Position numbers and translations under genes: made by a program
Part shown: positions 1-64,000 of the stretch, in pieces
How positions within the stretch are numbered: position 1 is the first letter of the stretch
Layout of the letters: each line of letters opens with the position of its first letter
Source of the DNA: Candidatus Zambryskibacteria bacterium RIFCSPLOWO2_01_FULL_35_19
Lineage (GTDB): Bacteria > Patescibacteriota > Minisyncoccia > Phycocordibacterales > WO2-35-19
Reading direction: 5' to 3'
Assembly (NCBI GenBank): GCA_001825335.1
Contig: MHWA01000004.1
Location: forward strand, 35,341-99,340
DNA: 64,000 bases
Notes under the pieces: generated by a model
Database searches by the model: none
Told to the model about the DNA's origin: nothing
Seen by the model: only the letters and a program-made list of their open reading frames with translations

Positions 1-324
1 GTCTATGGCGATTGGAGTATCTGTTGCTTTACCAGTACCGACACCAACCTTCCCTTTTTTGTCACCTATAACCATAGAAACACTAAAACTAAATCTACGG
101 CCACCGGAAACCACTCTAGTTACTCTTCTGATACTTATTATTTTATTATCAAATTCTTGCTTCACTCTTTCTGGTCTTCTAGACGGTCTGCGTTCATTTT
201 TTCTTTTATCTCTACTAGTAAAACCACTGTCGCTAGGCGCTACTTTTATAGTTACAGTATTAATTTCACTATCTTCATTTATTACTTCGTTTATTATTTC
301 TTTTTTTTCTTCTTTGTCTATCAT
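1..324 (-). CDS. rpsE: 30S ribosomal protein S5 (partial; C-terminal end lies beyond window start)
   Basis: Reverse-strand translation from the ATG at 322-324 reads [11 protein letters not shown]...[42 protein letters not shown], an S5 signature; it follows L18 in the usual operon order. It is absent from the ORF track because it runs off the window edge. Confidence 0.8.
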
Positions 325-333
325 ATTTTTTTA

Positions 334-681
334 TTAAAATTTTAGTCCAGCTTCTCTAGCTCCTAGAGCCACAGCGGCGACAGCTCCTGTATATATATAA
401 CCACCTCTATCAAAAACCACTTTACTTATTTTTTTGGCTAAAGCTTGTTCCGCAATCTTTATCCCAACTGTTTTAGCTTTGACCAAAACTCCTTTACCGA
501 CCACATCTTTACTGCTAGCAGCTGCCAAAGTGGTCCCTGTAAAATCATCAATAAGTTGAGCTGAAATATATTTGTTTGATTTAAATACAGATAATCTTGG
601 TTTATCTTTAACGCCAAAAACCTTCGCTTTGATTCGTTTTCTTCTTCTATCTCTTTGTATTTTTTTAATTTTTGTATTCAT
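334..681 (-). CDS. rplR: 50S ribosomal protein L18
   Basis: 115 aa; DKPRLSVFKSNKYISAQLIDD...FDRGGYIYTGAVAAVALGAREAGLKF is typical L18; sits between L6 and S5. Confidence 0.9.
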   Translation of the reverse strand: MNTKIKKIQRDRRRKRIKAKVFGVKDKPRLSVFKSNKYISAQLIDDFTGTTLAAASSKDVVGKGVLVKAKTVGIKIAEQALAKKISKVVFDRGGYIYTGAVAAVALGAREAGLKF

Positions 682-708
682 AATTTTCTAGATACTAACT
701 ACTGACTT

Positions 709-1242
709 TTATACACTTTTCTTGCCCTGCTTTCTTCTTACAATTTCATCGTGATAATGAAAACCTTTACCTTTATAAGGTTCTGGTTTCTTTAAATCTC
801 TCACTTTAGCAGCAAAACTTCCTACCAATTCTTTATCAACTCCCGCTATTGTTATGTTATTTTTTTCTGATTTAACTTCAAGTCCTGTTGGGATTTCTAT
901 TTCAACAGGATGAGAAAATCCTAAAGCCAAAACAAGCTTATTACCATTTACTTGAGATTTAAATCCAACACCTTCCAAAATAAGTTTTTTCTCAAAACCT
1001 TCAGTTACTCCTTGGATCATATTTTTTATATGAGAAGCGTAAGTGCCCCATAGAGCTTTGGTTAAACCATTTTCTTTAACGACAGCCAAAGTTATTTCTT
1101 TGTCTAAAATAGTAATAGATATTTCAGGAAGAAAATTCCTTTCTAAAGAACCTTTAGGGCCTTTAACTTTAAAAAGACCGCCAGTTATGACTGCTTCTGT
1201 TTTTTCTGGTATTTGTATTCCTTTTTTACCTATTCTTGACAT
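709..1242 (-). CDS. rplF: 50S ribosomal protein L6
   Basis: 177 aa; MSRIGKKGIQIP...two-domain L6 pattern; operon position after S8. Confidence 0.9.
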   Translation of the reverse strand: MSRIGKKGIQIPEKTEAVITGGLFKVKGPKGSLERNFLPEISITILDKEITLAVVKENGLTKALWGTYASHIKNMIQGVTEGFEKKLILEGVGFKSQVNGNKLVLALGFSHPVEIEIPTGLEVKSEKNNITIAGVDKELVGSFAAKVRDLKKPEPYKGKGFHYHDEIVRRKQGKKSV

Positions 1243-1273
1243 ATTATTGTTATTTATAGTGAGCGTAGTTGAA

Positions 1274-1666
1274 TTACCATATATTAAATAAAAATTCTCC
1301 TCCTAAATTACTTTTTTTAGCATCTGTATCAGCCATAATGCCTTTAGGAGTAGAAAAAATTGACAATCCAAACCCTTTTCTAAATTTTTTGATATTTTTA
1401 GCGCCTTCGTATATACGTCTTGAAGGTTTTGACATCCTTTTCACCCCTCTCACTTTTGGACTTCCGTCTTCCATATAAAGTAGTTCTATATTTAAATATC
1501 TAGCGTTTCCTTTGTTCTTTTTAGTAACAACACCAAGATAACCTTTAGCCGAAAGAAGTTCGGCTATAGCCAATTTTACTTTTGAAAAAGGCACCGTAAA
1601 GCTAGCCTTACGCACGCTTCCAGCATTTTTTATTCTTATTATAAAGTCTCCTATTGGGTCATTCAT
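1274..1666 (-). CDS. rpsH: 30S ribosomal protein S8
   Basis: 130 aa; MNDPIGDFIIRIKNAG... S8 N-terminal signature. Confidence 0.9.
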   Translation of the reverse strand: MNDPIGDFIIRIKNAGSVRKASFTVPFSKVKLAIAELLSAKGYLGVVTKKNKGNARYLNIELLYMEDGSPKVRGVKRMSKPSRRIYEGAKNIKKFRKGFGLSIFSTPKGIMADTDAKKSNLGGEFLFNIW

Positions 1667-1744
1667 TCTGTTAAAGGTAGGAAATTATACAATTTAATAT
1701 ATTTTTCCTATCTGGTTAATCTGCTAATTTAATTTCTCATAATT

Positions 1745-1930
1745 TTACCAAGATGATTTCTTTACTCCTGGAATTTTACCTTCATTGGCAAGTTCTCTAA
1801 AACAAATCCTGCAAAGAGCAAAATCCCCCATATAAGCTCTAGCTCTACCGCATTTAAAACAACGGTTAACAGACCGAGAACTAAATTTCGGTTTCTTTAG
1901 AGCCCTTGCTTTTACTGAAGCTTTTGCCAT
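1745..1930 (-). CDS. rpsZ: 30S ribosomal protein S14 type Z (zinc-ribbon form)
   Basis: Listed ORF 1745..1999 trimmed to the internal ATG (rc of 1928-1930): [61 protein letters not shown], 61 aa with the CxxC..CxxC motif of S14 type Z. Confidence 0.85.
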
Positions 1931-2040
1931 ATATATTCTTTCTAATAAAAAACCCTCTCGGGCTTCTTTAAAGCTAACAAATATAGTTAAAATAGTCAAA
2001 TCTATTAAATCTTTGATAAAAGACCTGTTTCGTGCAAGAA

Positions 2041-2188
2041 TATTTAAGTTGGAGAGTTGGCTGAGTGGATGAAAAGCAAACTGCTTTGCTTTTCATCCGG
2101 TCTGCGAACAAAGTGAGCAGAATTGTCGTTGTGAGCAAATGCGAACAGACAATAGGTGGACGAAAGAAACTTTCGACCACCACCAATC
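2041..2188 (+). other. tRNA-Ser-like 5' fragment (truncated duplicate or pseudo-tRNA)
   Basis: Its first 18 nt (GGAGAGTTGGCTGAGTGG) match the 5' end of the adjacent tRNA-Ser exactly, followed by a 14-bp hairpin (GGATGAAAAGCAAA CTGC TTTGCTTTTCATCC). There is no T-arm and no 3' acceptor strand before position 2189. Confidence 0.3.
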
Positions 2189-2275
2189 GGAGAGTTGGCT
2201 GAGTGGTCGAAAGCGCCTCACTGCTAACGAGGTGTCCCCTTACCGGGACCGTGGGTTCGAATCCCACACTCTCCG
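2189..2275 (+). tRNA. tRNA-Ser (anticodon GCU), class II with long variable arm
   Basis: GGAGAGT acceptor pairs with ACTCTCC + discriminator G; anticodon loop CTGCTAA; variable arm GTCCCCTTACCGGGAC; T-arm TGGGTTCGAATCCCA; no encoded CCA. Confidence 0.85.
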
Positions 2276-2416
2276 CATTGACAATTTAGTATCGGCGTGT
2301 TCCTATTACTTGAGGCAAGTTAGCGGCCCGAGAGCTTCTGCAATCCACTAAAAAATATGCTAAAATACGTCTATGGTGATTGGATCTCAAAGCTTAAATC
2401 ACCCAAACATCATCAT

Positions 2417-2779
2417 ATGAACAATAGAATTTTTATTATAATATTTGTAATCGTAGTCTTTATTCTTGGAGGCCTGCTTTATATTTATAATCCAAATCCA
2501 GTAAAATACGAAAATCCAAATGAAAAAGATCCTATAGTCTGCACAACAGATGCCAAACTTTGCCCTGACGGAAGTTATGTTGGTCGAACCGGACCAAATT
2601 GTGAATTTGTTTGCCCAGAAACCCCAAACAATAACATTCCACCTGGTGCAATATTTGAAGATGGCACCATAATAGAAGAAGATGAACCAATATTTTGCAC
2701 AGCAGATGCCAAGCTTTGCCCTGATGGAAGTTATGTTGGTAGAGTAGGTCCTAATTGTGAATTTGCACAATGTCCTTAA
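2417..2779 (+). CDS. hypothetical membrane-anchored protein with tandem Cys-rich repeat
   Basis: ORF 2357..2779; likely start at MNNRIF (2417). One TM helix, then two copies of C(T/A)(T/A)DAKLCPDGSYVGR(T/V)GPNCEF. The stop overlaps the recG start. Confidence 0.5.
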   Translation: MNNRIFIIIFVIVVFILGGLLYIYNPNPVKYENPNEKDPIVCTTDAKLCPDGSYVGRTGPNCEFVCPETPNNNIPPGAIFEDGTIIEEDEPIFCTADAKLCPDGSYVGRVGPNCEFAQCP

Positions 2780-5058
2780 ATATAATCAAAGCAGACACCA
2801 TCATTGAACAGATACAAAGACTTTCGCCTTTCCAAAAAAAAGCGTTAGTGAAAATGCGTCTTACCAAAGTTTCTGATATTTTAAGACATTTTCCTGTCAG
2901 ATACGGAGAGTCGGGTTTAGTTAAAGCCATCGAATTTTTGAATGAAGGCGATAATGCTGTGGTTTTTGGCAAGATATCCAAATTAAAAACAACTAAAACT
3001 TTTAAATCTAAAATAGCAATTTCAACAGCCGAAGTAGAGGACTCTACCGGAAAAGTAAAAATTGTATGGTTTAGTCAACCTTACATCGCTAAAATGTTTT
3101 TTGAAGGAAGTTTGGTGAGGATTGAAGGTCGAGTTTCTGCCAAAAAAAATAAACTAACAAAAACGAAGACGATAAGCGATAGCGAGGCGCGAGTTTCAGA
3201 AGAACTCAATTTTACAAACCCTAAAATAGAAAAGGTTACTCAAATACCCGAAGGCACTAGTGGCTCACTCTTTGCGGGATCCGAAGGAGACAGTCACAAC
3301 CTCTTCCCTGTTTATCCAGAAAGCAGAGGTATTTCTTCAAATTGGATTTATCATACTATCCAAAAAATTATATCAAGGAACGTCCTTGACACTTTAAAAG
3401 ATCCAATCCCTCAAGAAATTTTAAAAAAATATAATTTACCTTCTTTAAAAACAGCTTTGATCTGGATTCATGCTCCGCGTAAAAAAGAAAATGCTGAAAT
3501 AGCCAGAAAAAGATTTGCTTTTGAAGAAATATTTTTTATTCAAATTGATAGGCAAAAAGAAAAATTTATTGCCCAGAGAGAAAATTCTTTCACTATAGAA
3601 AAAGAAGCTGAAGTCAAAGATTTTGTAAAAAGTTTTCCTTTTCCATTAACTTCAGCTCAAGATAAATCTATCAAAGCCATCCTCAACGATTTTAAAACTG
3701 GCCATCCTATGTCTCGCTTGCTTGAAGGAGATGTCGGCTCTGGAAAGACCGCAGTAGCCACAGCAGCCAGCTTCGCGGCTGTCTCAACACTTCCTCCAGA
3801 TAGAAAATTTGGTAATTTGCAAGTTGCTTATATGGCTCCCACAGAAATTTTGGCAGAACAGCACTTTGAATCTTTTATTGAATATTTTTCTAAATACAAA
3901 ATACCAATAGGTCTTATTACTGGAAGCGGAGCCAAAAAATTCCCCTCCAAAACAAGCCAAGGACAGTCCTTAAAATGCCCCGACCCCAAAGGACTGTCCT
4001 TGGCTTGGACTAAAATATCTAAACCCCAACTCCTCAAATGGGTAGCAAATGGTGAAATACCTATCCTTATCGGCACTCACTCTCTCATCCAGAAAACAGT
4101 AAAGTTTAAAAACCTCGCTTTTATTATCATAGATGAACAACACCGCTTCGGAGTTAAACAAAGGATGAGTCTCCGCCGTAAACACGACATTGCTCCACAC
4201 CTCCTTTCAATGACTGCCACCCCCATCCCTCGCACTTTAGCTTTAACAATATTTGGAGACTTAGATTTATCTTTACTTGACGAATTACCTCCCGGACGAC
4301 AAATTCCCGAGACAAAAATAATTTTGCCCCACCAAAGAGAAGAGGTTTATAAACAAGTGAGAGAAGAATTAAAATCCGGTCGACAAGCTTTTGTTATTTG
4401 CGCCCGAGTAAACGACCCAGACCCAGACAAAGAAAATACTCTAAACGCCAAATCGGTCAAATCAGAAACCAAAAGGTTGCAAGAGAAAATATTTCCCGAG
4501 TTTAATGTTGGCTCCATCACCGGCAAGATGAAGCCGTCAGAAAAAGCAGATGTAATGAGAAGATTTTCCGCCAGAGGCGGATCCGCCTCTGGCGGAAAAG
4601 ATAAAAAGATTGATATTTTAGTGGCGACATCAGTTATAGAAGTAGGTATCAATGTTCCAAACGCCACCATCATTATTATTGAAAATGCCGAGCGTTTTGG
4701 TTTAGCTCAACTGCACCAACTCCGTGGAAGAGTCTTGCGAAGCTCTTTCAAACCACATTGTTTTGTTTTTGCTGATTCCAAAAACCAAAAAACAATATCT
4801 AGATTAAAATCATTTACTATCGCCAAAAACGGCTTTGAATTAGCCGAGGCAGACTTACAACAAAGAGGTGCGGGAGATTTAGCTGGTGCCAAACAGTGGG
4901 GTGTCTCTGACCTCGCTATGGAAGCTCTTAAAAATATAAAAATGGTAGAAGCGGCTAGAGAAGAAGCCAAAAATTTGATTGAAAAAGATTTTGAATTAAA
5001 AAAGTATCCTATTTTAGCCAAATATTTAGCAGAAAAAAATATAGTGCATATGGAGTAA
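2770..5058 (+). CDS. recG: ATP-dependent DNA helicase RecG
   Basis: 762 aa; Walker A GDVGSGKTAVA, DEQHRFG, TATPIPRTL, and a C-terminal helicase domain. It carries an in-frame insertion (see repeat at 3957-4003). Confidence 0.9.
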   Translation: MSLNIIKADTIIEQIQRLSPFQKKALVKMRLTKVSDILRHFPVRYGESGLVKAIEFLNEGDNAVVFGKISKLKTTKTFKSKIAISTAEVEDSTGKVKIVWFSQPYIAKMFFEGSLVRIEGRVSAKKNKLTKTKTISDSEARVSEELNFTNPKIEKVTQIPEGTSGSLFAGSEGDSHNLFPVYPESRGISSNWIYHTIQKIISRNVLDTLKDPIPQEILKKYNLPSLKTALIWIHAPRKKENAEIARKRFAFEEIFFIQIDRQKEKFIAQRENSFTIEKEAEVKDFVKSFPFPLTSAQDKSIKAILNDFKTGHPMSRLLEGDVGSGKTAVATAASFAAVSTLPPDRKFGNLQVAYMAPTEILAEQHFESFIEYFSKYKIPIGLITGSGAKKFPSKTSQGQSLKCPDPKGLSLAWTKISKPQLLKWVANGEIPILIGTHSLIQKTVKFKNLAFIIIDEQHRFGVKQRMSLRRKHDIAPHLLSMTATPIPRTLALTIFGDLDLSLLDELPPGRQIPETKIILPHQREEVYKQVREELKSGRQAFVICARVNDPDPDKENTLNAKSVKSETKRLQEKIFPEFNVGSITGKMKPSEKADVMRRFSARGGSASGGKDKKIDILVATSVIEVGINVPNATIIIIENAERFGLAQLHQLRGRVLRSSFKPHCFVFADSKNQKTISRLKSFTIAKNGFELAEADLQQRGAGDLAGAKQWGVSDLAMEALKNIKMVEAAREEAKNLIEKDFELKKYPILAKYLAEKNIVHME
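3957..4003. repeat. GC-rich palindromic element inserted in frame inside recG
   Basis: CCAAGGACAGTCCTT...(17 nt)...AAGGACTGTCCTTGG, a perfect 15-bp inverted repeat; it encodes SQGQSLKCPDPKGLSLAW, which looks like extra loop sequence relative to RecG as I recall it. Confidence 0.55.
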
Positions 5059-5071
5059 TTTATTTTAAAAA

Positions 5072-5098
5072 ATACAAGGAGAGTCCTTGTATTTTTTA
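5072..5098 (+). terminator. intrinsic terminator after recG
   Basis: ATACAAGGA GAG TCCTTGTAT, a 9-bp stem followed by TTTTTT. The stem shares the CAAGGA..TCCTTG motif with the in-frame recG element. Confidence 0.6.
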
Positions 5099-5238
5099 GG
5101 TGTGGTATAATCATAAAATACTGTTGGTTTTTATCTTTTTAAAATTGTATAATTTAAAGAGTATTTATATTAATAATCTAATGAGAAAAAAGTCGTGTTT
5201 TAACAAACATAACGCACGACACAATTTCACAAAAACAA

Positions 5239-6444
5239 ATGAAAAAAATTAAATTCATAATAACTTCAAGCATTGCCCTTTCAATGTTTTTAGTTGGAGC
5301 GACTGTCTATGGAGCAAGCTCTGCTGATAGTATAGCCCAAAAATATGGCTATCCTACAGTAACCAGTCTTTTAGCAGTAGAAGCAATGCAGTTTACTCCA
5401 CAATGGGAACAAAATGTTAAAGGTTATAATTCCAACGATGGTACTTATACTACTTATAATTCCACTTATTTTGCCACTCCATCTACTGCCAGCAAATTGG
5501 CTGGTTGGTTTGGAGGAACAGTTATTCCTCAAAGTTCTTATAATACTGGAGGTCCATTTACCATTCCTACTGGTGCCGCTATAAAGATTGGTGACACTTA
5601 TTTAAATGCCGGCTCGGTAGCTGAAAAATTAAGAAGACTTCAAATTACTTATACTGAAGCAGTTAAAAACTATGAAAGAAATTTATTAGAAAATGAAAAC
5701 ATAGTAAGTTCTGGCAATTTATCCATACCTACAGATCCATTAGTAAGTTTAAAAGCATCTTATGGTATAAGTGGTGGCTCTAGTGGTAGTAGCAATACAG
5801 GTACCAATCGCACAATAGGTGATTGCGTAGGAAGAGGTTGTCCTTCTGGTGGAACAACTACTAGCGGTTCTACTGGTGGTACTACTGGTACCAATGTGGT
5901 AAATAGCTCAACTTTTCAATCAAACACAGCTACGGCAAATTATGTTAGAGCTTTAACTCAATTAGTAAACAAATTAATCGTTGAAGCTAAAGCTAAATTA
6001 GAACTCTCTACTTCTGGCGTTTCTACTTCTGAACAATACAATCCAAACAACATCACTGACGCTCCTTCAAAAAATACCACGACATCTAATGCCACCACTG
6101 GTTCTACTCCAGCCCAAAACAACATTAACACCACTACCGCAGCTACTTTAGCCAATCAAAAATGCACAGGAGATATTTATAGAGATTTGGAAGCAGCCAA
6201 AACTTGTGCCGCTCTAGCCCAAAGTCAAGGTGCTGCATTAGGCTACAACATAAGTTGTGGCGCTTCAAAAGTAACTTTACCTGGCAGTACCCCAGGAGCT
6301 GATTACTATATTTCATCAATTTGCACCGTAAACGGGAGCGCTGGACATGGCGCTTATATGTTGGCAGGTTTTGACCCCGGAACTAGCGGTTATGTCGGAG
6401 TTAATTCTGGATGGAAAATCCTTGAAACCGAGCTCGGCAATTAA
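5239..6444 (+). CDS. secreted Ser/Thr/Gly-rich protein with Cys-containing C-terminal domain (hypothetical)
   Basis: 401 aa; N-terminal signal peptide MKKIKFIITSSIALSMFLVGATVYGA; low-complexity S/T/G/N tracts; no motif I recognise. Confidence 0.55.
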   Translation: MKKIKFIITSSIALSMFLVGATVYGASSADSIAQKYGYPTVTSLLAVEAMQFTPQWEQNVKGYNSNDGTYTTYNSTYFATPSTASKLAGWFGGTVIPQSSYNTGGPFTIPTGAAIKIGDTYLNAGSVAEKLRRLQITYTEAVKNYERNLLENENIVSSGNLSIPTDPLVSLKASYGISGGSSGSSNTGTNRTIGDCVGRGCPSGGTTTSGSTGGTTGTNVVNSSTFQSNTATANYVRALTQLVNKLIVEAKAKLELSTSGVSTSEQYNPNNITDAPSKNTTTSNATTGSTPAQNNINTTTAATLANQKCTGDIYRDLEAAKTCAALAQSQGAALGYNISCGASKVTLPGSTPGADYYISSICTVNGSAGHGAYMLAGFDPGTSGYVGVNSGWKILETELGN

Positions 6445-8366
6445 ACCAAATGCTCTTCCCTTTTGGGTTGAATACCGTTAGCGACTAGTATTGATTCAAA
6501 CTCATCGCGTTCTATAGTCTCTGTCTCTATCAGTCTTTTAGCAATAATATCAAGTAGAGGTCTGCGTTCAATGATTATTTGTTCTGCTTTTTGATGCGCC
6601 TCTTTCATTATTTTAGAAACTTCTTTGTCAATCATAGCCCCCACTTCTTCTGAATATTCTTTTTCATTAACCCCCCTACCAAAAAGAGTCTTCCCTTCTG
6701 CTCCTTCAAGAGCGATCGGCCCTAGATTATCTGACATACCATATTTGGTGACCATATCTCGAGCCAAAGCAGTAGAAACTTGCAAATCGTTTGATGGTCC
6801 AGTAGTCAAATCTCCAAAAACAATTTTTTCTGCCACATAACCACCAAGAGACATCGCAATATCGTCTAAAAATTCTTTTTTGGACTGAAGTTTTTTGTCT
6901 TCTACGGGAAGTTTTAGAGTATAACCAGCCGCGCGTCCGCGACTAATGATAGAAATTTTGTGAATAGGGTCGGCATTTGGTAAAGCGCTAGCCACCAAAG
7001 CGTGCCCAGCTTCATGATAAGCAGTAACCTCTTTACCTTTCTTTGAAAGAATATGACTTTTGCGTTCAGGTCCAAGCATCACCTTTTCAATTGAACGTAT
7101 CAAATCAAATTGAGAAATTTTATTTCTATTTTCTCTAGCAGCTAAAATCGCCCCTTCATTCATCAATGAATACAAATCAGCTCCAGAAAAACCGGGAGTG
7201 CGTTCAGCAACAACCTTTAAATTAACATCTTCACCAAAAGGTTTAGTTTTTGAATGAATTTCAAGTATAGCTTCCCTGTCCCCCCTGTCGGGCAAATCAA
7301 TAGTCACTCGGCGATCAAAACGTCCCGGCCTAAGTAAAGCGGGGTCCAGCACATCTGGCCTGTTGGTAGCAGCCATCACTACCACTTTTTCATTTGGTTC
7401 AAAGCCATCCATCTCCACTAAAATTTGGTTTAAAGTTTGCTCTCTTTCGTCATTGCCACCACCCATACCACCACCACGCACCCTGCCAACAGCGTCTATC
7501 TCATCCATAAAAATAATAGCCGGAGCCATCTTCTTGGCCATTTGAAAAAGATCTCTCACACGACTTGCGCCGACACCAACAAACATCTCTACAAATTCCG
7601 AACCAGAAATAGAAAAGAAGGCTACACTCGCTTCTCCAGCTACCGCTCTAGCCAAAAGAGTCTTGCCGGTACCGGGCGCGCCCATAAGAAGTATTCCTTT
7701 AGGAATCCTAGCTCCAATTTCTAAAAACTTTTTAGGATTTTTAAGGAAATCAACTATCTCTCCGAGTTCTTCCTTAGCTTCTTTACAGCCAGCCACATCT
7801 TTGAAGGTCACTCTTTGTTTTTGGTCATCAGGTTCGGTCAGTCTAGCTCGTGATTGTCCAAAAGAAAAAGCTTGCATTCCAGACCCTTTCATCTGACGAG
7901 TCATAAGCCAAATAAAAACAGCAATAAACAAAACAGGGAATAAAATAGGAGAAAGATTTAAAAGCCAATAGAAAAAACCACTATCTTGAGTAACGCTAAT
8001 TTTTATATTAGCCAACTCTGATGAAGTTATTCCATAAGCAGCTAAAGTTTCAGTGATATTTGAACTTTCTTCTTTTTTTGAGGTCTTAATAACATCGTTT
8101 TGAAAAATGGCCTCAATATCTCCACTCTTAACTGAAATTTCTTTCACTTCACCAAATTTTACAGCCATAGCTAATTCAGAAATACTTATATCTTCTTTAG
8201 CTTTATTTTCATTGATTAAAGAGTAGGCAGAAACAACAAAAAATATAATCAAAACACTAATTATAAAATTGCCAGAAAAAGAGTTTTTTGGTCCCCCTTT
8301 TTGGATTTTATTAAAAAAATTATTTTTATTATTGTCTTTTTTTATTTTTTTATTTTTTTTTGTCAT
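6441..8366 (-). CDS. ftsH: ATP-dependent zinc metalloprotease FtsH
   Basis: 641 aa; N-terminal TM, AAA Walker [19 protein letters not shown], second region of homology, zinc motif HEAGHAL. Confidence 0.9.
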
Positions 8367-8471
8367 AATATTTTAATAAAGCAATAATAACACAAAAATA
8401 GTAAATAATCTCGTCAGTTCGCGCAAAACGTACCTACAATATATTTCTCATTTTTATAGTATTATAAAGAT

Positions 8472-8915
8472 ATGACCTTAATTCAAAACAAAAAAGCATA
8501 CTTCAATTATGAAATCCTTGAAAAAACCGAGGCCGGTATTGAATTGCTAGGTTTTGAAGTCAAATCTTTAAAAAAGGGACAGGGTTCTCTGGAAGGTTCA
8601 CATATTACAATCAGAGGCAATGAAGCTTTCATTATAAATATGCAAATTCCACCTTACCAGCCGGCTAACACACCTAAAGATTACGACCCACTACGTAATC
8701 GTCGCCTCCTTTTGACTAAAAAAGAAATTTCTAGTCTATTAGAAGAAGAAAAACAAAAAGGATTGACAATTATACCCCTTTCGGTGTATAATAAGGGTAG
8801 AAAGCTGAAATTAGAGATAGCCGTAGTGCGTGGTAAGAAAAAATACGACAAACGCGAGACTATTAAAAAACGTGATACTGACCGCGAGATAAGGCGAACC
8901 TTGAAAAATGAATAA
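8472..8915 (+). CDS. smpB: SsrA-binding protein SmpB
   Basis: 147 aa; NKKAYFNYEILEK...GFEVKSLK... a typical SmpB core with a basic C-terminal tail. Confidence 0.9.
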   Translation: MTLIQNKKAYFNYEILEKTEAGIELLGFEVKSLKKGQGSLEGSHITIRGNEAFIINMQIPPYQPANTPKDYDPLRNRRLLLTKKEISSLLEEEKQKGLTIIPLSVYNKGRKLKLEIAVVRGKKKYDKRETIKKRDTDREIRRTLKNE

Positions 8916-8956
8916 TTGTCAGTCCAAAAATTCCCGAAAAACGGTTGTGAGTGAAT

Positions 8957-9028
8957 CAAAACAAATTTTTCAAAAGTCTGGCTGAAGCGAAGCCAGGATC
9001 CGAAGACTTTTGCAAAAATTTTGTTTTG
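8957..9028. repeat. 72-bp near-perfect palindrome between smpB and tmRNA
   Basis: CAAAACAAATTTTTCAAAAGTCT...GGCTGAAGCGAAGCC...AGACTTTTGCAAAAATTTTGTTTTG; ~23-bp arms with an inner hairpin. Confidence 0.5.
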
Positions 9029-9045
9029 ATGAACGACCTTTTTTC

Positions 9046-9460
9046 GGGGATGATCGGCCTAGACAATAAGATACATTTGTAAAATGCGAGAGAGAGCTAC
9101 AGTACACTCTTAAAACTGCTATAAAAGATAACTGCAAACAAAGTTGTCGCAAAAGCAAAAACCGTTGTTTCTCCATATTTTGGAGTGGGTGATTTTGCTT
9201 TCGCTTACGTTAGGGCTTAATTTTAAGTCTCGCTAAGCGACGTCAGATTCTTTGATGTCTCATAAAAGAAATCTGGTGTAATAAATTTGAGACTTTGAAA
9301 AATAGTTGCTTCGCTATTTTTTCTAAATGTTGAAGCTCGATATTTTAAGATCTTGTTTGTTCCATACTTAAAATATTTAAACAAACTGCAACAAACTAAC
9401 TCTTGTAGAAATTTTCCAAATCTCTTATTGCATGGCGGTTCGATTCCGCCCATCTCCACA
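9046..9460 (+). ncRNA. ssrA: tmRNA (SsrA) candidate
   Basis: Immediately downstream of smpB. 5' GGGGATG pairs with 3' CATCTCC including a G3:U70 wobble (the alanine identity element); T-arm GGCGGTTCGATTCCGCC; ends ...CATCTCCACA. The tag-peptide frame is not resolved. Listed ORFs 8970..9176 and 9223..9459 overlap it and are treated as spurious. Confidence 0.6.
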
Positions 9461-9477
9461 AAAATAAGGAACGTAGT

Positions 9478-9555
9478 GACTATATTTTTGTAGGACTCCG
9501 CGAAGCTTTAGCGAAGCGGAGTAACACAAAATGTTATTAGACTATATTTTTGTAG
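9478..9555 (+). repeat. pair of 16-bp direct repeats (GACTATATTTTTGTAG) flanking a hairpin, just 3' of tmRNA
   Basis: Copies at 9478-9493 and 9540-9555; between them GACTCCGCGAAGC TTTA GCGAAGCGGAGT. Confidence 0.5.
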
Positions 9556-9655
9556 CCCTTCCTTCGTCAGGATCTTCGAGACCCTAAGTTTGACTAAGGG
9601 TTATTTTGTTTTATATAAAAACCACTTTATTAAATAAAATTTTTTCATTTTTATT

Positions 9656-10630
9656 TTACAAAAACCCAATGATAGCCACTATAAATAAAAAGTATAAACC
9701 CAAAAGCATAAATGCTTCTTTTTTGCTTATAGTGCTATGAGTCCTTACAAATATCAAAAAGAATAGAGTGGCAGCTATCATAAACAAACGACTAATTAAA
9801 AGAAAGGAGGCGTTACTAATTACAACAGGGTGAATTAAAGCCACCACTCCCAACACTACAGTAGCTGGAATAACAATAGAGCCCAAAAGATTGCCGAGAA
9901 TCATAAAGGTCTCTCCCTTTCTAGCTGAAGCGATAGAAAAGTATACTTCCGGCAAAGCATTACCAAAGCCGACAATCAAAAGACCAACCAAACTAATGGA
10001 TATTTTAAAACTTGAAGCAAAAAAAGAAGCTGACCCCACAACGCCTTGAGTGGCGATAAACAATAAAATAATTCCGAGCAAAACTTTTCCAATATTTTTA
10101 AGAGATTCATTCAAAATTTTCTTCCAATTTTTAGGTTCCTCCTCCCTGTATTTTTTGGTAAACCGCTCTTTCTTGGAAAAAAGCCATCCTAAATAGATTA
10201 TAAAAAGAAACAACAAAATAAACCCGTCAGCTCTTGATAAAACACCATCTATCAAAAGAATGATAGGTAAAATAGCCACGCAAATAGTGAAAATCAAAGA
10301 ACTTTTTACAGTTTGGCTTTCTATTTGTATTTCTTTTTTTGGAGAAAAGAGGACAGCCACAGCCACCGCCAAAGTTAAAGCGGTAAAATTATTACCAAAG
10401 ACATCACCCAAAGATAGTTGGGGTATGCCCTCCATTGCTGAAGTAATACCAACAAAAAAATTAGGCAAAGAAGAGGCAAAAGCCATTACAAAAAAGGCAA
10501 CCACAAACTCTTTCAATCCTAAAAAGTGAGAAAGTTTTACCAAACTAGTAACAACAAGTTCACCTGAAATATATAAAATTCCACAAGAAGCTAAAAATAT
10601 AGCAATGTTTACAAACCAATCCATTATCAA
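9656..10630 (-). CDS. Ca2+/cation antiporter, CaCA family (YrbG-like)
   Basis: 324 aa, about 10 TM segments; two alpha-repeat motifs (AFASSLPNFFVG and GFGNALPEVYFS) characteristic of Na+/Ca2+ exchanger family proteins. Confidence 0.7.
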   Translation of the reverse strand: MIMDWFVNIAIFLASCGILYISGELVVTSLVKLSHFLGLKEFVVAFFVMAFASSLPNFFVGITSAMEGIPQLSLGDVFGNNFTALTLAVAVAVLFSPKKEIQIESQTVKSSLIFTICVAILPIILLIDGVLSRADGFILLFLFIIYLGWLFSKKERFTKKYREEEPKNWKKILNESLKNIGKVLLGIILLFIATQGVVGSASFFASSFKISISLVGLLIVGFGNALPEVYFSIASARKGETFMILGNLLGSIVIPATVVLGVVALIHPVVISNASFLLISRLFMIAATLFFLIFVRTHSTISKKEAFMLLGLYFLFIVAIIGFL

Positions 10631-10952
10631 TTATTATACACAATTTTAACAGCAACTAACTTTATTGATTAAATACAAACAAAAAATCCCCACAAAGCCA
10701 CAGACAAACGAAATCTAAATGATACGAACGAGAAAATAGTGTTTAGAGGAGAGATATTTGTACTTCTTTTCACTTGCGCAAATAGAAGCAATATTACTCA
10801 CACCGTTTCCTTGCTCGCCCGCCATAGCTTTTTAAGCGAAGGAGAGTCGATTAGATTCCATAGTCTGCAGCTCTGTGGGGATTTTTCAAAATTTTATCTG
10901 CACCACGCCAATTTCTTCACAAACCTGCCCCATTAGATATTTCATCTAATGA

Positions 10953-11134
10953 GGTCTTCCAAACACACGACAGTGTCAAGGTTCAACCTTGACACTCTGA
11001 TTCGCGAACTTGGAAAATGAGGTGATGATCGGGGTCACCTCGTATAAACAACCGAAAGAACAATTCCTCGCCGATCGCGAGGATAAAACCGTGGGAGCTT
11101 TTATTAGGTCTGGGTAAAAGCTCCACAAAAACCC
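10953..11134 (+). ncRNA. GC-rich structured repeat unit A (candidate ncRNA, one of three paralogous copies)
   Basis: GGTCTTCCAAACACACGACAG...GGGAGCTTTTATTAGGTCTGGGTAAAAGCTCC..AAAAACCC; four hairpins conserved with copies B and C. Confidence 0.45.
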
Positions 11135-11154
11135 TTAAATCGGGGATAATGGGG

Positions 11155-11373
11155 TCAAAGTGTTCGATTCTCAAACGCAGACTTAACCGCGTTCATAGCG
11201 TCCGCGAGAGAATCAAACACACCTTCAGCCCCCCACGCTCCAGAGAGACGGTATCTATTATCAAACGACCGCTGTGCTGTCGCCATGATACCTCCGTCTA
11301 AAATGCAACGGTAATGGGTGGTGCTTTCTACCACCCACAACAATATACCGTCGGACCAATGTTCCTTTTTCAT
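11155..11373 (-). CDS. hypothetical small protein (72 aa) with conserved GC-rich leader
   Basis: MKKEHWSDGILLWVVESTTHYRCILDGG...; strong SD-like AGGAG/GGGAG upstream; GC-rich codons in an AT-rich genome. Confidence 0.35.
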   Translation of the reverse strand: MKKEHWSDGILLWVVESTTHYRCILDGGIMATAQRSFDNRYRLSGAWGAEGVFDSLADAMNAVKSAFENRTL

Positions 11374-11504
11374 CTCAAATCTCCCTCTAACTCCTCACTT
11401 GGCACATGCCGGCGCATTGGTTTGCGTGATCCGGTCAGGGCTGTGAGAAGTTTGGCAAGGCCATTCGCTTCACCAGCGGGAACCTTGCAGAAACCTAAAC
11501 CGTC
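11374..11504 (-). promoter_or_regulatory. conserved GC-rich 5' leader element, copy 1 (candidate cis-regulatory RNA)
   Basis: About 95 nt are nearly identical to 12588-12690, just upstream of an unrelated ORF: ...CACAGCCCTGACCGGATCACGCAAACCAATGCGCCGGCATGTGCCAAGTGAGGAG... ending in the RBS. Confidence 0.4.
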
Positions 11505-11533
11505 CGTTTTTTCAAAATTTTTTCAAAACAGGC

Positions 11534-11736
11534 GGTCTTCCAAACACACGACAGTGTCAAGGTTCAACCTTGACACTCTGATTCGCGAACTTGGAAAATG
11601 AGGTGATGATCGGGGTCACCTCGTATAAACCAAATGAACAACCCTTCAATTTCTCTCAGGGCAAGCCTCGCCGATCGCGAGGATAAAACCGTGGGAGCTT
11701 TTATTAGGTCTGGGTAAAAGCTCTGGGGAAAAACCC
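11534..11736 (+). ncRNA. GC-rich structured repeat unit B (candidate ncRNA)
   Basis: Same architecture as unit A, with a 19-nt indel (not a multiple of 3) in the central region; directly followed by two intrinsic terminators. Confidence 0.5.
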
Positions 11737-11746
11737 ATGAAGCGAT

Positions 11747-11770
11747 AAGACTCTATTAGAGTCTTTTTTT
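11747..11770 (+). terminator. intrinsic terminator 1 after repeat unit B
   Basis: AAGACTCTA T TAGAGTCTT + TTTTTTT. Confidence 0.55.
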
Positions 11771-11938
11771 CAACTCCCCCAAAAACTGGGGGAGTGTTTT
11801 TTTGGTGGGCGGAAGAAGAAGATTATCCTTCCACCCGTAGCCATTGGCTCTAAATCCGAGCCAAATAGCTACCCCCATAGCCCCGAAGACGACCGCAAGG
11901 GTCGTCAATACAAAAAAAATGGACTCTACTATTCCCAT
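11756..11938 (-). CDS. hypothetical small membrane peptide (60 aa)
   Basis: MGIVESIFFVLTTLAVVFGAMGVAIWLGFRANGYGWKDNLLLPPTKKTLPQFLGELKKRL; a single TM helix; RBS GAAGGAG upstream. The listed ORF 11756..12142 is trimmed because its N-terminal part is a translation of repeat unit C. The peptide's 3' end overlaps the plus-strand terminators convergently. Confidence 0.3.
   Translation of the reverse strand: MGIVESIFFVLTTLAVVFGAMGVAIWLGFRANGYGWKDNLLLPPTKKTLPQFLGELKKRL
11774..11803 (+). terminator. intrinsic terminator 2 after repeat unit B
   Basis: CTCCCCCAAAAACTGGGGGAG + TGTTTTTTT. Confidence 0.55.
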
Positions 11939-12034
11939 TTTTATTTTTCTCCTTCTCTCTCCCCCGCTTTTCCCCGAGGGTGGGAAAATTCTAAACCAAA
12001 CGATTTCTAAAATTAAAAAAATCAGAAATCGCGT

Positions 12035-12235
12035 GGTCTTCCAAACACACGACAGTGTCAAAGACGGTCTTTGACATCCTGATTCACGAACTTGGAAAAT
12101 GAGGTGATGATCGGTATCACCTCGTATAAACTGAATGAACAACCCTTCAATTTCTCTCAGGGCAAGCCTCGCCGATCACGAGGATGAAACCATGGGAGCT
12201 TTTTAGGTCTGGGTAAAAGCTCCGGAAAAAAACCC
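12035..12235 (+). ncRNA. GC-rich structured repeat unit C (candidate ncRNA)
   Basis: A diverged copy; the hairpins are kept by compensatory changes (GTGTCAAGGTTCAACCTTGACAC becomes GTGTCAAAGACGGTCTTTGACAT; GGTGATGATCGGGGTCACC becomes GGTGATGATCGGTATCACC). Confidence 0.45.
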
Positions 12236-12242
12236 AGAAGAT

Positions 12243-12587
12243 CTAGCTCTTCGCTAACTTGCGGATACCAATGCGTCCACGCCCTTCTTCTGCATTTTCT
12301 AGGCCGTTGGAGCGCATTATTTCCGGCCATTGGGCCAGGCCGGACCTGAAAAGCTTACCGGTGTTGTTTCCGGTTATCCAGTACCCCGGGAAGGGCGTCT
12401 TCGCGTTTACTCTTTTTACCAATTCCTCGTATTTGAGGAATTCCCCTTCTTCCATCGACCGGGAAACAACCATCCCGATCCACATCTTAATCTGATTAAT
12501 ACTGAAAGCCGGCTCTATACCGGCCTCCTCTCTTTTTGGATTCCTGTTATATTTGTGTGTCACAGGGAACGGACTTACGTTCGTCAT
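12243..12587 (-). CDS. hypothetical protein (114 aa) with conserved GC-rich leader
   Basis: MTNVSPFPVTHKYNRNPKREEAGIEPAF...; protein-like composition; preceded by leader copy 2. Confidence 0.35.
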   Translation of the reverse strand: MTNVSPFPVTHKYNRNPKREEAGIEPAFSINQIKMWIGMVVSRSMEEGEFLKYEELVKRVNAKTPFPGYWITGNNTGKLFRSGLAQWPEIMRSNGLENAEEGRGRIGIRKLAKS

Positions 12588-12735
12588 TTCAAATCTCCTC
12601 CCAACTCCTCACTTGGCACATGCCGGCGCATTGGTTTGCGTGATCCGGTCAGGGCTGTGAGAAGTTTAGCAAGGTCATTCGCTTCGATTCGACCACTCTT
12701 GCAAGTGGAAGCAGCGGACCTTGCAGAAATTTAGG
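12588..12735 (-). promoter_or_regulatory. conserved GC-rich 5' leader element, copy 2
   Basis: Nearly identical to 11374-11475, plus a 31-nt insertion near its 5' end. Confidence 0.4.
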
Positions 12736-12932
12736 AATTGTCTTCCACCTCATCGGTGGATAAATTCACAACCCCTCTTGCCACACCAAATTTAGATTAC
12801 ATCCGCACTGCCTAAGCAGATTGGGACCATCATTTAGTTTGGCGAAGAGGAACTACGATAGTGTTCTGGCAAAACCAGAATTTTTCACATTTCATTCCCA
12901 ATCGCTATGATATTGTCAATGACCTTCAAAGA

Positions 12933-12973
12933 AAAAGACGACTAACTCTCCTAGAAGAATCAGTCGTCTTTTT
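12933..12973 (+). terminator. intrinsic terminator closing the GC-rich locus
   Basis: AAAGACGACT (18-nt loop) AGTCGTCTTT + TTT. Confidence 0.5.
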
Positions 12974-13206
12974 CCAAAGCTTTCTGCTTTGTAGAGCTTA
13001 CGCATAATTCATGATTTTTGATTCATGATTATGCTCCGCTCGTGACTCTCTCCTCTAAAAGATTGCCTTTCTTAACTGTCTAAAGTATAGCATAGTTCAC
13101 TTTTTTTGTCAAGGAAAATTTCTTTTTTCTTACCGAGATTGTCAAAATATGGCTTAAAATAAGGCGATTATCAAAATACTTTTCAGCATCTAACTACCCG
13201 TCAAAC

Positions 13207-13235
13207 CCGCCAATCGATTGGCAGGTTTGTTTTTA
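13207..13235. terminator. palindromic (bidirectional) terminator after the capA-like gene
   Basis: CCGCCAATCGATTGGCAGG followed by TTTGTTTTTAT. Confidence 0.45.
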
Positions 13236-14033
13236 TAAATCTACAAGGCAAGTTCTACCATCTCTGTTTAAAGAAACTTTGTGTTCAATGATATTAATTT
13301 CTCCCCTTTTAATCACCACTTCCAAAACCAAACCAGTAGAAACATTTTTGTTCCAATATTGGTCAAAGATAAAGTTGCCGAGAGAATAATAAATTATCGT
13401 CTCTCCTATTTTTTCAGAAGGGAGGATAACGTGCGGGTGTGAACCAATGACAAGGTCAGCTCCAGCTTGAGCAAACATTTTTGCATAATTTTTTACTCTC
13501 ACTGGAGGCAAGATATATTCATCACCCCAGTGAGTATAGACAAAGACCATTTGTCCTTTTGATTTTTCGTCATCTATTTTTTGAACCACTTTTGAAGCAG
13601 AGTCGCCATCAAACTCGTTATAAGATATGAAAGATACTTTTATCCCCGCTATTTTAGCCCTATAAACAGATTCATCTCCAGCCGCTCCTCCAAAATAATC
13701 CACTCCTGCCTCGTCTAAATATTTTTTAGTTGAAGATATACCTTCTTTGCCAAAATTATTTATATGATTGTTTCCTAAATTTACCATCTTTATATTGTTT
13801 TTGGCTAAAAGTTTGGCAACATTGGTAGGAAAAGTAAATACATAATTGTTATCACTACCGGATGTAGTAAACAAACTAACTGATGCATTTTCAGTAATTG
13901 GTCCTTCTAAATTACCTACTATTAAATCAGCTTCTTTTAAAAAACCAGAAATACAAGAAAATACATAATCTTCTCCATTCTCATACATCATCTTTCTTAT
14001 TTGCCTATCAAAAAAAATATCACCCACAAACAA
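13233..14033 (-). CDS. CapA/PGA-capsule family metallophosphoesterase
   Basis: 266 aa; motifs GNLEGP, NLGNNH, HWGDEY, GSHPHV. The start is uncertain: the listed start is TTG, and an upstream ATG (14114-14116) opens a signal/TM segment in another frame. Confidence 0.6.
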   Translation of the reverse strand: MFVGDIFFDRQIRKMMYENGEDYVFSCISGFLKEADLIVGNLEGPITENASVSLFTTSGSDNNYVFTFPTNVAKLLAKNNIKMVNLGNNHINNFGKEGISSTKKYLDEAGVDYFGGAAGDESVYRAKIAGIKVSFISYNEFDGDSASKVVQKIDDEKSKGQMVFVYTHWGDEYILPPVRVKNYAKMFAQAGADLVIGSHPHVILPSEKIGETIIYYSLGNFIFDQYWNKNVSTGLVLEVVIKRGEINIIEHKVSLNRDGRTCLVDL

Positions 14034-14215
14034 AACTTTGGTTTCTTCTTTTTCATATAAAAAAAGCTGACAAACAAAATAATTAAAACAAAAATAATAA
14101 TATAAAGTTTTTTCATAAAATCTAATTATAATATAACCTCAATTGTAAACCACTCTTTTTAGGATTTGATTTTATAGTGCTAAACATATAATCTAAGGAC
14201 CAGAGAGAACTCAAT

Positions 14216-14428
14216 ATGAAACTAATAGAAAAATCACGTACGAAAGCAATCGGTTTAATTGTAAAAGAAGGGACTGCGACAAAACCCCATCTCTGCAAAG
14301 AATGCCGCTCTGTGATTAATGTGGGGGGTGAGTACAGAAGTATTAAGGGTCCCGGTCAAAATGGTCAGACCTTTTGGTATCATCTTCTAGGGTGTCCACC
14401 ACACAAAAAAAGGAATAGAAAGAGTTGA
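14216..14428 (+). CDS. hypothetical small Cys-containing protein (70 aa)
   Basis: CKECRSV...GCPPHKK, a possible zinc ribbon; followed by a clean intrinsic terminator. Confidence 0.4.
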   Translation: MKLIEKSRTKAIGLIVKEGTATKPHLCKECRSVINVGGEYRSIKGPGQNGQTFWYHLLGCPPHKKRNRKS

Positions 14429-14450
14429 CCAAACCGAACACTATTCCAAG

Positions 14451-14482
14451 AGGGGTTCTCATTGAGAACCCCTATATTTTTT
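14451..14482 (+). terminator. intrinsic terminator
   Basis: AGGGGTTCTCA TTGAGAACCCCT + ATATTTTTT. Confidence 0.6.
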
Positions 14483-14501
14483 ATAAAACAAAAAAGCAAT
14501 T

Positions 14502-15121
14502 TTAATACTGGCTCTGTTTTGGGCGATAGGAGATGGCTTCAAGGATGTGGGAGGGAGTGATTTCAAAAGATGAATCTAGGTCAGCGATGGTGCGGGCCAA
14601 TTTTATTATCTTATGATAAGAGCGAGCAGAAAGATCTAGAGTTTTGGCTGATTTATTCAAAATTTCCTTAACCTCATCTGATATTTTTAAAATAAGAGTG
14701 ATATCTCTAGCGCTCATTTCGGAATTAGTAGCTATTTTTCTATTAGCATCTTTAAATCTTTTTTCTTGAATGTTTCTAGCTTTGACTATCCTATCTCTCA
14801 TCGGGATACTTTCGCTTCTTTCTGCTTTTTCGGTCAGTTTTTCATGGTCTACTTTTGAAACTTCTGTCCATATATCTATACGATCTATTATAGGTCCAGA
14901 AATTTTCCTTTTGTATCTTTCAATTTGCAAAGGCGCACAGGTGCAAGGTTTGCCTTTGATACCGTAGTTGCCACAAGGGCACGGATTCATAGCCGCTATT
15001 AATATAAAATGAGCTGGAAATTTAACGGTACCTTTAGCTCTAGATATAGAGACCACTTTTTCTTCCAATGGCTCTCTTAAAGATTCAATGGCTTTGTTTT
15101 CAAATTCAGGAAATTCATCAA
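14502..15121 (-). pseudogene. comM: 3' fragment (C-terminal half) of a comM/yifB-family gene split by the integrative element
   Basis: Encodes ...LDEFPEFENKAIESLREPLEEKVVSISRAKGTVKFPAHFILIAAMNPCPCG...ISYRPKQSQY, about 90% identical to the C-terminal half of the intact copy at 31416..32951. Homology stops at 15121; the listed ORF (14502..15167) gains a fortuitous Met from element DNA. Confidence 0.7.
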
Positions 15122-15432
15122 GGATGTTCGGTTTGCAAATGGACTTTTTTATGAAGCTGCGCAACACTTTTTTATTTTAAAGAGCCAACTCTTACTCCAC
15201 TTCTATAAGTTTAACAAGTTCTGCAAATTTTGCATAAGTTTTCTACGAACAAGAAATCTTCTACTCTTAAGGAAGCAGTTTTTATTCTGTCATTATGTAT
15301 GCTCGTGCGCGTGAATTAACGTTCAACGTTGCACAGCAGTCATAAAATCCTAACTGTAAACAAGCTGTTAAAACCTAAAAAAGCTTTATTTTAAGGTCTA
15401 TAATATGAATCTAGTGTAAAATAGCGTAAATA

Positions 15433-16938
15433 CTAGAACAAGGTAGACTGCTCTTTGTGTGGATTTGTGGATAACTTTTCTTCCTTTGCAGATAAATTTT
15501 TATGGGGTATATAACTATTGTTTGGATCATTTTTTGATGAAGATGACGACTGCAAAATTCCCCAAGAAATAAGCTCATTTAATTTTCTTAGTGCGTAGGG
15601 TTTAGATTTACCCAATATTTCCTGACATTTTGTTGAGTTTATTTCTTTTTCTTTCTCAACCACTTTTAAAATCTTTTTGTGTTCTGTGTCTAATTTAATA
15701 TTTTTTAAAATTGAATCTGGTATGATAATTTTTTCTCCCCCGTCAACTATAGATTTATCGCCCCCATTAAAGATGACCTGGAACCTGTCTGGAAATTCGC
15801 CAAATTCCGGCTCTTTAAGACCAGCTTCTCCGCAAAGATGTATCATTCTTTTTAATCCCGTTCCCCTTTTATCCATATATCCAAGTTGAACTAACAGGTC
15901 AGCAATAATAGGATTTCTAGTTTTTGGTATAAAATCTCCGGACAAAATAGTTTCTACAGTAAGAGGAGCTATCAGACCTCCAGGATTTTGGATCATAACT
16001 TTTTTACCATGAATCTTCAGCTGAATTTCTGATCCGCTATCACTATAATCTCTATGCGTGATCGCATTGATTACGGCTTCCCTGATTGCCTCAATAGGTA
16101 TATCCGGTATTTCTGTCCTTTCGAAACCTACAACTTTTGCCGAAACTTTTATATTTCTTCTAACAAAACTTTCAAAATCTTTTATTTGTTCGAATATATT
16201 TCCGCTAAATTCAGCTATATCATCCCAATCAGTTGAATCCGGATCAGATTTTGCTTCTGCTCTTATTCTTGAGTTCGGCAAAAAATCCTGAGGTGTTTTT
16301 CCAAATAACAACAATCCGGCTATCGTCGGCTTAGATTCTCCGTTGGTGTTTGTCAAAATTTTCATTCTGCAAAGAAGTTTTATCAAATCATCCCCTATTA
16401 TTTGAGAGCGCTCCCTCTTTTCCAGAGTTACTTTAATGAATTCCAAATCAAGATCTTCAATTGTAGAATTTGTGACTGGTCTATTATCGCACACCTGACT
16501 ATTTCTTCTATATAATTCGGCGATTTCTTCTTCGTTCGCTTCAACATTATTTGAACCTCTGCGTATATAAACTTTCCCGTTTGCCTTATAGGGCGGACTA
16601 TCTCCTCGTTCACAATGAACGATCACGATATGGTGTCCACCATCTTTGAAAAATTCAATCTTTGGAAATGGGTTTGGTTCCGGATTGCATCTGCCTCTTA
16701 TTTTATTAACCAGATTAGATTCTAACGTCTGGGGCAACATTTCACCAAGACCTACAACTTTTCTCTCGTGACCATCCTCTTGTACCCCAAAAATAATTTT
16801 TCCGCCTCTGGTATTATAAAAGGCAACTATAGTTTTTATATCTCTGTCTTTGTCTTCATTCATTCCTAAAGCTGCCCTGAATTCCAGATCATCGTTTTCA
16901 AAATCGTCTAGCAAACTATTAAATTCATCCAAATTCAT
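15433..16938 (-). CDS. COG2865-type ATP-dependent DNA-binding regulator (Schlafen AlbA_2-like N-domain, HATPase_c_4-like C-domain)
   Basis: 501 aa; IVAFYNTRGGKIIFGV...; C-terminal AITHRDYSDSGSEIQLKIHGKKVMIQNPGG. Confidence 0.5.
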   Translation of the reverse strand: MNLDEFNSLLDDFENDDLEFRAALGMNEDKDRDIKTIVAFYNTRGGKIIFGVQEDGHERKVVGLGEMLPQTLESNLVNKIRGRCNPEPNPFPKIEFFKDGGHHIVIVHCERGDSPPYKANGKVYIRRGSNNVEANEEEIAELYRRNSQVCDNRPVTNSTIEDLDLEFIKVTLEKRERSQIIGDDLIKLLCRMKILTNTNGESKPTIAGLLLFGKTPQDFLPNSRIRAEAKSDPDSTDWDDIAEFSGNIFEQIKDFESFVRRNIKVSAKVVGFERTEIPDIPIEAIREAVINAITHRDYSDSGSEIQLKIHGKKVMIQNPGGLIAPLTVETILSGDFIPKTRNPIIADLLVQLGYMDKRGTGLKRMIHLCGEAGLKEPEFGEFPDRFQVIFNGGDKSIVDGGEKIIIPDSILKNIKLDTEHKKILKVVEKEKEINSTKCQEILGKSKPYALRKLNELISWGILQSSSSSKNDPNNSYIPHKNLSAKEEKLSTNPHKEQSTLF

Positions 16939-16992
16939 TAATCAGAGAATACTACTTTTCAGATTCTATTACAATAATTTATGCCATCTGAA

Positions 16993-17295
16993 TCAACAGA
17001 GTTTATTATTTTCAAACATCCAGACGAATTCTTTCAGATTCTTACCCAAAATATAGTATCTAACGCCAGATTTTGTACCCATTCGTATTGGTTTTAGAAT
17101 ATGGCCATAGTAGTTTATGTATTTTATTGTAGTCTTGTAGCTCTTTCTCCAGTAAAAAATTTCTTTTTCGCATATCTGCCTTGCTGAATAGTATTCCGTA
17201 TCTACAGGATCAAACCTGTGCATTGGCTTGTAGGCCTCGCGCGTGCTCCCACGATCCTCGCTGGACTCATTATTTGTGTTTGTAATGGTATTCAT
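16993..17295 (-). CDS. hypothetical protein (100 aa)
   Basis: ORF immediately downstream of the recombinase; no recognisable motif. Confidence 0.3.
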   Translation of the reverse strand: MNTITNTNNESSEDRGSTREAYKPMHRFDPVDTEYYSARQICEKEIFYWRKSYKTTIKYINYYGHILKPIRMGTKSGVRYYILGKNLKEFVWMFENNKLC

Positions 17296-17300
17296 TATCT

Positions 17301-19061
17301 TTAAACTAAAGTTCTGGGGAAATACATTAGGGGGTTGGCTCGGAGTATTTCCGCCTGCCTTGCGGCTAAAGTCATCGTTTTGATGTTTAAGACAAGCGGG
17401 AAACCTTCTTTTTCTTCCGAAACTTTGGAACCAAGCTTAATTGTTGCCGTCTCGGTTGAACTCGGGAAGCGAAAAACAACCGAAGCGTAATCCTCTTTTG
17501 CATAAAGAGTGATCCTTTCAACAAAAAGTCTGACTATTTCCATTTTTTCTTCGTAAGATACATCGTCCAGTCTCACTTTTACTTTTTCGTAAGCTTTTCC
17601 GATAGCCACTTCCCTTTCTGCTTTCTCTTTTTTAGTGAGCAGAGATTGCCTCAATCTGTTCGCTTCGTCATTAAGCTTCTTTTCTTCGGCCCCATTTGAA
17701 TTACTATGCTCACTGTATTTTTCTTTGTCTATTTGACCGTTGATGTAGAGGTCGTCTACTCGGCTTTGTCTAATCTGAACAGACGATAGCTCTACAGCTA
17801 TTTGCTCGAGCCTCTCTTTGACATTCTCCGGGCTTTCTTCCCTATAGATGTATTTCTCCAAAGGGTCAAACATATTCTTTGGATTCTTAAGGATTTCTTT
17901 GAGACATTCCCAGATTGGTTCTAGTCTGGATTCGGCATAAACCGGACACCACTTACAACGCTTTGAAGTACCGATCGGTTTGTCATTGTGATAAGTACCA
18001 TGGTAGTACCTGCCTCCGGCCATAGGCCACTTTTTTGTTGGCGGTTGGTAGCCAGAAAACATTTTGTATCCACACACTCCGCAATATATGAGTTTTGCAT
18101 ACATGTAATCTCTCTTTTGATTTCGCCTTGCAAGTTCTCTGTTTTTTAGAAGTTGTGTTTTTGCCGCTTCAAACATTTCTCTGGTGATTATGGGTTGTGT
18201 CTCCATTGGTATCCAATCCTCTTTCGGTCTAAGCATTCTTTTATCGGTAATGCTTGTGAGATTATTGAATGGTCTTTTGTATTTTCTGTAGAAAAAATTT
18301 CCAGTGTAGGTTTCGTTGGTCAAAATGCGACCGATAGTTCGTTTGTGCCAGTAGTCTAAGGTCTTTCGTTTTTTATACTTAGCAACATACGGAGCTGAAA
18401 CTTTAAGTTGATTCATTCTCTTTTCAATTTCTCGTAAGGGAAGTTTTTCGTCGACTGCCCAATGAAAAAGTTTTTTGACGATTTTGGCTTGTTCCGGTTC
18501 AATAACGAGTCTCTTTGTGGTTTTATCTACTCGGTAGCCGTAAGTCGCAACACCAGTCACAAAGTTTCCTTGTTTAGCGGCCTGAAGTTTGCCACCCAGA
18601 GTTCTCTCGCGAATCATTCCCCTTTCAAACTGAGCAAACATGGCTAGTATTTGCATGACCATTTGTCCAACGGGAGTTGAAGTGTCAATCGGCTCTGTCA
18701 CGGATCGGAAAATAACTTTCAGCGCTTCAAAATGTTCAATGATTCCCAAGAACACTTTTAAGTTTCTGGCCAGACGGTCAATTTTATAAACTAAAACCAC
18801 ATCAAACTCTTTTTGCTCAGCGTCTTTAAGAAGCTGTGTCAGTCCAGTTCTTTTTTCGGGATGGGTGCTACCGGATATAGTGTCTTTGTAGATGTGAGAT
18901 TCTTCAAGTTCAAATCCTTGTGATTTACAGTAGTTTTGTCCTCTTTCAAGTTGTACTTCTGGACCAAAATGTTCTTCATCATCTTGGCCTGTTGTCGAAA
19001 CGCGAATATACAAAGCCGCTTTTAATTTTTTATCCTCTTCTTTTTTAGTTGTCTCTATCAT
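17301..19061 (-). CDS. large serine recombinase (resolvase N-domain, recombinase domain, zinc ribbon, coiled coil)
   Basis: 586 aa; catalytic region ALYIRVSTTGQ; DRLARN; zinc ribbon CGVCGYKM...CKWC; long C-terminal coiled coil. Confidence 0.9.
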   Translation of the reverse strand: MIETTKKEEDKKLKAALYIRVSTTGQDDEEHFGPEVQLERGQNYCKSQGFELEESHIYKDTISGSTHPEKRTGLTQLLKDAEQKEFDVVLVYKIDRLARNLKVFLGIIEHFEALKVIFRSVTEPIDTSTPVGQMVMQILAMFAQFERGMIRERTLGGKLQAAKQGNFVTGVATYGYRVDKTTKRLVIEPEQAKIVKKLFHWAVDEKLPLREIEKRMNQLKVSAPYVAKYKKRKTLDYWHKRTIGRILTNETYTGNFFYRKYKRPFNNLTSITDKRMLRPKEDWIPMETQPIITREMFEAAKTQLLKNRELARRNQKRDYMYAKLIYCGVCGYKMFSGYQPPTKKWPMAGGRYYHGTYHNDKPIGTSKRCKWCPVYAESRLEPIWECLKEILKNPKNMFDPLEKYIYREESPENVKERLEQIAVELSSVQIRQSRVDDLYINGQIDKEKYSEHSNSNGAEEKKLNDEANRLRQSLLTKKEKAEREVAIGKAYEKVKVRLDDVSYEEKMEIVRLFVERITLYAKEDYASVVFRFPSSTETATIKLGSKVSEEKEGFPLVLNIKTMTLAARQAEILRANPLMYFPRTLV

Positions 19062-19650
19062 GATTTTTTTGCTGACAAATTTTCAGTATCTTTTCTGGAG
19101 TTGCAAACTCAATTTCTTTTGATTTTATTTTTATTAACTGCCTTATGAGATCTTCTTTGTTTAGAGATTCAATCTCTTTGATTAAATCCGCTAGTAAATA
19201 ATCTCGTAAATCTTCAATACTATTCATAGTTTCAGGAAGCCCTTATTTGTTATTTCTAAAATATGCTTTTAAATAAAGGTTTCCTAAATACTATTGTTAT
19301 AGGTGTGTATATATAAGTACATATACTTACACATTTCTTTTGTTAACAACTGATGCGGGCATTGGTGCGCTTTACAGAATCTAAGGCCTTTTTGAGTCGA
19401 AAAGAAAAAGCCCACTATATTTTGAATTTTCTTTGATTACGACGCTTCAGAGAGTCTTTTTCCATCTCAGCAAATACCCCTAACATTAGCAGAATATCCC
19501 TTCCAAAAAGTTTCTCTCGTTCAGCAGTGTCACTGTTTCTATCATTTAACACACGTGGATACATTGCCACGTTTTTGATATTTTTTGATTTCATAAATTT
19601 AGATTTTTTAAGTTTGTAAATTTTCAAAGTTTAATTTCACTGATTTTCTC

Positions 19651-20403
19651 CTATGATTCTGAATTCTTACTCCATTCGTAAGGCCCCAAAGCCAAAAATT
19701 GGGCAACTCGCTCCTCACTGGAGAAAAACCAAGCGACAGTTTGAGTTTCAGCAATTCCCTTCCAGTACTCGTTTTCCCTCACATTTTTGAGAGCACAGAC
19801 AAGCTCCTCTGGCCAATACTCGTTAAATCTTGCTTTGATATTTTCTTTAGCTTCTCTGGTCAATCTTTGTCCAGAACGGATTATGTTTGAATAAAGTGTA
19901 TACATTTTTTCTATTTTCTTTTCTATTGCTTTACTATCTATTGTGCTTGCATTTTGTTCATTACTTAACGCTTGCACTTCGTTCAAGGGGGTGGAGCCAC
20001 TTTTTTCTCCACCCGCCTGAACTTGTTGCAAGACTAGAGTATATTCGCTTGTCCACCCCTTGCGTTTCCTAATCGTGATGAACCCCTTATCTTCTAACTT
20101 ATGAAGTGACGTAACGACTTGTCTGTAGCTGAGACCTGTTCCAGTCCCGATCTTGCCACCGCCATTTGCTATTTGTTCTATGCTCATTGTGTCCGAGTTT
20201 TTCTGGAAGCCCCAGGTTCTGCGTAAGATAAACAAAAGCACTCGTGTTTCAGAGCCATTAAGCAGGTGCATGTATGAATCCAGGAGACGAGGAAACATCC
20301 AGAAATTTTTCTTCATTTCTGGAGGAAAGCCAGGAAATTGTTTGGGGTTGTCTTGCATATTTATTAATCTTCGTCCTTCCCATCCTCTTCTTCTGCGAGC
20401 CAA
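19651..20403 (-). CDS. winged-helix DNA-binding protein, phage replisome-organiser/initiator-like
   Basis: 250 aa; RVLLFILRRTWGF...MSIEQIANGGGKIGTGTGLSYRQVVTSLHKLEDKGFITIRK, which resembles the N-terminal domain of phage replication initiation proteins. Confidence 0.4.
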   Translation of the reverse strand: MARRRRGWEGRRLINMQDNPKQFPGFPPEMKKNFWMFPRLLDSYMHLLNGSETRVLLFILRRTWGFQKNSDTMSIEQIANGGGKIGTGTGLSYRQVVTSLHKLEDKGFITIRKRKGWTSEYTLVLQQVQAGGEKSGSTPLNEVQALSNEQNASTIDSKAIEKKIEKMYTLYSNIIRSGQRLTREAKENIKARFNEYWPEELVCALKNVRENEYWKGIAETQTVAWFFSSEERVAQFLALGPYEWSKNSES

Positions 20404-20693
20404 TCTCCAATTGTCATTATCTCTTCGTAGGAGTATGTGAATTTTAGATCAATCTCTCTGCCCTGAATGCGAAATACAATATTTGGACTACCCATATTTG
20501 TTAGAGAATCGTCCAAAAAAGATGGATAGAACGAAATATCAAGCCTTATGGGTTCAGTCATATGTTTGTCGTTGGTGGTATCCCATAGAATTTTGTTAAC
20601 AGCTACTACTACTTTTTCAGCAATTTCTTTAAACGAACTTTTATTAAATTCTTGTGACATTTTTTTGCCACCTTTCTTATTTGTTGTTGACAT
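20364..20693 (-). CDS. hypothetical protein (109 aa)
   Basis: Acidic C-terminus; overlaps the next gene's start by 40 nt, consistent with an operon. Confidence 0.3.
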   Translation of the reverse strand: MSTTNKKGGKKMSQEFNKSSFKEIAEKVVVAVNKILWDTTNDKHMTEPIRLDISFYPSFLDDSLTNMGSPNIVFRIQGREIDLKFTYSYEEIMTIGDWLAEEEDGKDED

Positions 20694-20763
20694 AATTTTA
20701 AATAATTCTTAAGAAGGAGTGTGGGAGCGGACTGACTATTGACCACCCCCAGTTCCTTTACGA

Positions 20764-21195
20764 TTACACTTTTCTATCTCTTGGGGGAACAGGAATGTTT
20801 TGAACTGATTTGTATGTGTTCTTGGTTTTCTTTTTTATCTGCTTTTTTGTCAAATAGCTTGTGTCATCTCTCATTGCCCAATATTCGTCTGGGTCATTGA
20901 AGTACATACTCGGTGTTCCCGCCTCAAACGCACCACTGGAATATTCCAAAGTGTATTTTGGATCATACGCCTTGCCGAAGCTGATTTGTCTGTTAAGCAC
21001 AAGTGGAAGTTTTTTCTTGGAAGGCAACAGTCTTATCCTCAGGATGATATCCCTGGGTATAATCTTGTCTCCTCCACTGAAAAACCCTCTTTTCTCCAAT
21101 TCTGTCGTAATCAACCATTCGGCATCATCTAACAAGTACCAGAGATATTTTTGGTCTTCTGGAAACTCTTTAATTTTTTTAATTTTGTAATTCAT
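20764..21195 (-). CDS. hypothetical protein (143 aa)
   Basis: ORF with plausible composition; no motif. Confidence 0.3.
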   Translation of the reverse strand: MNYKIKKIKEFPEDQKYLWYLLDDAEWLITTELEKRGFFSGGDKIIPRDIILRIRLLPSKKKLPLVLNRQISFGKAYDPKYTLEYSSGAFEAGTPSMYFNDPDEYWAMRDDTSYLTKKQIKKKTKNTYKSVQNIPVPPRDRKV

Positions 21196-21274
21196 AGATT
21201 TTATGCGGTCGGAACGCGGAGCACTTCTACAAAGTACTCCGCTCCTGCCACCGCAATTTATTTACTAACTCAAA

Positions 21275-21589
21275 CTACTCCAGTGGAATCTGGAACTGCG
21301 CCGTCTTTGTATGCTTGCGATAGTATCTAGAGGCCAACTCCATGATAGGAGTCTTGCCTCTAAGGTCCAGTTTGATCTGAGCTTCTTTGAGCTTCGCTGG
21401 TATTTTGCCGAATGCTTTCACTAGACTTGTGGCTATCTGGTTTGCTCCGTCTTCCAGTATGGCCGGCACTATTCCGTAACCTCTGGGCGGCATTGAGTTT
21501 TTGAATTGATATTTCATAACAATTCTTGTTTCTTGTTGGATTATTTTGTTCGCTTTGGAGAAGTATGCTAAACAAACGAGTAAAAGCAC
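21275..21589 (-). CDS. hypothetical protein (possible frameshift with overlapping ORF 21360..21653)
   Basis: Two overlapping reverse-strand ORFs in different frames; the downstream frame has the more protein-like sequence. Confidence 0.25.
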   Translation of the reverse strand: MLLLVCLAYFSKANKIIQQETRIVMKYQFKNSMPPRGYGIVPAILEDGANQIATSLVKAFGKIPAKLKEAQIKLDLRGKTPIMELASRYYRKHTKTAQFQIPLE

Positions 21590-22092
21590 CCGACAAAGAG
21601 TTGCCGGAACCGACCTCTTGCTTTTTTTGTTTGTTGCTCATTTTGACGAACAAAAAATCCGCTTATAATTTGCGGATGCAAGTGGTCAGCATTACGAGAT
21701 TCTGAAGCTGATGCAAACGCATCCTGTCTGAATCCCGTTGGGGCTGAGTCCTTAGTTGTAAGTTTACACTACCATAACCTCTAATTTTTACTTTATGGAA
21801 CCTGTGGATAACGATAAAATACAACACGAAACTTTTAATCTGCAAGACACCCAGATTGCCCGTTAAAAATAAAGCCATATAAAACCATTACTTATACCCC
21901 AAAATTCAGCAGCCGTGAACGCGCAGCCCGACGAAATGATGCTAGCCACCTACTCCTAGTCAGTGCCCAGAAAGGATGTGGCAGAGCAAAGCAGTGCCCA
22001 TTTTCTTAACTTTTCACTTTGAAAGTTGTAAACGAGTGAGGTTCGCACGGAAGCCATAATAAATGAGATTGATTGTCTCTCGCATCTTTTAT

Positions 22093-22614
22093 CTACTCAA
22101 ATTTATCAACAATTTTGTCCAGTTTGTCTGACGCTTCCAGTATCATATTCATAGACTGGTCATAGAGTTTAGAGTCATGTTTGTCTATTGCTCTTCTGTA
22201 AATCGGCATGGAATCTCTAAATAATTCAAAAGCTTGTAAAACTTCTTGATGTATAAGAATCAAGTCTTCAGGCGGAACAATGGCTTTAACTCTTTCGTAA
22301 GATTTTTCTATGATTAGTGTGTGTTTTGCCAACTCCGTCACATCCTTATTTGTCCAGTATTGTTGATACGATTGTAAAAGATTTCGTGCCTCCATTGAAT
22401 TAGTCACATCTTCATAAACACCAATCACTTGGTTGAAGTAAACGGAGGTGCTGTATTTGTTTGCTACATATTTATTATCAGATGGTAGAGACGAAGAAGG
22501 ATTTGATCCACCAGAAAAAGCTACATAAGCCCACAACATTAGAAGCACAAAAAATAAAATAGTCAAAAATCTTTGTGTCTTCTTTGTTTTCACCTCACCA
22601 TTTGTAGAATCCAT
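22093..22614 (-). CDS. hypothetical membrane-anchored protein (173 aa)
   Basis: N-terminal TM LTILFFVLLMLWAYVAF, then a soluble domain. Confidence 0.35.
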   Translation of the reverse strand: MDSTNGEVKTKKTQRFLTILFFVLLMLWAYVAFSGGSNPSSSLPSDNKYVANKYSTSVYFNQVIGVYEDVTNSMEARNLLQSYQQYWTNKDVTELAKHTLIIEKSYERVKAIVPPEDLILIHQEVLQAFELFRDSMPIYRRAIDKHDSKLYDQSMNMILEASDKLDKIVDKFE

Positions 22615-22968
22615 AAAATTTGAATTAAAAAAAACCTGCTACTAATGCAGGCGGCAAGACTCCGACAAAAAGCCCGCCACCAGGAAGGTCCGAAGACCTC
22701 TATAAGAGTTTCCCCTTATAACGTTGAGAACGCCCTGAATGACGGGTTGTTTGTTCTCAACGATTTTCGACCATGCCAGAGTTTGAAGCTACTGGTTTAG
22801 GTCTTTCGGACTATTTAGTTGTATTTATATAGTAATACTTGCCTCTCGTTAAGTAAACAAGTAATTTGAAAAGGCCTTATTATAAATTTATACAAAAAGG
22901 TATAATGACCTTACAAATCCATAGCCTAAACCGTTTTAGCGGCATGGCAAAAACCAACCACGAAATCC

Positions 22969-23994
22969 TCATTGAGGCCTAATTTGCGGTTGGGCGGTCG
23001 ATGAGGATTTTATATTATTCGCTTTTCCTTTAGTCCATTTTTTCGGCACTCTCCGATTCAGTTTTTGCAAGAGTTTAATCTTCAGATTTCTGGATCGGCA
23101 ATGAGAAAGGATTCCGTTATAAGAAGAAAAATTCTTATCTGTCGCTTTCCTTAGTATTCTCTTTTTGGTTTTGGTTCTCAAAATTCTGTAGCTAGGAAAA
23201 CAAACATAGCCAAGGTAATCAATGCCGCTTGAATAAGTTTTCAAGACTATCTTATCTGGATGGATTCTTAATTTTAAATTTTGCTCAGTGAAGTTTTGAA
23301 TTTTGGAAAGGCACAATTCCAAAAAACTTTTGTCTGTGTGCATAAGGATAAAATCATCAGCATATCTGATATATCCCTTGACTTTCAGTTCATGTTTCAC
23401 AAATTGATCAAGTTTATCCATGTAAATATTGGCAAAAATTTGAGAAGTGAGGTTACCAAGCGGTATGCCGGAACCAAAACTTTCCGTTATATCTTCAAAA
23501 AGTTTGATCAGTCTGCAATCAAAAGTCTCTTTTCTTAATATTTTAAGAAGTATTTCGTGGTCAACGGAATCAAAAAATTTCCTGATATCCAGCTTCAATA
23601 CCCACAATGTCCTGCTGTTATTACGAGAAAGCTTAAGTCCCATTTTATAAAGACGCTTAATGGCCCAGTGAGTGCCTTTGTATTTTCTGGAAGACCAAGA
23701 GTCAAAGATAAACTTCTTATCCCACATCTGCTCTATAACTCTGATTATTGCATGATGCAAAAGCCTGTCCCTGACGCTTGCCTTGTGAATATGCCTCTTT
23801 TTTGGATCATTAATGAAAAAGGAAAAATAACCGCCATGTTTATATACCCCATTTACCAAATCTTCATGCAATTTAAAAATATTGTCTTCAAGGTTAAGCT
23901 CAAATTCGGCGACATCCTTCTTTCTCCTTTTGTCCCTGCGAAACTCGGTCCATGCGTCGAACAAATTTTTTAGTGAAATAATTTTTTCAAACAT
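22969..23994 (-). CDS. DGR reverse transcriptase
   Basis: 341 aa; the N-terminus matches the DGR RT pattern (ELNLEDNIFKLHEDLVNGVYKHGGYFSFFINDPKKRHIHKASVRDRLLHHAI); IPLGNLTSQIFANIYM; catalytic IRYADDFILMH. Confidence 0.85.
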   Translation of the reverse strand: MFEKIISLKNLFDAWTEFRRDKRRKKDVAEFELNLEDNIFKLHEDLVNGVYKHGGYFSFFINDPKKRHIHKASVRDRLLHHAIIRVIEQMWDKKFIFDSWSSRKYKGTHWAIKRLYKMGLKLSRNNSRTLWVLKLDIRKFFDSVDHEILLKILRKETFDCRLIKLFEDITESFGSGIPLGNLTSQIFANIYMDKLDQFVKHELKVKGYIRYADDFILMHTDKSFLELCLSKIQNFTEQNLKLRIHPDKIVLKTYSSGIDYLGYVCFPSYRILRTKTKKRILRKATDKNFSSYNGILSHCRSRNLKIKLLQKLNRRVPKKWTKGKANNIKSSSTAQPQIRPQ

Positions 23995-23995
23995 A

Positions 23996-24376
23996 ATGAA
24001 TACAAAAAATGATATTAAAACCGCCGAACAAACTCCTCTGTTCCAAGCAGTCTATAAGCTGTATCTATCATGGTATGTCAGATGCAGCCAAATTCCAAAG
24101 AAAGATAGATTCACTATAGGCCAAAAGACAGAAAATCTGCTTTTGGAAATTCTAATTTTGGTAGTTACCGCCTACCATACGAACAATCCGGAATATAAAA
24201 GGCAATCTCTATCTAAAGCAAATACTCTGCTTGAATGCGTCAAAGTCACTATCCGGTTGGCCAAAGATGTTAAAGCTTTGGAACAGCGCTGGTATATTGA
24301 TTACCAAACCAGAATCCAGGAAATGGGTAAAATGCTCGGCGGGTGGATCTCTAGTACATGCAAAACGAACGGATAA
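23996..24376 (+). CDS. avd: Avd-like accessory variability determinant (four-helix-bundle family)
   Basis: 127 aa from the internal ATG of ORF 23882..24376. YLSWYVRCSQIPKKDRFTIGQKTENLL...EMGKMLGGWISS parallels phage BPP-1 Avd as I recall it (YLYPIAQSIPRKHGV...EVGRILGSWIAR). It is oriented divergently from the RT; its stop overlaps a hairpin plus T-run. Confidence 0.6.
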   Translation: MNTKNDIKTAEQTPLFQAVYKLYLSWYVRCSQIPKKDRFTIGQKTENLLLEILILVVTAYHTNNPEYKRQSLSKANTLLECVKVTIRLAKDVKALEQRWYIDYQTRIQEMGKMLGGWISSTCKTNG

Positions 24377-24410
24377 ATGTCCGTCCGTTTTTTCTTTACG
24401 AGAGTGACTT

Positions 24411-24528
24411 CGGAGGGAAACAACACCCAAATTGTCGTTGCGTTGCCCTGGGTTATTGTTGTTGACGTTGACGCCGTTGCGGTCAGCGTTGCCGAGATTC
24501 ACAAGCTTGCCGTTAGAGGAAAGGGTTG
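24411..24528 (-). repeat. DGR template repeat (TR)
   Basis: ~118 nt matching both VRs. All ~13-14 mismatches to each VR fall where the TR has T on the plus strand, which is A on the transcribed minus strand. It translates as ...NLGNADRNGVNVNNNNPGQRNDNLGVVSL, rich in AAC codons. A hairpin follows its 3' end at 24362-24391. Confidence 0.8.
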
Positions 24529-24825
24529 TTTTTGCGTCTCTCCATCCAGATCAGAGGCCTTAACCGGGCAGGCGCATCTTATAGGATGTAAGTAGCGCCT
24601 GTTGTGTAAAAATGTGGTGGCTGATTTAATCCGTCACCTAAGTGAATTTACATAAATCACCACTCCAGAGCGACGCAAGCAGTTCTTCTCTCATAATTCA
24701 ATGTTGGCGAGAATCATGACATGCACGATCCTTCATTAGCCATAAACATTATAGCACCTCAAAAAAATTGCGGCGAAGAAACCAAAGATTCAAAGAATAA
24801 ATATCAAAGTATCAAGAGAGAAAAA

Positions 24826-25809
24826 TCAGCGGAGGGAAACAACACCCAAATTGCCGTCGCGATGCCCTGGGTCATCGTCGTTGACGTCGACGCCGCTGCG
24901 GCCAGCGTCGCCGAGATCCACAAGCCTGCCGTCAGAGGAAAGGGTGTTAGACCAGTCATAGTTTGCTTCCAAAATGCCCCTTTCTTTCCTATTTCTAAAC
25001 TGCAAAACCCAGTCATACAATATTTCCGCCGGAATACGCCTATGGTTTTTATTTATCAAAAGTTCCGAAAGTTTCCTTGCCACTTCTTTCCAATTTTTAT
25101 CATAATCTTCGTCAAGCATTTTTTGGAGTCCTTCAAGAAGTTCGTCGGTACATTCTTCTTGTTCTTCCTTTGAAACGGAATCCAAACCCATAAGATAATC
25201 GCGTAACACCTTGGTTTGTTCTATATAATTTTTACTGGTGGAATCGGGCACAAAATTTTTGCCAACCAGTTTCCATTCGGTCCTTAAAGAAGCGTTTTTG
25301 AAAAAATCTTCAGTTTGATACCAGCCTATGTCGTAAAGCAATTTTTCCTGTTCTTCTTCGCTATCTTCCTCTAAAATTGCTTGCATGAGTCCATTCATTC
25401 TCTCCATAGTCATAGGAGATCCTTCTCCATCGCTTTCTACCCGTAGCACAAGCATTTCTCCGTTCCCCTTAGCTTTTTCAAGTATTTCAGGACTATATGG
25501 AATGGCTGGCACTTTTTCTTGAGGGAATTCAAATCTAAAAGTACTCTTTATTTCTTCAACTCCATAAAAACTATCGCTCATGATCTCTTGGGCTTGTTCA
25601 TAAGAAGTTTCAATTCCTTCACTTGTTTTTTTATTACCAACACCAAGTTCTTGTTTAAGTTTTATATATTTTTCTTTTATAGCCTTGAGTTCCTGGACGC
25701 TTAAAGAGTTAAGCTCTCGGCCTTTTTGGATGACAGTTATTTCTTCAACAATTTTAGAGCCGAGCTCGCTCTCTTTTTCGGGATTTGTGGTTTTAGGTGC
25801 ACCTTCCAT
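24826..25809 (-). CDS. DGR target protein 1 (short paralog, C-terminal variable module)
   Basis: 327 aa; the C-terminal ~150 aa are paralogous to target 2; ends ...DLGDAGRSGVDVNDDDPGHRDGNLGVVSLR. Confidence 0.7.
   Translation of the reverse strand: MEGAPKTTNPEKESELGSKIVEEITVIQKGRELNSLSVQELKAIKEKYIKLKQELGVGNKKTSEGIETSYEQAQEIMSDSFYGVEEIKSTFRFEFPQEKVPAIPYSPEILEKAKGNGEMLVLRVESDGEGSPMTMERMNGLMQAILEEDSEEEQEKLLYDIGWYQTEDFFKNASLRTEWKLVGKNFVPDSTSKNYIEQTKVLRDYLMGLDSVSKEEQEECTDELLEGLQKMLDEDYDKNWKEVARKLSELLINKNHRRIPAEILYDWVLQFRNRKERGILEANYDWSNTLSSDGRLVDLGDAGRSGVDVNDDDPGHRDGNLGVVSLR
24829..24946 (-). repeat. DGR variable repeat VR1
   Basis: Begins immediately 5' of the stop codon; differs from the TR only at TR adenines (Asn AAC becomes Asp, Ser or Gly). 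Confidence 0.8.
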
Positions 25810-25905
25810 ATTTTTGCTTATTTAAAGCCAGTATATCATAAAAATTTTCGCGGAAAAACCAAAGGAACAAAGGGAAAAGATCAAAGGTTCAATATGAGAA
25901 AAGAA

Positions 25906-28290
25906 CTAGCGGAGGGAAACAACACCCAAATAGTCGTAGCGTAGCCCTGGGTAATCGTTGTTGACGTCGACGCCGTCGCGGTCAGCGAGGCCGAGATCCA
26001 CAAGCTCGCCGTAAGAGGAAAGGGCTGCTGTCCAATCATAGGTCTTCTCCAAAATTCGCTCATTATTGCCCTTTATGGAGAGCAAGATGTCATAAAGGAC
26101 TTCTGGCGGCAGTCTCCTGTGATTTTTGTTCACGGTAAGCTCAGAGAGTCTTCTAGCCGCCTCCTGCCAGTCTGATTTCATAATTTCGTTAATTTCTTCA
26201 AGAACTTTATCGGAACATTCTTTGGCCTCATCTTCAGTCAGAGATCCCAGTGATATTAAATATTCGCGCAATATTTTTGTTTGCTCTATATAATTTGTGG
26301 ATCCTTCAGCTTTACCGCCATAAGAAGTAGTCACCGACTCAGGAAGAGGAGCTTTGGTTGTAAGCCTCCATTTCAAGCGAGGATGAGTATTTGGAATTGG
26401 CGTGCCATCTTTATTGATTCCGGTGTAAAACGGCTCATCTTTATACCAACAACTACTTTCTAACTTTGCTGCACCAGATTTATCTTGTCCATACAAAACC
26501 TTAATTTTTTCTCCAGTAGCAGGATCGATCAATTCAGGAATCATTTCAAGCATATGAGATATGGTAAGGAACTTACCTTCTGAGTCTTTATCAACTCCGA
26601 GTACAAGCATTTCTCCATTCTCCTTGGCCTTTTCAAGATCATCCGGCGAATATGGCATATCTGGAATATCTTCAAGAGCCACTTTGATACCAAAAGTCTT
26701 TTCAATTTTTTCAGGTCCCATATAGTCTTTGCCCAACATTTCTTTTGCTAATTCCATTTTTTTAAGCAAAGTATCAGGTGAAGTTCTTCTCTCCGGCTTT
26801 GATAGTTTACCACTGGCCTCAACTTCTGCTTTCAGTTTTTCAATATCTTTAATGAGCCCAGCCTTTTCTGGAGATATACCGGCAGTTTCTAAGCTTTTTC
26901 TTTTTGATTCTCCCGGCTTAGGTTTGTATTCCACTAATCTTATAAGCTCCCCGAGCTTTTTTCTGTCAGCGTCACTCTCCAATTTATTGGCGTAATAATA
27001 ACGGAGAGCTTGTTGCATGGTTTCGTTAATATCTCCATTATAAAATCTCAAAATAAAATCTCTGACTCTACGAGGTTCCATACGATCATCGTAAGTGAAA
27101 GGTTGAGGCTGATCTTCAGCAATTTTTCTATTTTTCAAAAGCTCTTTGGCCGCTTTATGAAATTCTTTAAATTTTTCCAAAACTTCAGGCAGTCCTTGAA
27201 TATCTTGGAGTTGCTCTGTTGTTAAACCTTCACCTCTGGCTCTGAGGAACATGTCAGGAGTTATATTTTGCGTTCCAGCTCCTATTCCAAAAAGGGCGTC
27301 TGTTGAAAATGAGAACGTGCCTTCTGGAAGTTCGGTTGGCAGTTTTTTGTAAACCCATCTTCGGAGTTGGGCAGGATCTAGTGGTTCACGACCAAAATAT
27401 CCTTTGCCTGGAGGGTTCATCAGGGCAATAATTTTGGTCTTCTCTTTATTCACAGCTACAGCTTCTGAAGCATCTTCAGACAATACGACATCTCCACCCC
27501 TTTCAAGAGAATCTAAAACTTCATGGAGACGAATGAGAATGTTTGGGGCTGAAGCGTTGAATTCGTCCAATATAATTATTTTTGTCTTGCCTTCTTCTTG
27601 CCTCAAACCGCTTGTTACTTTGCCGTCTGCAAAAATATATTCAGGATCTTCAGGTTTATTTTTGTGAGGATTGGGAATGTATCTCCCCATCAAATCTTCA
27701 ACATCAGTTGCCCCGTTGAGGTTCGCATAATGAATCTCCCAACCAAGTTCAGCTGCCATCTTTTTAACCGTTGTGGTTTTGCCTAGAGATGTTCCACCAT
27801 CAACAAGCAGAGGCTCACCGCTTACAAACGCCACAGCGATATCTCTTTGCAAAGGCAAAGCCACTTCTTTGTCATTTATAAAATCTTGGTATTGCTCTCT
27901 TCTTGGTATAAATTGACCATTACCATTTTTTGCTTTCTCCAAACCAACTCCAAGATAAGAAACGCTGCTTTCAGTTTCTTCAATAGAATTTTCAGTTATG
28001 GGAATAATCTCTACAAATAATTTACCGCTCATGGGATCCTCCGGATTGGTGTCTTCCACAACTCTAACCTTATACGGATATCCAGGCTCCGGTACTGGAG
28101 AAGATTTTGCCAAAATAATAATTTTCCTGCTTGGAGAACTGCTTTTATATTCCTTTTCGCCACTCTTTTTTTGCTGTTCTTCAAATATGACATCATCAAT
28201 AAAATTGCCCCCTTCTTGTGTCCCCACATTTTCTATTTTAGCCTTATTTTTAGGGTCAAAATTGATATTTTCCATTTCAGTGCTTGACAT
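25906..28290 (-). CDS. DGR target protein 2: MoxR/AAA_5-family ATPase fused to a DGR-diversified C-terminal module
   Basis: 794 aa; Walker A GGTSLGKTT; Walker B KIIILDEFNASAPNILIRLHEVLD (the DEFN matches MoxR DEINRA); sensor region IIALMNPPGKG...DPAQLRRW; the C-terminus ...DLGLADRDGVDVNNDYPGLRYDYLGVVSLR carries VR2. Confidence 0.75.
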   Translation of the reverse strand: MSSTEMENINFDPKNKAKIENVGTQEGGNFIDDVIFEEQQKKSGEKEYKSSSPSRKIIILAKSSPVPEPGYPYKVRVVEDTNPEDPMSGKLFVEIIPITENSIEETESSVSYLGVGLEKAKNGNGQFIPRREQYQDFINDKEVALPLQRDIAVAFVSGEPLLVDGGTSLGKTTTVKKMAAELGWEIHYANLNGATDVEDLMGRYIPNPHKNKPEDPEYIFADGKVTSGLRQEEGKTKIIILDEFNASAPNILIRLHEVLDSLERGGDVVLSEDASEAVAVNKEKTKIIALMNPPGKGYFGREPLDPAQLRRWVYKKLPTELPEGTFSFSTDALFGIGAGTQNITPDMFLRARGEGLTTEQLQDIQGLPEVLEKFKEFHKAAKELLKNRKIAEDQPQPFTYDDRMEPRRVRDFILRFYNGDINETMQQALRYYYANKLESDADRKKLGELIRLVEYKPKPGESKRKSLETAGISPEKAGLIKDIEKLKAEVEASGKLSKPERRTSPDTLLKKMELAKEMLGKDYMGPEKIEKTFGIKVALEDIPDMPYSPDDLEKAKENGEMLVLGVDKDSEGKFLTISHMLEMIPELIDPATGEKIKVLYGQDKSGAAKLESSCWYKDEPFYTGINKDGTPIPNTHPRLKWRLTTKAPLPESVTTSYGGKAEGSTNYIEQTKILREYLISLGSLTEDEAKECSDKVLEEINEIMKSDWQEAARRLSELTVNKNHRRLPPEVLYDILLSIKGNNERILEKTYDWTAALSSYGELVDLGLADRDGVDVNNDYPGLRYDYLGVVSLR
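25909..26026 (-). repeat. DGR variable repeat VR2
   Basis: Same structure as VR1; about 14 adenine-specific differences from the TR. Confidence 0.8.
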
Positions 28291-28494
28291 TATAACTCAT
28301 ATTTGCTATAATATACCCAGAATAGTTCTTTAAATTGTCTGGAAGGTTTTGAAAGAAGTACGACGGGACGCTGGCTAGCCATGCCAAACTCCCCCAAACA
28401 AAACGCGCCAGACCTAGCCACGGTCCGGGACGCACCCCAGCCTCTTTAAAAAGAAGGGGCTTTTTTTTATTTAAAAATGAAAATTTTTGAGTAT

Positions 28495-28902
28495 TCATGA
28501 TTGATATGCCGGACCGCAATTGGCTAATATATTCCAGCCTTTGTCTTGAAGTTTATTCAAATCTTCTTTCAAAACAAGAAAAATCACACAGCCATTGGTA
28601 TAGTCTGGAGAAAACGTTTTTGATTCCATCACGTTATTATCAAAAATTTCCACTTGGCCTGTAGGATACTGAATCAGGAAATCATAAAAATCTTTGCTCA
28701 TATTTTCGCCTGCAACAAGATATGTTTTGGCAGAATTAAATAGATCTGAAATATTATCTGATCGTTTGAATCCTTCGCTCTCCATTGCTCCCGAAAAATC
28801 GCTCAATTGATCTCTGTCTTGGGCTATAATTAGCCCCACTTCTTTTTGGCCAAAAGTTGCCTTAAGAAAATCGGTAAATTCTTTGTTTTCAGTTTCTTTC
28901 AT
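28495..28902 (-). CDS. hypothetical protein (135 aa) between the VWA and MoxR genes
   Basis: Plausible composition; no motif. Confidence 0.3.
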   Translation of the reverse strand: MKETENKEFTDFLKATFGQKEVGLIIAQDRDQLSDFSGAMESEGFKRSDNISDLFNSAKTYLVAGENMSKDFYDFLIQYPTGQVEIFDNNVMESKTFSPDYTNGCVIFLVLKEDLNKLQDKGWNILANCGPAYQS

Positions 28903-28916
28903 ACAGCTTATTTATA

Positions 28917-31202
28917 CTAAAAATTCTGATAATTGGCAATCACTTCTTTTATAAGGTCAGCCAACTTCTCAGCCATTTCTTCCACTTTAACATTTGCAAT
29001 GCTATTTGGATAATATCTGCCAACATGATCGGTCCCCCCACCTATACCCAAACCTATCAAACGAATATCGCTTTCTTCAAGCACTTGTTTGATCATTTTC
29101 CCAAGTTCATATTTTGTCCTCGGATGCATTGAGGATTCCTCAGGTGTGCCATCAGACATGACAATCAAAAATTTCTGATCGGCTTTTTGTTTCTCTAATC
29201 TTTTTGAGGCTTGCTCCAATGCCCAGCCGTCATCATTCCATCTGGCCTTCCCTGTATCGCTAGTATCGTTTACCTCTTGAAGCATGCCTCCCATATGCTC
29301 TCTTATAATTTTGGACATCTGCTCTCCAAAATCTTGATACTCATACATGCGATCATTAAATCCAAGTATTTCAAGATTTATAGATAAGCGGTTTAAAACT
29401 TCCGACAAAACAATAACGGCTTTGAAAGTTTCTTCTATTTTATTTCCGTTGGACATAGAACCGGAAAGATCAACCAATATGGAAATAGCGTAATCTTTTT
29501 CTTTTGGAAGTTCTCTTTTTTGCCAAGCTTTGCTCTCCATAGCCGGAACAGATTTGGCTTTCTCTTGAATCCTTCTTTTAATATCAATCCGCTTGCCGGT
29601 AGTGAAGCCGCTTTTCCAGCCTCTGGCTCTACGCTCGACGAATATCTCTCTCAAATCATTTTCAAGTTTGTCTATGAGCGGAAGGACTTCTTTTCTCATT
29701 CGTTCATAAACATTTTCGTCCTTTTTTAATTCTTTAGCTACTCTGTCTTTGTATTTTTTTAATTCTTCCTCATCAACTTCTTGTGTTTCTCTTCCGGTTT
29801 TTGTTTCTTGCTCAACTTCTTGTTTTGGCTTAACTTCGGCATCTCGTTCCGCCTTCTTTTCCGGATTATCAGAAAGTTTGCCTTGCAACTCTTCATTAAG
29901 AGCCTCCTCAAATTCTTTCATGGCTTTTTCAGCCTTATCTTTTATTTCTTTTTGCTCTCCTTCCGGGAGAGACTGGATATACTCTTTTATCTTTTGTTTT
30001 AAATCTTCAGAAAGAGAGTCTAAATCTATAGGTTTGGTTCCCGGGGATTGTTGTCCTTCCGTATCCTGTGGTTCACCTTCTCCAGCTGATTCGGAAGACT
30101 CTTCAGATTTTTCTCCTTTCTCTCCTTCAGCTTGTTGCTTTTCTTTCTCTGCTTTTTCTTTAGCCTCCTGTTGCTCCTTTTTGGCCTGTTCAATGGCTTT
30201 CTTTATGGCCTCCTCTAAAGCTTGCTGCTCTTCCGGAGTTAATTTATCTTTCAGTTCTTGTGGCATTCCTTTTTCTCCTTTTTCTTCGCCTCCGTCTTTT
30301 TCTTTCTGCATATCCTTTAACAATTCTTCCATTTTTTGATCTTCCATATCAGCTTCAACCAATTTTTTAAACTCTGGCCATATTTGATCTCGATTTATTT
30401 GATACGAAAGCTCGGCATATTTTCTGATCAACCCTTCGCTTTTGTCAGCCTCTTGTCTAGAAGGATATCTGAGCCAGGAATCTTGGGCCGATAACAGAGT
30501 CGCTTCAACTGCAGTTTTAACTTCCTCCGGCAAATCTGGAGACAATTCAAAATCTTGCTCTTTAGTTTCTCTAAACCATTGTTTAATATATTCAAATCCG
30601 GCCTGCATAAAGCGGGGCTTATATCCAAGTTTTTGCTCGGCTTTTTCTTTGGCCTTGGCTTCAAAATCCAAATCTTGTTCATAGGCCAAACCCATTTGTT
30701 CTCCAAATTTAGGATAACTTTCAGCCACAAAGTTATTGTCTCTTGGGTCTTCTATAGAATTCATCATGAAAGAAAACCCCGGTTGCTTCCATTCTTCCAA
30801 AGGAATAAAATCAGTCCGGCTGATTCTTCTGTGGCCGCCTTCATGAGAAATGACAAATCTTAAATAATCCATCGGTTTTTCCAAAAGATCTTTAGGATCA
30901 ATTCGTATTATGTTATTTTTAAAATCCCAATACCAACCGCCACCAGATTCATTAAGCTCAATTGGAATACGAAAATCTTTGCCTATGAAATACGCAAGAG
31001 AAGAGAGGGTCTGTTGTTTTTGTTTTATTTCTTCCTGCTGTTCAGGAGTAAACTCCGCAAGAATTTGTTTTTCTCTTTCTGGTTTCAGAGCTTTATATAT
31101 CTGCTCCGGCATTTCCGCAGTTTCGTTTTCAGGTATTTTGCCGTCTAATTTAATGCCCTCCATAAAATTGATTATAACTATATTGTGTCGCAAATTGGAC
31201 AA
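28917..31202 (-). CDS. DUF2201-like protein: N-terminal HExxH metallopeptidase-like domain, long K/E-rich coiled region, C-terminal VWA domain with MIDAS motif
   Basis: 761 aa; VISHEGGHRRISR (HExxH); VWA ISILVDLSGSM (DxSxS) ... LIVMSDGTPEE; this is the classic partner type of MoxR ATPases. Confidence 0.65.
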   Translation of the reverse strand: MSNLRHNIVIINFMEGIKLDGKIPENETAEMPEQIYKALKPEREKQILAEFTPEQQEEIKQKQQTLSSLAYFIGKDFRIPIELNESGGGWYWDFKNNIIRIDPKDLLEKPMDYLRFVISHEGGHRRISRTDFIPLEEWKQPGFSFMMNSIEDPRDNNFVAESYPKFGEQMGLAYEQDLDFEAKAKEKAEQKLGYKPRFMQAGFEYIKQWFRETKEQDFELSPDLPEEVKTAVEATLLSAQDSWLRYPSRQEADKSEGLIRKYAELSYQINRDQIWPEFKKLVEADMEDQKMEELLKDMQKEKDGGEEKGEKGMPQELKDKLTPEEQQALEEAIKKAIEQAKKEQQEAKEKAEKEKQQAEGEKGEKSEESSESAGEGEPQDTEGQQSPGTKPIDLDSLSEDLKQKIKEYIQSLPEGEQKEIKDKAEKAMKEFEEALNEELQGKLSDNPEKKAERDAEVKPKQEVEQETKTGRETQEVDEEELKKYKDRVAKELKKDENVYERMRKEVLPLIDKLENDLREIFVERRARGWKSGFTTGKRIDIKRRIQEKAKSVPAMESKAWQKRELPKEKDYAISILVDLSGSMSNGNKIEETFKAVIVLSEVLNRLSINLEILGFNDRMYEYQDFGEQMSKIIREHMGGMLQEVNDTSDTGKARWNDDGWALEQASKRLEKQKADQKFLIVMSDGTPEESSMHPRTKYELGKMIKQVLEESDIRLIGLGIGGGTDHVGRYYPNSIANVKVEEMAEKLADLIKEVIANYQNF

Positions 31203-31415
31203 TAAGACAAATATGGACTGATGCGGATTTAAGCGGTATTATTTATAGATAATTGAATAAGCCTAAACTTGCCAAGCCAAATTAGCAAGCATGGCGCAAA
31301 CCCAACCACGGCAGAGAACTCCTCGTTCAGGAGCACCGTGGTTGGTCCCATCCGGAAACGGGTGGTGGGTGGCGTAAGCCATCGCCTGGCGGGGAGTTTT
31401 CTGCCATCCCAAAAC

Positions 31416-32951
31416 TTAATATTGTTGTTTTGGTCTGTAAGAAATAGCTTCTAAAATATGGGAAGAAGAAATCTCAATGGAAGATTCTAGATCCGCAATG
31501 GTACGAGCCAACTTAATGATTTTGTGATAACTCCTAGCAGAAAGATCTAAAGTTTTTGCCGATCTGTTTAAAATCTCTTTTACTTCGTCTGATATTTTTA
31601 AAATGAGAGTAATATCTCTAGCATTCATTTCAGAGTTAGTAGATATTTTTCTACCAGCATTTTTGAATCTTTTTTCTTGAATATCTCTCGCCTTCATTAT
31701 TCTTTCCCTTGCTGGGATACTCTCACTCTTTTCGGCTTTCTCTGTTAATTTTTCATGATCTACCTTTGAAACTTCTGTCCATATATCTATACGATCTATT
31801 ATGGGTCCAGATATTTTTCTCTTGTATCTTTCAATTTGAAGCGGTGCGCAAGTACACGGTTTACCTTTTATTCCAAAATTTCCACACGGACAAGGATTCA
31901 TAGCGGCTACGAGTATGAAGTGCGCAGGAAACTTTACGGTGCCTTTGGCTCTTGAAACCGAAACAACCCTTTCTTCTAACGGCTCTCTCAAAGCTTCGAT
32001 TGCTTTATTTTCAAATTCTGGAAATTCGTCAACAAATAATATTCCCTTGTGGGCTAAAGTGACTTCCCCCGGCCTCGGATTAGTACCACCACCAATCAAA
32101 GCAACATAAGAGGCTGTGTGGTGAGGAGATCTAAAAGGTCTCTCTGCTACTAAACTATCATTCAAGGCGCCAGTCATAGAATGTATTTCTGTCACCTCTA
32201 AAGCTTCTTCAAATGAAAGTGGTGGTAGAATACCAGGCAGAGCTTTGGCGAGCATAGTTTTTCCTGTTCCAGGAGGTCCATAAAGAGCGATGTTGTGTCC
32301 GCCAGCCGCGGCTATCTCCAAAGCCCGTTTAGCTGATTCTTGACCTTTAATATCGGCAAGATCAAGAGAAATGTTATGCAAATTTTTTATCTCTTTTTTC
32401 TTTTCTTGTTTTAGCTTTTGGTTTATATCAGTATCATGGGCAACATGATTTATAATTTCCACCAAAGTTTCTGCTCCAAAAACAGCAATGCCGTCAACAA
32501 GAGCTGCTTCTGGAGCGTTTTCCACTGGTAGATATATTTCTCTGAAACCTTTTTCTTTTGCCTTACGAGCAAATGCTAAAGCTCCTTTTACGGATCGCAA
32601 ACCTCCGTCAAGTGAGAGCTCTCCAAGAAAAATTTTGTCTTTAGAATCAAACAGAATATCTCCGCTTGCTAACAAATATGACAAAGCAATAGCAACGTCT
32701 AAACCAGATCCTTCTTTTCTGACTTCAGCTGGTGCTAAAGATATAACAACTTTATGATTTTTTGACTTTGGGGATTCAAAACCAGAATTCTTAACAGCAG
32801 CGCTTATTCTATCTTTAGCTTCTTCAACGGCCTTATCACCTAGTCCAACTATTGAGAAAGAATTCAATCCTCTGGAAAGATCAGCCTCCACATCAACAAT
32901 ATATGGTTTGAGAAGTGAAGCTTGAGCACTGTGAACTTTAGCATATGACAT
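31416..32951 (-). CDS. comM: Mg-chelatase-like AAA+ ATPase ComM/YifB (intact copy, inside the element)
   Basis: 511 aa; N-terminal Lon-like domain; Walker A YGPPGTGKTMLAKAL; ILFVDEFPEF; Cys cluster MNPCPCGNFGIKGKPCTCA. Confidence 0.85.
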   Translation of the reverse strand: MSYAKVHSAQASLLKPYIVDVEADLSRGLNSFSIVGLGDKAVEEAKDRISAAVKNSGFESPKSKNHKVVISLAPAEVRKEGSGLDVAIALSYLLASGDILFDSKDKIFLGELSLDGGLRSVKGALAFARKAKEKGFREIYLPVENAPEAALVDGIAVFGAETLVEIINHVAHDTDINQKLKQEKKKEIKNLHNISLDLADIKGQESAKRALEIAAAGGHNIALYGPPGTGKTMLAKALPGILPPLSFEEALEVTEIHSMTGALNDSLVAERPFRSPHHTASYVALIGGGTNPRPGEVTLAHKGILFVDEFPEFENKAIEALREPLEERVVSVSRAKGTVKFPAHFILVAAMNPCPCGNFGIKGKPCTCAPLQIERYKRKISGPIIDRIDIWTEVSKVDHEKLTEKAEKSESIPARERIMKARDIQEKRFKNAGRKISTNSEMNARDITLILKISDEVKEILNRSAKTLDLSARSYHKIIKLARTIADLESSIEISSSHILEAISYRPKQQY

Positions 32952-33127
32952 ATTGTACTTTTATAATAACAAATTTTCTGAACACTTTTTCGCGAAGAAG
33001 CGGAGGCCTTCCTATACAGGCCATATACTGCCTCTTTTTTTTATTGCTTTTACAAACCGACCATCAATTTGTTCGTACCGCTAAACAGCATATACCCCTC
33101 TTTCCAAGCCGACTATTAGAAAGAGCA

Positions 33128-34037
33128 CTCCTTTGTGAGCTAAAGTAACTTCGCCCGGCTTTATATTGCTCCCCCCTCCGATGATAGCTACATGAGAAGC
33201 AGTGTGATGCGGAGAACGAAAAGGTCTCTCAAAAACCAATATGTCATTTAAAAATCCAGACATAGAATGAATCTCTGTCACTTCTAAAATTTCATCAAAT
33301 GAAAGCGGAGGCAAAATACCAGAAAGAGCTTTGGCCAACATTGTTTTACCTGTCCCCGGTGGTCCATAAAGAGCGATATTGTGTCCACCAGCAGCTGCTA
33401 TTTCCAAAGCTCGTTTAGCTGATTCTTGACCTTTAATATCTGCCAAATCAAGCGAAATATTTCTCAAATTTTTAATCTCTCTTTTCTTTTCTTGTTTTAT
33501 TTTTTGATTTATATCAGTATCGTGAGCAATATGATTTATTATTTCCTGTAAAGTTTCTGCCCCGAAAACAGCAATACCCTCTACCAAAACGGCTTCTGGA
33601 GCATTTTCAATTGGCAAATATATTTCCCTGAAGCCCTTTTCTTTAGCTTTACGAGCAAAAGCCAAAGCTCCCTTGACTCTCCGCAATCTACCATCAAGTG
33701 AAAGTTCTCCCAAAAAAATCTTGTCTTTAGAATCAAAAATAATATCACCACTGGCTAATAGATATGAAAGAGCAATAGCCACATCCAGACCAGAGCCCTC
33801 CTTTTTAACCTCGGCAGGAGCAAGGGAGATCACCACTTTGTGATTTTTTGATTTTGGAGATTCAAAACCGGAGTTTTTAACGGCTGCACTAATCCTATCT
33901 TTGGCTTCATCTACCGCCTTGTCTCATAAGCCAACAATAGAAAAAGAATTCAGACCGCGAGAGAGATCTGCTTCTACGTCAACAATATAAGGTTTTAAAA
34001 GTGATGCTTGAGCGCTGTGAACTTTGGCGTAAGACAT
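33128..34037 (-). pseudogene. comM: 5' fragment (N-terminal portion) of the disrupted comM, decayed
   Basis: MSYAKVHSAQ...IVGL*DKAV... has an in-frame TGA at 33924-33926; ~88% aa identity to the intact copy up to LAHKGVLF, then diverges into element-border sequence. Confidence 0.7.
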
Positions 34038-34054
34038 AATTTTCAATCTTTCAA

Positions 34055-34423
34055 TCAACTCTCCATATGAGCTTTGCAAGTGCGAGCAGCGGGGTTAGCG
34101 ATAAGACGCTCTTCTTCTATTTCTTCGCCCGAGACTTCACACATACCATATTCATTTTTTTCAATCTTAGTTAAAGCATCTTTGACATCATTGTATCTGA
34201 TTTCTAGTTCTTTTAAGACCGCAGTATTACTTTCAAATTCTTCAATATTGTCAGCCACTTCATTTGAGTCGGCGCTATCAACATTCATATCAGAGGGTTC
34301 AGCTTCCCAATCTTTTTTGTTAGATGGATTTTTTCGTCCAATAGAATTCAACTCATTCTCAACTAAGATGAGTTCTTCTTCTAATTTGGTCTTAAAATAT
34401 TCTATGTCTATATCATTTCTCAT
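34055..34423 (-). CDS. DksA/TraR-family zinc-finger protein (YteA-like)
   Basis: 122 aa; coiled-coil N-terminus; C-terminal YGMCEVSGEEIEEERLIANPAARTCKAH. Confidence 0.55.
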   Translation of the reverse strand: MRNDIDIEYFKTKLEEELILVENELNSIGRKNPSNKKDWEAEPSDMNVDSADSNEVADNIEEFESNTAVLKELEIRYNDVKDALTKIEKNEYGMCEVSGEEIEEERLIANPAARTCKAHMES

Positions 34424-34447
34424 AATGCATATTATATCACAAATTAT

Positions 34448-35455
34448 TTATCTAACAATTGAACGAGAAGCGTAAACAGAGGATACTTCTCCTATAGCTG
34501 TCAAATCTCCAGTAATCAAAATAGTATTTTTATCAAGAAAAGTGTAAGCCATCTTGGCTTGATTTTTAGAATTAATCAATCCTCTAGTGTCCTTGTTTTT
34601 AATAATAATATCTTTCCAAGCAAAAATTTCTGGCTTTAAAGGTATCGTAGTTTCTGTGGTGCTAGCCGTCTGTTTTAAATCTATTGGAGAATCAACACTT
34701 TGCGTTTTTGGATTCAAAAAAGCCAAATCTTCTATCATATTATTTTCCCATTCAAGCATACCCGAAAAAGCTCTTCCAAAATCGTTCACCGTCAATATAA
34801 TAAAGGGGAAAGTTTTTTCGTTTTGAGAAATAGCGCCAACTAGATATTCATCTTTAAGAGTTCTCTCTAAAATAGACGGCAAAGAAACTCCCAAAAAATC
34901 AAACAAGTCCTCTGGCTTTTTAAACAGTTCTCCATCAGTCCCTGATATTTGAAAAGCACTAACTCCATTTTCCAAATGTAATCCCGAAAGTTCAGACCCA
35001 AAATTTGTTTTGGTAACATTGGCGAGAGTAACCAGATTATTGTAAGGAAGGATATCTTGCTCAAGTGTCACTTCAACTACTGGTGATATTTTTAATGTCT
35101 TGATGATATAAAAAATAACAGTGCCTGCACTAATAATTAAAAACAAACTCAAGATTATTATTGTAAAATTTATTTGAAGACCACTATATTTTGATTTTTC
35201 TTTTGACTTTGGAAACATTACTGGATTTTCTACTTCTTTTTTTTCTTTTATCTGTTCTGTTTGTCTTTTTTCTTTCTCTCTTTCTTCTTTTTCTTTTTCT
35301 TTCACCACAATAGAGACGATTGATTCGTCTTTATTTTTTATAAATTCAGCCATATCTCCTTGATAGGTGCGCAATGAGGGTAGTTTGGTTTTATTGTGCA
35401 AAAGATCAATCACTTTACCAAACTTATTAACTTCTTCCTTTTTTTCAGGATCCAT
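34448..35455 (-). CDS. hypothetical membrane protein (335 aa, single TM, K/E-rich N-terminus)
   Basis: TM INFTIIILSLFLIISAGTVIFYII; no motif. Confidence 0.4.
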   Translation of the reverse strand: MDPEKKEEVNKFGKVIDLLHNKTKLPSLRTYQGDMAEFIKNKDESIVSIVVKEKEKEEREKEKRQTEQIKEKKEVENPVMFPKSKEKSKYSGLQINFTIIILSLFLIISAGTVIFYIIKTLKISPVVEVTLEQDILPYNNLVTLANVTKTNFGSELSGLHLENGVSAFQISGTDGELFKKPEDLFDFLGVSLPSILERTLKDEYLVGAISQNEKTFPFIILTVNDFGRAFSGMLEWENNMIEDLAFLNPKTQSVDSPIDLKQTASTTETTIPLKPEIFAWKDIIIKNKDTRGLINSKNQAKMAYTFLDKNTILITGDLTAIGEVSSVYASRSIVR

Positions 35456-35510
35456 AATTATAATATTAGCACAAATAAAATAGGATTTTTAAATTCCCCA
35501 AATTTTAGCC

Positions 35511-35915
35511 CTAGTGCTTCTCTCTATTTTTTATTTCAATTTCTTCTTTTAATAAATCAAATTTGACTATAAAATTCTCAAAAAAACCTTTCTGACCAAC
35601 CAAACCATAGGGCATTGCTTTTCCAGCCACGCTTGGCATAAAACCAGCGTTTATTTCAAAAGGCCAGCCTCCCACTTCTATAATTATTGGATGTATATAA
35701 AAAACTGAACACTTACCGCCAACTCCAAAAACCTCTCTGGGTTTTCCCTTTCTTACATCAATTCCAAGATAACTTCCAATTTCTTCATCAAAAATACAGA
35801 GATCGGCTCCAGAATCTACAAGAACTTCATAACGAACCGATTTACCTTGATTTTTAAGTATTATCTCTATAACAGGTCTTAATATTGATCCATATTGTTT
35901 ATATTTGAATTTCAT
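35511..35915 (-). CDS. retropepsin-like (clan AA) aspartic protease
   Basis: 134 aa; LVDSGADLCIF (D-S-G-A). Confidence 0.5.
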   Translation of the reverse strand: MKFKYKQYGSILRPVIEIILKNQGKSVRYEVLVDSGADLCIFDEEIGSYLGIDVRKGKPREVFGVGGKCSVFYIHPIIIEVGGWPFEINAGFMPSVAGKAMPYGLVGQKGFFENFIVKFDLLKEEIEIKNREKH

Positions 35916-36100
35916 AGAGAACCAACATATGTGGTTATATTTTCAGGCACTCGCATAACAATAGGATTGTTATTGTTTTTCTTTTTAGCAACAGAAATAG
36001 CCTCTTTTAAAGTTTTACCAAACCCAAGCACAGTAGTCTCGTCATCTGCCAACGCTACCCAAAGTCCTTTATATTTTTTGTATATTTTGGTCCAATCCAT
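35912..36100 (-). CDS. hypothetical small protein (62 aa) whose stop overlaps the protease start
   Basis: ATGA start/stop overlap at 35912-35915. Confidence 0.3.
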   Translation of the reverse strand: MDWTKIYKKYKGLWVALADDETTVLGFGKTLKEAISVAKKKNNNNPIVMRVPENITTYVGSL

Positions 36101-36129
36101 AATAAGAATATATTATCATAAAAAGTTTT

Positions 36130-38226
36130 TTATTTCTTTTGAATGAAATTTGGATCTACATCTTTGATAGAAAGTTTCATCCTTCCTTTATCATCTATCC
36201 CTTTAACGATAACCGGCACTTTCATACCAACTTTCATATAATCTTCTACTCTTTCAATTCGGAAAGAAGCAATTTCAGATACATGAACTAATCCATCATT
36301 TCTAGAATCAAGTTTTACTATTACTCCAAAATCAGCCACCCTAACTACTTCTCCCATAAGCTTATCTCCTGTTTTGTATTCTTTGACAATTTCTTCGATT
36401 AGAATCTTGGCTTTTTCAACTCCAGCCATTTCTCCTGTTATATAAATTATACCATCTTCTTCTATATCAATCTCTACCCCAGTCTTATCTTTGATTTCAT
36501 TTATAACTTTACCGCCTCCACCAATAACCATACCAATCTGATCTGGACGAATCTTGATAGAAATAATCCTAGGAACTCTGACGGACAACTCTTTTCTAGG
36601 GGTTTTTATTTCCGCCTCTATCACATCCAAAATTTGGAGTCTCGCCATTTTGGCTTTTTCAAAAGCTTCTTTCAAAATAGGAAGAGAGATACCAGAAACC
36701 TTGACATCCATTTGCACTGCCGTTACCCCATCTCTTGTGCCAGCCACTTTAAAATCCATATCTCCGTGTTCATCTTCCGGGCCTTGGATATCCGTAAGCA
36801 ATTTATATTTGTCACCAATCATCATAAGTCCCGAAGCAATACCCGCTACCGGTTTTTTGATTGGCACACCTGCGTCCATCAGAGCCAAAGTAGAACCGCA
36901 AACCGAACCCATTGAACTTGAGCCGTTGGAAGCCAAGACTTCAGAAACAATCCGAATAGTGTAAGGAAATTCTTCTTTAGAAGGCAAAATCGGCATCAAA
37001 GCTTTTTCAGCTAAAGCTCCGTGACCTATCATCCTTCTATTGGTGCCACCCACTCGACCAATTTCTCCAACAGAAAAAGGAGGAAAATTGTAATGGTGCA
37101 TAAACCTTTTATCAGCTTGAGTTTCCATACCACCCATTATTTGCGAATCACTAGGAGAACCCAAGGTTATAGCTGAAAAGATATGAGTCCCTCCGCGATA
37201 GAAAATGCCAGTTCCATGAAGCACCGGAGAGATGCCTCCAGCTTTAGCATATAAATTTCTCAACTCATCAAAGTCCCTATTGTCTATACGTTTACCATCT
37301 TCAATGGCAAGTTTGTGAATAAAATCATCAATAGCTTGGTGGAAAAGTTTTTTAGCAATCCGCTGGTCAGCTTCTGGCATATTTTCTTTTAAATATGCAA
37401 ACCATTCATCTTCTAAGAAATATATTTTTTCTTTACCCGGCTCTCCTATCAAATCTTTTATTTTAGTGAGAACTTCTATCTCAAAAGCTTTCTGCAAATC
37501 TGCCGGTATTGCTGTTTTTTTGATTTCTATTTTCTGATGACCAATTTCTTCAATTATTTTTTCTTGAAATTTTTGGATTTTATTAAGCTCTTCTTTAGCT
37601 TTTTCTAATGCTTGTATCAACACTTCTTCAGAAGTCTCGTTTGACCCAACCTCTATCATATTTATTTCTTCGTCCCGACCACAAGCTATCAAATCAAGTT
37701 CATAATCTGCGTTATCTCTTATTTCATAAGAAGGATTAACCAAAAATTCTTCTTTATTTTTTAATTTACCGACTCTTACCGCTCCAACCGGCCCATCCCA
37801 AGGAATAGAGGAAGTAGCCAAAGCAAGAGAAGTAGCTATCACTCCCAAAACATCAGGGTCATAGTTGCCCAATGAGAGGACAGTCACTATCACTTGGATT
37901 TCGTTTCTTAAATCATTATCAAAAAGTGGCCTAATAGTCCGGTCTATGATTCTTCCAGAAAGTATCGCCTCATCACTTGGTCTACCCTCTCTTCTCACAA
38001 ACCTTGAGCCCAAAATCTGTCCCGAAGCATAAAATCTTTCTTCGTATTCAACAGAAAGAGGAAAATACTCTATATCTTTTTCTCCTTTAGATATAACAGC
38101 TGTGGCCAAAACTGTTGTCTCTCCCAAACTCAAAAGGACCGAACCATGAGCATTTTCTGCTAAATCAGTAAATTCAGCAGTCAATTTCTCCCCCCCAATT
38201 TCCATCTCGTATTTTTTTGATTTCAT
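36130..38226 (-). CDS. pnp: polyribonucleotide nucleotidyltransferase (PNPase)
   Basis: 698 aa; two RNase PH domains, then KH and S1 domains at the C-terminus. Confidence 0.9.
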   Translation of the reverse strand: MKSKKYEMEIGGEKLTAEFTDLAENAHGSVLLSLGETTVLATAVISKGEKDIEYFPLSVEYEERFYASGQILGSRFVRREGRPSDEAILSGRIIDRTIRPLFDNDLRNEIQVIVTVLSLGNYDPDVLGVIATSLALATSSIPWDGPVGAVRVGKLKNKEEFLVNPSYEIRDNADYELDLIACGRDEEINMIEVGSNETSEEVLIQALEKAKEELNKIQKFQEKIIEEIGHQKIEIKKTAIPADLQKAFEIEVLTKIKDLIGEPGKEKIYFLEDEWFAYLKENMPEADQRIAKKLFHQAIDDFIHKLAIEDGKRIDNRDFDELRNLYAKAGGISPVLHGTGIFYRGGTHIFSAITLGSPSDSQIMGGMETQADKRFMHHYNFPPFSVGEIGRVGGTNRRMIGHGALAEKALMPILPSKEEFPYTIRIVSEVLASNGSSSMGSVCGSTLALMDAGVPIKKPVAGIASGLMMIGDKYKLLTDIQGPEDEHGDMDFKVAGTRDGVTAVQMDVKVSGISLPILKEAFEKAKMARLQILDVIEAEIKTPRKELSVRVPRIISIKIRPDQIGMVIGGGGKVINEIKDKTGVEIDIEEDGIIYITGEMAGVEKAKILIEEIVKEYKTGDKLMGEVVRVADFGVIVKLDSRNDGLVHVSEIASFRIERVEDYMKVGMKVPVIVKGIDDKGRMKLSIKDVDPNFIQKK

Positions 38227-38422
38227 CTATTTATAGCGAGATCATTCTTGAATGTTTTTACTCCCAAATTTTGGGCCCAAAAATATTCAAAAATAAAAGT
38301 CCCGCATTATTTTTAATATTTTCAATATATCACAAGTATTACATTAAATAAAACTCCCTCAAAATAAAAGTTGTTACGTCAAACACAACGGTTTTCAGCT
38401 AAATTTTTTATTTTTTTATAAT

Positions 38423-40018
38423 TTATTGACGGGTCACACCAAAATTACTTTTAGGAATCTCGTATTTTTTGATTATTTCAGCGTTTTGAGTGTTACGTTT
38501 CAAAAAAATTATATTATACTCATCGGCAAAGACTGGTGCCCAAGCAAAGTCAGACACTTCTTGGATAAGGAAATTCTGACCCCAAGGAGTAAGGTCCAGA
38601 TGAGAGAAAAATATGCTGTTAAAATTGTATTTTTGGTCAAGCTTTAGCCATTCTTCTCTTTTTTCTTGAGCCGGCACATAAATTTTTTGGAAAAAATCAA
38701 CACTATATGCCTCCGGCCTATTATCTACAAAAACTTTTTCTTCGGGAAACAGGTGAAAGATAAGATAACCACCAATGTCATAATTATTAAATATCGGCCC
38801 TTTTATGTTTTGATATTTATAAAATTCCACTGCCGCATTTACTTTAGGCATTAGACCGATGCCAAAGGAGCTTTCTTTTTCTTTTATTCGGGAAAAAGAA
38901 GTGAGAGAAAACCAAACCAGAGTGATAACTAAAAAAGTAATGGATAGATTTTTGCCGATATTGTTTTCATTTTTAGAAAAAAAGAAGCCGATGTTGTATG
39001 CGACAATGGGCAAAAAAAGCAAAGAGAAAATCGGGAAATCGCGCACAGCAAAATACGACCAAACGGAAGTGGCCACAAAAATGATAAGATTTTGGATGGG
39101 AAATTTTCTTAAATCTTTTTTGACAAACAAAGGCAGGGCAAAGCTTAAAAGAGCAAGCGTGTATAAAAATTTTATAAGCCCAAAATGCAAACCGTTAGTG
39201 ATGTTTAAATTTTCCAAAAAACTGATTGACTGATTTTCCAATACTAAATAGCCATAATTTTCAAATATCCTAAAAGGATAGAAAAGTCCCTTTATAAAAA
39301 ACGGGTTTATGAGAGATAGTATGGCCGAGAACAAAGAAATGAGAGTGAGCCATTTGATTCTTTTTATCTTTTTAGTCTTGCAAAAATTTACAAACTCCGA
39401 TATCCAAAAAGAACCAAGCAAAAGAAAACCGAATATGAATCCGACATGCAAGTTTATCCAAAGGAGCATTAAAATCGGTAAAAGGAAAAGATATTTTTTA
39501 TCTCTCAATTTACTTTCTTCTGTAATTTCTTCTTTTGTCCATTTCCAAAGAATATAAAAGAAGCTTGCCAAAAAAAGATATGTAAATACTTCCGGTCTTA
39601 TTTCCGCTCTTTGGGTAATAATGGGCAAAACAAGTATGGACAAAATAGAAGCAACCTCAAGCCCAGCTTCATTTTTTGCAATCCTAAACAAAATATAGAA
39701 AGAGAGACAGCTCAAAAAAATATAAAAAAAAGAGAGACCTTTAAAACCGCCTAAAATAAAGATGAAATAAAATACTACCCCCGAAAGCCAGTGATGATTT
39801 ACAAACGGAAAATTATTTTCTGTAAAAGAATAAAAATTGGTGTTCAAAACCTCCATTTTTTCAGACCAAGAAGTATCAACCATTATTTCTCCATTTTTTA
39901 TATGCCGACCAATGTCAGCTCTAGACAAATTCACCTTCTGCACCAAAAGCAGAGCGCACCATAGCACCAAAATACCTGTCACCACCACTCCAAAAGTTTT
40001 ATAGCTTTTACTTTCCAA
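38423..40018 (-). CDS. polytopic membrane protein, possibly ArnT/PMT-like glycosyltransferase
   Basis: 531 aa, more than 10 TM helices; assignment by architecture only. Confidence 0.35.
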   Translation of the reverse strand: MESKSYKTFGVVVTGILVLWCALLLVQKVNLSRADIGRHIKNGEIMVDTSWSEKMEVLNTNFYSFTENNFPFVNHHWLSGVVFYFIFILGGFKGLSFFYIFLSCLSFYILFRIAKNEAGLEVASILSILVLPIITQRAEIRPEVFTYLFLASFFYILWKWTKEEITEESKLRDKKYLFLLPILMLLWINLHVGFIFGFLLLGSFWISEFVNFCKTKKIKRIKWLTLISLFSAILSLINPFFIKGLFYPFRIFENYGYLVLENQSISFLENLNITNGLHFGLIKFLYTLALLSFALPLFVKKDLRKFPIQNLIIFVATSVWSYFAVRDFPIFSLLFLPIVAYNIGFFFSKNENNIGKNLSITFLVITLVWFSLTSFSRIKEKESSFGIGLMPKVNAAVEFYKYQNIKGPIFNNYDIGGYLIFHLFPEEKVFVDNRPEAYSVDFFQKIYVPAQEKREEWLKLDQKYNFNSIFFSHLDLTPWGQNFLIQEVSDFAWAPVFADEYNIIFLKRNTQNAEIIKKYEIPKSNFGVTRQ

Positions 40019-40104
40019 GTTATAAAAAATTGTAACATAAGTGATTCAATAATGAATTACTTAATTTCCTTTTTAAGGTAAAAAGGGTTAGAAGATTAGA
40101 AAAA

Positions 40105-42258
40105 TTATTTTCGTGCTTCAACAATAGCCAAAGCAACATTGGCAGGCACAATAGCATAATGATCAAATTCTATGTTGGCAGAACCACGGCCTTCGGTCAT
40201 TGAACGGAGGGTAGTAACATAACCAAAAAGTTCTGATAGAGGCACTTTGGCTCGCACCACTTTTAATCCTGCCCTATCGTCCATACCTTCAATCAGACCG
40301 CGTTTAGAAGAAAGATTGCCAGTGATATCACCCATAAACTGCTCCGGCACCACCACTTCCAATTTCATAATTGGCTCAAGGATAACGGGTCTAGCTTTTT
40401 TAGCGGCTTCTTGAAAAGCTTGAGAAGCGGCTATTTTATAAGCGATTTCAGATGAATCAACATCATGATAAGAGCCAAAAGTAAGTTCACAAGAAATATC
40501 GGTCAATCTATAACCAGCCACAATACCTCTCTCCATCGCCTCTTTCACTCCTTTTTCAACTGCAGGGATAAATTCAGAAGGAATAACACCACCTTTGATA
40601 GAATCAATAAATTCAAACCCTTCACTACGATGAACATTTTTTTGTTTCTTTTTACTTTCATCTTCTGGCTCTAATGGTTTGATATTTAGTTTGACATGAC
40701 CATATTGACCCTTACCTCCAGTTTGTTTTATATATTTTGTTTCAGCTTCAGCTGTGCCGGTAATAGTCTCTTTATAAGAAACTTGCGGAGCTCCTACATT
40801 GGCCTCAACATTAAACTCTCTTTTCATTCGGTCAACAATAATATCTAGATGCAATTCACCCATACCAGAAATCACGGTTTCTCCAGTATCAATATCAGAT
40901 TTGATTCTAAAAGTCGGGTCTTCATCTGAAAGTCTTTTCAAAGCCATACCCATTTTTTCTTGGTCAGCTTTTGTTTTTGGTTCTATACGAAGAGAAATAA
41001 CTGGTTCAGGAAAAACAATTTCTTCTAAGATTATAGGATTGTTTTCATCACAAAAAGTATGGGAAGTTTTTGCATTTTTAAGTCCCACCGCTGCAGCAAT
41101 TTCTCCTGTAAAGACTTTTTTGACTTCTTCTCTTTGGTCGGCTTGCAAACGGACGATACGTCCAAGTCTTTCTTTTTCTCCAGTAGTAGCATTATAAATG
41201 TAAGAGCCAGATTCAATAGTCCCAGAATAAACTCTAAAAAATGTAAGTTGTCCCACAAATGGATCTACTTGAAGTTTAAAAGCAAGAGCCGCAAAAGGTT
41301 CATCGTCACTAGGATGGCGCTCTATTTCTTCTTCAGTTTTTGGGTCAATCCCCTTGATGGCTGGCATATCCAAAGGAGAGGGCAAAAAATCAACTACCGC
41401 ATCTAAAATTAACTGCACTCCTTTGTTTTTCAAAGCAGAACCGCAGAAAACCGGGAAAATTTTGTTAGCTATGACCGCCTCACGAAGGATTTTGATTAAA
41501 TCTTCTGGAGCAATTTCTTCTCCAGCAAGATATTTATTCATCATTTCCTCATCATTTTCTACAATTTTTTCTATCAGTTCACCTCTATATTTTTCCGCCT
41601 CTGCCTTTAAATGCTCTGGAATGTCTATTTCAATAACATCACTACCGAGTTGGCCTTCATATTTATATGCTTTCATTTTAAGCAAATCAATTTGTCCTTC
41701 GTGTTTATCTTCTTCCCCTATTGGAATTTGCATCCTAACAGCTTTTTTAGAAAGTCTATCTAAAATTGATTTAAATGATTTTTCAAAATTGGCTCCGGTT
41801 CTGTCTAATTTATTTATAAAACAAAGACGAGGCACAAGAGCTTCTTCGGCATATCGCCAATTAGTCTCTGATTGAGGTTCTACTCCAGCCACCCCATCAA
41901 ATACACAGACAGCCCCATCAAGAACGCGCATAGACCTTTTTACTTCCACTGTAAAATCAATGTGCCCCGGAGTATCTATAATATTGAAACGATATTTTTT
42001 ATCTTTATTTTTCTTATCTTCATTTGAAAAATATGTTGGAGCCCAAAAACAAGTAACCGCAGCCGCGGTGATGGTAATACCTCTCTCTCTTTCTTGTTCC
42101 ATCCAGTCAGTAGTGGTCTCTCCCTCGTGCACTTCACCTATTTTGTGCTGACTACCAGTGTAAAACAAAATACGCTCGGAGACAGTAGTCTTGCCGGCAT
42201 CAATGTGGGCTATGATTCCAAAGTTTCTTACTTTATCTAATGGATAGTCTCTTTGCAT
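40105..42258 (-). CDS. fusA: elongation factor G
   Basis: 717 aa; NFGIIAHIDAGKTT, DTPGHIDF, and the EF-G domain IV/V pattern. Confidence 0.9.
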   Translation of the reverse strand: MQRDYPLDKVRNFGIIAHIDAGKTTVSERILFYTGSQHKIGEVHEGETTTDWMEQERERGITITAAAVTCFWAPTYFSNEDKKNKDKKYRFNIIDTPGHIDFTVEVKRSMRVLDGAVCVFDGVAGVEPQSETNWRYAEEALVPRLCFINKLDRTGANFEKSFKSILDRLSKKAVRMQIPIGEEDKHEGQIDLLKMKAYKYEGQLGSDVIEIDIPEHLKAEAEKYRGELIEKIVENDEEMMNKYLAGEEIAPEDLIKILREAVIANKIFPVFCGSALKNKGVQLILDAVVDFLPSPLDMPAIKGIDPKTEEEIERHPSDDEPFAALAFKLQVDPFVGQLTFFRVYSGTIESGSYIYNATTGEKERLGRIVRLQADQREEVKKVFTGEIAAAVGLKNAKTSHTFCDENNPIILEEIVFPEPVISLRIEPKTKADQEKMGMALKRLSDEDPTFRIKSDIDTGETVISGMGELHLDIIVDRMKREFNVEANVGAPQVSYKETITGTAEAETKYIKQTGGKGQYGHVKLNIKPLEPEDESKKKQKNVHRSEGFEFIDSIKGGVIPSEFIPAVEKGVKEAMERGIVAGYRLTDISCELTFGSYHDVDSSEIAYKIAASQAFQEAAKKARPVILEPIMKLEVVVPEQFMGDITGNLSSKRGLIEGMDDRAGLKVVRAKVPLSELFGYVTTLRSMTEGRGSANIEFDHYAIVPANVALAIVEARK

Positions 42259-42342
42259 AAAAAAAATTAATCAAATAAAAATTCCGTCAGGAACAGTAAA
42301 AATATACACTAGAAGCTATAAAATTGCAAAACTAAATAAAGC

Positions 42343-42373
42343 TTGACAAAAAATGAGGAATAAGTAGTATAAA
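42343..42373 (+). promoter_or_regulatory. sigma70-like promoter (TTGACA, then 17-19 nt, then TAGTAT/TATAAA) for the candidate sRNA
   Basis: GCTTGACAAAAAATGAGGAATAAGTAGTATAAAAATG. Confidence 0.35.
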
Positions 42374-42379
42374 AATGTT

Positions 42380-42562
42380 CCTTGAGGGAAATTGGTAGGA
42401 TGTGTCTTCCGGGATAACGACACGCAAAATCATGAGCTAAGAGTTTCCCCTATAAGGGAGAAGAAAATCCTGACTCATCTCATGACAAGACCGAGACCTC
42501 GTCGATAGGAACACCCGCCGTAGTCTACTCCAAACGAGGGGCTACGGCGGTTTATTTTTTTT
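42380..42562 (+). ncRNA. candidate ~180-nt sRNA with its own promoter and intrinsic terminator, antisense to flanking genes
   Basis: No ORF longer than 8 codons; internal hairpins (TCCCCTATAAGGGAGA; CATGAG...CTCATG); terminator CCGCCGTAG (18-nt loop) CTACGGCGG + TTTATTTTTTTT at 42515-42562. Confidence 0.4.
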
Positions 42563-42617
42563 CGATCTCTCAAATACACAAAATATATACGATCATGAAT
42601 ATATTGTGTATCTAATA

Positions 42618-43181
42618 TTATTTTTTATTAAGCCCAAAATATTTTTTAACTTCTTCATCATTTTCGAGTGCCTCTACAATCATATATAAAAGGTTTCCCT
42701 CTACTTCAGTTTCAGCTTTTAAAAGAGCTATTATTTTTTCACAATCATAGGGATAAACCCAGACACTATCTTGTAATCTCATAAATCCAATCGAAATAAG
42801 GGCTCGTCGGATATTATCCCTATCAAATCTTCTATTCTCTGGTATATCAAATATCAAAGCCCGCCATTTACCATCCCATTTTTTATTTTTGTTTAATTCT
42901 TTATTGTCCCCCAAAGATAAGCACTTAAACAAATATCTTTTTCCTTCTTGTGTTATTTTTAATTGATCATTTTTATTCTCAAGTAATCCTTTCTTAATTA
43001 AATTGTCTCTAGACCTTTTGATTGACTCGATTTGTCTAGGATGTGTAATAAAACCCATTCTCTTCATCGTTTGTAAAACGTTTGGAGCAAAGGTAGCAAC
43101 TCCAATAAGGCCTGCTAATTTGACAGATTCCAAAATAATTTTCTGAATATTTGCTTTTTTAACTTTTCTCTCCAGACTCAT
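42618..43181 (-). CDS. PaaX-family-like regulator (C-terminal-domain-like), inserted between rpsG and fusA
   Basis: 187 aa; WDGKWRALIFDIPENRRFDRDNIRRALISIGFMRLQDSVWVYPYD. Confidence 0.4.
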   Translation of the reverse strand: MSLERKVKKANIQKIILESVKLAGLIGVATFAPNVLQTMKRMGFITHPRQIESIKRSRDNLIKKGLLENKNDQLKITQEGKRYLFKCLSLGDNKELNKNKKWDGKWRALIFDIPENRRFDRDNIRRALISIGFMRLQDSVWVYPYDCEKIIALLKAETEVEGNLLYMIVEALENDEEVKKYFGLNKK

Positions 43182-43297
43182 TGTCTATATTATAATACAC
43201 ACATTACTCACGGTCGTATATAATCTGTGTATTACTCAGAAATAAAAAACTACTTTTAAAGTAGGTTTTTATTTAAATTTTGGTATCTTATGTAAAA

Positions 43298-43768
43298 CTA
43301 CCAAGCAAAGTGAGCAAAGGCTTTGTTGGCTTCGGCCATCTTGTGGACGTTTTCACGTTTTTTGACAGCATCACCTTCATTTTTGGAAGCGAGAATAATT
43401 TCCTCTGAAAGTTTTTCAGCCATTGGTTTACCTTTTTTAGCTTTAGCTGAACCAATAATCCACTTCATAGAAAGATAAATCCTTCTATCTGGCCTAACTT
43501 CTACTGGCACCTGATAGTTGGCACCACCAACTCTACGAGAACGAACCTCCATAGTTGGGCCGGTGTTTTTAAGAGCTGTATCAAATATTTCCATTGGACT
43601 CTCTACTTTGGCTTTTTCTTTTATCAAATCAAAAGCAGTATAAACTATTTTTCTAGCCGTATTTTTTTTGCCTTCATTCATCACATAATTAATAAACTTC
43701 TCTACTTTTTGAGAATTAAAGATTATGTCTGGTTTAGGTATATTTCTATTTTTAACACTGCCTCTCAT
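43298..43768 (-). CDS. rpsG: 30S ribosomal protein S7
   Basis: 156 aa; typical S7. Confidence 0.9.
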
Positions 43769-43776
43769 AATATATT

Positions 43777-44193
43777 TTATTTATTATTTTTAGGTTTTTT
43801 AACACCATAACTTGATCTAGAAGACATTCTTTTTTCTACTCCGCTAGCATCAAGTCTTCCTCTGACTATGGTATAACGTACCCCAATATCTTTTACTCTA
43901 CCACCACGAATCATAACTACAGAGTGCTCTTGCAAATTGTGTCCCATACCTGGGATATAAGCTGTCTCTTCTTTACCGTTGGTTAGACGAACTCTAGCAA
44001 TCTTTCTAATAGCAGAGTTTGGTTTTCTTGGGGTTTTAGTTGTCACTTTGACACAAACACCTCGCTTAAAAGGAGATGGGTAATAAACTGGCTTGTTTTT
44101 AATAGTATTAAAACCACGTGCCAAAGCCACCGTCTTGGATTTTCGGTGAACCACTTTCCTTTTTTTCTTTATTAACTGATTGATAGTGGACAT
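43777..44193 (-). CDS. rpsL: 30S ribosomal protein S12
   Basis: 138 aa; PKKPNSALRK motif. Confidence 0.9.
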
Positions 44194-44247
44194 TTTCGTA
44201 ATTAAAAACCGCTAAAGCGGACGTATACTAATCTAATATAAAACAGA

Positions 44248-44859
44248 TTAAAAAGCAATGCCTGTAAGAAGAGTAAATATGAAGCCGATAATATGACTCA
44301 TAATCTGCCAAATAAATAAGATAAAGATAAAAACTAAAATAAGTCCGAATCTCTCAAAAGACTGACGCAGAGTTTGCCATTTATAAGGTAAAAAGGCAAA
44401 AAGTATTTTAGAGCCATCAAGAGGTGGTATAGGGATAAGATTAAATATAGCTAAAATAATATTAATAAGCACTACAGAACTAGCAAGATTCAAAAAAGAT
44501 TGACTGATATTTATATATTCAGGCAAAAATCTTATAGTCAAACCAAATAAAATAGCTAAAGCAATATTTGAAATGGGTCCAGCTACCGCAACCAAAGCTT
44601 CTCCCCATCTTTGATTACGCAGATTGTAAGGATTAAAAGGAACCGGTTTAGCCCAACCAACAATAAAACCTCCTGCAAAATAACCAATCAAAGGCACAAA
44701 AAAAGAACCAATCGGATCAAGGTGAGATATCGGATTTAGAGTCAACCTTCCTTGATATTTAGCAGTAGGGTCTCCTAGAGCCAAAGCAGCATACCCGTGA
44801 GAAACCTCGTGTATCACGACCGACATTATTAAAATGATAATTATAAATATAAAATCCAT
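44248..44859 (-). CDS. M50-family (site-2 protease-like) membrane zinc metalloprotease
   Basis: 203 aa; HEVSHGYAA (HExxH) inside a TM; polytopic. Confidence 0.7.
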   Translation of the reverse strand: MDFIFIIIILIMSVVIHEVSHGYAALALGDPTAKYQGRLTLNPISHLDPIGSFFVPLIGYFAGGFIVGWAKPVPFNPYNLRNQRWGEALVAVAGPISNIALAILFGLTIRFLPEYINISQSFLNLASSVVLINIILAIFNLIPIPPLDGSKILFAFLPYKWQTLRQSFERFGLILVFIFILFIWQIMSHIIGFIFTLLTGIAF

Positions 44860-44937
44860 TTCACTATTTTAACATATTTATGATGGATACATAAGACTAT
44901 TTGCTTAATAATTTTAATATGATAACATTTAAAACCT

Positions 44938-45180
44938 ATGGCAAAAGAATGCGCAATAACAGGAAAATCATCACAAATGGGCGGTTCCTATTCAAACAGG
45001 ACTCGTGCTACTCAATTCAACCCTTGTGGCAATACAAGGAAATTTGCCAATTTACAGAAAAAGAAGATTTTTGTGCCAGAATTAGACAAAACTTTCACCC
45101 TTACTCTTTCCACTAAAGCTATCAAAACCATCCAAAAAAACGGCGCCTACGCCACTTTAAAAAAAGCCGGTTTGATTTAA
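44938..45180 (+). CDS. rpmB: 50S ribosomal protein L28
   Basis: 80 aa; MAKECAITGKSSQMGGSYSNRTRATQFNPCGNTRKFANLQKKK. Chosen over the overlapping ORF 44901..45116. Confidence 0.8.
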   Translation: MAKECAITGKSSQMGGSYSNRTRATQFNPCGNTRKFANLQKKKIFVPELDKTFTLTLSTKAIKTIQKNGAYATLKKAGLI

Positions 45181-45236
45181 AAAACCTAAAATAGTTCTTG
45201 AGTGAGATTCCGAAACAATCTATTTTAGGTTTTTTA
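45181..45236 (+). terminator. intrinsic terminator after rpmB
   Basis: AAAACCTAAAATAG (26-nt loop) CTATTTTAGGTTTT + TTATT. It shares CCTAAAATAGTTCTTGAG with the terminator after the HIT gene at about 51721. Confidence 0.5.
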
Positions 45237-46121
45237 TTATTTAATTTTCAAACTTTCCCCATCACTCTCAAACACAATTCTTCCATCTTTATCAGTCCTC
45301 AATATTTCAGCTCCAAAATTGTTTAAAATATCCAAAACTTCTTGGCTTGGATGGCCATAGCGATTATCTTTACCCGCTGAAATAACTACATATTCAGGAG
45401 AAACTGCCGTGACAAAATCCGGACTGGTGGAAGTTTTGGAACCATGGTGCCCAGCTTTTAAGACATCACTTTCTAATCCACCCAAAGAAATAAGATAATT
45501 TTCGATTGATTTTGGTGAATCACCAGTAAATAAAAATTCATTTTCCCCATAAACTAACCTCGCTATAATAGAAGAGGTATTAGTTTCCATTCCTGCTGGA
45601 TCTCGGTCTGGAAAAAGAATTTGCAAAACAACCCCATCGCCTAAATCAACTACCATTCCTCTCCTAACCAATATTTTTTTCAAGGGTTCCCCTTTAAAAT
45701 TTCCTAAGGGGACCCCTTGGGATTTTTCTTCAACAATTTTTTCAAGTTCCTTATAAGAAGATGACTCACCAGAAACTCCTGTCTCCATAAAAATATCTAC
45801 TTTATATTTTTGCAAAACATCAGGTATTCCGCCGATATGATCTTGGTCAGCGTGAGTTGCTAAAACCACATCAATAGAACGGTCATAAAAAGGCATTACT
45901 TTACTAAGTTCTCTAAGAACTGATTTGTTTGGGCCACCATCTATAAGTATTTGGCTACCAGAGGGGGCTTCAATAAAAATAGCGTCGCCTTGACCGATAT
46001 TTAAAAAAGCGACAGTCAAAATACCTCTCCTTTCTTCTTTAAAAGCAACATAAATAGAGAAAATGGTTATAAAAAATAAAGTCAGAAAAATAATAAGTTT
46101 AAAAATTGATTTTCTTTCCAT
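45237..46121 (-). CDS. MBL-fold hydrolase, ComEC C-terminal-domain-like (stand-alone)
   Basis: 294 aa; N-terminal TM; GQGDAIFIE...HADQDHIGG. Confidence 0.7.
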   Translation of the reverse strand: MERKSIFKLIIFLTLFFITIFSIYVAFKEERRGILTVAFLNIGQGDAIFIEAPSGSQILIDGGPNKSVLRELSKVMPFYDRSIDVVLATHADQDHIGGIPDVLQKYKVDIFMETGVSGESSSYKELEKIVEEKSQGVPLGNFKGEPLKKILVRRGMVVDLGDGVVLQILFPDRDPAGMETNTSSIIARLVYGENEFLFTGDSPKSIENYLISLGGLESDVLKAGHHGSKTSTSPDFVTAVSPEYVVISAGKDNRYGHPSQEVLDILNNFGAEILRTDKDGRIVFESDGESLKIK

Positions 46122-46198
46122 CCTTTAATGCTAACATTTTTAAAAAAGAGAAGCCCCGCCTCGGCTTAACCGGGCGGGGAGTGAATCGGGTTTTTACT

Positions 46199-46396
46199 TT
46201 AGGAAGACAGAGTCTTTTCAATTTCAACATCCCGCCTAAGAATATGAGCGACATCTTCCAGTAGGGCCGCAATCCTCAGTCTGGTTGTGTTGTGTTCTCC
46301 AGTAAAAAGCTTCAACACTATTTTTCTGGCTTCTTCTGCCTTCTTGTTTTCTTCGCTAAAAGCCTCTTCCGTCAATCTGTAAGGCGATACACACAT
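46199..46396 (-). CDS. hypothetical small protein (65 aa)
   Basis: Followed on the minus strand by a GC-rich hairpin (46152-46185) plus T-run. Confidence 0.3.
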   Translation of the reverse strand: MCVSPYRLTEEAFSEENKKAEEARKIVLKLFTGEHNTTRLRIAALLEDVAHILRRDVEIEKTLSS

Positions 46397-46410
46397 AAAG
46401 ATCTCCTTCT

Positions 46411-47046
46411 ATGCTAAAATTATCTTTATTATCTAATAAAGTCAATATGCAAAAATTTGAAATAAAAGAGTTTAATATTCCAAAATTAAAGGGTATCTCC
46501 GATAAAAACATTGAAGAGCATTTGAAGCTTTATCAAGGTTACGCAAAAAACGCAAATTTAATCTTAGAACACATAGAAGAATTTGCTAAAGATACAGAAA
46601 AATATGCCTATGAGCTCGGCGAAATCCAGAGAAGATTTTCTTTTGAGTTTAATGGTATGAGAAATCATGAGTATTATTTTGCAAGTTTTGAAGATGGCCC
46701 AAAAAATTTAGAGGAAGGAAGTAAATTCAAAAAAGCTATTACAGAAGAGTTTGGTGATTTTGATAAATGGCTTCAAAGATTTAAAGCTATCGCTCTGACT
46801 CGCGGTATTGGCTGGGCAATGCTTTATTGGGATCCAATAACAAAAACTTTGCTAACTCAATGGGTAGACGAACAACATTTGGGACAACTCAATGGTTGCC
46901 AAACTATTTTATCCTTAGATATGTGGGAACATGCTTTCGTCGCAGACTATGAACCCTCCGGTAAAAAACAATACATTGAAGACTTTTTTGAAAATCTAAA
47001 TTGGAAAAAAATTGAGAACAATTTTTTGGTAGCTAGTAGTCAGTAG
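46411..47046 (+). CDS. sodA: Fe/Mn superoxide dismutase
   Basis: Motifs HLKLY, NHEYYF, DMWEHAF; the true start is probably the ATG at 46447 (MQKFEIKEF). Confidence 0.85.
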   Translation: MLKLSLLSNKVNMQKFEIKEFNIPKLKGISDKNIEEHLKLYQGYAKNANLILEHIEEFAKDTEKYAYELGEIQRRFSFEFNGMRNHEYYFASFEDGPKNLEEGSKFKKAITEEFGDFDKWLQRFKAIALTRGIGWAMLYWDPITKTLLTQWVDEQHLGQLNGCQTILSLDMWEHAFVADYEPSGKKQYIEDFFENLNWKKIENNFLVASSQ

Positions 47047-47083
47047 CCAGCATCTAGGAAAAATTAAAAATATCAAATCAAAA

Positions 47084-47103
47084 TGTAGCGATGCATCGCT
47101 ACA
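47084..47103. terminator. perfect 20-nt palindrome between convergent sodA and comEC (bidirectional terminator)
   Basis: TGTAGCGATGCATCGCTACA. Confidence 0.5.
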
Positions 47104-47115
47104 AATATAAAATTA

Positions 47116-48735
47116 TTATGAAAATTTCCTCTCTTTTAATTTTCTATACAAAACTCCATAACCCAAATACCAAACAAGAATAAACCAAAATGAAATAGAA
47201 CCAGTTTGTAAAATAGCAAAAGGAAGATTTGCTCCAAACTCGGTGACACCGATTATTATTTGAGAAATAAAATAAGAAAGCACTCCAACCGGCCAAGAAA
47301 CAATTTGTCCAACGAAAGGCAAGATGCCCAAAGCACCAGTGAGAGCACCAAATGCCATCGCCCAAGGAACTAAAGGTAAGACCAACGGATTGGCTATAAA
47401 AGAAACTATAGAAACAAAGCCAGACATCCTAATAAGTAGTGGTAATACAAAAAACTGGACAGCAATAGTAGCAGAGACTATCTCTCGCAAACCAAATTTT
47501 TCGGGAACAAAATTTAATTTTGAAAAAACAAAAGGTGAAAATAAAATAAGACCAAAAGTTGCCATAAAAGAAAGCTGAAAAGACGGATCATAAAAAAGTA
47601 AAAGAGGATTCCAAAGTAACATCAAAAACCCAGCAATAAAAAGAAATCGTAAAGCATCACTTGGCCGACCTAAAAATCTAGCGAGGATAGCAATGAGAGC
47701 CATAATACTTGCTCTTATAACTGTAGCTCCCAAACCAACCATAATAGAAAACAAAATAATAAAAATGGCGCTTAATATAAAACTAAGATTTCTCTTACCT
47801 AAAAAAGAGGTCAGATAAAAAATACCAATAGCGATGATGGTAATATTGTATCCAGACAAAACAACAATGTGAATGAGCCCCACTTTTCTAAAATCATCTA
47901 AAAGCTCTGCACCTAAAGATTGCTTCACTCCAAAAATAAGTCCACCTAAAAGCGACGAGTTTGGTTCAGGTACTACAGCGCTAATTTTTTCTATAAAAAT
48001 TTTTTTTAGCAAGTAGAGTGTCGCGACTATTTTTCTTGCCCCGCGAAGTTCTGTGGAACTGGACGAAGTGGGGTATAATTCTGGCCGATAAATAATAAAA
48101 TGTATTTTGTCTTTTGATAAATATGAAATGTAATCAAATTCTGTTCCACTCTCACTTAAAAAATTTTTAGGCAACTCTAATTTTCCAGAAACGCTTATCT
48201 TATCTCCATACTCAAGCTCGGGGAAGCGATCCGCGACCAACAAAATGAGTGAATTTGAATTCTTATTCGGGAGATCCTCTGTAATGCACGGATAAAATTC
48301 TGCTGAATTTTTCCTCGTGCTCGCTCCGTCGAGCCTCGCAAGGCATTCCAGAGAATCTCCACTCAACGAATTCAAATTAACTGAAACGATGTAACGGGTA
48401 GAGGCATCTCGAATATCAGCTTCTTCAGATACGACAGCTTCAAAAGAAATTTTTTGTCCAACATGCTCGAGCAGATTAGAGTCTGGAGAAATATCTACCA
48501 CCGCCATTCTCAAAGTTCCCAAACAAAAAGCCAGACCGATTATTAAAAATAATCTTGAGATATTTAAGGGCAACCCTTCCGAAACAATCCTCAAGGGTTG
48601 CCCTTGAGAACGAAAAGAAAAAACAAACAAAACCAAAGAAACTACAAAAACCAAAACTCCCGCGCTCCAACCCAAACCAAAAATTTCTTCAAAGGCGATC
48701 CCTAATGCAAATGAAACGACTGATGGATATATCAT
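47116..48735 (-). CDS. comEC: ComEC/Rec2 competence-channel membrane domain protein (no MBL domain)
   Basis: 539 aa; Competence-domain motif GLIHIVVLSGYNITIIAIG; polytopic. Confidence 0.75.
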   Translation of the reverse strand: MIYPSVVSFALGIAFEEIFGLGWSAGVLVFVVSLVLFVFSFRSQGQPLRIVSEGLPLNISRLFLIIGLAFCLGTLRMAVVDISPDSNLLEHVGQKISFEAVVSEEADIRDASTRYIVSVNLNSLSGDSLECLARLDGASTRKNSAEFYPCITEDLPNKNSNSLILLVADRFPELEYGDKISVSGKLELPKNFLSESGTEFDYISYLSKDKIHFIIYRPELYPTSSSSTELRGARKIVATLYLLKKIFIEKISAVVPEPNSSLLGGLIFGVKQSLGAELLDDFRKVGLIHIVVLSGYNITIIAIGIFYLTSFLGKRNLSFILSAIFIILFSIMVGLGATVIRASIMALIAILARFLGRPSDALRFLFIAGFLMLLWNPLLLFYDPSFQLSFMATFGLILFSPFVFSKLNFVPEKFGLREIVSATIAVQFFVLPLLIRMSGFVSIVSFIANPLVLPLVPWAMAFGALTGALGILPFVGQIVSWPVGVLSYFISQIIIGVTEFGANLPFAILQTGSISFWFILVWYLGYGVLYRKLKERKFS

Positions 48736-48746
48736 AAATAAAAAAG

Positions 48747-48806
48747 AAATAATATTGTTTTGGAGAGCATTGACCCTTATGACCTAACGAGAAAACAGTA
48801 TTATTT
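48747..48806 (+). repeat. hairpin element with conserved loop (family copy 1)
   Basis: Stem AAATAATATTGTTTT/AAAACAGTATTATTT; loop GGAGAGCATTGACCCTTATGACCTAACGAG. Confidence 0.55.
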
Positions 48807-48811
48807 CTTTT

Positions 48812-49297
48812 TTATTCTTGGTGAAACGCTTTATAATCTAACAGATTTCCTTCAAACAGTTTCATCTGCTTTCCGTTAGCAAGACTTTGAGCTATCTCAT
48901 CACATCTCTCATTTAAAGTATGACCAGAATGTCCCAAGACTTTTTTCCATTCTACTTTTCTTTTTTCTGTTTCTCGCCAAAGCTCTTGCCACAAATCTTT
49001 ATTCAAAACTTCTTTTTTATCTTTAGTGCGCCAATTATTTTTCTGCCAACCTAAAATCCAAATAGTAATACCCTTCATCAAATATTCTGAATCAGTGTGT
49101 AATTTTGCTTCTGCTCCTTCCGGCAAAATTTTTAGAGCTTCAATAGCAGCTCTCATTTCCATCCGATTGTTGGTAGTATTTTCTTCATTACCTCCAATCT
49201 CTAAAACTTTTTCTTCATCAAAAATAATCGCGCCCCACCCTCCCTGTCCCGGATTTCCTTTTGATGACCCATCTGTATAAATTTCTACAAAACTCAT
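48812..49297 (-). CDS. rnhA: ribonuclease HI
   Basis: 161 aa; IYTDGSSKGNPG...HTDSEY. Confidence 0.85.
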   Translation of the reverse strand: MSFVEIYTDGSSKGNPGQGGWGAIIFDEEKVLEIGGNEENTTNNRMEMRAAIEALKILPEGAEAKLHTDSEYLMKGITIWILGWQKNNWRTKDKKEVLNKDLWQELWRETEKRKVEWKKVLGHSGHTLNERCDEIAQSLANGKQMKLFEGNLLDYKAFHQE

Positions 49298-49331
49298 AAA
49301 ATAATTTTAGCATAAATAATTCATCTTAAAT

Positions 49332-49403
49332 AAAAACAAAAATTACTATTCCAAGAGCATTATCCTTGCTGGCCTAACGCAGGAATAGTAATTTTTTGTT
49401 TTT
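49332..49403 (+). repeat. hairpin element with conserved loop (family copy 2)
   Basis: 21-bp stem AAAAACAAAAATTACTATTCC/GGAATAGTAATTTTTTGTTTTT; loop AAGAGCATTATCCTTGCTGGCCTAACGCA. Confidence 0.6.
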
Positions 49404-49407
49404 ATTT

Positions 49408-51135
49408 CTAAAAAAAATCCACAATCCTTAAACGGATTTCGGAGGAGCCATTGAAGAAAGATTTTTCAATATTGGCTACCAAGTTTGTTTTGATACCTTC
49501 TTTCAAAAAATCTCCAAACTGATCAGGTGAAGCAAAAAAAGAAATGCCTCTGACTTTGTTTGTGCCATCTACAAAATTAATAGAGAGGTGTTCCTTCGCT
49601 TTGCCAAACCTATTTATTTTCTCTGGTATGATATCTTTAAAAATAAAAATTGGTTTTTCATTACCTATCCCAAAAGGCGCCAAACCATTTATCTCTGCCA
49701 CAGATTTTTCTGAAATATCTTTTAAATTTAATTCTGCGTCAACTTCTATTTCTTCTTCTTTTTTTATCACATAAGTACAAGCTTCAACTAAAGCATCTTC
49801 AAGGGTGTGGATTTTTTCAAAATCAACTTCAAAACCACCAGACATTTTGTGCCCTCCAAATGAAGTAAAGGCACCGTCTACTCTTTCCATCAATGCCACC
49901 AAATCTGTCACCCCTTCCGAACGGCAAGAACCTTTTATCACTCCCTCCCCTTCTCTACCCCACAAAAAAACTGGTAAATTATATTCTTTCACTATTGAAT
50001 TGGCCACCAAGCCCAAAAGAGCCGGTCGCCAATCTGGATCACCCAAGACAATAACAGATTTTGCCCCCAAGTTTTCAAATTTTTCTTTTACTTTTTTCTT
50101 AGCCTCTTTGACAATGTTAGTCACTGCCACTTTTCTATCTTTATTTATGTTGTCTAAATGTTTAGCATAAATCCCCGCTTCTTCTTCATTATTGGCGGTC
50201 AAAAGTTTAAAAGCATCAAGAGGCAAGCCCATCCGACTAGCCGCATTGATACGAGGAGTAATCATAAAAGTAACATCATCTTCAGTCAGATTATTTTTAT
50301 TTATTCGCAAAATAGAAAGAAGTTTAGAAAAACCCGGACGCTTCCCTTTTCGTAAAACAGAAAGTCCAAAATGAGCCAAAGCCCTATTTTCTCCAGTAAG
50401 TGGCACCATATCAGAAAGAGTAGCCAATCCCACAAGATCTAGAAGCCATTTCTCCTGACCCTCTTTCAATAAATCTCTTTTTGTTTGAAGGATACCTTCA
50501 ATTATTTTCCAAACAACTCCAGTACCGCAAAGTATTTGCTCTGGATATTTATTATCTTTTCTTTTTGGATTTACAATAGCAAAAGCTTTTGGTAACTCAT
50601 CAGATGGTTCATGATGGTCGGTTATAACAACTTCCATTCCAAGTTTATTCGCTTCTTCAACATACTGATTGTCTCTGATACCACAATCAATAGTAATCAA
50701 AAGTTTAGTTTTTTTGTCGGCAATCTCTTTGATACCTTCCAAATTCAAACCATATCCTTCTATTCGCCTATTTGGAATATAATTTTCAAAATTGTTAAAA
50801 CCAATTAGTTTAAAGAAATCATGAAGGAGAGCTCCGCCAGGAATACCGTCAGCATCATAGTCGCTCCAGATGGTTATCTTTTCATCATTTTCAATAGCTT
50901 TTAAAATCCTCTCTACCACTTTTTTCATATCAGGTAAAAGGAAGGGGTCGTGCAAATGTTTTTCAAAATCTGGTTTCAAAAACCTCTCTGCTTCCTTTTT
51001 TGTTTTAATATCTCTGTTATATAAAAGTTGAGTAATTAGAGGACTAAAATCTTTAAGTTCTTCCTCCGCCTCTTTGCTCACTTTTCCCTTCAGATTGTAT
51101 TTAGTAGACATACCAGACATCATAACACACCTCAC
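49408..51135 (-). CDS. recJ: single-stranded-DNA-specific exonuclease RecJ
   Basis: 575 aa; DHH motifs (ITIWSDYDADGI, ITDHHEP), DHHA1 domain. Confidence 0.85.
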   Translation of the reverse strand: MRCVMMSGMSTKYNLKGKVSKEAEEELKDFSPLITQLLYNRDIKTKKEAERFLKPDFEKHLHDPFLLPDMKKVVERILKAIENDEKITIWSDYDADGIPGGALLHDFFKLIGFNNFENYIPNRRIEGYGLNLEGIKEIADKKTKLLITIDCGIRDNQYVEEANKLGMEVVITDHHEPSDELPKAFAIVNPKRKDNKYPEQILCGTGVVWKIIEGILQTKRDLLKEGQEKWLLDLVGLATLSDMVPLTGENRALAHFGLSVLRKGKRPGFSKLLSILRINKNNLTEDDVTFMITPRINAASRMGLPLDAFKLLTANNEEEAGIYAKHLDNINKDRKVAVTNIVKEAKKKVKEKFENLGAKSVIVLGDPDWRPALLGLVANSIVKEYNLPVFLWGREGEGVIKGSCRSEGVTDLVALMERVDGAFTSFGGHKMSGGFEVDFEKIHTLEDALVEACTYVIKKEEEIEVDAELNLKDISEKSVAEINGLAPFGIGNEKPIFIFKDIIPEKINRFGKAKEHLSINFVDGTNKVRGISFFASPDQFGDFLKEGIKTNLVANIEKSFFNGSSEIRLRIVDFF

Positions 51136-51177
51136 CCCTCACTTTGTGTAGCCCTCTCCTTACTAAGGAGAGGGAAG

Positions 51178-51250
51178 AAAAAATAAAAACTACTGTTCCA
51201 AGAGCCTTACCCTTATGACTTAACGCAGGAACAGTATGTTTTTGTTTTTT
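51178..51250 (+). repeat. hairpin element with conserved loop (family copy 3)
   Basis: Stem ...ACTACTGTTCC/GGAACAGTA...; loop AAGAGCCTTACCCTTATGACTTAACGCA. An 11-bp GC hairpin (51153-51175) precedes it. Confidence 0.55.
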
Positions 51251-51273
51251 CTTTTAGCGGTTATAATAAGATT

Positions 51274-51720
51274 ATGCATAACTGTATTTTTTGTAAAATA
51301 GTAAAAAAAGAAATACCGGCTCATATTGTTTATGAGGATGATGATTTTATGGCTTTCCTCGATATAAACCCCCTTTCTCCCGGACATTGTATGATTATTC
51401 CCAAAAAACACTACCGATGGGTTTGGGATGTGCCGTCCCGCTTCCGAAATTGTCCTAATGTTGAAAGCAATCTCCAAAACACTGGTCCCAATATTTCAGA
51501 CTATTTTGAAGTTGCTAGAAAAGTGGCCAAGGCCCAAATGAAAGCCTTTGATACAGATTGGATACTTTCAAAAATAGTAGGTGAGGATGTCCCTCACGCT
51601 CACATTTGGATTTACCCCAACAATAAAACAAAAGGTGACCCCCCTTCGCAAGGCTTCGGCGGGGCAAGCAAAAAGGATTTTGAAGGAAATACAGAGAAAA
51701 TAAAAACAAACCTAAAATAG
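51274..51720 (+). CDS. HIT-family (histidine triad) hydrolase
   Basis: 148 aa; CIFCKI...HAHIWIYP. Confidence 0.8.
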   Translation: MHNCIFCKIVKKEIPAHIVYEDDDFMAFLDINPLSPGHCMIIPKKHYRWVWDVPSRFRNCPNVESNLQNTGPNISDYFEVARKVAKAQMKAFDTDWILSKIVGEDVPHAHIWIYPNNKTKGDPPSQGFGGASKKDFEGNTEKIKTNLK

Positions 51721-51818
51721 TTCTTGAGCGTGCCTTGCGCAGGCTGACGAGTCGAGCAGAGCAATTTTCTAACAAGAAAATTGTGTGCTAAGCGAAAGAA
51801 GCTATTTTAGTTTTGTTT

Positions 51819-52844
51819 TTATGAATTTAACACTTCAATTCCCGGCAAAGTACCATTAGCTAGAAAATCGAGCATAGCTCCACCAGCAGTAGAAATAAAA
51901 CCATGTGTGATAATTTCATTTTTAACATCTCTATTGACAGTAGCTAAGGTGTCTCCCCCGCCAACTATCACTTTAGCTTTTGATTCGGACAATACCCTAG
52001 CCAAAGCAGTCGTGCCAGCGATAAAACCTTTTTCATAATTACCTAAAGGTCCATTCCATAAAATAAATCTGGCATCCACTATTTTTTCTTTCAAAACTTC
52101 TAAAGTTTCTGGATTAGCATCTAACGCATTTATGTCCCCTTCCGGTAAAATAATTTTAGGATTTTCTGATGCTAAAGATGTGGCATAAGGAGCCATAGCC
52201 CCACCAATAAAAATATGGTCGGCAATATTCAAAAACTTTTCTACCAAAGGAAGTTTGGTTTCAAATTTGGCTCCACCTAATATAACCAAAAATGGATGTT
52301 CCGGATCAAAAGATTCTGATAAATTTTGATATTCTTCTAAAAATCTAAATCCAGCAAAAGAAGGTATTAGTTTTGGCACTCCAACAATAGAAGTGTGTTT
52401 GCGGTGTGAAGCCGAAAAAGCTTCATTAACATAAATATCAGCAAAATTTGCAAGTTGTCTTGCGAAAGTCGGGTCATTTTCTTTTTCCATCCAAAATCTC
52501 AAGTTTTCTAAAACAGCTATTTCACCACTTCTCAAATCTTCCAAAGCGGTCTTACCATCCACCGCCGATTTGTTCCAAGGATCTTTAACAAACCTCATCC
52601 TCCTATTTGGGAAAAACTTTTCTGCCTGCTTAAACACTTTTTCAAGAGAATTAGTCCCATCACCCAAATGGCTCATTATTATTACCTTAGCTCCTTTCTC
52701 TAAACAAAAATTAATTGTCTTAACACTAGCTTCAATCCGAGAAGTGTCCAAAACCTCCCCTTCTTTATCTAAAGGCAAATTCCAATCTGTCCTTATTAAG
52801 ACTATCGTTCCTTCTATTATTTCTGCCTGTTCTATTGATTTCAT
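51819..52844 (-). CDS. pgk: phosphoglycerate kinase (short form)
   Basis: 341 aa; RTDWNLPLD N-domain and the GGGDTLA C-domain pattern. Confidence 0.8.
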   Translation of the reverse strand: MKSIEQAEIIEGTIVLIRTDWNLPLDKEGEVLDTSRIEASVKTINFCLEKGAKVIIMSHLGDGTNSLEKVFKQAEKFFPNRRMRFVKDPWNKSAVDGKTALEDLRSGEIAVLENLRFWMEKENDPTFARQLANFADIYVNEAFSASHRKHTSIVGVPKLIPSFAGFRFLEEYQNLSESFDPEHPFLVILGGAKFETKLPLVEKFLNIADHIFIGGAMAPYATSLASENPKIILPEGDINALDANPETLEVLKEKIVDARFILWNGPLGNYEKGFIAGTTALARVLSESKAKVIVGGGDTLATVNRDVKNEIITHGFISTAGGAMLDFLANGTLPGIEVLNS

Positions 52845-52847
52845 ATT

Positions 52848-53618
52848 TTATTTTTTCACATCCGCTGTTTGTAGAATCTCTTTAAATTCTTCAGGTTTGA
52901 GAGAGGCATGACCAACAAGAAAACCTTCAACATTGCCTATTTCTAATATTTCTAAAGCATTTTGAGATTCTACCGAACCACCGTAAAGAATTTTAGCAGA
53001 ATTAGCGATATCTCTTCCACATATTTCAGCCAATACTTTCCTTATATATAAAACAATAACGTGAATATCGGTCGGACTCATTGCTTCTTTGTATGATTTA
53101 CCGATCGCCCAAATTGGCTCGTAAGCAATAATGATGCCGACTAAATATTTTTTGTGTAAATCAGCCAAACATTCTTTTATTTGATTTTTTATAAAAGCAA
53201 GATGAGTGCCCTCTTTATCTCTTTCTTTTTCTCCTATACATAAAATTGGCGTAAGACCAGTATTAAATGTGATTTGAAGCTTTTTTCTTACTATTTCATT
53301 ACTCTCGCCCATCGCTCTTCTTTCTGAATGACCAACGATAACAAACTTAGCACTCAAATTTTTTATCATTTCCACACTAATTTCACCCGTAAAAGCTCCT
53401 TTAATTTCAGTGGAAGCATTTTGAGCTCCCAAAAACATATTTTTAGGATAAATCACTTTTGAAAGAGGAAAAATAAAGGAAAAAGGTGGGCAAACGACGA
53501 CATCAGTATTTTTAAGACCTTTGGCTGCTAATCTGGCTCCATTAAAGACTTTTTTAGCTTCCTCCAATGTCTCTGGATTCATTTTCCAGTTTGCTACTAC
53601 TATGTTACGTTTTTTCAT
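52848..53618 (-). CDS. tpiA: triosephosphate isomerase
   Basis: 256 aa; VVANWKMN, IILAYEPIWAIG. Confidence 0.85.
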   Translation of the reverse strand: MKKRNIVVANWKMNPETLEEAKKVFNGARLAAKGLKNTDVVVCPPFSFIFPLSKVIYPKNMFLGAQNASTEIKGAFTGEISVEMIKNLSAKFVIVGHSERRAMGESNEIVRKKLQITFNTGLTPILCIGEKERDKEGTHLAFIKNQIKECLADLHKKYLVGIIIAYEPIWAIGKSYKEAMSPTDIHVIVLYIRKVLAEICGRDIANSAKILYGGSVESQNALEILEIGNVEGFLVGHASLKPEEFKEILQTADVKK

Positions 53619-53632
53619 ATTTAAATTATAGC

Positions 53633-53710
53633 AAAAAATTACTGAAACATCATTTCAAGAGCATTATCCTTTTGACCTAACACAGAAATGATGTTTCAGT
53701 AATTTTTATT
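53633..53710 (+). repeat. hairpin element with conserved loop (family copy 4)
   Basis: Stem AAAAAATTACTGAAACATCATTTC/GAAATGATGTTTCAGTAATTTTT; loop AAGAGCATTATCCTTTTGACCTAACACA. Confidence 0.55.
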
Positions 53711-54948
53711 TATATTTCCCTCCAACCAACAATATCAAAACCTCCCCCCGGACCACTGATGAAATTAACATTAACTAAACCAATATCATAATCAATAGTA
53801 GCCCCATTATCCAATTCTACACTCTTAGCTGATACTGATTTAGCCCCAGCATTATTTGAAAATTTTACTTTACCTTTTTGAGCATTCAAAATGACTGCCC
53901 CAGCATTATTATCAATTTCTATAGCATTACCAGTATAAGTTGATACAAGCATCACATAACTACCAGCCGTCCCTGATCCTTGAAAAACAGAATTATTTGA
54001 TACTTTTATCTCATTATCTGAAATAAGTATTCCGCTACCACTACCATAAGAACTAGAAAGTTTAATCAGAGAACCGTTAGAGGTATCTATTTTCCCAGTG
54101 ACCCACACCGTTCCATTTATGGTAAGTCGGTAATTATTAGTCATTGTTAAATTACCTACTATTTTAACAGGACCAAGAGAAGAGCTTGAACTACTCAAAG
54201 AAACATTGCCGTTTATCACTCCTCCAGCTTCGGCTATCGCCTTCCAATTATCTATATCTTCATCTGAAACTGGAAAATCTTGAACAGGAGGATCGGGCAA
54301 AGAAGTATCACACGATTTGTTGTTACCACTACCAGTCTGGCAATATAAATTACCTGTAATATTACTGTTTGTAACTCTATTTGCATAAGCATCTCCTCCA
54401 GAAGTGCCTATATCTACATTATCTATAAAACCAAAATTAGAAACATAAGCAGAGCCGGTTATTCTAGATCCATTTGAACCTTCAATTTTATTATTTGAAT
54501 AAACATTTCCATTAACCCTAGAATTATTAGACATCTCTATGCCCCCAGTACCAACCTGAAGACCATAATGAAAGGAAACTCCTTCACCCAAAATAACAGT
54601 AGTTTTGATTTTCCTAAAATAATCATTGGCTTCTCCAATAGAAGTGATGGTTTTACCTCCAGACTCATCTACAACGGTCGTGGTCACACTATGGTTTCCA
54701 ACATTTAAAATTTGAGAAGTGGCTACTGGTAAACCCGCTTTCAAACGATAAACAACATCTTCAATTCCAGCTTCAGCCGCATAAAAACTTTCCTTTGAAA
54801 CAGCGATAGACGTGGCCATAGAAATATGACTGATTATCGGATTAGTTAATCCTAATATGATAATAGTGGTAATAGAAATAAAAAATATAACCATAGTGAC
54901 CATCACTTGGCCTTTTTCTTTTATTTGTTTATTTAAAAATAAAAACAT
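53710..54948 (-). CDS. hypothetical pilus-associated protein (412 aa, N-terminal TM)
   Basis: First gene of the pilin cluster; a Gly/Ser/Asn-rich beta-like repeat region. Confidence 0.35.
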   Translation of the reverse strand: MFLFLNKQIKEKGQVMVTMVIFFISITTIIILGLTNPIISHISMATSIAVSKESFYAAEAGIEDVVYRLKAGLPVATSQILNVGNHSVTTTVVDESGGKTITSIGEANDYFRKIKTTVILGEGVSFHYGLQVGTGGIEMSNNSRVNGNVYSNNKIEGSNGSRITGSAYVSNFGFIDNVDIGTSGGDAYANRVTNSNITGNLYCQTGSGNNKSCDTSLPDPPVQDFPVSDEDIDNWKAIAEAGGVINGNVSLSSSSSSLGPVKIVGNLTMTNNYRLTINGTVWVTGKIDTSNGSLIKLSSSYGSGSGILISDNEIKVSNNSVFQGSGTAGSYVMLVSTYTGNAIEIDNNAGAVILNAQKGKVKFSNNAGAKSVSAKSVELDNGATIDYDIGLVNVNFISGPGGGFDIVGWREI

Positions 54949-54958
54949 AAATTATTTT

Positions 54959-55492
54959 TTAATATGACCCACGAAGCACAGCAAATCCATAAAAATGTTT
55001 ACTTTTTGAAACAGCTCCAATAGTGCCAGAAACTTCTAATTCAATCCGCACCCCTTCAGAATTAGCATTTGAAACATACGTAAAAATTAAATTACTAACC
55101 TCCACAGAAGAAGTAAGAGCTGTCGGAGTAGCACTATTTTTAGAAATTAAAATACTACCAGAAGTTCCGTCATAAATAACATCATAAACATTAAGGAATT
55201 CATCAATACCGGACAATTTTAAAACACCAGGACTCGTCCCCAAAACACTGCTACCGACAACCACACTTTTTGCATTGCGAATATCTCTAAGCATACTCTC
55301 CATTGCAATAGCTCCAGAACTTTCAAGCTCACGAGTCAGTTTAATATTTTTATAAACTCCACCCATAGAAACAAGAGTCTGAACAACCACCCCCATTATT
55401 AATATGAGTAATGTTATATATAAAACAGTCTCTATCAAAGAGATACCACGATTATTTATATGCTTTTTAATTGTCAAAAATATTGCTAACAT
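54959..55492 (-). CDS. type IV pilin / pseudopilin
   Basis: The prepilin leader ends NRG|ISLIETVLYITLLIL. Confidence 0.55.
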   Translation of the reverse strand: MLAIFLTIKKHINNRGISLIETVLYITLLILIMGVVVQTLVSMGGVYKNIKLTRELESSGAIAMESMLRDIRNAKSVVVGSSVLGTSPGVLKLSGIDEFLNVYDVIYDGTSGSILISKNSATPTALTSSVEVSNLIFTYVSNANSEGVRIELEVSGTIGAVSKSKHFYGFAVLRGSY

Positions 55493-56012
55493 ATGTTGTT
55501 ATTTCACGAGTAGTAGTGCCAGTATCTTTCCGCCACGACACTGTAATAGTAACTTTCTTGGTATTTAAATCAGGTGAACCAGATATTGCTATATCTCCAG
55601 CTCCGTCTCTATTTACATCCTCAAAAACGACACGTCTATCAAACTGATTATCTATAAGGGTTAAAGTGGTAGTCGCTTCCCAAGCCACATTATCAAAAGC
55701 CAATATATAAGAAGCACCAGAAGAAAGAGGGGCGATGTTGGAAGTCCAGCTATCATCTCTCATAAATTTAACCGCTTCAATACCTTCTTCGGCCAAAAAA
55801 GAGGCCTGAAAAAGTGAAGGATTTGATACAGAAACTTTGATAAAAGCAGTATAAATTTTCCATATAATCAATATAGAAAAAGTAGCGACAGAAATCATTA
55901 TCACCATTTCAACCAAACTAAACCCACATTTTGTATCTCGCTTTGCTCGAACTTCACAGGGCAAGCTTTTTTTATTGAGATATTTTTGGTAAAAATAAAA
56001 TGAACTTTCCAT
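55467..56012 (-). CDS. type IV pilin-like protein
   Basis: KCG|FSLVEMVIMISV. Confidence 0.55.
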   Translation of the reverse strand: MESSFYFYQKYLNKKSLPCEVRAKRDTKCGFSLVEMVIMISVATFSILIIWKIYTAFIKVSVSNPSLFQASFLAEEGIEAVKFMRDDSWTSNIAPLSSGASYILAFDNVAWEATTTLTLIDNQFDRRVVFEDVNRDGAGDIAISGSPDLNTKKVTITVSWRKDTGTTTREITTYVSNIFDN

Positions 56013-56017
56013 ATAAA

Positions 56018-56491
56018 TTATTGTATCACTCCAGTCCCCAATATAGTAATGGTAGTTGAAGCACTATCATCTTTTAAAGAAAAAGTGACAGTGCCATAAT
56101 TTGAAGTATGACCAATTAATCTAGAAAAAACAACATCTGGACTACCAAGATTTAATAAATAGTTAGACATATAAACATCTTTAGAAAGTGTAACGATTTT
56201 TTCATTATCATTTCCAGCTACGTAAGCGCTACCTTCAAACAAAACAACTTTATTATTTTCAAAATGAATTCCAAAAGGTGAAGTGTTTTTTGAAGCGACA
56301 GAAAGAACTCTGGCATTACGAATAAGAGCCACCACGGAAGAGACATCTTTTTCAAGAACTTCTTTTTTATTTAATTTTGGAAAAAAATAAAAAGTTATAG
56401 ACAAAACCACTACCAAAATACTTATAACCACCACCACTTCCATCAAAGAAAACCCTTTATTAATTTTCATATTATTCAAATTTTGAATCAA
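56018..56491 (-). CDS. type IV pilin-like protein
   Basis: MIQNLNNMKINKG|FSLMEVVVVISILVV. Confidence 0.55.
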   Translation of the reverse strand: MIQNLNNMKINKGFSLMEVVVVISILVVVLSITFYFFPKLNKKEVLEKDVSSVVALIRNARVLSVASKNTSPFGIHFENNKVVLFEGSAYVAGNDNEKIVTLSKDVYMSNYLLNLGSPDVVFSRLIGHTSNYGTVTFSLKDDSASTTITILGTGVIQ

Positions 56492-56494
56492 AAC

Positions 56495-57709
56495 TTATTG
56501 TATCGCATCAACCAAAGAGTAAGTTGGCAACATCATAGCGATAGCAAAGATACCAACAGCAATACCGATAAAGACCATAAGAACGGGTTCTATAATAGTA
56601 GATAAATCTTTTGTCTTTTGATCTACTTCATTTTCATAATAAGTAGCGACATTATCCATCATATCGGTCATCTTGCCAGTCTCTTCACCTACAGCAAGCA
56701 TTTCAGCCACAAAAATTGGAAAAAGATCCCCTTTTGAATTAGAAAGTGACGAGGATAAGAGCTCTCCTACTTCCACTTGTTTGGCGGCATCATCTAATAA
56801 ATTTTTAAAATAATGATTTTGAATAACAGTGCTAGTGATACCAATAGCGGCCACAATATCAACTCCAGAAGAAATAAGAGAAGAGAGAGTTCTCGTTGTT
56901 CTAGCGGCATTGACCTCTTTAACCATAGTTTTAATCATAGGAAAATGAAGAATAAAAAAATCTAACACATCTTTACCTTTCTTTGTTTTGAGTCCAGAAA
57001 GAAATCCAAAAATAGCCCCAGCTGTTATTATCATTACCAAAATAATATTAGCTCTCAAAAAATCACTGATAGCAATAATAATCCTAGTTGGCAAAGGAAG
57101 CTCTATCTCAAGACCTTTAAAGGTTTCTGTTAACGTCGGCACCATATAAACCATAAGGACTACTCCGATGACCGCCATCACCGATACAATCACAGCGGGA
57201 TAAATCATGGCTCCTTTTATTTTTTTTGAAAGATTGTAAGCTTTTTCAAGTTGATCAGCCACAATTTTTAAAGAATTTGATAACTTCCCCGATTCTTCAC
57301 CCGCTTTAACCATAGCTACAAACAAATCAGAAAAAGTCTTTGGATGCTTTGCTAAAGAATTTGACAAAGTTTCGCCTCCATTAACCGAAACACCAACACT
57401 TTTAAGAATCTCTATAAATTTTTTATTTTTTAATTGCTTTTCTAATATGTTTAAAGCTCTAGAAACAGAAAGCCCTGCATCCACCATAACCGAGAGATTT
57501 TTGGCAAACATTATAACTTCTTGAGTCTTTACTTTTTTTGTAAAGGAAAACAATTTAATGTTCACTTTTTTGCCCCCTATCTCTTCAACAGAAAGAATAG
57601 AGCCCTCATTTAATCGAACGGCACTATAAAGACTAGCTTTGTCAGCAAATTCTTTTGTCTCTTCTTTTTCTTCTCCCTCTTTTACGTATTTGTATTTATA
57701 AAATGGCAT
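56495..57709 (-). CDS. pilC: type IV pilus / T2SS platform protein PilC/GspF
   Basis: 404 aa; two GspF repeats and three TM helices. Confidence 0.8.
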   Translation of the reverse strand: MPFYKYKYVKEGEEKEETKEFADKASLYSAVRLNEGSILSVEEIGGKKVNIKLFSFTKKVKTQEVIMFAKNLSVMVDAGLSVSRALNILEKQLKNKKFIEILKSVGVSVNGGETLSNSLAKHPKTFSDLFVAMVKAGEESGKLSNSLKIVADQLEKAYNLSKKIKGAMIYPAVIVSVMAVIGVVLMVYMVPTLTETFKGLEIELPLPTRIIIAISDFLRANIILVMIITAGAIFGFLSGLKTKKGKDVLDFFILHFPMIKTMVKEVNAARTTRTLSSLISSGVDIVAAIGITSTVIQNHYFKNLLDDAAKQVEVGELLSSSLSNSKGDLFPIFVAEMLAVGEETGKMTDMMDNVATYYENEVDQKTKDLSTIIEPVLMVFIGIAVGIFAIAMMLPTYSLVDAIQ

Positions 57710-57727
57710 TATATTTAAATTTTATTT

Positions 57728-59557
57728 TTATTCCGACACTACCCGCAAAACTTCTTCAATAGTAGTCAAACCTTGAGCCGCTTTAAAGATACCGTCTTCA
57801 AGCATAGTGAGCATTCCCTCTTTTTTGGCCTGCAATTCAATATCTTCGGTAGTAGATCCTTTTATGATTAAGTCTTTAATGGCAGTAGAAACATTAAGCA
57901 CTTCATAAATACCAATACGACTTTTAAATCCTCCATCTTTTGCTCCTTTTTTAGGTTTGTAAAAATGTATTTTATCCCAATTATCTCCTTTGCCCACGAT
58001 CTTTTCTTCTCTTAAAGCCTTCAAAACAATATCTAGATTAACCACTTTAGAAATAGACTCAATCTCTAATTTAGAGAGAGTATATTTTTCTTTTTCATCA
58101 GAAAGTTTTCTGACCAATCTTTGAGCGATAATAGCGTCAATAGTAGAGATGATAAGAAAAGGTTCAACTTTCATATCAATCAATCTAGGAACTGACCCAG
58201 CAGCCGAGTTGGTGTGAAGAGTTGAAAGAACCAAATGTCCAGTAAGCGAAGCATTGATGGCTAAAGAAGCTGTTTCGTTATCGCGAATTTCTCCGACCAT
58301 TATAATATCTGGATCTTGACGCACCAAAGTCCTCAATCCAGAAGCAAAAGTAAGGCCTATTTCAGATTTTACTTGAGTTTGATTAATTCTTGGCATCTGA
58401 TATTCAACTGGATCTTCAATAGTAGAAATATTGACATTGGGAGTATTTAAAATATCTAACATAGTATAAAGAGTGGTTGATTTACCGCTTCCAGTCGGTC
58501 CGGTAGTCAAAATCATACCAGTTGTGTGTTGTAGAGATTTATGTAACAGCTCTAAAGCTTCTCCATGAAAACCTAAAGACTCCAAAGTAAAACCAGAGAC
58601 ATTTTCTCTCAAAAGACGCATCACTGTTTTTTCACCATAATAAACTGGCAAAGTGGAAACACGAAAAGAAACTTTTTCACCATTCATATCAATTTTAAAT
58701 CTACCATCTTGAGGCAATCTTTTTTCGTCAAGTTTCAAACTAGAAAGCACTTTTATACGAGCCACCAAAGAGTTTCCTATATGTTTTGGTAAAATCATCG
58801 CGTCATGCAAGATACCATCAATACGATATCTGACTAAAACCTGATCCTCCAAAGGTTCTATATGAATATCAGAAGCGTTTTGGATGATGGCATGTTTGAG
58901 CAAAGTATCAACAATCCGCACTACTGGCAATTCTTCAGCTAATTTTTTTAAATCCCCTTCTGAAGCATCATCTACTGGTAATTTTTCAGAGATAGTTTTT
59001 ATCTCATCTGCATCAGCTTTTATAATATCTCCAAATTCATCTTTAAGATTTTTTTGATATTGAACCAAAGCACTACGCATAGATTCAGAATCAGTCAGAC
59101 GAGACAATATCTTCAAGCCCACTTTTTTCTTAATTGAATTTAAGGCCTGCAGATCGTCAGTATCAAGCATAGCCACTTCAAGAGCGTCTTCTTTTTTTTC
59201 AAAAGCTACTATATTGTGCTTTCTGGCAATAGGTTCAGGAATAAGATTTAAAATATCCCTATTTAAAACTTGACCTTTTAAATTTATAAAAGGGATACCT
59301 AAAATATAGGCCTGTATTCGTCTTAAATCATCATCAGAAAACTTACCTCTAGATATTAAGACATCATTTAAAGGTTTTTTCTTGGACTTGACTTCTTTTT
59401 CAATTTCTTCAATTTCAGATTTAGAAACAAGTCCAGCATCAATAATAAAATCTTTTATTTGTGAATCTTTTACATGCATACGATTTAGCGAAATCGTGTC
59501 GTGCGATACGTCCTTTGGAGCACGACCCTTTTCTATTAAGGGCTGACTAGAGCACAA
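57728..59557 (-). CDS. pilB: type IV pilus assembly ATPase PilB/GspE
   Basis: 609 aa; Walker A GPTGSGKSTT, the Asp box, and the His box. Confidence 0.85.
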   Translation of the reverse strand: MCSSQPLIEKGRAPKDVSHDTISLNRMHVKDSQIKDFIIDAGLVSKSEIEEIEKEVKSKKKPLNDVLISRGKFSDDDLRRIQAYILGIPFINLKGQVLNRDILNLIPEPIARKHNIVAFEKKEDALEVAMLDTDDLQALNSIKKKVGLKILSRLTDSESMRSALVQYQKNLKDEFGDIIKADADEIKTISEKLPVDDASEGDLKKLAEELPVVRIVDTLLKHAIIQNASDIHIEPLEDQVLVRYRIDGILHDAMILPKHIGNSLVARIKVLSSLKLDEKRLPQDGRFKIDMNGEKVSFRVSTLPVYYGEKTVMRLLRENVSGFTLESLGFHGEALELLHKSLQHTTGMILTTGPTGSGKSTTLYTMLDILNTPNVNISTIEDPVEYQMPRINQTQVKSEIGLTFASGLRTLVRQDPDIIMVGEIRDNETASLAINASLTGHLVLSTLHTNSAAGSVPRLIDMKVEPFLIISTIDAIIAQRLVRKLSDEKEKYTLSKLEIESISKVVNLDIVLKALREEKIVGKGDNWDKIHFYKPKKGAKDGGFKSRIGIYEVLNVSTAIKDLIIKGSTTEDIELQAKKEGMLTMLEDGIFKAAQGLTTIEEVLRVVSE

Positions 59558-59617
59558 CTTTATTTCTTTTTTATTATATCAGAAATAATTATATTTTAGA
59601 AAAGAAATATGTATATA

Positions 59618-60145
59618 TTAACTTCTAACTTTGTTTCTCATTTTAGAAATCAAATATTTTCTTGGATTTTTATCTAAGTCAATAAAATCATCAGCCACTT
59701 CTATGAGCCGAGCCGAACTAGATTTTCCAAAAGAAGCCACTTCAACCTGACAACCAACATTTTTTAGAAATTCTACTAGTGGAACAAAATCGCCATCACC
59801 AGTTATTAAGACAACGGCGTCTAATTTAGGAGCCAACTTAATAGCATCTACTGCCAAACCAACATCCCAATCCCCTTTTTTAGCGCCACCAGCAAAGACT
59901 TGCAAGTTTTTTGTTTTAGTTTCAATACCCATCTTTTCCAATGCCTCAAAAAAGTTTTTCTCTTCACCTGACTCGGTAGTAATAACATAAGCCACAGCTC
60001 TAGTAAGAAATCTGCCAGCCAAACTTTCTTTGACCACTTGGTCAAAGTTTACTTTTGCTCCATAAATGTTTTTGGCGCTATGATATAAATTTTGAGTATC
60101 TATAAAAATTCCCACCCGCTGATTTTTGTGTTTTATAACAGACAT
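59618..60145 (-). CDS. NYN-domain (LabA-like) protein
   Basis: 175 aa; VGIFIDTQNL...VLITGDGDFVPLV. Confidence 0.7.
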   Translation of the reverse strand: MSVIKHKNQRVGIFIDTQNLYHSAKNIYGAKVNFDQVVKESLAGRFLTRAVAYVITTESGEEKNFFEALEKMGIETKTKNLQVFAGGAKKGDWDVGLAVDAIKLAPKLDAVVLITGDGDFVPLVEFLKNVGCQVEVASFGKSSSARLIEVADDFIDLDKNPRKYLISKMRNKVRS

Positions 60146-60275
60146 ATTATTAAAATTAATCTAATTAGTAATTAACCTAATTATCCTAAACAATGACTAA
60201 TATTACAAACCCCAATTGGTTATTAGATAATTGGGATTTATTTAGAAAATTAGAATAATTAGGGCAATTAGAAAT

Positions 60276-60548
60276 TTATGCAGATTTTTTCAAACCAAGT
60301 TTTTTAACTAAAGAATTGTATCTTTTTGTATCTTTTTTCTCCAAATATTTCATATGAGATTTGCGATCTGCTACCAGACCCAAAAGACCTCTACGAGAAT
60401 GTTTATCTTTTTTGTTCTTTTTGAGATGTGTTGCCAAGTCATCTATCCTACGTGAAAGAATGGCGATCTGTGCTTCCGGACTACCGGTGTCAGTTTCGTG
60501 CATTTTTACCTCCTTTATAACTCGTTGTTTTTTATTTTTTGTTAACAT
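60276..60548 (-). CDS. rpsO: 30S ribosomal protein S15
   Basis: 90 aa; TGSPEAQIAILSRRI...LATHLK..KKD.HSRRGL; its terminator is CCCAATT...AATTGGG at about 60210-60240. Confidence 0.85.
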   Translation of the reverse strand: MLTKNKKQRVIKEVKMHETDTGSPEAQIAILSRRIDDLATHLKKNKKDKHSRRGLLGLVADRKSHMKYLEKKDTKRYNSLVKKLGLKKSA

Positions 60549-60661
60549 ATATATGAAAATTGTCTAAAAACGACCTTTTAAGAGTAGCATAAAACCAATT
60601 TTTATGCAACTTTTTAGTTTTTAAATATTGTGCGACGTTAAAAGGTGATAGAATAATATAT

Positions 60662-61615
60662 ATGGCACAAGACTTAGAACAATTAAAAAGGCAATTTTTA
60701 GAATACGTTGAAATAGAAAAGGGGCGGGCTTTAAATACGGTTGAAAATTACAACCATTACCTTTCAGTTTTTCTGAAACAAACCAAAGCTCAAAAACCAT
60801 CTGATATAAACGACACTATGATGCGGGAATTTAGATTGTGGCTCAACAGACAAGTTACCGGAAAAAATGTAAAAACCGGAGACACTATGTCAAAAAAGAC
60901 CCAAAATTATTACTTGATTGCCATAAGAGCTTTTTTAAAATATCTAGCAAGACAAGAAATCAAATCTATGCCATCTGAAAGAATAGAACTGGCCAAAACT
61001 TCAGAACGCTCTCTTGATTTAATTACAAACGCTGAATTACACAGATTACTTGAAGCTCCAAAATCTTTCGACTCTACTCAAGATAAAGATAATCATCTTA
61101 AGTATTTACGCGATAAAGCCATTTTAGAGCTCCTTTTTTCAACAGGACTTCGTGTATCCGAGCTCTGTTCCCTTACTCGTGATATTGACCTTACCACCGA
61201 CGAACTTTCAATAAGAGGAAAAGGAAGCAAGGTGAGAGTAGTCTTTATATCTGATTATGCCAAAAAGATTTTAAAAGAATATTTATCAAAAAGAAAAGAT
61301 ATGGATGATGCCCTTTTTGTTCAACTTTCACAAAACGGCAAAGTAACTAAAGAGAGGAAAGGAAGTCTGGCACTGACAAAAAGATCAGTAGAGAGGATAG
61401 TAAAACAGTGCGCAGTCAAAGCTGGTATTTCCAAAAAAGTCACTCCTCACACTATGCGTCACCTTTTTGCCACCGACCTACTTTCAAATGGCGCTGACTT
61501 GCGCTCTGTCCAAGCCCTCTTGGGCCACGCCAACATCGGCACTACCCAAATCTACACCCATGTCACCGACCGCCACCTCCGCGACATCCATAAAAAATTT
61601 CATAACAGAAAATAA
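60662..61615 (+). CDS. tyrosine recombinase, XerC/XerD family
   Basis: 317 aa; R...HTMRHLFATDLLSNGADLRSVQALLGHANIGTTQIYTHV (the catalytic Y). Confidence 0.8.
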   Translation: MAQDLEQLKRQFLEYVEIEKGRALNTVENYNHYLSVFLKQTKAQKPSDINDTMMREFRLWLNRQVTGKNVKTGDTMSKKTQNYYLIAIRAFLKYLARQEIKSMPSERIELAKTSERSLDLITNAELHRLLEAPKSFDSTQDKDNHLKYLRDKAILELLFSTGLRVSELCSLTRDIDLTTDELSIRGKGSKVRVVFISDYAKKILKEYLSKRKDMDDALFVQLSQNGKVTKERKGSLALTKRSVERIVKQCAVKAGISKKVTPHTMRHLFATDLLSNGADLRSVQALLGHANIGTTQIYTHVTDRHLRDIHKKFHNRK

Positions 61616-61686
61616 CAAAACTACTTTTCCAAGAGCCTTATCCTATTGACCTAACGCAGGAAAAGTATGTTTTGTTATTTTCTGTT
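61604..61686 (+). repeat. hairpin element with conserved loop (family copy 5)
   Basis: 27-bp stem AACAGAAAATAACAAAACTACTTTTCC/GGAAAAGTATGTTTTGTTATTTTCTGTT; loop AAGAGCCTTATCCTATTGACCTAACGCA. It spans the Xer stop and the xth start region. Confidence 0.6.
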
Positions 61687-62526
61687 AAAATGAAATTTAT
61701 GAAAATCACATCTTGGAACATAAATGGCATACGGGCGGTGCATAAAAAAGGACTGTTTTTACCTTTTGTAGATAAATACAAGCCGGATATTATTTGTTTG
61801 CAAGAAACTAAAGCCAAGCAGGATCAAAGTGAGATAGACTTGCCAGAATATGAGGAGTATTGGAACAGTGCAGAAAAAGCTGGTTATAGCGGAGTGACTA
61901 TTTTTTCTAAAATAAAACCACTTAGTGTGCAGACTGGCTTTCCGAAAGAGATAGTTAAAAAATATAAATTAGAACAAGACAGCTATGGCGACCCAAACAA
62001 AGAAGGGAGAGTTTTAACGGCCGAATTTAAAGATTTTTTTGTGGTTAATGTCTATACTCCCAATTCTAAAGGTGATTTAAGTAGGCTGGATTTAAGATTT
62101 AAGAGTTGGGACCCAGCGTTTTTAGAGTATGTTACAGAATTAAGGAGAAAGCCCGCCCAAGGCGGGTCCGCCTTGGGCGGAAAAAATGTAATATTCTGCG
62201 GTGATTTGAATGTGGCCCACACAGAAAATGACTTGGCTAATCCCAAACAAAATGAAGGCGAGCATGGTTTTACAAAAGAAGAACGCAAAGGAATTAACAA
62301 CATTATTGCCGCCGGATTTGTAGATACCTTTCGCCATTTTACTCCAGAAGGAAAAGGTTACTACACTTGGTGGAGTCATTTCGCTAATGCTAGAACCAGA
62401 AATGTTGGCTGGCGCATAGACTATTTTTTTGCCAACAAAGAATTAATATCAAATATAAAAAGTTCAAAAATCATTCCAGATGTATTTGGTTCTGACCACT
62501 GCCCTATTATGTTAGAAACAAAATAA
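61672..62526 (+). CDS. xth: exodeoxyribonuclease III (AP endonuclease)
   Basis: ITSWNINGIRA, LQETK, CGDLNVAH, SDHCP; the start is more likely the ATG at 61690 (MKFMKITSW). It contains an in-frame GC-rich palindrome. Confidence 0.8.
   Translation: MLFSVKMKFMKITSWNINGIRAVHKKGLFLPFVDKYKPDIICLQETKAKQDQSEIDLPEYEEYWNSAEKAGYSGVTIFSKIKPLSVQTGFPKEIVKKYKLEQDSYGDPNKEGRVLTAEFKDFFVVNVYTPNSKGDLSRLDLRFKSWDPAFLEYVTELRRKPAQGGSALGGKNVIFCGDLNVAHTENDLANPKQNEGEHGFTKEERKGINNIIAAGFVDTFRHFTPEGKGYYTWWSHFANARTRNVGWRIDYFFANKELISNIKSSKIIPDVFGSDHCPIMLETK
62151..62180. repeat. GC-rich nested palindrome inserted in frame inside xth
   Basis: GCCCGCCCAAGGCGGGTCCGCCTTGGGCGG encodes KPAQGGSALGG between ELRRK and NVIFCGDLNVAH. 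It shares the CCAAGG/CCTTGG core with the recG element. Confidence 0.5.
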
Positions 62527-62951
62527 ATATTTTTTATATACAACAAAACGCCTAGATGCGGTGGAGGATTTTCGCACGACAAGGCGTTTTTGATTAACCT
62601 TTCATAAATGAAAGTATAAAGAACATTTACTCAGCCCTGATTTTGTTTCTGATTTCTTTAGATATATTAATATCAGACTCAAAATCAGAGCTGAGGCAAA
62701 AGATAAATTTCGTCAAGAAGCGCATTCACAAAAAACCTTATGATATCTCATTTTAAAAATTATATGAGTGAAGATATATATAAATTGTTTTTTGAGCTTA
62801 ACCAAACTTTCTTTCAACTTCATGGCCATGAAGTTATAAAGAACTAATGCTGACTACTATAGATATACTCGTCTTTTAAAAAATGTCAGTTATGTCTGAT
62901 ATAAAGTTTATGTCTTTTATAAATAATGTAAAGGACATTATGTGGATAACT

Positions 62952-64000
62952 TTACTCTACATAATGTTTGCCTCTTATTTTTTTTATTTCCATTTGGTCA
63001 TCTTCTTCTTTTTTTACCTTACCTTTATCCCCCATCATTCTCAATTCTTTATCGGACATTTTTGACAACTCTAATATCTTTTTATTTAAATATTCTTCAG
63101 TATTCAAAGTTGGATCCTCCAATACTTCTTCTAGTAAAGCGTTTAGCATTTGACCTATTTTTGGTCCGGGAGGAATTTTTAGAATTTCCATAATCTTCTG
63201 ACCATCAATTTTAAGCATTTTCACTGATATAGGGTCTCTCATCACCTCTTCTATCATTGATTTATATTTTCTTAATCTATAAGGATTTTCTTTAGGTCTG
63301 CCAGTGCCAATCCTATCACAACCTCTCATATTGATAAGATCCCATATATTTTCCTTACCAACATTAGCTACCAATCTTCTGACAGCTGAATGAGTTATTT
63401 TTTCAGTATCAGAGAAAAACATATGCCAACGAACCAAATTAACAACCTTATCTATTGTTTCACGTGAAAATCTTAAATCCTCCATTATTTTCTTAGTTAC
63501 ACGTGAACCCACTACTTCGTGACCATAAAAAGTCCATATTTTAGATTTATTGTCCCACCTTCTAGCTCTAGGTTTAGCCACATCATGCAAAAGAGCCGAA
63601 AGTCTCACATGTAACGGATATTGTTTATCAGCTGAATGTTGAGCTGTTTTTAATAGATGAGTCCAAACATCATAAGAGTGCGCCTTATTTTGCTCTACAC
63701 CAATACTTTCTTCCAATTCTGGTATTATATAAGTCAATAAACCAAGTTTCTTAAGTAACAAAAGTCCATCCATAGGAGAAGGGGACATTATTATCTTAAC
63801 AAATTCATCTCTAATTCTTTCTTTAGAAACCTCTTTTAAAATATGATTATTTTCAAATATTGATTTTTCAGTTTCTTGGTCTAGAGGAAAACCTAGTTCC
63901 ACGTGGAACCTGACCGCCCTTAAGATTCTCAAACCATCTTCAAAAAATCTCTCTTTAGCTTCACCGACTGTTTTTATGATTCCTTTAGATAAATCAGCCA
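62952..64000 (-). CDS. cca: CCA-adding tRNA nucleotidyltransferase (partial; N-terminus beyond window end)
   Basis: HD domain LLHDVAKP, HEVVGS; the upstream in-frame sequence to 64000 reads ...GEAKERFFEDGLRILRAVRF (the head-domain signature). The listed ORF start is internal. Confidence 0.7.
   Translation of the reverse strand, partial: ADLSKGIIKTVGEAKERFFEDGLRILRAVRFHVELGFPLDQETEKSIFENNHILKEVSKERIRDEFVKIIMSPSPMDGLLLLKKLGLLTYIIPELEESIGVEQNKAHSYDVWTHLLKTAQHSADKQYPLHVRLSALLHDVAKPRARRWDNKSKIWTFYGHEVVGSRVTKKIMEDLRFSRETIDKVVNLVRWHMFFSDTEKITHSAVRRLVANVGKENIWDLINMRGCDRIGTGRPKENPYRLRKYKSMIEEVMRDPISVKMLKIDGQKIMEILKIPPGPKIGQMLNALLEEVLEDPTLNTEEYLNKKILELSKMSDKELRMMGDKGKVKKEEDDQMEIKKIRGKHYVE

What the first reader, a model, noticed from the sequence alone, without database searches (positions are those of the whole stretch)
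3957..4003. In-frame GC-rich palindromic insertion inside recG
A perfect 15-bp inverted repeat, CCAAGGACAGTCCTT...AAGGACTGTCCTTGG, sits in the coding sequence between ITGSGAKK and the conserved IPILIGTHSLIQ. It adds about 18 residues that RecG, as I recall it, lacks at that position.

Its arms resemble the recG terminator stem (CAAGGAGAGTCCTTG). A second example lies inside xth. This recalls the Rickettsia palindromic elements that insert in frame into housekeeping genes.
Basis: seen in the sequence. Interest (0 to 1): 0.55.

Follow-up and report, generated by a model that had tools for sequence, protein, structure and literature searches.

The report
In-frame REPIN repeat inside recG
The palindrome inside recG is a real, translated copy of a tiny selfish DNA repeat (a REP doublet, or REPIN), and a contig assigned to the same candidate-phyla-radiation genome bin carries a matching transposase gene flanked by the same repeat; this kind of repeat is known from other bacteria, though here many copies sit inside genes.

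Summary
A perfect 19-bp inverted repeat (3953-3971 / 3989-4007, 17-nt loop) lies in frame in recG. Each arm is itself a small palindrome (AAGGA-N3-TCCTT).

Of 120 RecG homologues, 103 lack the element and have only T-NKEK-W at this site. Seventeen carry it, in independent JGI, ENA, NCBI and Logan assemblies.

It belongs to a dispersed family, CAAGG-N5-CCTT...AAGG-N5'-CCTTG. The window holds two more in-frame copies, in ComEC-like and MBL-fold ORFs.

The family flanks genes for an IS200-like Y1 (HUH) transposase, the REP-associated RAYT type. The window's own MAG encodes one on another contig. The hairpins flanking it match the recG arms at 16 of 17 bases and match the recG "terminator" exactly.

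So the element is a REPIN inserted in frame into a tolerated RecG loop. The Rickettsia analogy is right in kind.

The xth example, and a second recG palindrome at 4564-4599, belong to a different 30-nt family with no transposase identified.

Intragenic REPs in repair genes are already documented. I found no report for Patescibacteria. Verdict: new member of a known kind.

The parts
3953..4007 (+). REPIN (REP doublet) in frame in recG. Arms at 3953-3971 and 3989-4007, REP cores AAGGACAGTCCTT (3959-3971) and AAGGACTGTCCTT (3989-4001), loop 3972-3988. Encodes SQGQSLKCPDPKGLSLA.
   Evidence: sequence; absent from most orthologues; covariation; 16 of 17 identity to the REPs flanking the RAYT gene of the same MAG; folding; residues 402-410 are low-confidence coil.
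2770..5058 (+). recG ORF (762 aa), host gene of the element.
   Evidence: 100% identical to RecG of Parcubacteria group bacterium GW2011_GWC1_34_10; homology to 1GM5.
5066..5098 (.). Single REP hairpin just downstream of recG (TAAAAAATACAAGGAGAGTCCTTGTATTTTTTA), shaped like a bidirectional terminator.
   Evidence: 28 bases identical to the REP immediately downstream of the RAYT gene in L221 (same MAG); the reverse complement flanks the RAYT gene in L204.
3371..3387 (+). Single REP-like palindrome TCAAGGAACGTCCTTGA inside recG (site C, peptide SRNVLD), with no length change.
   Evidence: relatives keep a palindrome here with paired changes (L037 TCAAGGGGAACCCTTGA, L001 TCAAAGGGGACCTTTGA, L013 TCAAAGGGCATCTTTGA).
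45682..45718 (-). Second in-frame REPIN of the same family, in the MBL-fold (ComEC C-domain-like) ORF 45237..46121(-). Arms AAGGGGTCCCCTT / AAGGGGAACCCTT (1 mismatch). Peptide SQGVPLGNFKGEPL.
   Evidence: the insert is present only in the closest ~22 of 120 homologues.
48566..48605 (-). Third in-frame REPIN, in the ComEC-like ORF 47116..48735(-). Arms AAGGGCAACCCTT / AAGGGTTGCCCTT (perfect). Peptide SQGQPLRIVSEGLPL.
   Evidence: the closest homologues (L183, P0361) lack about 11-12 residues here, but the loop is variable in length across the family.
10972..10996 (.). REP-like single hairpin AGTGTCAAGGTTCAACCTTGACACT, first of two identical copies, in a repeated ORF-poor unit.
   Evidence: The same arm flavour (CAAGGTTCAACCTTG) occurs in many metagenome REPINs.
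11553..11577 (.). Second copy of the same REP-like hairpin.
4567..4596 (+). Different family (B): a 30-nt perfect palindrome TCCGCC-AGA-GGCGGA-TCCGCC-TCT-GGCGGA inserted exactly between TTT and AAA of recG (36-nt palindrome 4564-4599 with flanks). Encodes SARGGSASGG. No link to a RAYT shown.
   Evidence: empty allele TTT AAA; identical 36-mer at another recG site in L003/L004; low-confidence coil at 603-611.
62151..62180 (+). Family B copy in the xth-like ORF 61672..62526(+). Encodes PAQGGSALGG.
   Evidence: a 10-residue gap at exactly this place in ExoA 5CFE and in 8IGI.

Best explanation
The recG palindrome is a REPIN: two inverted copies of a short REP hairpin (CAAGGA-N3-TCCTTG) separated by 17 nt. 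It belongs to a dispersed repeat family that accompanies a RAYT-type Y1 (HUH) tyrosine transposase.

Shown:
- The element is an insertion relative to most orthologues.
- Near-identical family members sit in unrelated sequence contexts.
- The transposase genes are flanked on both sides by the same hairpins, including in the window's own MAG.
- Both possible folds (one long hairpin, or two small REP hairpins) are kept through paired base changes.
- The copy is open in frame in every carrier and maps to a low-confidence loop of the RecG model.

Inferred, by analogy with IS608 TnpA and E. coli TnpA-REP: the RAYT recognises the small REP hairpins on single-stranded DNA and cuts and rejoins there, which moves or copies the doublet.

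Also inferred: in this gene-dense genome (most random positions in the related loci are coding), many insertions land in genes. Only those that preserve frame, introduce no stop and fall in permissive surface loops survive. The recG copy is then translated as about 13 extra, probably disordered, residues in helicase domain 1, with little effect on RecG.
For: Insertion polymorphism. 17 of 120 RecG homologues carry the element. The rest have T-NKEK-W.

Over-representation in the window. AAGG-N5-CCTT occurs 11 times against 1.8 expected, and there are two further in-frame doublets.

Metagenome scan. Of 133 matches, 87 have N5 perfectly complementary between arms (about 0.1% expected by chance) and 22 have one mismatch.

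Dispersal. Identical or at least 90% identical elements lie in non-homologous flanks: L133 (two copies), L189/L200, L152/L219, L157 (three copies).

Transposase link:
- The L157 ORF 1210..2028 matches Pfam Y1_Tnp (29.2 bits, cut-off 23) and is flanked by doublets at 1135-1173 and 2044-2081.
- Homologues occur in 11 of 120 pattern-retrieved loci (804 kb) against 1 of 55 recG-retrieved CPR loci (843 kb).
- REP hairpins flank the gene in L204, L133, L159, L104, L103, L167 and L180.
- More distant homologues carry their own cognate hairpins.

Same MAG. P0244, named 'Transposase [Parcubacteria group bacterium GW2011_GWC1_34_10]', has 82% identity to the L204 protein used as query; that query matches Pfam Y1_Tnp at 40.7 bits, and Y1_Tnp is the precomputed domain listed for P0244. 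In L221 it is flanked by CTACCAAGGACTCTCCTTGGTAG, CTACCAAGGAGAGTCCTTGGTA and ATACAAGGAGAGTCCTTGTAT. The recG arm CCAAGGACAGTCCTTGG differs from these at 1 of 17 bases.

Catalytic motifs. The HUH motif and a Tyr are invariant in the alignment. The best PDB profile hit is E. coli TnpA-REP 4ER8, though weak at E = 0.04.

Covariation in 9 orthologues. Long hairpin: 95% of cells paired, 6 pairs changed on both sides, 0 of 500 shuffles as high. Two mini-hairpins: 5 such pairs, 1 of 500. This fits the hairpin versus 'clover' folds proposed for REPINs (PMC3116915).

Precedent. Intragenic REP dimers in replication and repair genes are documented (PMC3733652).
Against: - No transposition was observed. 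The link to the RAYT is by association only.
- The RAYT of this MAG lacks 8 conserved residues (LFSYIHLN) and may be defective.
- The RAYT sits on another contig of a binned MAG, so mis-binning cannot be excluded.
- NCBIfam's RayT equivalog model scores 44 bits against a cut-off of 80.
- No conserved GTAG or CGTC tag is present.
- The recG site is not a clean insertion: 50 nt replace 11 nt, and no target duplication can be defined.
- Carriers are not monophyletic in a poorly resolved NJ tree. One event followed by recombination, repeated events, and repeated loss cannot be told apart.
- The ComEC and MBL copies use AAGGG/CCCTT stems, unlike the REPs flanking this MAG's RAYT.
Confidence: 0.8

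Rival explanations
1. A palindrome generated locally, with no mobile element involved. Replication template switching at a small quasi-palindrome made an inverted duplication. Further templated mutation then perfected and extended it. Similar copies elsewhere would be convergent.
For: The site is not a clean insertion. The outer stem (CAAGCC/GGCTTG) looks partly remodelled from the ancestral flank ACAAACAAAG. At recG site C a single palindrome exists with no length change. Coordinated four-position changes in the arms are what hairpin-templated mutation would produce.
Against: Identical and near-identical elements occur in unrelated flanks and genes. There is a nested copy inside another copy in L005. 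The family is physically tied to Y1 transposase genes, including in the same MAG. Templated correction may still explain how arms stay paired, but it does not explain origin or spread.
Confidence: 0.07
2. A host-selected structural element. The hairpin in recG mRNA or DNA would serve the cell, for example by controlling mRNA decay or ribosome pausing, or as a binding or uptake site. Mobility would be incidental.
For: The hairpin is very stable (-34.9 kcal/mol as RNA). Pairing is maintained over species-level divergence while the encoded peptide changes freely (Q/R, S/T, L/P). A sister REP sits where a recG terminator is expected.
Against: Most orthologues function without it. Two close relatives carry decaying arms (L001, L037). 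No U-tract follows it. Copies in one genome differ in the inner stem bases, which argues against a sequence-specific binding or uptake site. Insertion sites are variable loops of unrelated proteins.
Confidence: 0.1
3. An RPE-type or generic MITE element with terminal inverted repeats and no dedicated Y1 transposase.
For: The element is palindromic, in frame and translated, and sits in housekeeping genes of a reduced, AT-rich genome, as described for RPEs (PMC10969869).
Against: It is 55 nt long, against about 150 bp for classical RPEs. No target duplication was detected. A cognate Y1 transposase flanked by the same hairpins exists. The short RPE-4 and RPE-6 are themselves classed as REPs, so this rival largely merges into the main explanation.
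Confidence: 0.02
4. An assembly or sequencing artefact (fold-back chimera).
For: Perfect palindromes can arise from library artefacts.
Against: The same insertion, with lineage-specific substitutions, appears in independent assemblies from JGI, ENA, NCBI and Logan samples. It is always in frame.
Confidence: 0.01

Closest known systems
REP / REPIN - RAYT systems (E. coli, Pseudomonas fluorescens; Nunvar 2010; Bertels & Rainey 2011, PMC3116915; Ton-Hoang 2012)
   Same: A short palindromic unit occurs as singlets and as inverted doublets that fold into a hairpin. The family is dispersed and over-represented. A Y1/HUH transposase gene is flanked by the same units. Different transposase lineages carry different cognate hairpins. 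Both the long-hairpin and two-small-hairpin folds are conserved.
   Different: The doublets are smaller (37-55 nt). The conserved stem base is CAAGG/CCTTG rather than a GTAG tag. The transposase is distant from the proteobacterial RayT model (44 bits against a cut-off of 80). The host is a CPR/Patescibacteria bacterium. About half of the evaluable copies lie inside long ORFs (41 of 74), so they are not mainly extragenic.
Intragenic REPs in replication and repair genes (Di Nocera et al. 2013, PMC3733652)
   Same: REP singlets and dimers lie inside known genes in frame, often in DNA repair genes (uvrA, uvrB, recB). They encode roughly 20-30 residues and are presumed neutral in loops.
   Different: Those carry GTAG or CGTC tags and were described in Opitutus, Rickettsia, Xanthomonas, Thioalkalivibrio and others. 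CPR bacteria and recG are not among the cases I read.
Rickettsia palindromic elements (RPE; Ogata et al. 2000, 2002; reviewed in PMC10969869)
   Same: Palindromic repeats are inserted in frame into housekeeping genes of a reduced AT-rich genome, and are translated and tolerated at protein surfaces.
   Different: Classical RPEs are about 150 bp, are restricted to Rickettsia, and no transposase has been tied to them in the sources I read (the rest is my own recollection). I did not test sequence similarity. Membership is not claimed.
IS200/IS605 elements and their non-autonomous palindrome-associated derivatives
   Same: They use a Y1 HUH transposase that acts on subterminal hairpins in single-stranded DNA and inserts without target duplication. 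These mechanistic points are from my own knowledge of the family.
   Different: In IS200/IS605 the transposase gene is part of the mobile unit. No TnpB was seen in the Pfam lists for the called genes of L221, the one transposase locus with such annotation. No conserved target tetranucleotide was identified.

Membership tests
REP/REPIN-RAYT | Short palindromic unit (REP) able to form a hairpin | tested here: met
   AAGGA-CAG-TCCTT and AAGGA-CTG-TCCTT cores. Intra-arm pairs covary: 5 pairs changed on both sides, 1 of 500 shuffles as high.
REP/REPIN-RAYT | Two REPs in inverted orientation with a short spacer, folding into one hairpin (REPIN) | tested here: met
   19-bp perfect stem with a 17-nt loop. 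-22.1 kcal/mol as DNA, z = -9. 6 covarying pairs, 0 of 500 shuffles as high.
REP/REPIN-RAYT | Repetitive and dispersed: the same unit in many unrelated places | tested here: met
   11 against 1.8 expected in the window. 87 perfect doublets in a truncated metagenome scan. Identical copies in non-homologous flanks. A whole-genome copy number for this MAG could not be counted.
REP/REPIN-RAYT | A Y1/HUH (RAYT) gene in the same genome, flanked by the same REP | tested here: met
   P0244 / L221 comes from GCA_000990165.1, the same named MAG as the window. REPs lie at 9906-9930, 9968-9990 and just downstream of the gene. They match the recG arm at 16 of 17 bases and the recG terminator REP at 28 of 28. 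Caveat: this is a binned MAG.
REP/REPIN-RAYT | Transposase belongs to the Y1_Tnp / RayT protein family | tested here: inconclusive
   Pfam Y1_Tnp is passed (40.7 and 29.2 bits, cut-off 23). HUH and Tyr are invariant. The NCBIfam REP_Tyr_transpos equivalog scores 28-44 bits against a cut-off of 80. The PDB profile hit to TnpA-REP 4ER8 reaches only E = 0.04.
REP/REPIN-RAYT | Predominantly extragenic location | tested here: not met
   All three doublets in the window are inside ORFs. 41 of 74 evaluable metagenome copies lie in stop-to-stop ORFs of at least 150 aa, against 79% of random positions. Intragenic exceptions are documented.
REP/REPIN-RAYT | Conserved GTAG (or CGTC) tetranucleotide at one end of the REP | tested here: not met
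   Two of the REPs flanking the RAYT end in GGTAG or GGTAT. Across 85 distinct perfect doublets no conserved tag is seen, only a weak preference for G then A/T.
REP/REPIN-RAYT | RAYT binds and cleaves the REP as single-stranded DNA; the REPIN excises | not testable with these tools
   Needs biochemistry or deep population sequencing.
Rickettsia palindromic elements | In-frame, translated palindromic insertion in housekeeping genes | tested here: met
   No stops or frameshifts in about 12 distinct orthologous copies. The host genes are recG, ComEC-like and MBL-fold.
Rickettsia palindromic elements | About 150-bp element of one of the RPE consensus families, in Rickettsia | tested here: not met
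   The element is 55 nt and the host is a Parcubacteria MAG. RPE length comes from PMC10969869. Sequence comparison with RPE consensus sequences was not done.
MITE (TIR plus target-site duplication) | Direct duplication of the target flanking the element | tested here: not met
   Family B inserts exactly between TTT and AAA with no duplication. The site A boundaries are remodelled and no duplication can be defined.

The most novel reading that the evidence does not exclude
In Paceibacteria-type CPR bacteria, REPIN-RAYT systems have adapted to a genome with almost no intergenic space by living largely inside genes. On this reading they are a major, recurrent source of the lineage-specific loop insertions seen in CPR proteins. 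Resident intragenic copies would be kept as perfect nested palindromes for species-level times by an active process, either hairpin-templated conversion or RAYT-mediated arm replacement at hot spots, rather than by decay-and-loss dynamics.
Probability: 0.3. Interest if true: 0.6.

Novelty: new member of a known kind. Interest (0 to 1): 0.45.

Why it matters
It explains a class of odd, GC-rich, lineage-specific peptide insertions in CPR housekeeping proteins as transposase-associated selfish repeats rather than functional novelties or assembly errors. That bears on annotation, alignment trimming and phylogenomics of these genomes.

It extends REP/REPIN-RAYT systems to Patescibacteria. I found no paper in the searched library that links the two.

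It also supplies a natural data set for studying how nested palindromes are maintained: orthologous intragenic REPINs with a conserved loop and co-varying arms. Finally, it shows that a streamlined genome can tolerate such repeats inside essential-type genes.

Tried and rejected
- Terminator reading of the recG-internal hairpin: rejected, because no U-tract follows it.
- Rfam: no family covers the element. The only hits in the window are tmRNA, tRNA-Ser and two LOOT RNAs.
- Viral contigs: the family A hits there were chance matches with non-complementary N5. Two family B-like hits (L090, L091) were not followed up.
- Sequence-specific protein-binding or DNA-uptake site: rejected, because copies in the same genome differ in the inner stem bases while keeping pairing.
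- Intron- or intein-like removal: considered unlikely, because every orthologous copy is open and in frame.
- Single ancient insertion with clean vertical descent: not supported by the NJ tree, but the tree is too poorly resolved to conclude anything.
- GTAG tag: looked for and not found as a general feature.
- RAYT homologue inside the 64-kb window: none (tblastn).
- The 'LRLRSGQA' type insert at the same recG site: one copy only among all fetched loci, so not pursued.
- Literature searches for CPR plus palindromic, in-frame, RAYT or REPIN returned nothing relevant.
Full report
**The observation**

The reported 15-bp arms are present at 3957-3971 and 3989-4003. The perfect inverted repeat is longer than reported. 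Its arms are 19 nt (3953-3971 and 3989-4007), 100% complementary, and 17 nt apart.

Each arm is itself a small palindrome, AAGGA-CAG-TCCTT or AAGGA-CTG-TCCTT. AAGGACNGTCCTT with up to one mismatch occurs 4 times in the window against 0.17 expected. AAGG-N5-CCTT occurs 11 times against 1.8 expected. In both cases 0 of 100 shuffles reach the observed count.

The element lies in frame in recG (2770..5058, +). This protein is 100% identical to RecG of Parcubacteria group bacterium GW2011_GWC1_34_10. The strand folds at -22.1 kcal/mol as DNA and -34.9 kcal/mol as RNA, with z near -9.

**It is an insertion and not an artefact**

In an alignment of 120 RecG homologues, 103 read KKFPSK-(T)NKEK-WTKISKPQLLKW or a similar short form at this site. 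Seventeen carry SQG[QR][ST]L..C..PKG..LA.

DNA from independent JGI, ENA, NCBI and Logan assemblies shows the same element at the same site. It always keeps the same length (60 nt between the conserved flanking codons, except for the nested copy in L005) and never has a stop or frameshift.

The net gain over empty alleles is 13 residues. Against T. maritima RecG (1GM5), residues 390-415 have no counterpart.

In an AlphaFold model (mean pLDDT 74), residues 402-410 are coil with pLDDT below 50, lying between well-predicted strands.

**It belongs to a dispersed family**

The window holds two more in-frame doublets of the same design.
- 48566-48605, in a ComEC-like ORF: peptide SQGQPLRIVSEGLPL.
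- 45682-45718, in an MBL-fold ORF: peptide SQGVPLGNFKGEPL.

The MBL copy is present only in the closest ~22 of 120 homologues. The ComEC copy is missing from the closest homologues, although that loop varies in length across the family.

One relative (L005/L006/L010) has a second doublet nested in the loop of the recG doublet.

Of 133 matches, 87 have N5 perfectly complementary between the arms (about 0.1% expected by chance) and 22 have one mismatch.

Identical or at least 90% identical elements occur in non-homologous flanks. Among 99 perfect elements, 38 also have both inner pairs of each arm complementary, against 6% expected. The nested palindrome is therefore a property of the family.

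**The link to a transposase**

In L157 three doublets cluster within 1 kb. Two flank, and one lies inside, an ORF of 272 aa that matches Pfam Y1_Tnp (IS200-like transposase; 29.2 bits, cut-off 23). The ORF carries an HUH motif and a conserved tyrosine.

Homologues of this protein occur in 11 of the 120 loci fetched by the hairpin pattern (804 kb). They occur in only 1 of 55 CPR loci fetched through recG (843 kb).

In L204, L133, L159, L104, L103, L167 and L180 the gene is flanked by CAAGG-N5-CCTTG hairpins. More distant homologues (L032, L195, L169) are flanked by their own different hairpins. This is the arrangement described for REP-associated tyrosine transposases (RAYTs) and their REPs (PMC3116915, PMC3733652).

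A protein search found P0244, named 'Transposase [Parcubacteria group bacterium GW2011_GWC1_34_10]', from the window's own MAG. In its contig (L221, GCA_000990165.1) the gene is preceded by CTACCAAGGACTCTCCTTGGTAG and CTACCAAGGAGAGTCCTTGGTA, and followed by AAAAAATACAAGGAGAGTCCTTGTATTT.

The last of these matches 28 bases of the hairpin just downstream of recG in the window (5066-5098). The recG in-frame arm CCAAGGACAGTCCTTGG differs from the flanking REPs at one base in 17.

**How it most likely works**

Shown:
- Insertion polymorphism.
- Dispersal of the family.
- Association with the transposase gene.
- An open reading frame in every carrier.
- Conservation of both folds. In nine orthologous copies the long hairpin has 95% of cells paired and 6 pairs changed on both sides (0 of 500 shuffles as high). 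The two small hairpins have 5 such pairs (1 of 500).

The encoded peptide changes freely (Q/R, S/T, L/P), so the constraint acts on the nucleic acid. Bertels and Rainey proposed exactly these two REPIN folds: a stable hairpin, and a 'clover' of two REP hairpins that the RAYT would recognise.

Inferred, by analogy with IS608 TnpA and E. coli TnpA-REP: the RAYT acts on the small hairpins in single-stranded DNA and moves or copies the doublet.

Also inferred: in these related loci about 79% of random positions fall in long ORFs. Many insertions therefore hit genes, and only in-frame, stop-free ones in permissive loops persist. In the metagenome sample, 41 of 74 evaluable copies lie in stop-to-stop ORFs of at least 150 aa.

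**What remains open**

At the recG site the loop is homologous across lineages, while the arms differ by coordinated changes at up to four positions and stay perfectly paired. Carriers are not monophyletic in a poorly resolved NJ tree. I cannot separate vertical descent with hairpin-templated conversion from allele transfer by recombination, or from repeated insertion.

The site is not a clean insertion. Fifty nucleotides replace eleven.

The RAYT of this MAG lacks eight conserved residues and sits on another contig of a binned genome.

The protein is far from NCBI's RayT model (44 bits against a cut-off of 80). There is no general GTAG tag.

**The second family**

It is a 30-nt perfect palindrome, TCCGCC-N3-GGCGGA-TCCGCC-N3'-GGCGGA, encoding A[QR]GGSA[LS]GG.

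In recG it sits exactly between TTT and AAA of the empty allele, with no target duplication. The identical 36-mer lies at a different recG site in L003/L004. A third lineage (L100) has it at the window's site with different but still complementary loops. L001 and L095 keep six-base footprints.

In xth the ten residues are absent from ExoA 5CFE.

**Comparison and verdict**

The element works like, and meets most defining features of, a REPIN of a REP-RAYT system. It fails the 'extragenic' and 'GTAG tag' criteria.

Intragenic REP dimers in replication and repair genes are documented, and the short Rickettsia RPE-4 and RPE-6 are classed as REPs (PMC3733652). The element is nevertheless not an RPE, which is classically about 150 bp.

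I found no paper that links RAYT or REPIN with Patescibacteria.

I file it as a new member of a known kind. It is of moderate interest, mainly for CPR genome annotation and for the unusually clear covariation at an orthologous intragenic REPIN.

Noticed in passing
window 4564-4599 and 62151-62180; L003 10550-10585; L100 7860-7887; L099 10563-10590: A second family of in-frame palindromes, 30 nt long: TCCGCC-N3-GGCGGA-TCCGCC-N3'-GGCGGA. In recG it lands at TTY^AAA at two different sites in four lineages. One identical 36-mer is shared by genomes whose RecG is only 82% identical. No transposase has been identified.
   Followed up: partly
window 31260-31383 (+) and 22685-22803 (-): Two matches to Rfam LOOT RNA (RF03000; 76.9 and 73.4 bits against a gathering score of 46.4). 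They account for two GC-rich inverted repeats seen in the hairpin scan.
   Followed up: no
window 10944-12236: Three copies of a ~180-215-nt unit, spaced 500-600 nt apart, in a stretch without convincing ORFs. Each carries a REP-like hairpin (GTGTCAAGGTTCAACCTTGACAC twice, TGTCAAAGACGGTCTTTGACA once). This may be a REP cluster with repeated flanks, or a small-RNA family.
   Followed up: partly
window 48248-48382 (ComEC-like ORF, - strand): A 135-nt imperfect palindrome (40-nt arms, 78% complementary). It coincides with a 27-residue segment (GDSLECLARLDGASTRKNSAEFYPCIT) that is absent from all 19 aligned ComEC homologues. It is RPE-sized and could be another in-frame palindromic insertion.
   Followed up: partly
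RecG site A and the MBL loop in relatives (P0009, P0011, P0012, P0017, P0106, P0109, P0116; L100 7232-7264; L007 1888-1929): The same permissive loops carry other GC-rich insert types in other lineages (TLRLRSGQAT, RRDPSASSGQE, VRSPSTSSGQT, DPAFAKATAGKP, NPTSLKLRGT). These loops appear to be recurrent landing sites for several repeat families.
   Followed up: partly
L157 1419-1454; L032 5786-5808; L195 2089-2117 and 2370-2396: RAYT-like transposase genes themselves contain in-frame copies of their own cognate REP or REPIN.
   Followed up: no
L221 10001-10645 (same MAG as the window): This MAG's RAYT-like protein lacks eight residues (LFSYIHLN) that are conserved in all seven aligned homologues. 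It may be decaying.
   Followed up: no
window about 61950-61990 (xth-like ORF): The xth-like protein has a further 13-residue segment (IVKKYKLEQDSYG) with no counterpart in ExoA 5CFE or 8IGI. It was not among the GC-rich perfect inverted repeats (stem >=9) found by the window-wide scan; no targeted check of this segment was made.
   Followed up: no
L001 4837-4845 and L095 10457-10465: Six-base footprints (TCC GCT, TCT GCC) remain where relatives carry the 30-nt family B palindrome. The deletion in L001 also removed six flanking bases. This is evidence of imprecise loss.
   Followed up: partly
window 9046-9461 and 2189-2276: A tmRNA gene next to smpB, and a tRNA-Ser(GCT) gene. Both are ordinary.
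   Followed up: no

What the first reader, a model, noticed from the sequence alone, without database searches (positions are those of the whole stretch)
10640..12975. GC-rich 2.3-kb locus with three paralogous ~200-nt structured repeats showing compensatory covariation
Units at 10953-11134, 11534-11736 and 12035-12235 share a four-hairpin architecture:
- GTGTCAAGG TTCAA CCTTGACAC
- GAGGTGA..TCACCTC
- CCTCGC CGAT CGCGAGG
- GGAGCTTTTA...TAAAAGCTCC

Each unit ends with ..AAAAACCC. Copy C keeps every stem through paired substitutions, including a G-U pair that works only on the plus strand. Copies A and B differ by a 19-nt indel, which excludes a coding reading. Copy B is followed by two tandem plus-strand intrinsic terminators, and the whole locus is closed by another at 12933-12973.

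GC content is about 50%, against roughly 33% for the genome. No RNA family I can recall matches this (tmRNA, RNase P, SRP, 6S, group II domain V, hammerhead). The repeats are too long and too well spaced for a CRISPR array, and no Cas or integron integrase gene is nearby. A new structured ncRNA family in three tandem gene copies is my best reading. An unusual structured mobile repeat is the alternative.
Basis: seen in the sequence. Interest (0 to 1): 0.75.

Follow-up and report, generated by a model that had tools for sequence, protein, structure and literature searches.

The report
Hairpin-rich repeats bounding three small-gene cassettes
A groundwater Parcubacteria genome carries a foreign 2.2-kb insert in which three small genes are each followed by a copy of the same ~200-base hairpin-rich repeat; the repeat is real and matches no known RNA family, but it occurs in this one species only and nothing yet shows it is a new RNA gene family.

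Summary
The sequence observation holds. There are three ~190-212-nt direct repeats (10953-11137, 11534-11737, 12035-12236), each with four local hairpins. Copy A has a 19-nt indel, two plus-strand terminators follow copy B, and GC is 47.5% against 33-37% around it.

- Each unit lies 6-18 nt after the stop codon of a small minus-strand ORF of 114, 60 or 72 aa.
- A second ~100-nt repeat (94% identical) supplies the same leader and ribosome-binding site to two unrelated ORFs.
- A strongly minus-strand-specific 205-nt hairpin with a U-run closes the array.

ORF72 is a real gene: it has a 69% identical homologue in 56% GC contigs packed with small ORFs.

No Rfam family matches. No relative of the unit turned up in GTDB genomes, JGI metagenomes, IMG/VR, phages, plasmids or syntenic Zambryskibacteria loci. 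Compensatory change is confined to one palindromic hairpin and one lineage split, and folding does not favour either strand.

Contigs from other samples carry mosaic units and lost or reordered cassettes, so the repeats recombine.

Best reading (confidence 0.4): a horizontally acquired small-gene cassette array whose repeats are 3'-UTR or intercistronic structures and recombination homology. Three plus-strand ncRNA genes are not supported but not excluded.

The parts
10953..11137 (.). Unit A. It lacks the 19-nt linker hairpin and lies 17 nt after the ORF72 stop codon.
11534..11737 (.). Unit B. It lies 18 nt after the ORF60 stop codon and is followed on the plus strand by two terminators.
12035..12236 (.). 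Unit C, the divergent copy. It lies 6 nt after the ORF114 stop codon.
12243..12587 (-). ORF114. It is an orphan protein, preceded by leader D2b with a ribosome-binding site. The AlphaFold2 model is low-confidence.
11756..11938 (-). ORF60, a candidate small membrane protein with an N-terminal transmembrane helix and an AGGAG ribosome-binding site. Its 3' part overlaps the two plus-strand terminators. Coding status is unproven.
11155..11373 (-). ORF72, a real protein gene. It has a 69% identical homologue (P0003) in 56% GC contigs made of tightly packed small ORFs. AlphaFold2 pLDDT is 80.
11370..11477 (-). D2a, the conserved 5' leader with ribosome-binding site, ending exactly at the ORF72 start codon.
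12584..12698 (-). D2b, the same leader (94% identical) ending exactly at the start codon of the unrelated ORF114.
11747..11805 (+). Two tandem plus-strand intrinsic terminators after unit B. They lie inside the 3' part of ORF60.
12740..12747 (-). TGGAAGAC, the 8-nt terminal motif of the units. It recurs alone 16 nt upstream of the D2b leader region, at the position a fourth unit would occupy. Possible remnant or boundary site.
10668..10892 (-). I1, a ~205-nt near-perfect long hairpin followed by a U-run. It is strongly minus-strand specific and closes the array before the Na/Ca-exchanger promoter.
12931..12974 (.). A ~20-bp bidirectional terminator hairpin at the PGA_cap side of the array.
13084..13112 (-). 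A near-consensus sigma-70-type promoter (TTGACA-17-TATACT with TG) pointing into the array. It lies upstream of the bidirectional terminator.

Best explanation
The locus is a horizontally acquired array of three small-gene cassettes read on the minus strand. It sits in the variable region between PGA_cap and the tmRNA/SmpB genes of a Zambryskibacteria-like Parcubacterium.

Each cassette is [leader with ribosome-binding site] - [small ORF] - [~200-nt hairpin-rich unit]. Because no minus-strand terminator separates an ORF stop codon from its unit, the units are part of the mRNAs as 3'-UTR or intercistronic structures (inferred).

The most likely RNA-level role is to block 3'-exonucleases or define processing points so that each cistron has its own stability, as REP/BIME elements and phage intercistronic hairpins do (inferred).

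At the DNA level, the units and the shared D2 leader act as portable homology. Recombination and gene conversion between copies delete, reorder and hybridise cassettes in the natural population. This is shown by contigs from other samples, with the caveat that short-read assembly across repeats can produce chimeras.
For: - ORFs and units alternate in one orientation, with stop-to-unit gaps of 6, 18 and 17 nt.
- ORF72 is a genuine conserved gene on the minus strand.
- The identical D2 leader and ribosome-binding site abut the start codons of two unrelated ORFs.
- No minus-strand terminator lies between an ORF and its unit.
- I1, at the downstream end of the array, folds far better on the minus strand (z -9.4 against -5.2) and ends in a U-run.
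- The 19-nt deletion in the last unit (A) creates the only minus-strand terminator-like hairpin inside a unit.
- Array GC is 47.5% against 33-34% in the flanking genes.
- Syntenic relatives have different small genes at this position and no unit or D2.
- Population variants include loss of D2a-ORF72-unitA in two independent assemblies (L008, L066), ORF72 in first position (L060), ORF114 behind a unit B/D2 hybrid (L012), and mosaic units with crossovers at four or more positions.
Against: - Two strong plus-strand-only terminators directly follow unit B and lie inside ORF60. They imply plus-strand transcription through that unit.
- Helices H2 and H4 can be extended by G.U pairs only on the plus strand.
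- A -35/-10-like pair (TTGACA-18-GAAAAT) is conserved on the plus strand within all units.
- No promoter for the array was identified except one that lies upstream of a strong terminator.
- There are no expression data.
- ORF114 and ORF60 have no homologues, so their coding status is unproven.
- The mosaic contigs could partly be assembly chimeras.
Confidence: 0.4

Rival explanations
1. The units, or at least unit B, are plus-strand small RNA genes transcribed convergently to the ORFs. They would act as cis-antisense regulators of the opposing mRNAs, like type I toxin-antitoxin pairs with 3' overlap. ORF60 would be the membrane toxin, and unit B with its two terminators the antitoxin RNA.
For: - A double plus-strand terminator follows unit B and overlaps the last ~50 nt of ORF60.
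- ORF60 has the N-terminal transmembrane helix and charged tail typical of type I toxins.
- A -35/-10-like pair is conserved on the plus strand inside every unit.
- There are more G.U pairs on the plus strand in H2 and H4.
- The 3' halves of A and B fold slightly better on the plus strand.
Against: - Units A and C have no terminator, and they face non-hydrophobic ORFs.
- The -10 element is weak, and the -35 lies within a palindrome that reads the same on both strands.
- The 5' half of the unit folds better on the minus strand.
- No homologous RNA exists anywhere else.
- Covariation is minimal.
Confidence: 0.27
2. The units are DNA-level recombination sites of an integron-like cassette platform. 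They would be folded ssDNA sites recognised by an unidentified recombinase, and the lone TGGAAGAC at 12740-12747 would be the primary attI-like site.
For: - ORFan cassettes of 500-715 bp alternate with a structured repeat that starts right after each stop codon, all in one orientation.
- The 8-nt unit terminus recurs alone at the head of the array.
- Hairpins 1 and 3 are palindromic through their centres, which RNA folding does not require.
- The published DUF1874 motif shows the same arrangement, also without an integrase (PMC5737381).
Against: - No RYYYAAC...GTTRRRY core-site pair on either strand.
- Units are 187-212 nt with four separate hairpins rather than one imperfect hairpin.
- No integron integrase in 64 kb. 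The only recombinases are a large serine recombinase belonging to the comM island and a Xer-like gene 48 kb away.
- Crossovers in the variant units fall at several internal positions, as in homologous recombination.
- Cassettes were never seen at another locus.
Confidence: 0.08
3. The units are functionless passengers. They would be copies of an extragenic repeat family (REP/BIME- or MITE-like) from the unknown higher-GC donor, or the product of local duplication, kept similar only by gene conversion.
For: - The foreign GC and the absence of units in relatives point to import as a block.
- The mosaic pattern among copies shows ongoing gene conversion, which alone can keep copies similar.
- Perfect palindromes can arise by template switching rather than by selection (own knowledge).
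Against: - No donor genome with this repeat was found in 185,579 species representatives or in JGI metagenomes.
- There are no terminal inverted repeats or target-site duplications.
- The precise, repeated placement next to stop codons, and of D2 at start codons, is hard to get by chance.
Confidence: 0.2

Closest known systems
DUF1874 motif (Weinberg et al. 2017, NAR 45:10811, PMC5737381)
   Same: A multistem motif occurs in consecutive intergenic regions and alternates with ORFs. No integrase sits at the head of the run. Whether it acts as RNA or as a complex ssDNA attC-like site is unresolved.
   Different: There is no sequence or structure match: the Rfam scan at E<=10 did not list it. The published motif is described as usually lying in 5' UTRs. 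Here the unit abuts the 3' end of the preceding ORF, and a separate leader (D2) precedes two of the ORFs.
Integron gene cassettes with attC sites, including integrase-less CALIN arrays
   Same: Small, mostly orphan ORFs in one orientation are each followed directly by a structured repeat. Cassette size, foreign composition and variable cassette content between strains are also shared.
   Different: There are no R''/R' core sites. The unit is 187-212 nt with four hairpins rather than 57-141 nt with one. No IntI is present. Recombinant junctions are not at a fixed site.
PeSL regulatory cassettes of T4-type phages (Arbiol et al. 2010, PMC2839356)
   Same: Short conserved regulatory repeats flank small orphan genes and mediate their deletion, replacement and shuffling by recombination between copies. 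Here, repeats abut the start and stop codons, and population variants show such exchanges.
   Different: PeSLs are a strong promoter plus a terminator stem-loop. The units here are about 200 nt with four hairpins, have no clear promoter or terminator on the ORF strand, and sit in a bacterial chromosome rather than a phage.
REP/BIME-type extragenic repeats that stabilise upstream mRNA (own knowledge)
   Same: Hairpin-forming repeats lie just downstream of stop codons within or at the end of operons. The proposed function is the same, a barrier to 3' exonucleases.
   Different: REP/BIME elements are dispersed in hundreds of copies across a genome. Only three clustered copies are known here, and the rest of the genome could not be searched.
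Tandem type I toxin-antitoxin repeats such as E. coli LDR (ldr/rdl) or B. subtilis txpA/ratA (own knowledge)
   Same: Direct repeats of ~500-580 bp in tandem. One carries a small membrane ORF (ORF60) facing a convergent structured RNA with its own terminator that overlaps the ORF 3' end.
   Different: The ORFs in the three repeats are unrelated, and two are not hydrophobic. Only one unit has a terminator. Toxicity and the RNAs themselves are untested.

Membership tests
Any Rfam 15 RNA family | Covariance-model score at or above the family's gathering score | tested here: not met
   One search found only tmRNA, tRNA and two LOOT RNAs elsewhere in the window. One search (E<=10) gave its best hits on the terminators. 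RT-19 scored 15-16 bits against a gathering score of 78 on units B and C. DUF1874 was not listed.
   No homologue outside this species. Of 61 pairs, 49 are invariant. Both-side changes occur in one hairpin only, from one lineage split.
   Only copy B has terminators. An internal -35/-10-like pair is conserved, but the -10 is weak. No consistent upstream promoter was seen.
Integron attC site | R'' (RYYYAAC) and R' (GTTRRRY) core sites at the two ends | tested here: not met
   A regex scan of 10600-13250 on both strands found no pair at 40-200 nt spacing.
Integron attC site | One imperfect hairpin of about 57-141 nt | tested here: not met
   Units are 187-212 nt and fold into four separate hairpins plus a closing helix.
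Integron attC site | Integron integrase (IntI) adjacent to the array | tested here: not met
   Pfam scans of most ORFs of at least 120 aa in the 64-kb window found only a large serine recombinase (17301-19061) and a Xer-like tyrosine recombinase at 60662-61615. A few ORFs (20 of 64, chiefly antisense overlaps, plus three at 54959-56491) were not scanned.
Integron attC site | Repeat alternates with promoterless ORFs in a single orientation | tested here: met
CRISPR array | Repeats of about 23-55 nt with similar-sized non-coding spacers, plus cas genes | tested here: not met
   Repeats are ~200 nt, 'spacers' are 290-500 nt and contain ORFs, and no cas genes were found.
PeSL-type regulatory cassette | Recombination between copies deletes or swaps the genes they flank | tested here: met
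   Variant arrays and mosaic units occur in contigs from other samples. Assembly chimeras cannot be fully excluded.
PeSL-type regulatory cassette | Composite of a strong promoter and a terminator stem-loop on the gene strand | tested here: not met
   No promoter-like site and no terminator on the minus strand within units, except the terminator-like hairpin of unit A.
Type I toxin-antitoxin module | Small hydrophobic toxin ORF with a convergent or overlapping antisense RNA | tested here: inconclusive
   ORF60 together with unit B and its terminators fits on sequence signals. ORF72 and ORF114 do not fit. Toxicity and transcripts are not testable here.

The most novel reading that the evidence does not exclude
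The units are complex, multi-hairpin recombination sites of a cassette-capture platform that works without an integron integrase. This would be a CPR counterpart of the unexplained DUF1874-type arrays, with TGGAAGAC as the crossover core and a recombinase encoded elsewhere.
Probability: 0.07. Interest if true: 0.8.

Novelty: new variant of a known kind. Interest (0 to 1): 0.35.

Why it matters
If the units prove functional, this would be a second, unrelated example of a multistem element alternating with orphan genes and no integrase. The first is the DUF1874 motif. It would occur in a candidate-phyla-radiation bacterium, a group whose gene-acquisition mechanisms are almost unknown. It would then bear on how small foreign genes are captured, expressed and shuffled in reduced genomes.

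As the evidence stands, it is a single-species curiosity. It shows that conserved leader and trailer repeats can frame unrelated ORFs exactly at their start and stop codons, and that those repeats recombine in nature.

Tried and rejected
- **Rfam:** gathering and permissive scans found no family. The RT-19 hits (15-16 bits against 78) and the DUF2693, Phe_leader and miRNA hits are noise.
- **Exact-block scans for unit relatives:**
  - GTDB species genomes, 20-mer: 4 chance hits.
  - JGI metagenomes, 18-mer: 30 chance hits.
  - IMG/VR, six blocks including the D2 leader: only chance hits.
- **blastn of the whole locus** against phage and plasmid collections found nothing relevant.
- **nhmmer with unit and D2 profiles** on the window and on syntenic loci of relatives found no further copies.
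- **ORF114:** an orphan in 5.8 billion and in 1.8 billion representative proteins. Its structure model was too poor to use.
- **ORF72:** fold searches gave only non-significant resemblance to small phage proteins. No viral relatives were found. Pfam, PHROGs and PADLOC were empty.
- **Island integration at the tmRNA gene:** no direct repeat of the tmRNA 3' end was found.
- **Strand assignment by folding energy:** raw minus-strand advantages are a base-composition effect seen even in coding DNA. Z-scores for the units are equal on both strands.
- **L006 'insertion' in D2a:** it is a scaffold gap of Ns.
- **Other readings rejected:** a DGR template/variable-repeat reading, because the differences are not adenine-specific and the reverse transcriptase belongs to another island; a MITE reading, because there are no terminal inverted repeats or target duplications; and a coding reading of the units, because of the 19-nt indel and non-conserved frames.
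Full report
**Source and setting**

The window is contig LBPL01000003.1 of Parcubacteria group bacterium GW2011_GWC1_34_10, a candidate-phyla-radiation organism from groundwater, read in reverse orientation. The nearest relatives of its PGA_cap protein are about 70% identical and come from Candidatus Zambryskibacteria.

The finding lies between a Na/Ca-exchanger gene (9656-10630, minus strand) and a PGA_cap gene (13233-14033, minus strand). It is 1.2 kb from the tmRNA gene (9046-9461) and SmpB.

In relatives the order comM - PGA_cap - [variable small genes] - SmpB - FtsH - RecG is conserved. The segment between PGA_cap and SmpB differs in every lineage. None of these syntenic loci contains the unit or the second repeat.

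**The observation**

Three direct repeats are present at 10944-11137, 11525-11737 and 12026-12236.

Copies A and B are identical over the 5' ~100 nt and over the H3-H4 hairpins. They differ in a linker with a 19-nt indel and in the 3' tail. Copy C differs from B at about 11% of positions.

The units fold far better than shuffled controls: z about -5 to -6 for A and B, and -2.4 to -2.8 for C. Two plus-strand terminator-like hairpins with T-runs follow B.

The 12931-12974 hairpin is a bidirectional terminator. Array GC is 47.5%, against 33-34% for the neighbouring genes. No Rfam family matches.

On the minus strand the locus is an ordered array.
- First comes a ~100-150-nt leader, D2b, that ends in a ribosome-binding site. 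It is followed by ORF114 (12587-12243) and then unit C, 6 nt after the stop codon.
- Next comes ORF60 (11938-11756) with an AGGAG ribosome-binding site, then unit B, 18 nt after the stop.
- Then comes leader D2a, 94% identical to D2b up to the base before the ATG. It is followed by ORF72 (11373-11155) and then unit A, 17 nt after the stop.
- Last is I1 (10668-10892), a 205-nt near-perfect hairpin.

I1 folds at -88.9 kcal/mol (z -9.4) on the minus strand, against -59.8 (z -5.2) on the plus strand. It ends in a U-run just before the exchanger's promoter.

The 8-nt terminus of the units, TGGAAGAC on the minus strand, also occurs alone at 12740-12747. That is 16 nt upstream of the D2b leader region, where a fourth unit would end.

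**Are the ORFs genes?**

ORF72 is. A 69% identical protein, P0003, is encoded in 56% GC contigs made of tightly packed 69-99-aa ORFs, a layout typical of phage or other mobile-element regions. Neither the unit nor D2 is present there.

The ORF72 AlphaFold2 model is confident (pLDDT 80). It resembles only small uncharacterised phage proteins, and not significantly.

ORF114 is an orphan in both protein databases. It shares ORF72's leader and ribosome-binding site.

ORF60 has one clear transmembrane helix and a charged tail, but no homologues. The two plus-strand terminators lie inside its 3' part.

**Covariation and strand**

I counted pairs on the three copies against the minimum-free-energy structure of B.
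- 49 of 61 pairs never vary.
- 4 pairs change on both sides: two in hairpin 1, one involving a non-conserved flanking base, and one in the poorly aligned tail.

Hairpin 1 is a perfect 23-nt palindrome in both versions (GTGTCAAGGTT-C-AACCTTGACAC and TGTCAAAGAC-G-GTCTTTGACA). It is complementary even at the innermost pair, which cannot form in a folded strand. Hairpin 3 is palindromic through its centre (CGATCG).

That pattern fits a DNA-level origin as well as it fits RNA selection, for example template switching or a dyad-symmetric site (own knowledge).

In copy C, hairpin 3 loses a pair on the plus strand and would keep it as G.U on the minus strand. Hairpin 1 in C and hairpin 4 in B keep a G.U only on the plus strand. 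H2 and H4 can be extended by invariant U.G pairs on the plus strand.

Z-scores for whole units are equal on both strands. The 5' half favours the minus strand and the 3' half of A and B slightly favours the plus strand. Raw energy differences along the locus mostly reflect base composition.

The claim of compensatory covariation is therefore only weakly supported, and the strand is undecided on structural grounds.

**Distribution**

No relative of the unit was found anywhere:
- a 20-mer in 185,579 species genomes;
- an 18-mer in JGI metagenomes;
- six blocks in IMG/VR;
- blastn against phages and plasmids;
- profile searches of the window and of syntenic loci.

These scans need exact short matches, so diverged relatives could be missed. 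The rest of this genome could not be searched.

**Population variation**

Contigs of the same species from other samples show several alternative arrays.
- The full array is present in all long contigs.
- The D2a-ORF72-unit A cassette is lost in two independent assemblies (L008, L066).
- ORF72 sits directly behind the upstream intergenic region in L060.
- ORF114 sits behind a unit B/D2 hybrid and is followed by a hybrid unit in L012.

Nine distinct full-length unit sequences exist. They are mosaics of the A/B and C types, with exchange points at four or more different positions.

This is what homologous recombination and gene conversion between repeats produce. It does not look like cutting at one fixed site. 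Some mosaics in short contigs could be assembly chimeras. The apparent insertion in L006 is a run of Ns.

**Interpretation**

The best-supported picture is a horizontally acquired cassette array expressed from the minus strand.

The units are necessarily part of the minus-strand transcripts, because nothing terminates between the stop codons and the units. The array ends in a minus-strand-specific hairpin and U-run.

I therefore read the units as 3'-UTR or intercistronic structures that most likely stabilise or delimit each cistron. Together with D2, they also provide the homology that reshuffles the cassettes.
- Shown: the architecture, the foreign origin, the reality of ORF72, the absence from relatives, and the recombinant variants.
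- Inferred: transcription itself and any RNA-level function.

The main rival is plus-strand small RNAs acting as convergent antisense regulators. The double terminator after unit B and the toxin-like shape of ORF60 make this credible for the middle cassette, but units A and C lack terminators.

An integron-like site-specific system is the most novel reading. It fails every attC membership test except the arrangement itself.

The closest published parallel is the DUF1874 motif, a multistem element alternating with ORFs without an integrase, whose nature is also unresolved (PMC5737381). PeSL cassettes of T4-type phages are the closest parallel for repeat-mediated shuffling of orphan genes (PMC2839356).

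**Verdict**

This is a real, unusual repeat that is not a known family. However, it is confined to one species, lacks comparative support, and has no assigned strand. It is best described as a new variant of repeat-framed gene cassettes, not as a demonstrated new ncRNA class. I rate interest at 0.35.

Noticed in passing
window 10668-10892 (minus strand): I1 is a ~205-nt near-perfect long hairpin with a trailing U-run. It is far more stable on the minus strand (-88.9 kcal/mol, z -9.4) than on the plus strand (-59.8, z -5.2). It has no Rfam match and lies between unit A and the Na/Ca-exchanger promoter.
   Followed up: partly
window 12925-13112 (minus strand): A near-consensus promoter (TTGACA-17-TATACT with TG, 13112-13084) is followed by ~100 nt with a long near-perfect hairpin and two tiny ORFs. 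Then comes a 20-bp terminator (12975-12931). This is a candidate ~150-nt small RNA or attenuator directly upstream of the cassette array.
   Followed up: partly
window 14502-33836: comM is split into a C-terminal fragment (14502-15167) and an N-terminal fragment (33081-33836) by an ~18-kb island that carries its own full-length comM (31416-32951). The island also carries a large serine recombinase (17301-19061), a Schlafen/AlbA_2 ATPase, a Rep_O-like gene, and an AAA_5 plus VWA gene pair. Relatives, and one strain of the same species (L060), have comM unsplit (444 aa in L060, 512 aa in the relatives).
   Followed up: partly
window 22685-22803 (minus strand) and 31260-31383 (plus strand): There are two LOOT RNA matches (73 and 77 bits; gathering score 46). 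One lies just downstream of a 341-aa reverse transcriptase gene (22969-23994). The other is at the edge of the island, next to the island's comM copy.
   Followed up: no
window 11370-11477 and 12584-12698: The same ~100-nt leader with a ribosome-binding site (94% identical) ends exactly at the start codons of two unrelated ORFs. The ORF72 homologue in other contigs has no such leader, so the leader is a module of this locus rather than of the genes.
   Followed up: yes
window 9478-9493 and 9540-9555: A perfect 16-nt direct repeat, GACTATATTTTTGTAG, occurs twice 62 nt apart, just downstream of the tmRNA gene.
   Followed up: no
window 60662-61615: A Xer-like tyrosine recombinase (Phage_integrase plus SAM_1 domains) is the only tyrosine recombinase found in the window. 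It lies 48 kb from the array.
   Followed up: no

What the first reader, a model, noticed from the sequence alone, without database searches (positions are those of the whole stretch)
11374..12735. Two unrelated small genes share a ~95-nt conserved GC-rich 5' leader (candidate cis-regulatory RNA)
Minus-strand ORFs 11155..11373 (72 aa) and 12243..12587 (114 aa) have no detectable protein similarity. Each is preceded by the same ~95-nt sequence, which ends in a strong AGGAG/GGGAG RBS: ...CACAGCCCTGACCGGATCACGCAAACCAATGCGCCGGCATGTGCCAAGTGAGGAG....

The sequence can fold with CUCAC/GUGAG closing a CCGG...CCGG internal stem. An identical leader in front of different genes is the pattern expected of a riboswitch or protein-binding leader. 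Copy 2 carries a 31-nt insertion in a peripheral position.
Basis: seen in the sequence. Interest (0 to 1): 0.55.

Follow-up and report, generated by a model that had tools for sequence, protein, structure and literature searches.

The report
Shared leader in small-gene cassette array
The shared GC-rich leader is real, but it is best read as one swappable non-coding module of a strain-variable array of small foreign genes in a Parcubacteria genome, each gene ending in a conserved hairpin, and not as a riboswitch.

Summary
Two unrelated minus-strand ORFs (72 aa and 114 aa) are each preceded by the same leader: 102 nt at 94% identity, with a 65-nt identical core. Identity stops at the ATG.

The leader matches no Rfam family. 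It was not found outside this groundwater Parcubacteria population. Both downstream genes have no known function: orf114 is an ORFan, and orf72 has one homologue elsewhere.

The leader lies in a 2-kb GC-rich island (about 10,930-13,110) containing three small ORFs. Each ORF is followed by a ~200-nt repeat ending in a 60-nt imperfect hairpin, UUCCAAG...UUGGAAGAC. Covariation supports this hairpin, and it folds only on the ORF-sense strand.

Sister strains with 96-100% identical flanks carry different ORFs between the same hairpins. These include a reversed PIN toxin cassette and hammerhead-like ribozymes. One strain has a second array elsewhere in its genome, and related species have no array.

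The leader is one of two alternative 5' modules. Its predicted three-helix fold pairs the Shine-Dalgarno sequence. Recombination between its two copies accounts for observed deletion variants.

The layout is integron-like, but no integrase or canonical attC core was found. Best reading: a structured 5'-UTR module of a new variant of cassette array. Function is inferred, not shown.

The parts
12588..12729 (-). Leader copy 2 (L2), the 5' UTR of orf114. It includes a 26-nt insertion (12686-12711) in the terminal loop of helix Pa.
11374..11493 (-). Leader copy 1 (L1), the 5' UTR of orf72. Predicted helices: P0 (UUUCU / GGAGA, pairs the SD), Pa (GCAAGGYY / RRCCUUGC) and Pb (AACUUCUCAC / GUGAGGAGUU).
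12243..12587 (-). orf114, cassette ORF. ORFan.
11756..11938 (-). orf60, cassette ORF, predicted small membrane peptide. A 90%-identical copy lies in sister array L023.
11155..11373 (-). orf72, cassette ORF. Its only homologue (69% identity) lies in 55-57% GC contigs with no leader and no 3' repeat. Predicted beta-meander plus C-terminal helix; nearest fold matches are small uncharacterised phage proteins (E >= 0.12, not significant).
12036..12236 (-). Repeat R3, consisting of the Y-type 3' module (12098-12236) plus the cassette-end hairpin UUCCAAG...UUGGAAGAC (12036-12097).
11535..11742 (-). Repeat R2, consisting of the Y-type 3' module plus the cassette-end hairpin (11535-11596).
10954..11137 (-). 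Repeat R1, consisting of the Y-type 3' module (lacking a 19-22-nt segment present in R2 and R3) plus the cassette-end hairpin (10954-11015).
11939..12035 (-). T1a hairpin with U-rich tail, followed by the 'sp60-type' leader. This is the alternative 5' module, used by most cassettes in the sister arrays.
11494..11534 (-). T1b hairpin plus GGTTTAGG junction, lying between the R2 hairpin and L1.
10928..10953 (-). T1c hairpin that closes the array.
12740..12760 (-). Array-entry mini-hairpin UCCACC-GAUGA-GGUGGA followed by AGAC. It shares the TGGAAGAC core with every cassette-end hairpin.
12761..13112 (-). 'up' platform. It holds a strong promoter TTGACA-17-TATACT (13112-13084), a terminator-like palindrome (12974-12931) and then about 190 nt of conserved sequence. 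The whole platform also stands in front of a second array in strains L020 and L039.

Best explanation
The leader is a structured 5'-UTR module. It belongs to a strain-variable array of small, foreign-looking gene cassettes in Parcubacteria bacterium GW2011_GWC1_34_10.

Each unit of the array is built from the same parts, in this order: a T1 hairpin with a U-rich tail; a leader, either the common 'sp60' type or the L type found here; a short ORF; a 3' module (type X or Y); and a ~60-nt imperfect hairpin UUCCAAG...UUGGAAGAC. Sequence similarity between units breaks off directly after that hairpin.

The two L copies arose by recombination or gene conversion inside the array. That explains why identity stops exactly at the start codons of unrelated ORFs. 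The two copies in turn act as direct repeats whose recombination deletes or reorders cassettes.

At the RNA level, L is predicted to fold into three helices. The closing helix P0 pairs the functional Shine-Dalgarno sequence with an upstream UUUCU tract. Helix Pb sequesters a second GAGGAG tract. The most likely role is therefore control of translation initiation and/or stability of the cassette mRNA in cis, not metabolite sensing.

Shown here: the anatomy, strand-specific structure of the hairpin and of Pa, population variability, and absence from known families. Inferred: the effect on translation or stability, and the mechanism by which new ORFs enter the array.
For: Repeat and boundaries.

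Fold: z about -3, and the sense strand is 6-9.5 kcal/mol more stable than the antisense. The SD nucleotides are mostly paired with probability 0.8-1.0. Between copies, Pa changes U.G/U.G to U-A/C-G, and the 26-nt insertion forms its own hairpin in the Pa loop. The 65-nt Pb core is identical in both copies while the flanks differ by about 10%.

Array context: the region is a GC island. The cassette-end hairpin has 94.9% of cells paired, against 48% or less for shifted controls. Five pairs carry compensatory changes, and there are invariant G.U wobbles on the sense strand. As RNA, the sense strand is 3-14 kcal/mol more stable than the antisense. The covariance model scores 88 bits on the sense strand and 47 on the antisense.

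Sister strains: flanks are 96-100% identical, but the ORFs between the same hairpins differ. One cassette is a reversed PIN toxin cassette, and L020/L039 carry a second array.

Population variants: L014 is up-L2/L1 hybrid-orf72. L031 and L004 lack the L1-orf72-R1 unit. L008 is R-T1b-L1/L2 hybrid-orf114-R-down.

Related species (NaCa antiporter 68-73% identical) have no array. The only orf72 homologue sits in unrelated 55-57% GC contigs without L or R. T1 types assort independently of hairpin variant and of ORF.
Against: Only two natural copies of L exist, and they are identical across Pb. There is therefore no covariation evidence for Pb or P0, and the Pa evidence rests on two positions.

No transcript data were available. 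Transcription start sites are unknown, so P0 may not exist in the real mRNA.

Some population variants come from short-read assemblies and could be chimeric across repeats. L002's apparent 'insertion' is in fact a scaffold gap of Ns.

No recombinase was found next to either array. The way ORFs enter the array is therefore unexplained, and simple homologous recombination would suffice for the variants actually seen.

The sp60-type leaders do not show a significant SD-occluding fold. SD occlusion is thus not a general property of the array's leaders.
Confidence: 0.6

Rival explanations
1. L is a riboswitch or protein-binding regulatory leader. It senses a common signal and co-regulates orf72 and orf114.
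For: The same structured leader precedes two unrelated genes. The predicted fold occludes the SD, which is a possible expression platform. The 65-nt Pb core is perfectly conserved while its flanks vary.
Against: No Rfam match at any threshold. The motif is confined to one population. The downstream genes have no known function or metabolic link. The fold consists of plain hairpins, with no conserved multi-helix junction that can be demonstrated. Sister cassettes use a different leader.
Confidence: 0.12
2. L has no function of its own. It is a recent duplicate carried along by gene conversion or unequal crossing-over between array units, and its similarity reflects recency, not selection.
For: There are only two copies, 94% identical, inside an array that demonstrably recombines. 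The identical core could be a single conversion tract.
Against: Identity ends precisely at the start codons, and both copies keep correct RBS-ATG spacing. The Pa substitutions preserve pairing on the sense strand only, and the insertion is placed in a loop. The fold is more stable than shuffled sequences.
Confidence: 0.2
3. L is an RNA-processing element, either a new self-cleaving ribozyme or an RNase site. It would cut cassette mRNAs out of a long array transcript, as the hammerheads in the sister arrays may do.
For: Hammerhead type III-like ribozymes with a full catalytic core occupy intergenic positions in sister arrays (L023:433-487 at 41.8 bits; L022:1044-1098 at 38.9 bits). A strong platform promoter upstream of the array could drive a long transcript.
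Against: No match to any ribozyme family in Rfam. Nothing in the sequence indicates a catalytic core. The fold is two ordinary hairpins closed by a third helix.
Confidence: 0.08

Closest known systems
Integron cassette arrays lacking an integrase (CALINs) and sedentary chromosomal integrons
   Same: The array is a tandem run of short, mostly ORFan genes. Each gene is followed by a same-orientation imperfect hairpin of about 60 nt whose stem base is conserved and whose interior varies. An entry site shares the core sequence. Cassette content differs between near-identical strains. A sister array carries a toxin-antitoxin cassette in reverse orientation. No integrase lies adjacent, as in CALINs.
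   Different: No RYYYAAC/GTTRRRY boxes occur on either strand. The hairpin folds better on the ORF-sense strand, with G.U wobbles, which is more RNA-like. Cassettes carry long conserved 5' leaders, T1 hairpins and 100-140-nt 3' modules. No IntI was found in the 64-kb window.
DUF1874 motif (Weinberg et al. 2017, PMC5737381)
   Same: It is a multistem element found in consecutive intergenic regions, usually in potential 5' UTRs. The authors discussed it as a possible unusual attC, and saw no integrase at the array end.
   Different: No sequence or structure match to that Rfam model. The present array has separate 5' and 3' modules instead of one motif.
Structured translational-operator and stabiliser 5' UTRs (SD-occluding leaders)
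   Same: The predicted closing helix pairs the SD, and stable 5' hairpins stand upstream of a strong RBS.
   Different: No known regulator or ligand is associated with it. Evidence is thermodynamic prediction only.
Hammerhead ribozymes in bacterial intergenic regions
   Same: They are present, at scores below the Rfam gathering threshold but with a full catalytic core, in the sister arrays in the sense orientation. This suggests processing of array transcripts.
   Different: None occurs in this window. L does not resemble a hammerhead.

Membership tests
Known riboswitch classes (guanidine-III, ZTP, SAM and all other Rfam classes) | Match to the family covariance model | tested here: not met
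   No hit on L at gathering thresholds or at E <= 10, both strands
Riboswitch (generic) | Aptamer conserved across taxa upstream of functionally related genes | tested here: not met
   L found only in this population. There were 0 hits in species genomes and IMG/VR and none in the phage or plasmid collections. The downstream genes have no known function
Riboswitch (generic) | Expression platform coupled to the aptamer | tested here: inconclusive
   SD pairing is predicted with probability mostly 0.8-1.0, but no alternative conformer or ligand is known
Integron / CALIN | Two or more attC-like imperfect hairpins in one orientation with ORFs between them | tested here: met
   Three hairpins in the window and up to five per sister contig. 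Structure is supported by covariation
Integron / CALIN | attC core boxes R'' RYYYAAC and R' GTTRRRY | tested here: not met
   No such pair in 10900-13150 on either strand. The conserved ends are TTCCAAG and GTTTGGAAGAC
Integron (complete) | IntI tyrosine recombinase next to attI and Pc | tested here: not met
   No tyrosine recombinase domain found. Sources: precomputed Pfam annotation for about 2.2-22.6 kb and Pfam scans of the 20 largest ORFs between 19.6 and 52.8 kb. ORFs beyond 52.8 kb, the rest of the window and the rest of the genome were not scanned
Integron / CALIN | Recombination as a folded bottom-strand ssDNA | not testable with these tools
   Here the ORF-sense strand is the better folder. 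RNA and ssDNA cannot be told apart by sequence
DUF1874 motif | Match to the Rfam model | tested here: not met
Hammerhead ribozyme | CUGAUGA...GAAA core with three stems | tested here: not met
   None in the window. Present only in sister arrays L022 and L023, below the gathering score
Dispersed intergenic repeats (REP/BIME, Correia-like MITEs) | Many copies scattered in intergenic regions of the genome | tested here: not met
   Copies occur only inside the array within the 64-kb window. The rest of the genome was not available
Intrinsic terminator (for the cassette-end hairpin) | GC-rich stem followed directly by a U tract | tested here: not met
   The hairpin is followed by GAC(C) and was not called by the terminator scan. 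The next hairpin, T1, has a U-rich tail

The most novel reading that the evidence does not exclude
The island is a previously undescribed kind of gene-cassette platform in CPR bacteria. Its units would be delimited by a sense-strand-folding hairpin (UUCCAAG...UUGGAAGAC) and an entry site with the same core. They would be served by an unidentified, non-adjacent recombinase or by transformation-driven recombination. Plug-in RNA modules (the L and sp60 leaders, the X and Y 3' modules, hammerhead ribozymes) would process and tune each captured ORF. L would be the first of these modules to be noticed.
Probability: 0.25. Interest if true: 0.75.

Novelty: new variant of a known kind. Interest (0 to 1): 0.45.

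Why it matters
CPR/Patescibacteria have tiny genomes, and little is known about how they acquire and express accessory genes.

This is a compact, fast-turning-over array of foreign small ORFs. It has standardised 5' and 3' RNA modules and a structured delimiter. It resembles an integron but fails the integron sequence tests applied here.

If the reading is right, it would point to an alternative route of gene capture and expression in these organisms. It would also add to the unresolved 'motif in consecutive intergenic regions' cases such as DUF1874.

For the leader alone, the practical lesson is that 'same leader, different genes' can arise from cassette modularity rather than from a regulon.

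Tried and rejected
- **Rfam.** Scans at gathering thresholds and at permissive E-values on the window, the island, the leader alone and the sister loci gave nothing for L or R.
- **Exact and gapped DNA scans.**
  - The L core had 0 hits in IMG/VR and in species genomes.
  - The R 3' end and the gapped hairpin pattern had 0 hits in IMG/VR.
  - The gapped hairpin pattern gave 4 single hits in species genomes, with no hairpin: chance.
  - The sp60 and X motifs had 0 hits in IMG/VR.
  - The Y 19-mer gave 2 viral hits inside coding sequence: chance.
  - Four of the eight metagenome hits were bare 19-mers: chance.
- **blastn.** A search of the whole island against the phage and plasmid collections found no match.
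- **Protein homology.** orf114 has none, even among 1.8 billion representatives. orf72 has one homologue, in a different context.
- **Protein families and structure.**
  - Pfam and PHROGs gave nothing useful.
  - The orf114 structure model was too poor to search (pLDDT 56).
  - The orf72 model (pLDDT 80) gave only non-significant matches, to small phage proteins.
- **R as a protein-coding repeat.** Rejected: a 19-22-nt indel and frame breaks separate the copies.
- **L002 'insertion' in L1.** Rejected: it is a run of Ns, a scaffold gap.
- **Recombinase hunt.** Only a large serine recombinase was found, inside an unrelated integrated element. The lineage-specific 401-aa neighbour is a secreted S/T-rich protein, not a recombinase.
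- **Plus-strand promoter-like site in each R hairpin.** The TTGACA-18-GAAAAT site is not conserved in the sister hairpins and was not pursued.
- **Y module.** Three hairpins are predicted but show no compensatory changes.
Full report
**Source and setting**

The window is contig LBPL01000003.1 of assembly GCA_000990165.1, Parcubacteria group bacterium GW2011_GWC1_34_10, from groundwater. The finding lies in a 2-kb island of 45-52% GC in a genome of about 33% GC. The island sits between a PGA_cap gene (13233-14033, minus) and a Na/Ca-exchanger gene, NaCa (9656-10630, minus). It is about 1.5 kb from the tmRNA gene (9046-9461). Everything in the island reads on the minus strand.

**Observation check**

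The repeat is real. Region 11370-11471 matches 12584-12685 over 102 nt at 94% identity, with self-blastn E = 3e-40.

- The alignment shows a 65-nt identical core, AAACTTCTCAC...GTGAGGAGTT.
- Identity continues to the ATG of each ORF and is lost immediately inside the coding sequence.
- Homology resumes upstream of a 26-nt insertion in copy 2 (12686-12711) and extends to TTTCTGCAAGG (11493 and 12729).
- The two ORFs (72 aa and 114 aa) are unrelated.

- Each of three small ORFs is followed within 8-25 nt by a ~200-nt repeat: R3, R2 and R1, at 77-89% identity. The ORFs are orf114 (12243-12587), orf60 (11756-11938) and orf72 (11155-11373).
- All three repeats end in the invariant sequence CACTGTCGTGTGTTTGGAAGACC. 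After that sequence the three copies diverge at once.
- The core TGGAAGAC, preceded by a mini-hairpin, also lies just upstream of leader copy 2, at the entry to the array (12740-12760).
- The repeats occur nowhere else in the 64-kb window.

**The cassette-end hairpin**

A metagenome scan with the R 3' end recovered four real relatives (L020, L022, L023, L025) and four chance 19-mers. A protein-based look-up added L039.

Across these contigs the only element present at every unit boundary is a 39-70-nt imperfect hairpin, TTCCAAGTTC...GTTTGGAAGAC. Ten distinct variants were collected.

- On their alignment the proposed structure pairs 94.9% of cells, against 48% or less when the 3' partners are shifted.
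- Five pairs carry changes on both sides, for example C-G / U.G / U-A and GG-CC / AG-CU.
- One short variant keeps only the stem base and replaces the whole interior.
- G.U and U.G pairs are invariant on the ORF-sense strand.
- As RNA, the sense strand is 3-14 kcal/mol more stable than the antisense. With DNA parameters the gap is smaller.
- A covariance model scores 88 bits on the sense strand and 47 on the antisense.
- The element therefore acts as a folded single strand of the sense orientation. Sequence alone cannot say whether that strand is RNA or ssDNA.

**The array is modular and variable**

L020 and L039 come from a strain whose NaCa gene is 96-97% identical to the window's. At the same position they carry three quite different units.

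- The first two hold a 78-aa and a 112-aa ORFan.
- The third is AT-rich and holds a reverse-oriented PIN-domain toxin with a small partner ORF. Its hairpin keeps the array orientation.
- The same strain has a second array about 5 kb away, between a 411-aa secreted-protein gene and recG. It is preceded by the same 370-nt 'up' platform. In the window that intergenic region is only 180 nt.

L022 and L023 show further units.

- Some contain hammerhead type III-like ribozymes with a full CUGAUGA...GAAA core. They score 41.8 and 38.9 bits (E = 3e-6 and 2e-5), below the gathering score of 48.5.
- One unit is followed by a cytidylyltransferase-like gene.

After each hairpin comes a T1 hairpin with a U-rich tail, in three types, and a GGTTTAGR junction. 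Then comes one of two leaders: the common 'sp60' type, or the L type of this finding.

3' modules also come in two types. Y is the 5' part of R. X is GAGACAAGAGCTGACTCTCTGTCTCA....

T1 type, hairpin variant, leader and ORF assort independently. The array is thus a mosaic maintained by recombination at several conserved segments.

Related species, with NaCa 68-73% identical, have NaCa directly followed by PGA_cap. They have no array, and the hairpin model finds nothing there.

**Population variants involving the leader**

- L014 comes from a strain that also lacks the element integrated in the Mg-chelatase gene. It reads up, then an L2/L1 hybrid, then orf72. This is the deletion product expected from recombination between the two leader copies.
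- L031 and L004 lack the L1-orf72-R1 unit.
- L008 reads R, T1b, an L1/L2 hybrid, orf114, R, then the downstream flank.
- L002's apparent insertion is a scaffold gap.
- Some of these short contigs could be assembly chimeras. However, hybrids with private SNPs (L014) and several independent assemblies argue that at least part of the variation is real.

**The ORFs**

- orf114 has no homologue, even among 1.8 billion cluster representatives.
- orf72 has a single 69%-identical homologue. It lies in 55-57% GC contigs, inside a tight run of small overlapping genes, with no L or R.
- The orf72 model (pLDDT 80) is a beta-meander plus a C-terminal helix. Its nearest matches, all non-significant (E >= 0.12), are small uncharacterised phage proteins.
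- None of the three ORFs hits Pfam, and PHROGs gives only a weak membrane-protein hit for orf60.
- The ORFs therefore look like captured foreign accessory genes. The non-coding modules are specific to the array.

**The leader itself**

- Both copies fold into the same three-helix shape. MFE is -48.4 kcal/mol for copy 1 and -54.7 for copy 2, with z about -3. The antisense strand is 6-9.5 kcal/mol weaker.
- P0 pairs an upstream (A/G)(A/G)UUUCU tract with the GGAGAUUU that contains the functional SD. Pairing probability is mostly 0.8-1.0 for those nucleotides.
- Pa is GCAAGGUU/GGCCUUGC in copy 1 and GCAAGGUC/GACCUUGC in copy 2. Two U.G pairs become U-A and C-G, so pairing is kept on the sense strand only. 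The 26-nt insertion lies in Pa's terminal loop and forms its own hairpin.
- Pb is the 65-nt identical core. It sequesters a second GAGGAG tract.
- The flanks differ by about 10%, so a 65-nt run without any change needs either selection or a recent conversion tract.
- No Rfam family matches L on either strand, even when only 176 nt are searched at E <= 10.
- L was not found in 185,579 species genomes, IMG/VR, the phage collection or the plasmid collection.

**Interpretation**

I commit to this reading: L is a cis-acting structured 5' UTR that sets translation initiation and/or mRNA stability through its SD-occluding fold and stable 5' hairpins. It is one of two alternative leaders in this system.

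- The structural part is supported only by thermodynamics and two pair-preserving substitutions.
- The functional part is inference.
- The sp60-type leader does not show a significant SD-occluding fold, so this is not a general rule of the array.

Rivals:

| Reading | Confidence |
|---|---|
| A true ligand- or protein-binding switch | 0.12 |
| A functionless recent duplicate | 0.20 |
| A processing or ribozyme element | 0.08 |

**Comparison with known systems**

The layout is integron-like, and specifically CALIN-like.

- Shared features are same-orientation hairpins after short ORFan genes, an entry site sharing the core, rapid cassette turnover, a toxin-antitoxin cassette, and no adjacent integrase.
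- It fails defining integron features that could be tested. No RYYYAAC/GTTRRRY boxes occur on either strand. No tyrosine recombinase domain turned up in the precomputed annotation or in the ORFs scanned with Pfam. The better-folding strand is the ORF-sense one, with wobble pairs. Cassettes carry long conserved leaders and 3' modules.
- The closest published analogue of the arrangement is the DUF1874 motif, which occurs in consecutive intergenic regions and was discussed as a possible unusual attC (PMC5737381). There is no sequence or structure match to it.
- I found no paper describing such arrays or hammerheads in CPR genomes.

**Verdict**

The riboswitch interpretation is not supported. The leader is a module of a new variant of cassette array. 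Interest is moderate: the leader alone is ordinary, and the array around it is the more interesting object.

Noticed in passing
window 14502-33836: An integrated element splits a comM-like Mg-chelatase gene into a C-terminal part (14502-15167) and an N-terminal part (33081-33836). It carries a large serine recombinase (17301-19061), a Phage_rep_O-like gene (19651-20403), a reverse transcriptase (22969-23994), an AAA_5 gene, a VWA/CobT gene and a second intact Mg-chelatase (31416-32951). Strain contig L014 has an intact 444-aa Mg-chelatase and so appears to lack the element.
   Followed up: partly
window 22685-22803 (-) and 31260-31383 (+): Two LOOT RNAs (RF03000; 73 and 77 bits) lie inside that element. 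One is 166 nt downstream of the reverse transcriptase gene on the same strand, which suggests a possible RT-LOOT association.
   Followed up: no
L023:433-487 and L022:1044-1098: Hammerhead type III-like ribozymes (41.8 and 38.9 bits, below the gathering score of 48.5) with a full CUGAUGA...GAAA core lie in intergenic positions of the sister cassette arrays, in the sense orientation.
   Followed up: partly
window 12931-13112 (-): A strong promoter (TTGACA-17-TATACT with upstream TG, 13112-13084) is followed about 110 nt later by a terminator-like palindrome (12974-12931). This may be a small RNA gene at the head of the array platform. The promoter and palindrome are conserved in front of the second array in L020, while the middle is not.
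   Followed up: partly
L020:8050-9589 (also L039): A second cassette array, with the same 'up' platform and a related downstream flank, lies between a 411-aa secreted S/T-rich protein gene and recG. The window has only a 180-nt spacer there (5059-5238).
   Followed up: partly
window 11747-11795 (+): Two consecutive plus-strand intrinsic-terminator-like hairpins lie inside the 3' coding end of orf60, antisense to it. The hairpin is not conserved in the L023 copy of orf60.
   Followed up: partly
window 10682-10712 / 10856-10886: A 31-nt inverted repeat (81% complementary, arms 143 nt apart) lies in the flank between the array and the Na/Ca-exchanger gene. Part of this flank recurs after the second array in L020.
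   Followed up: no
window 11374-11420 and 12588-12634 (-): Both leader copies contain a 15-codon upstream ORF (MRRHVPSEEL...) whose TGA stop overlaps the main ATG (ATGA). No SD precedes it, so this is probably fortuitous.
   Followed up: no
L040-L044 compared with window 9656-14033: Gene order differs between lineages. Related Zambryskibacteria-like genomes have Mg-chelatase, NaCa, PGA_cap. This lineage has Mg-chelatase, PGA_cap, the array, then NaCa.
   Followed up: partly
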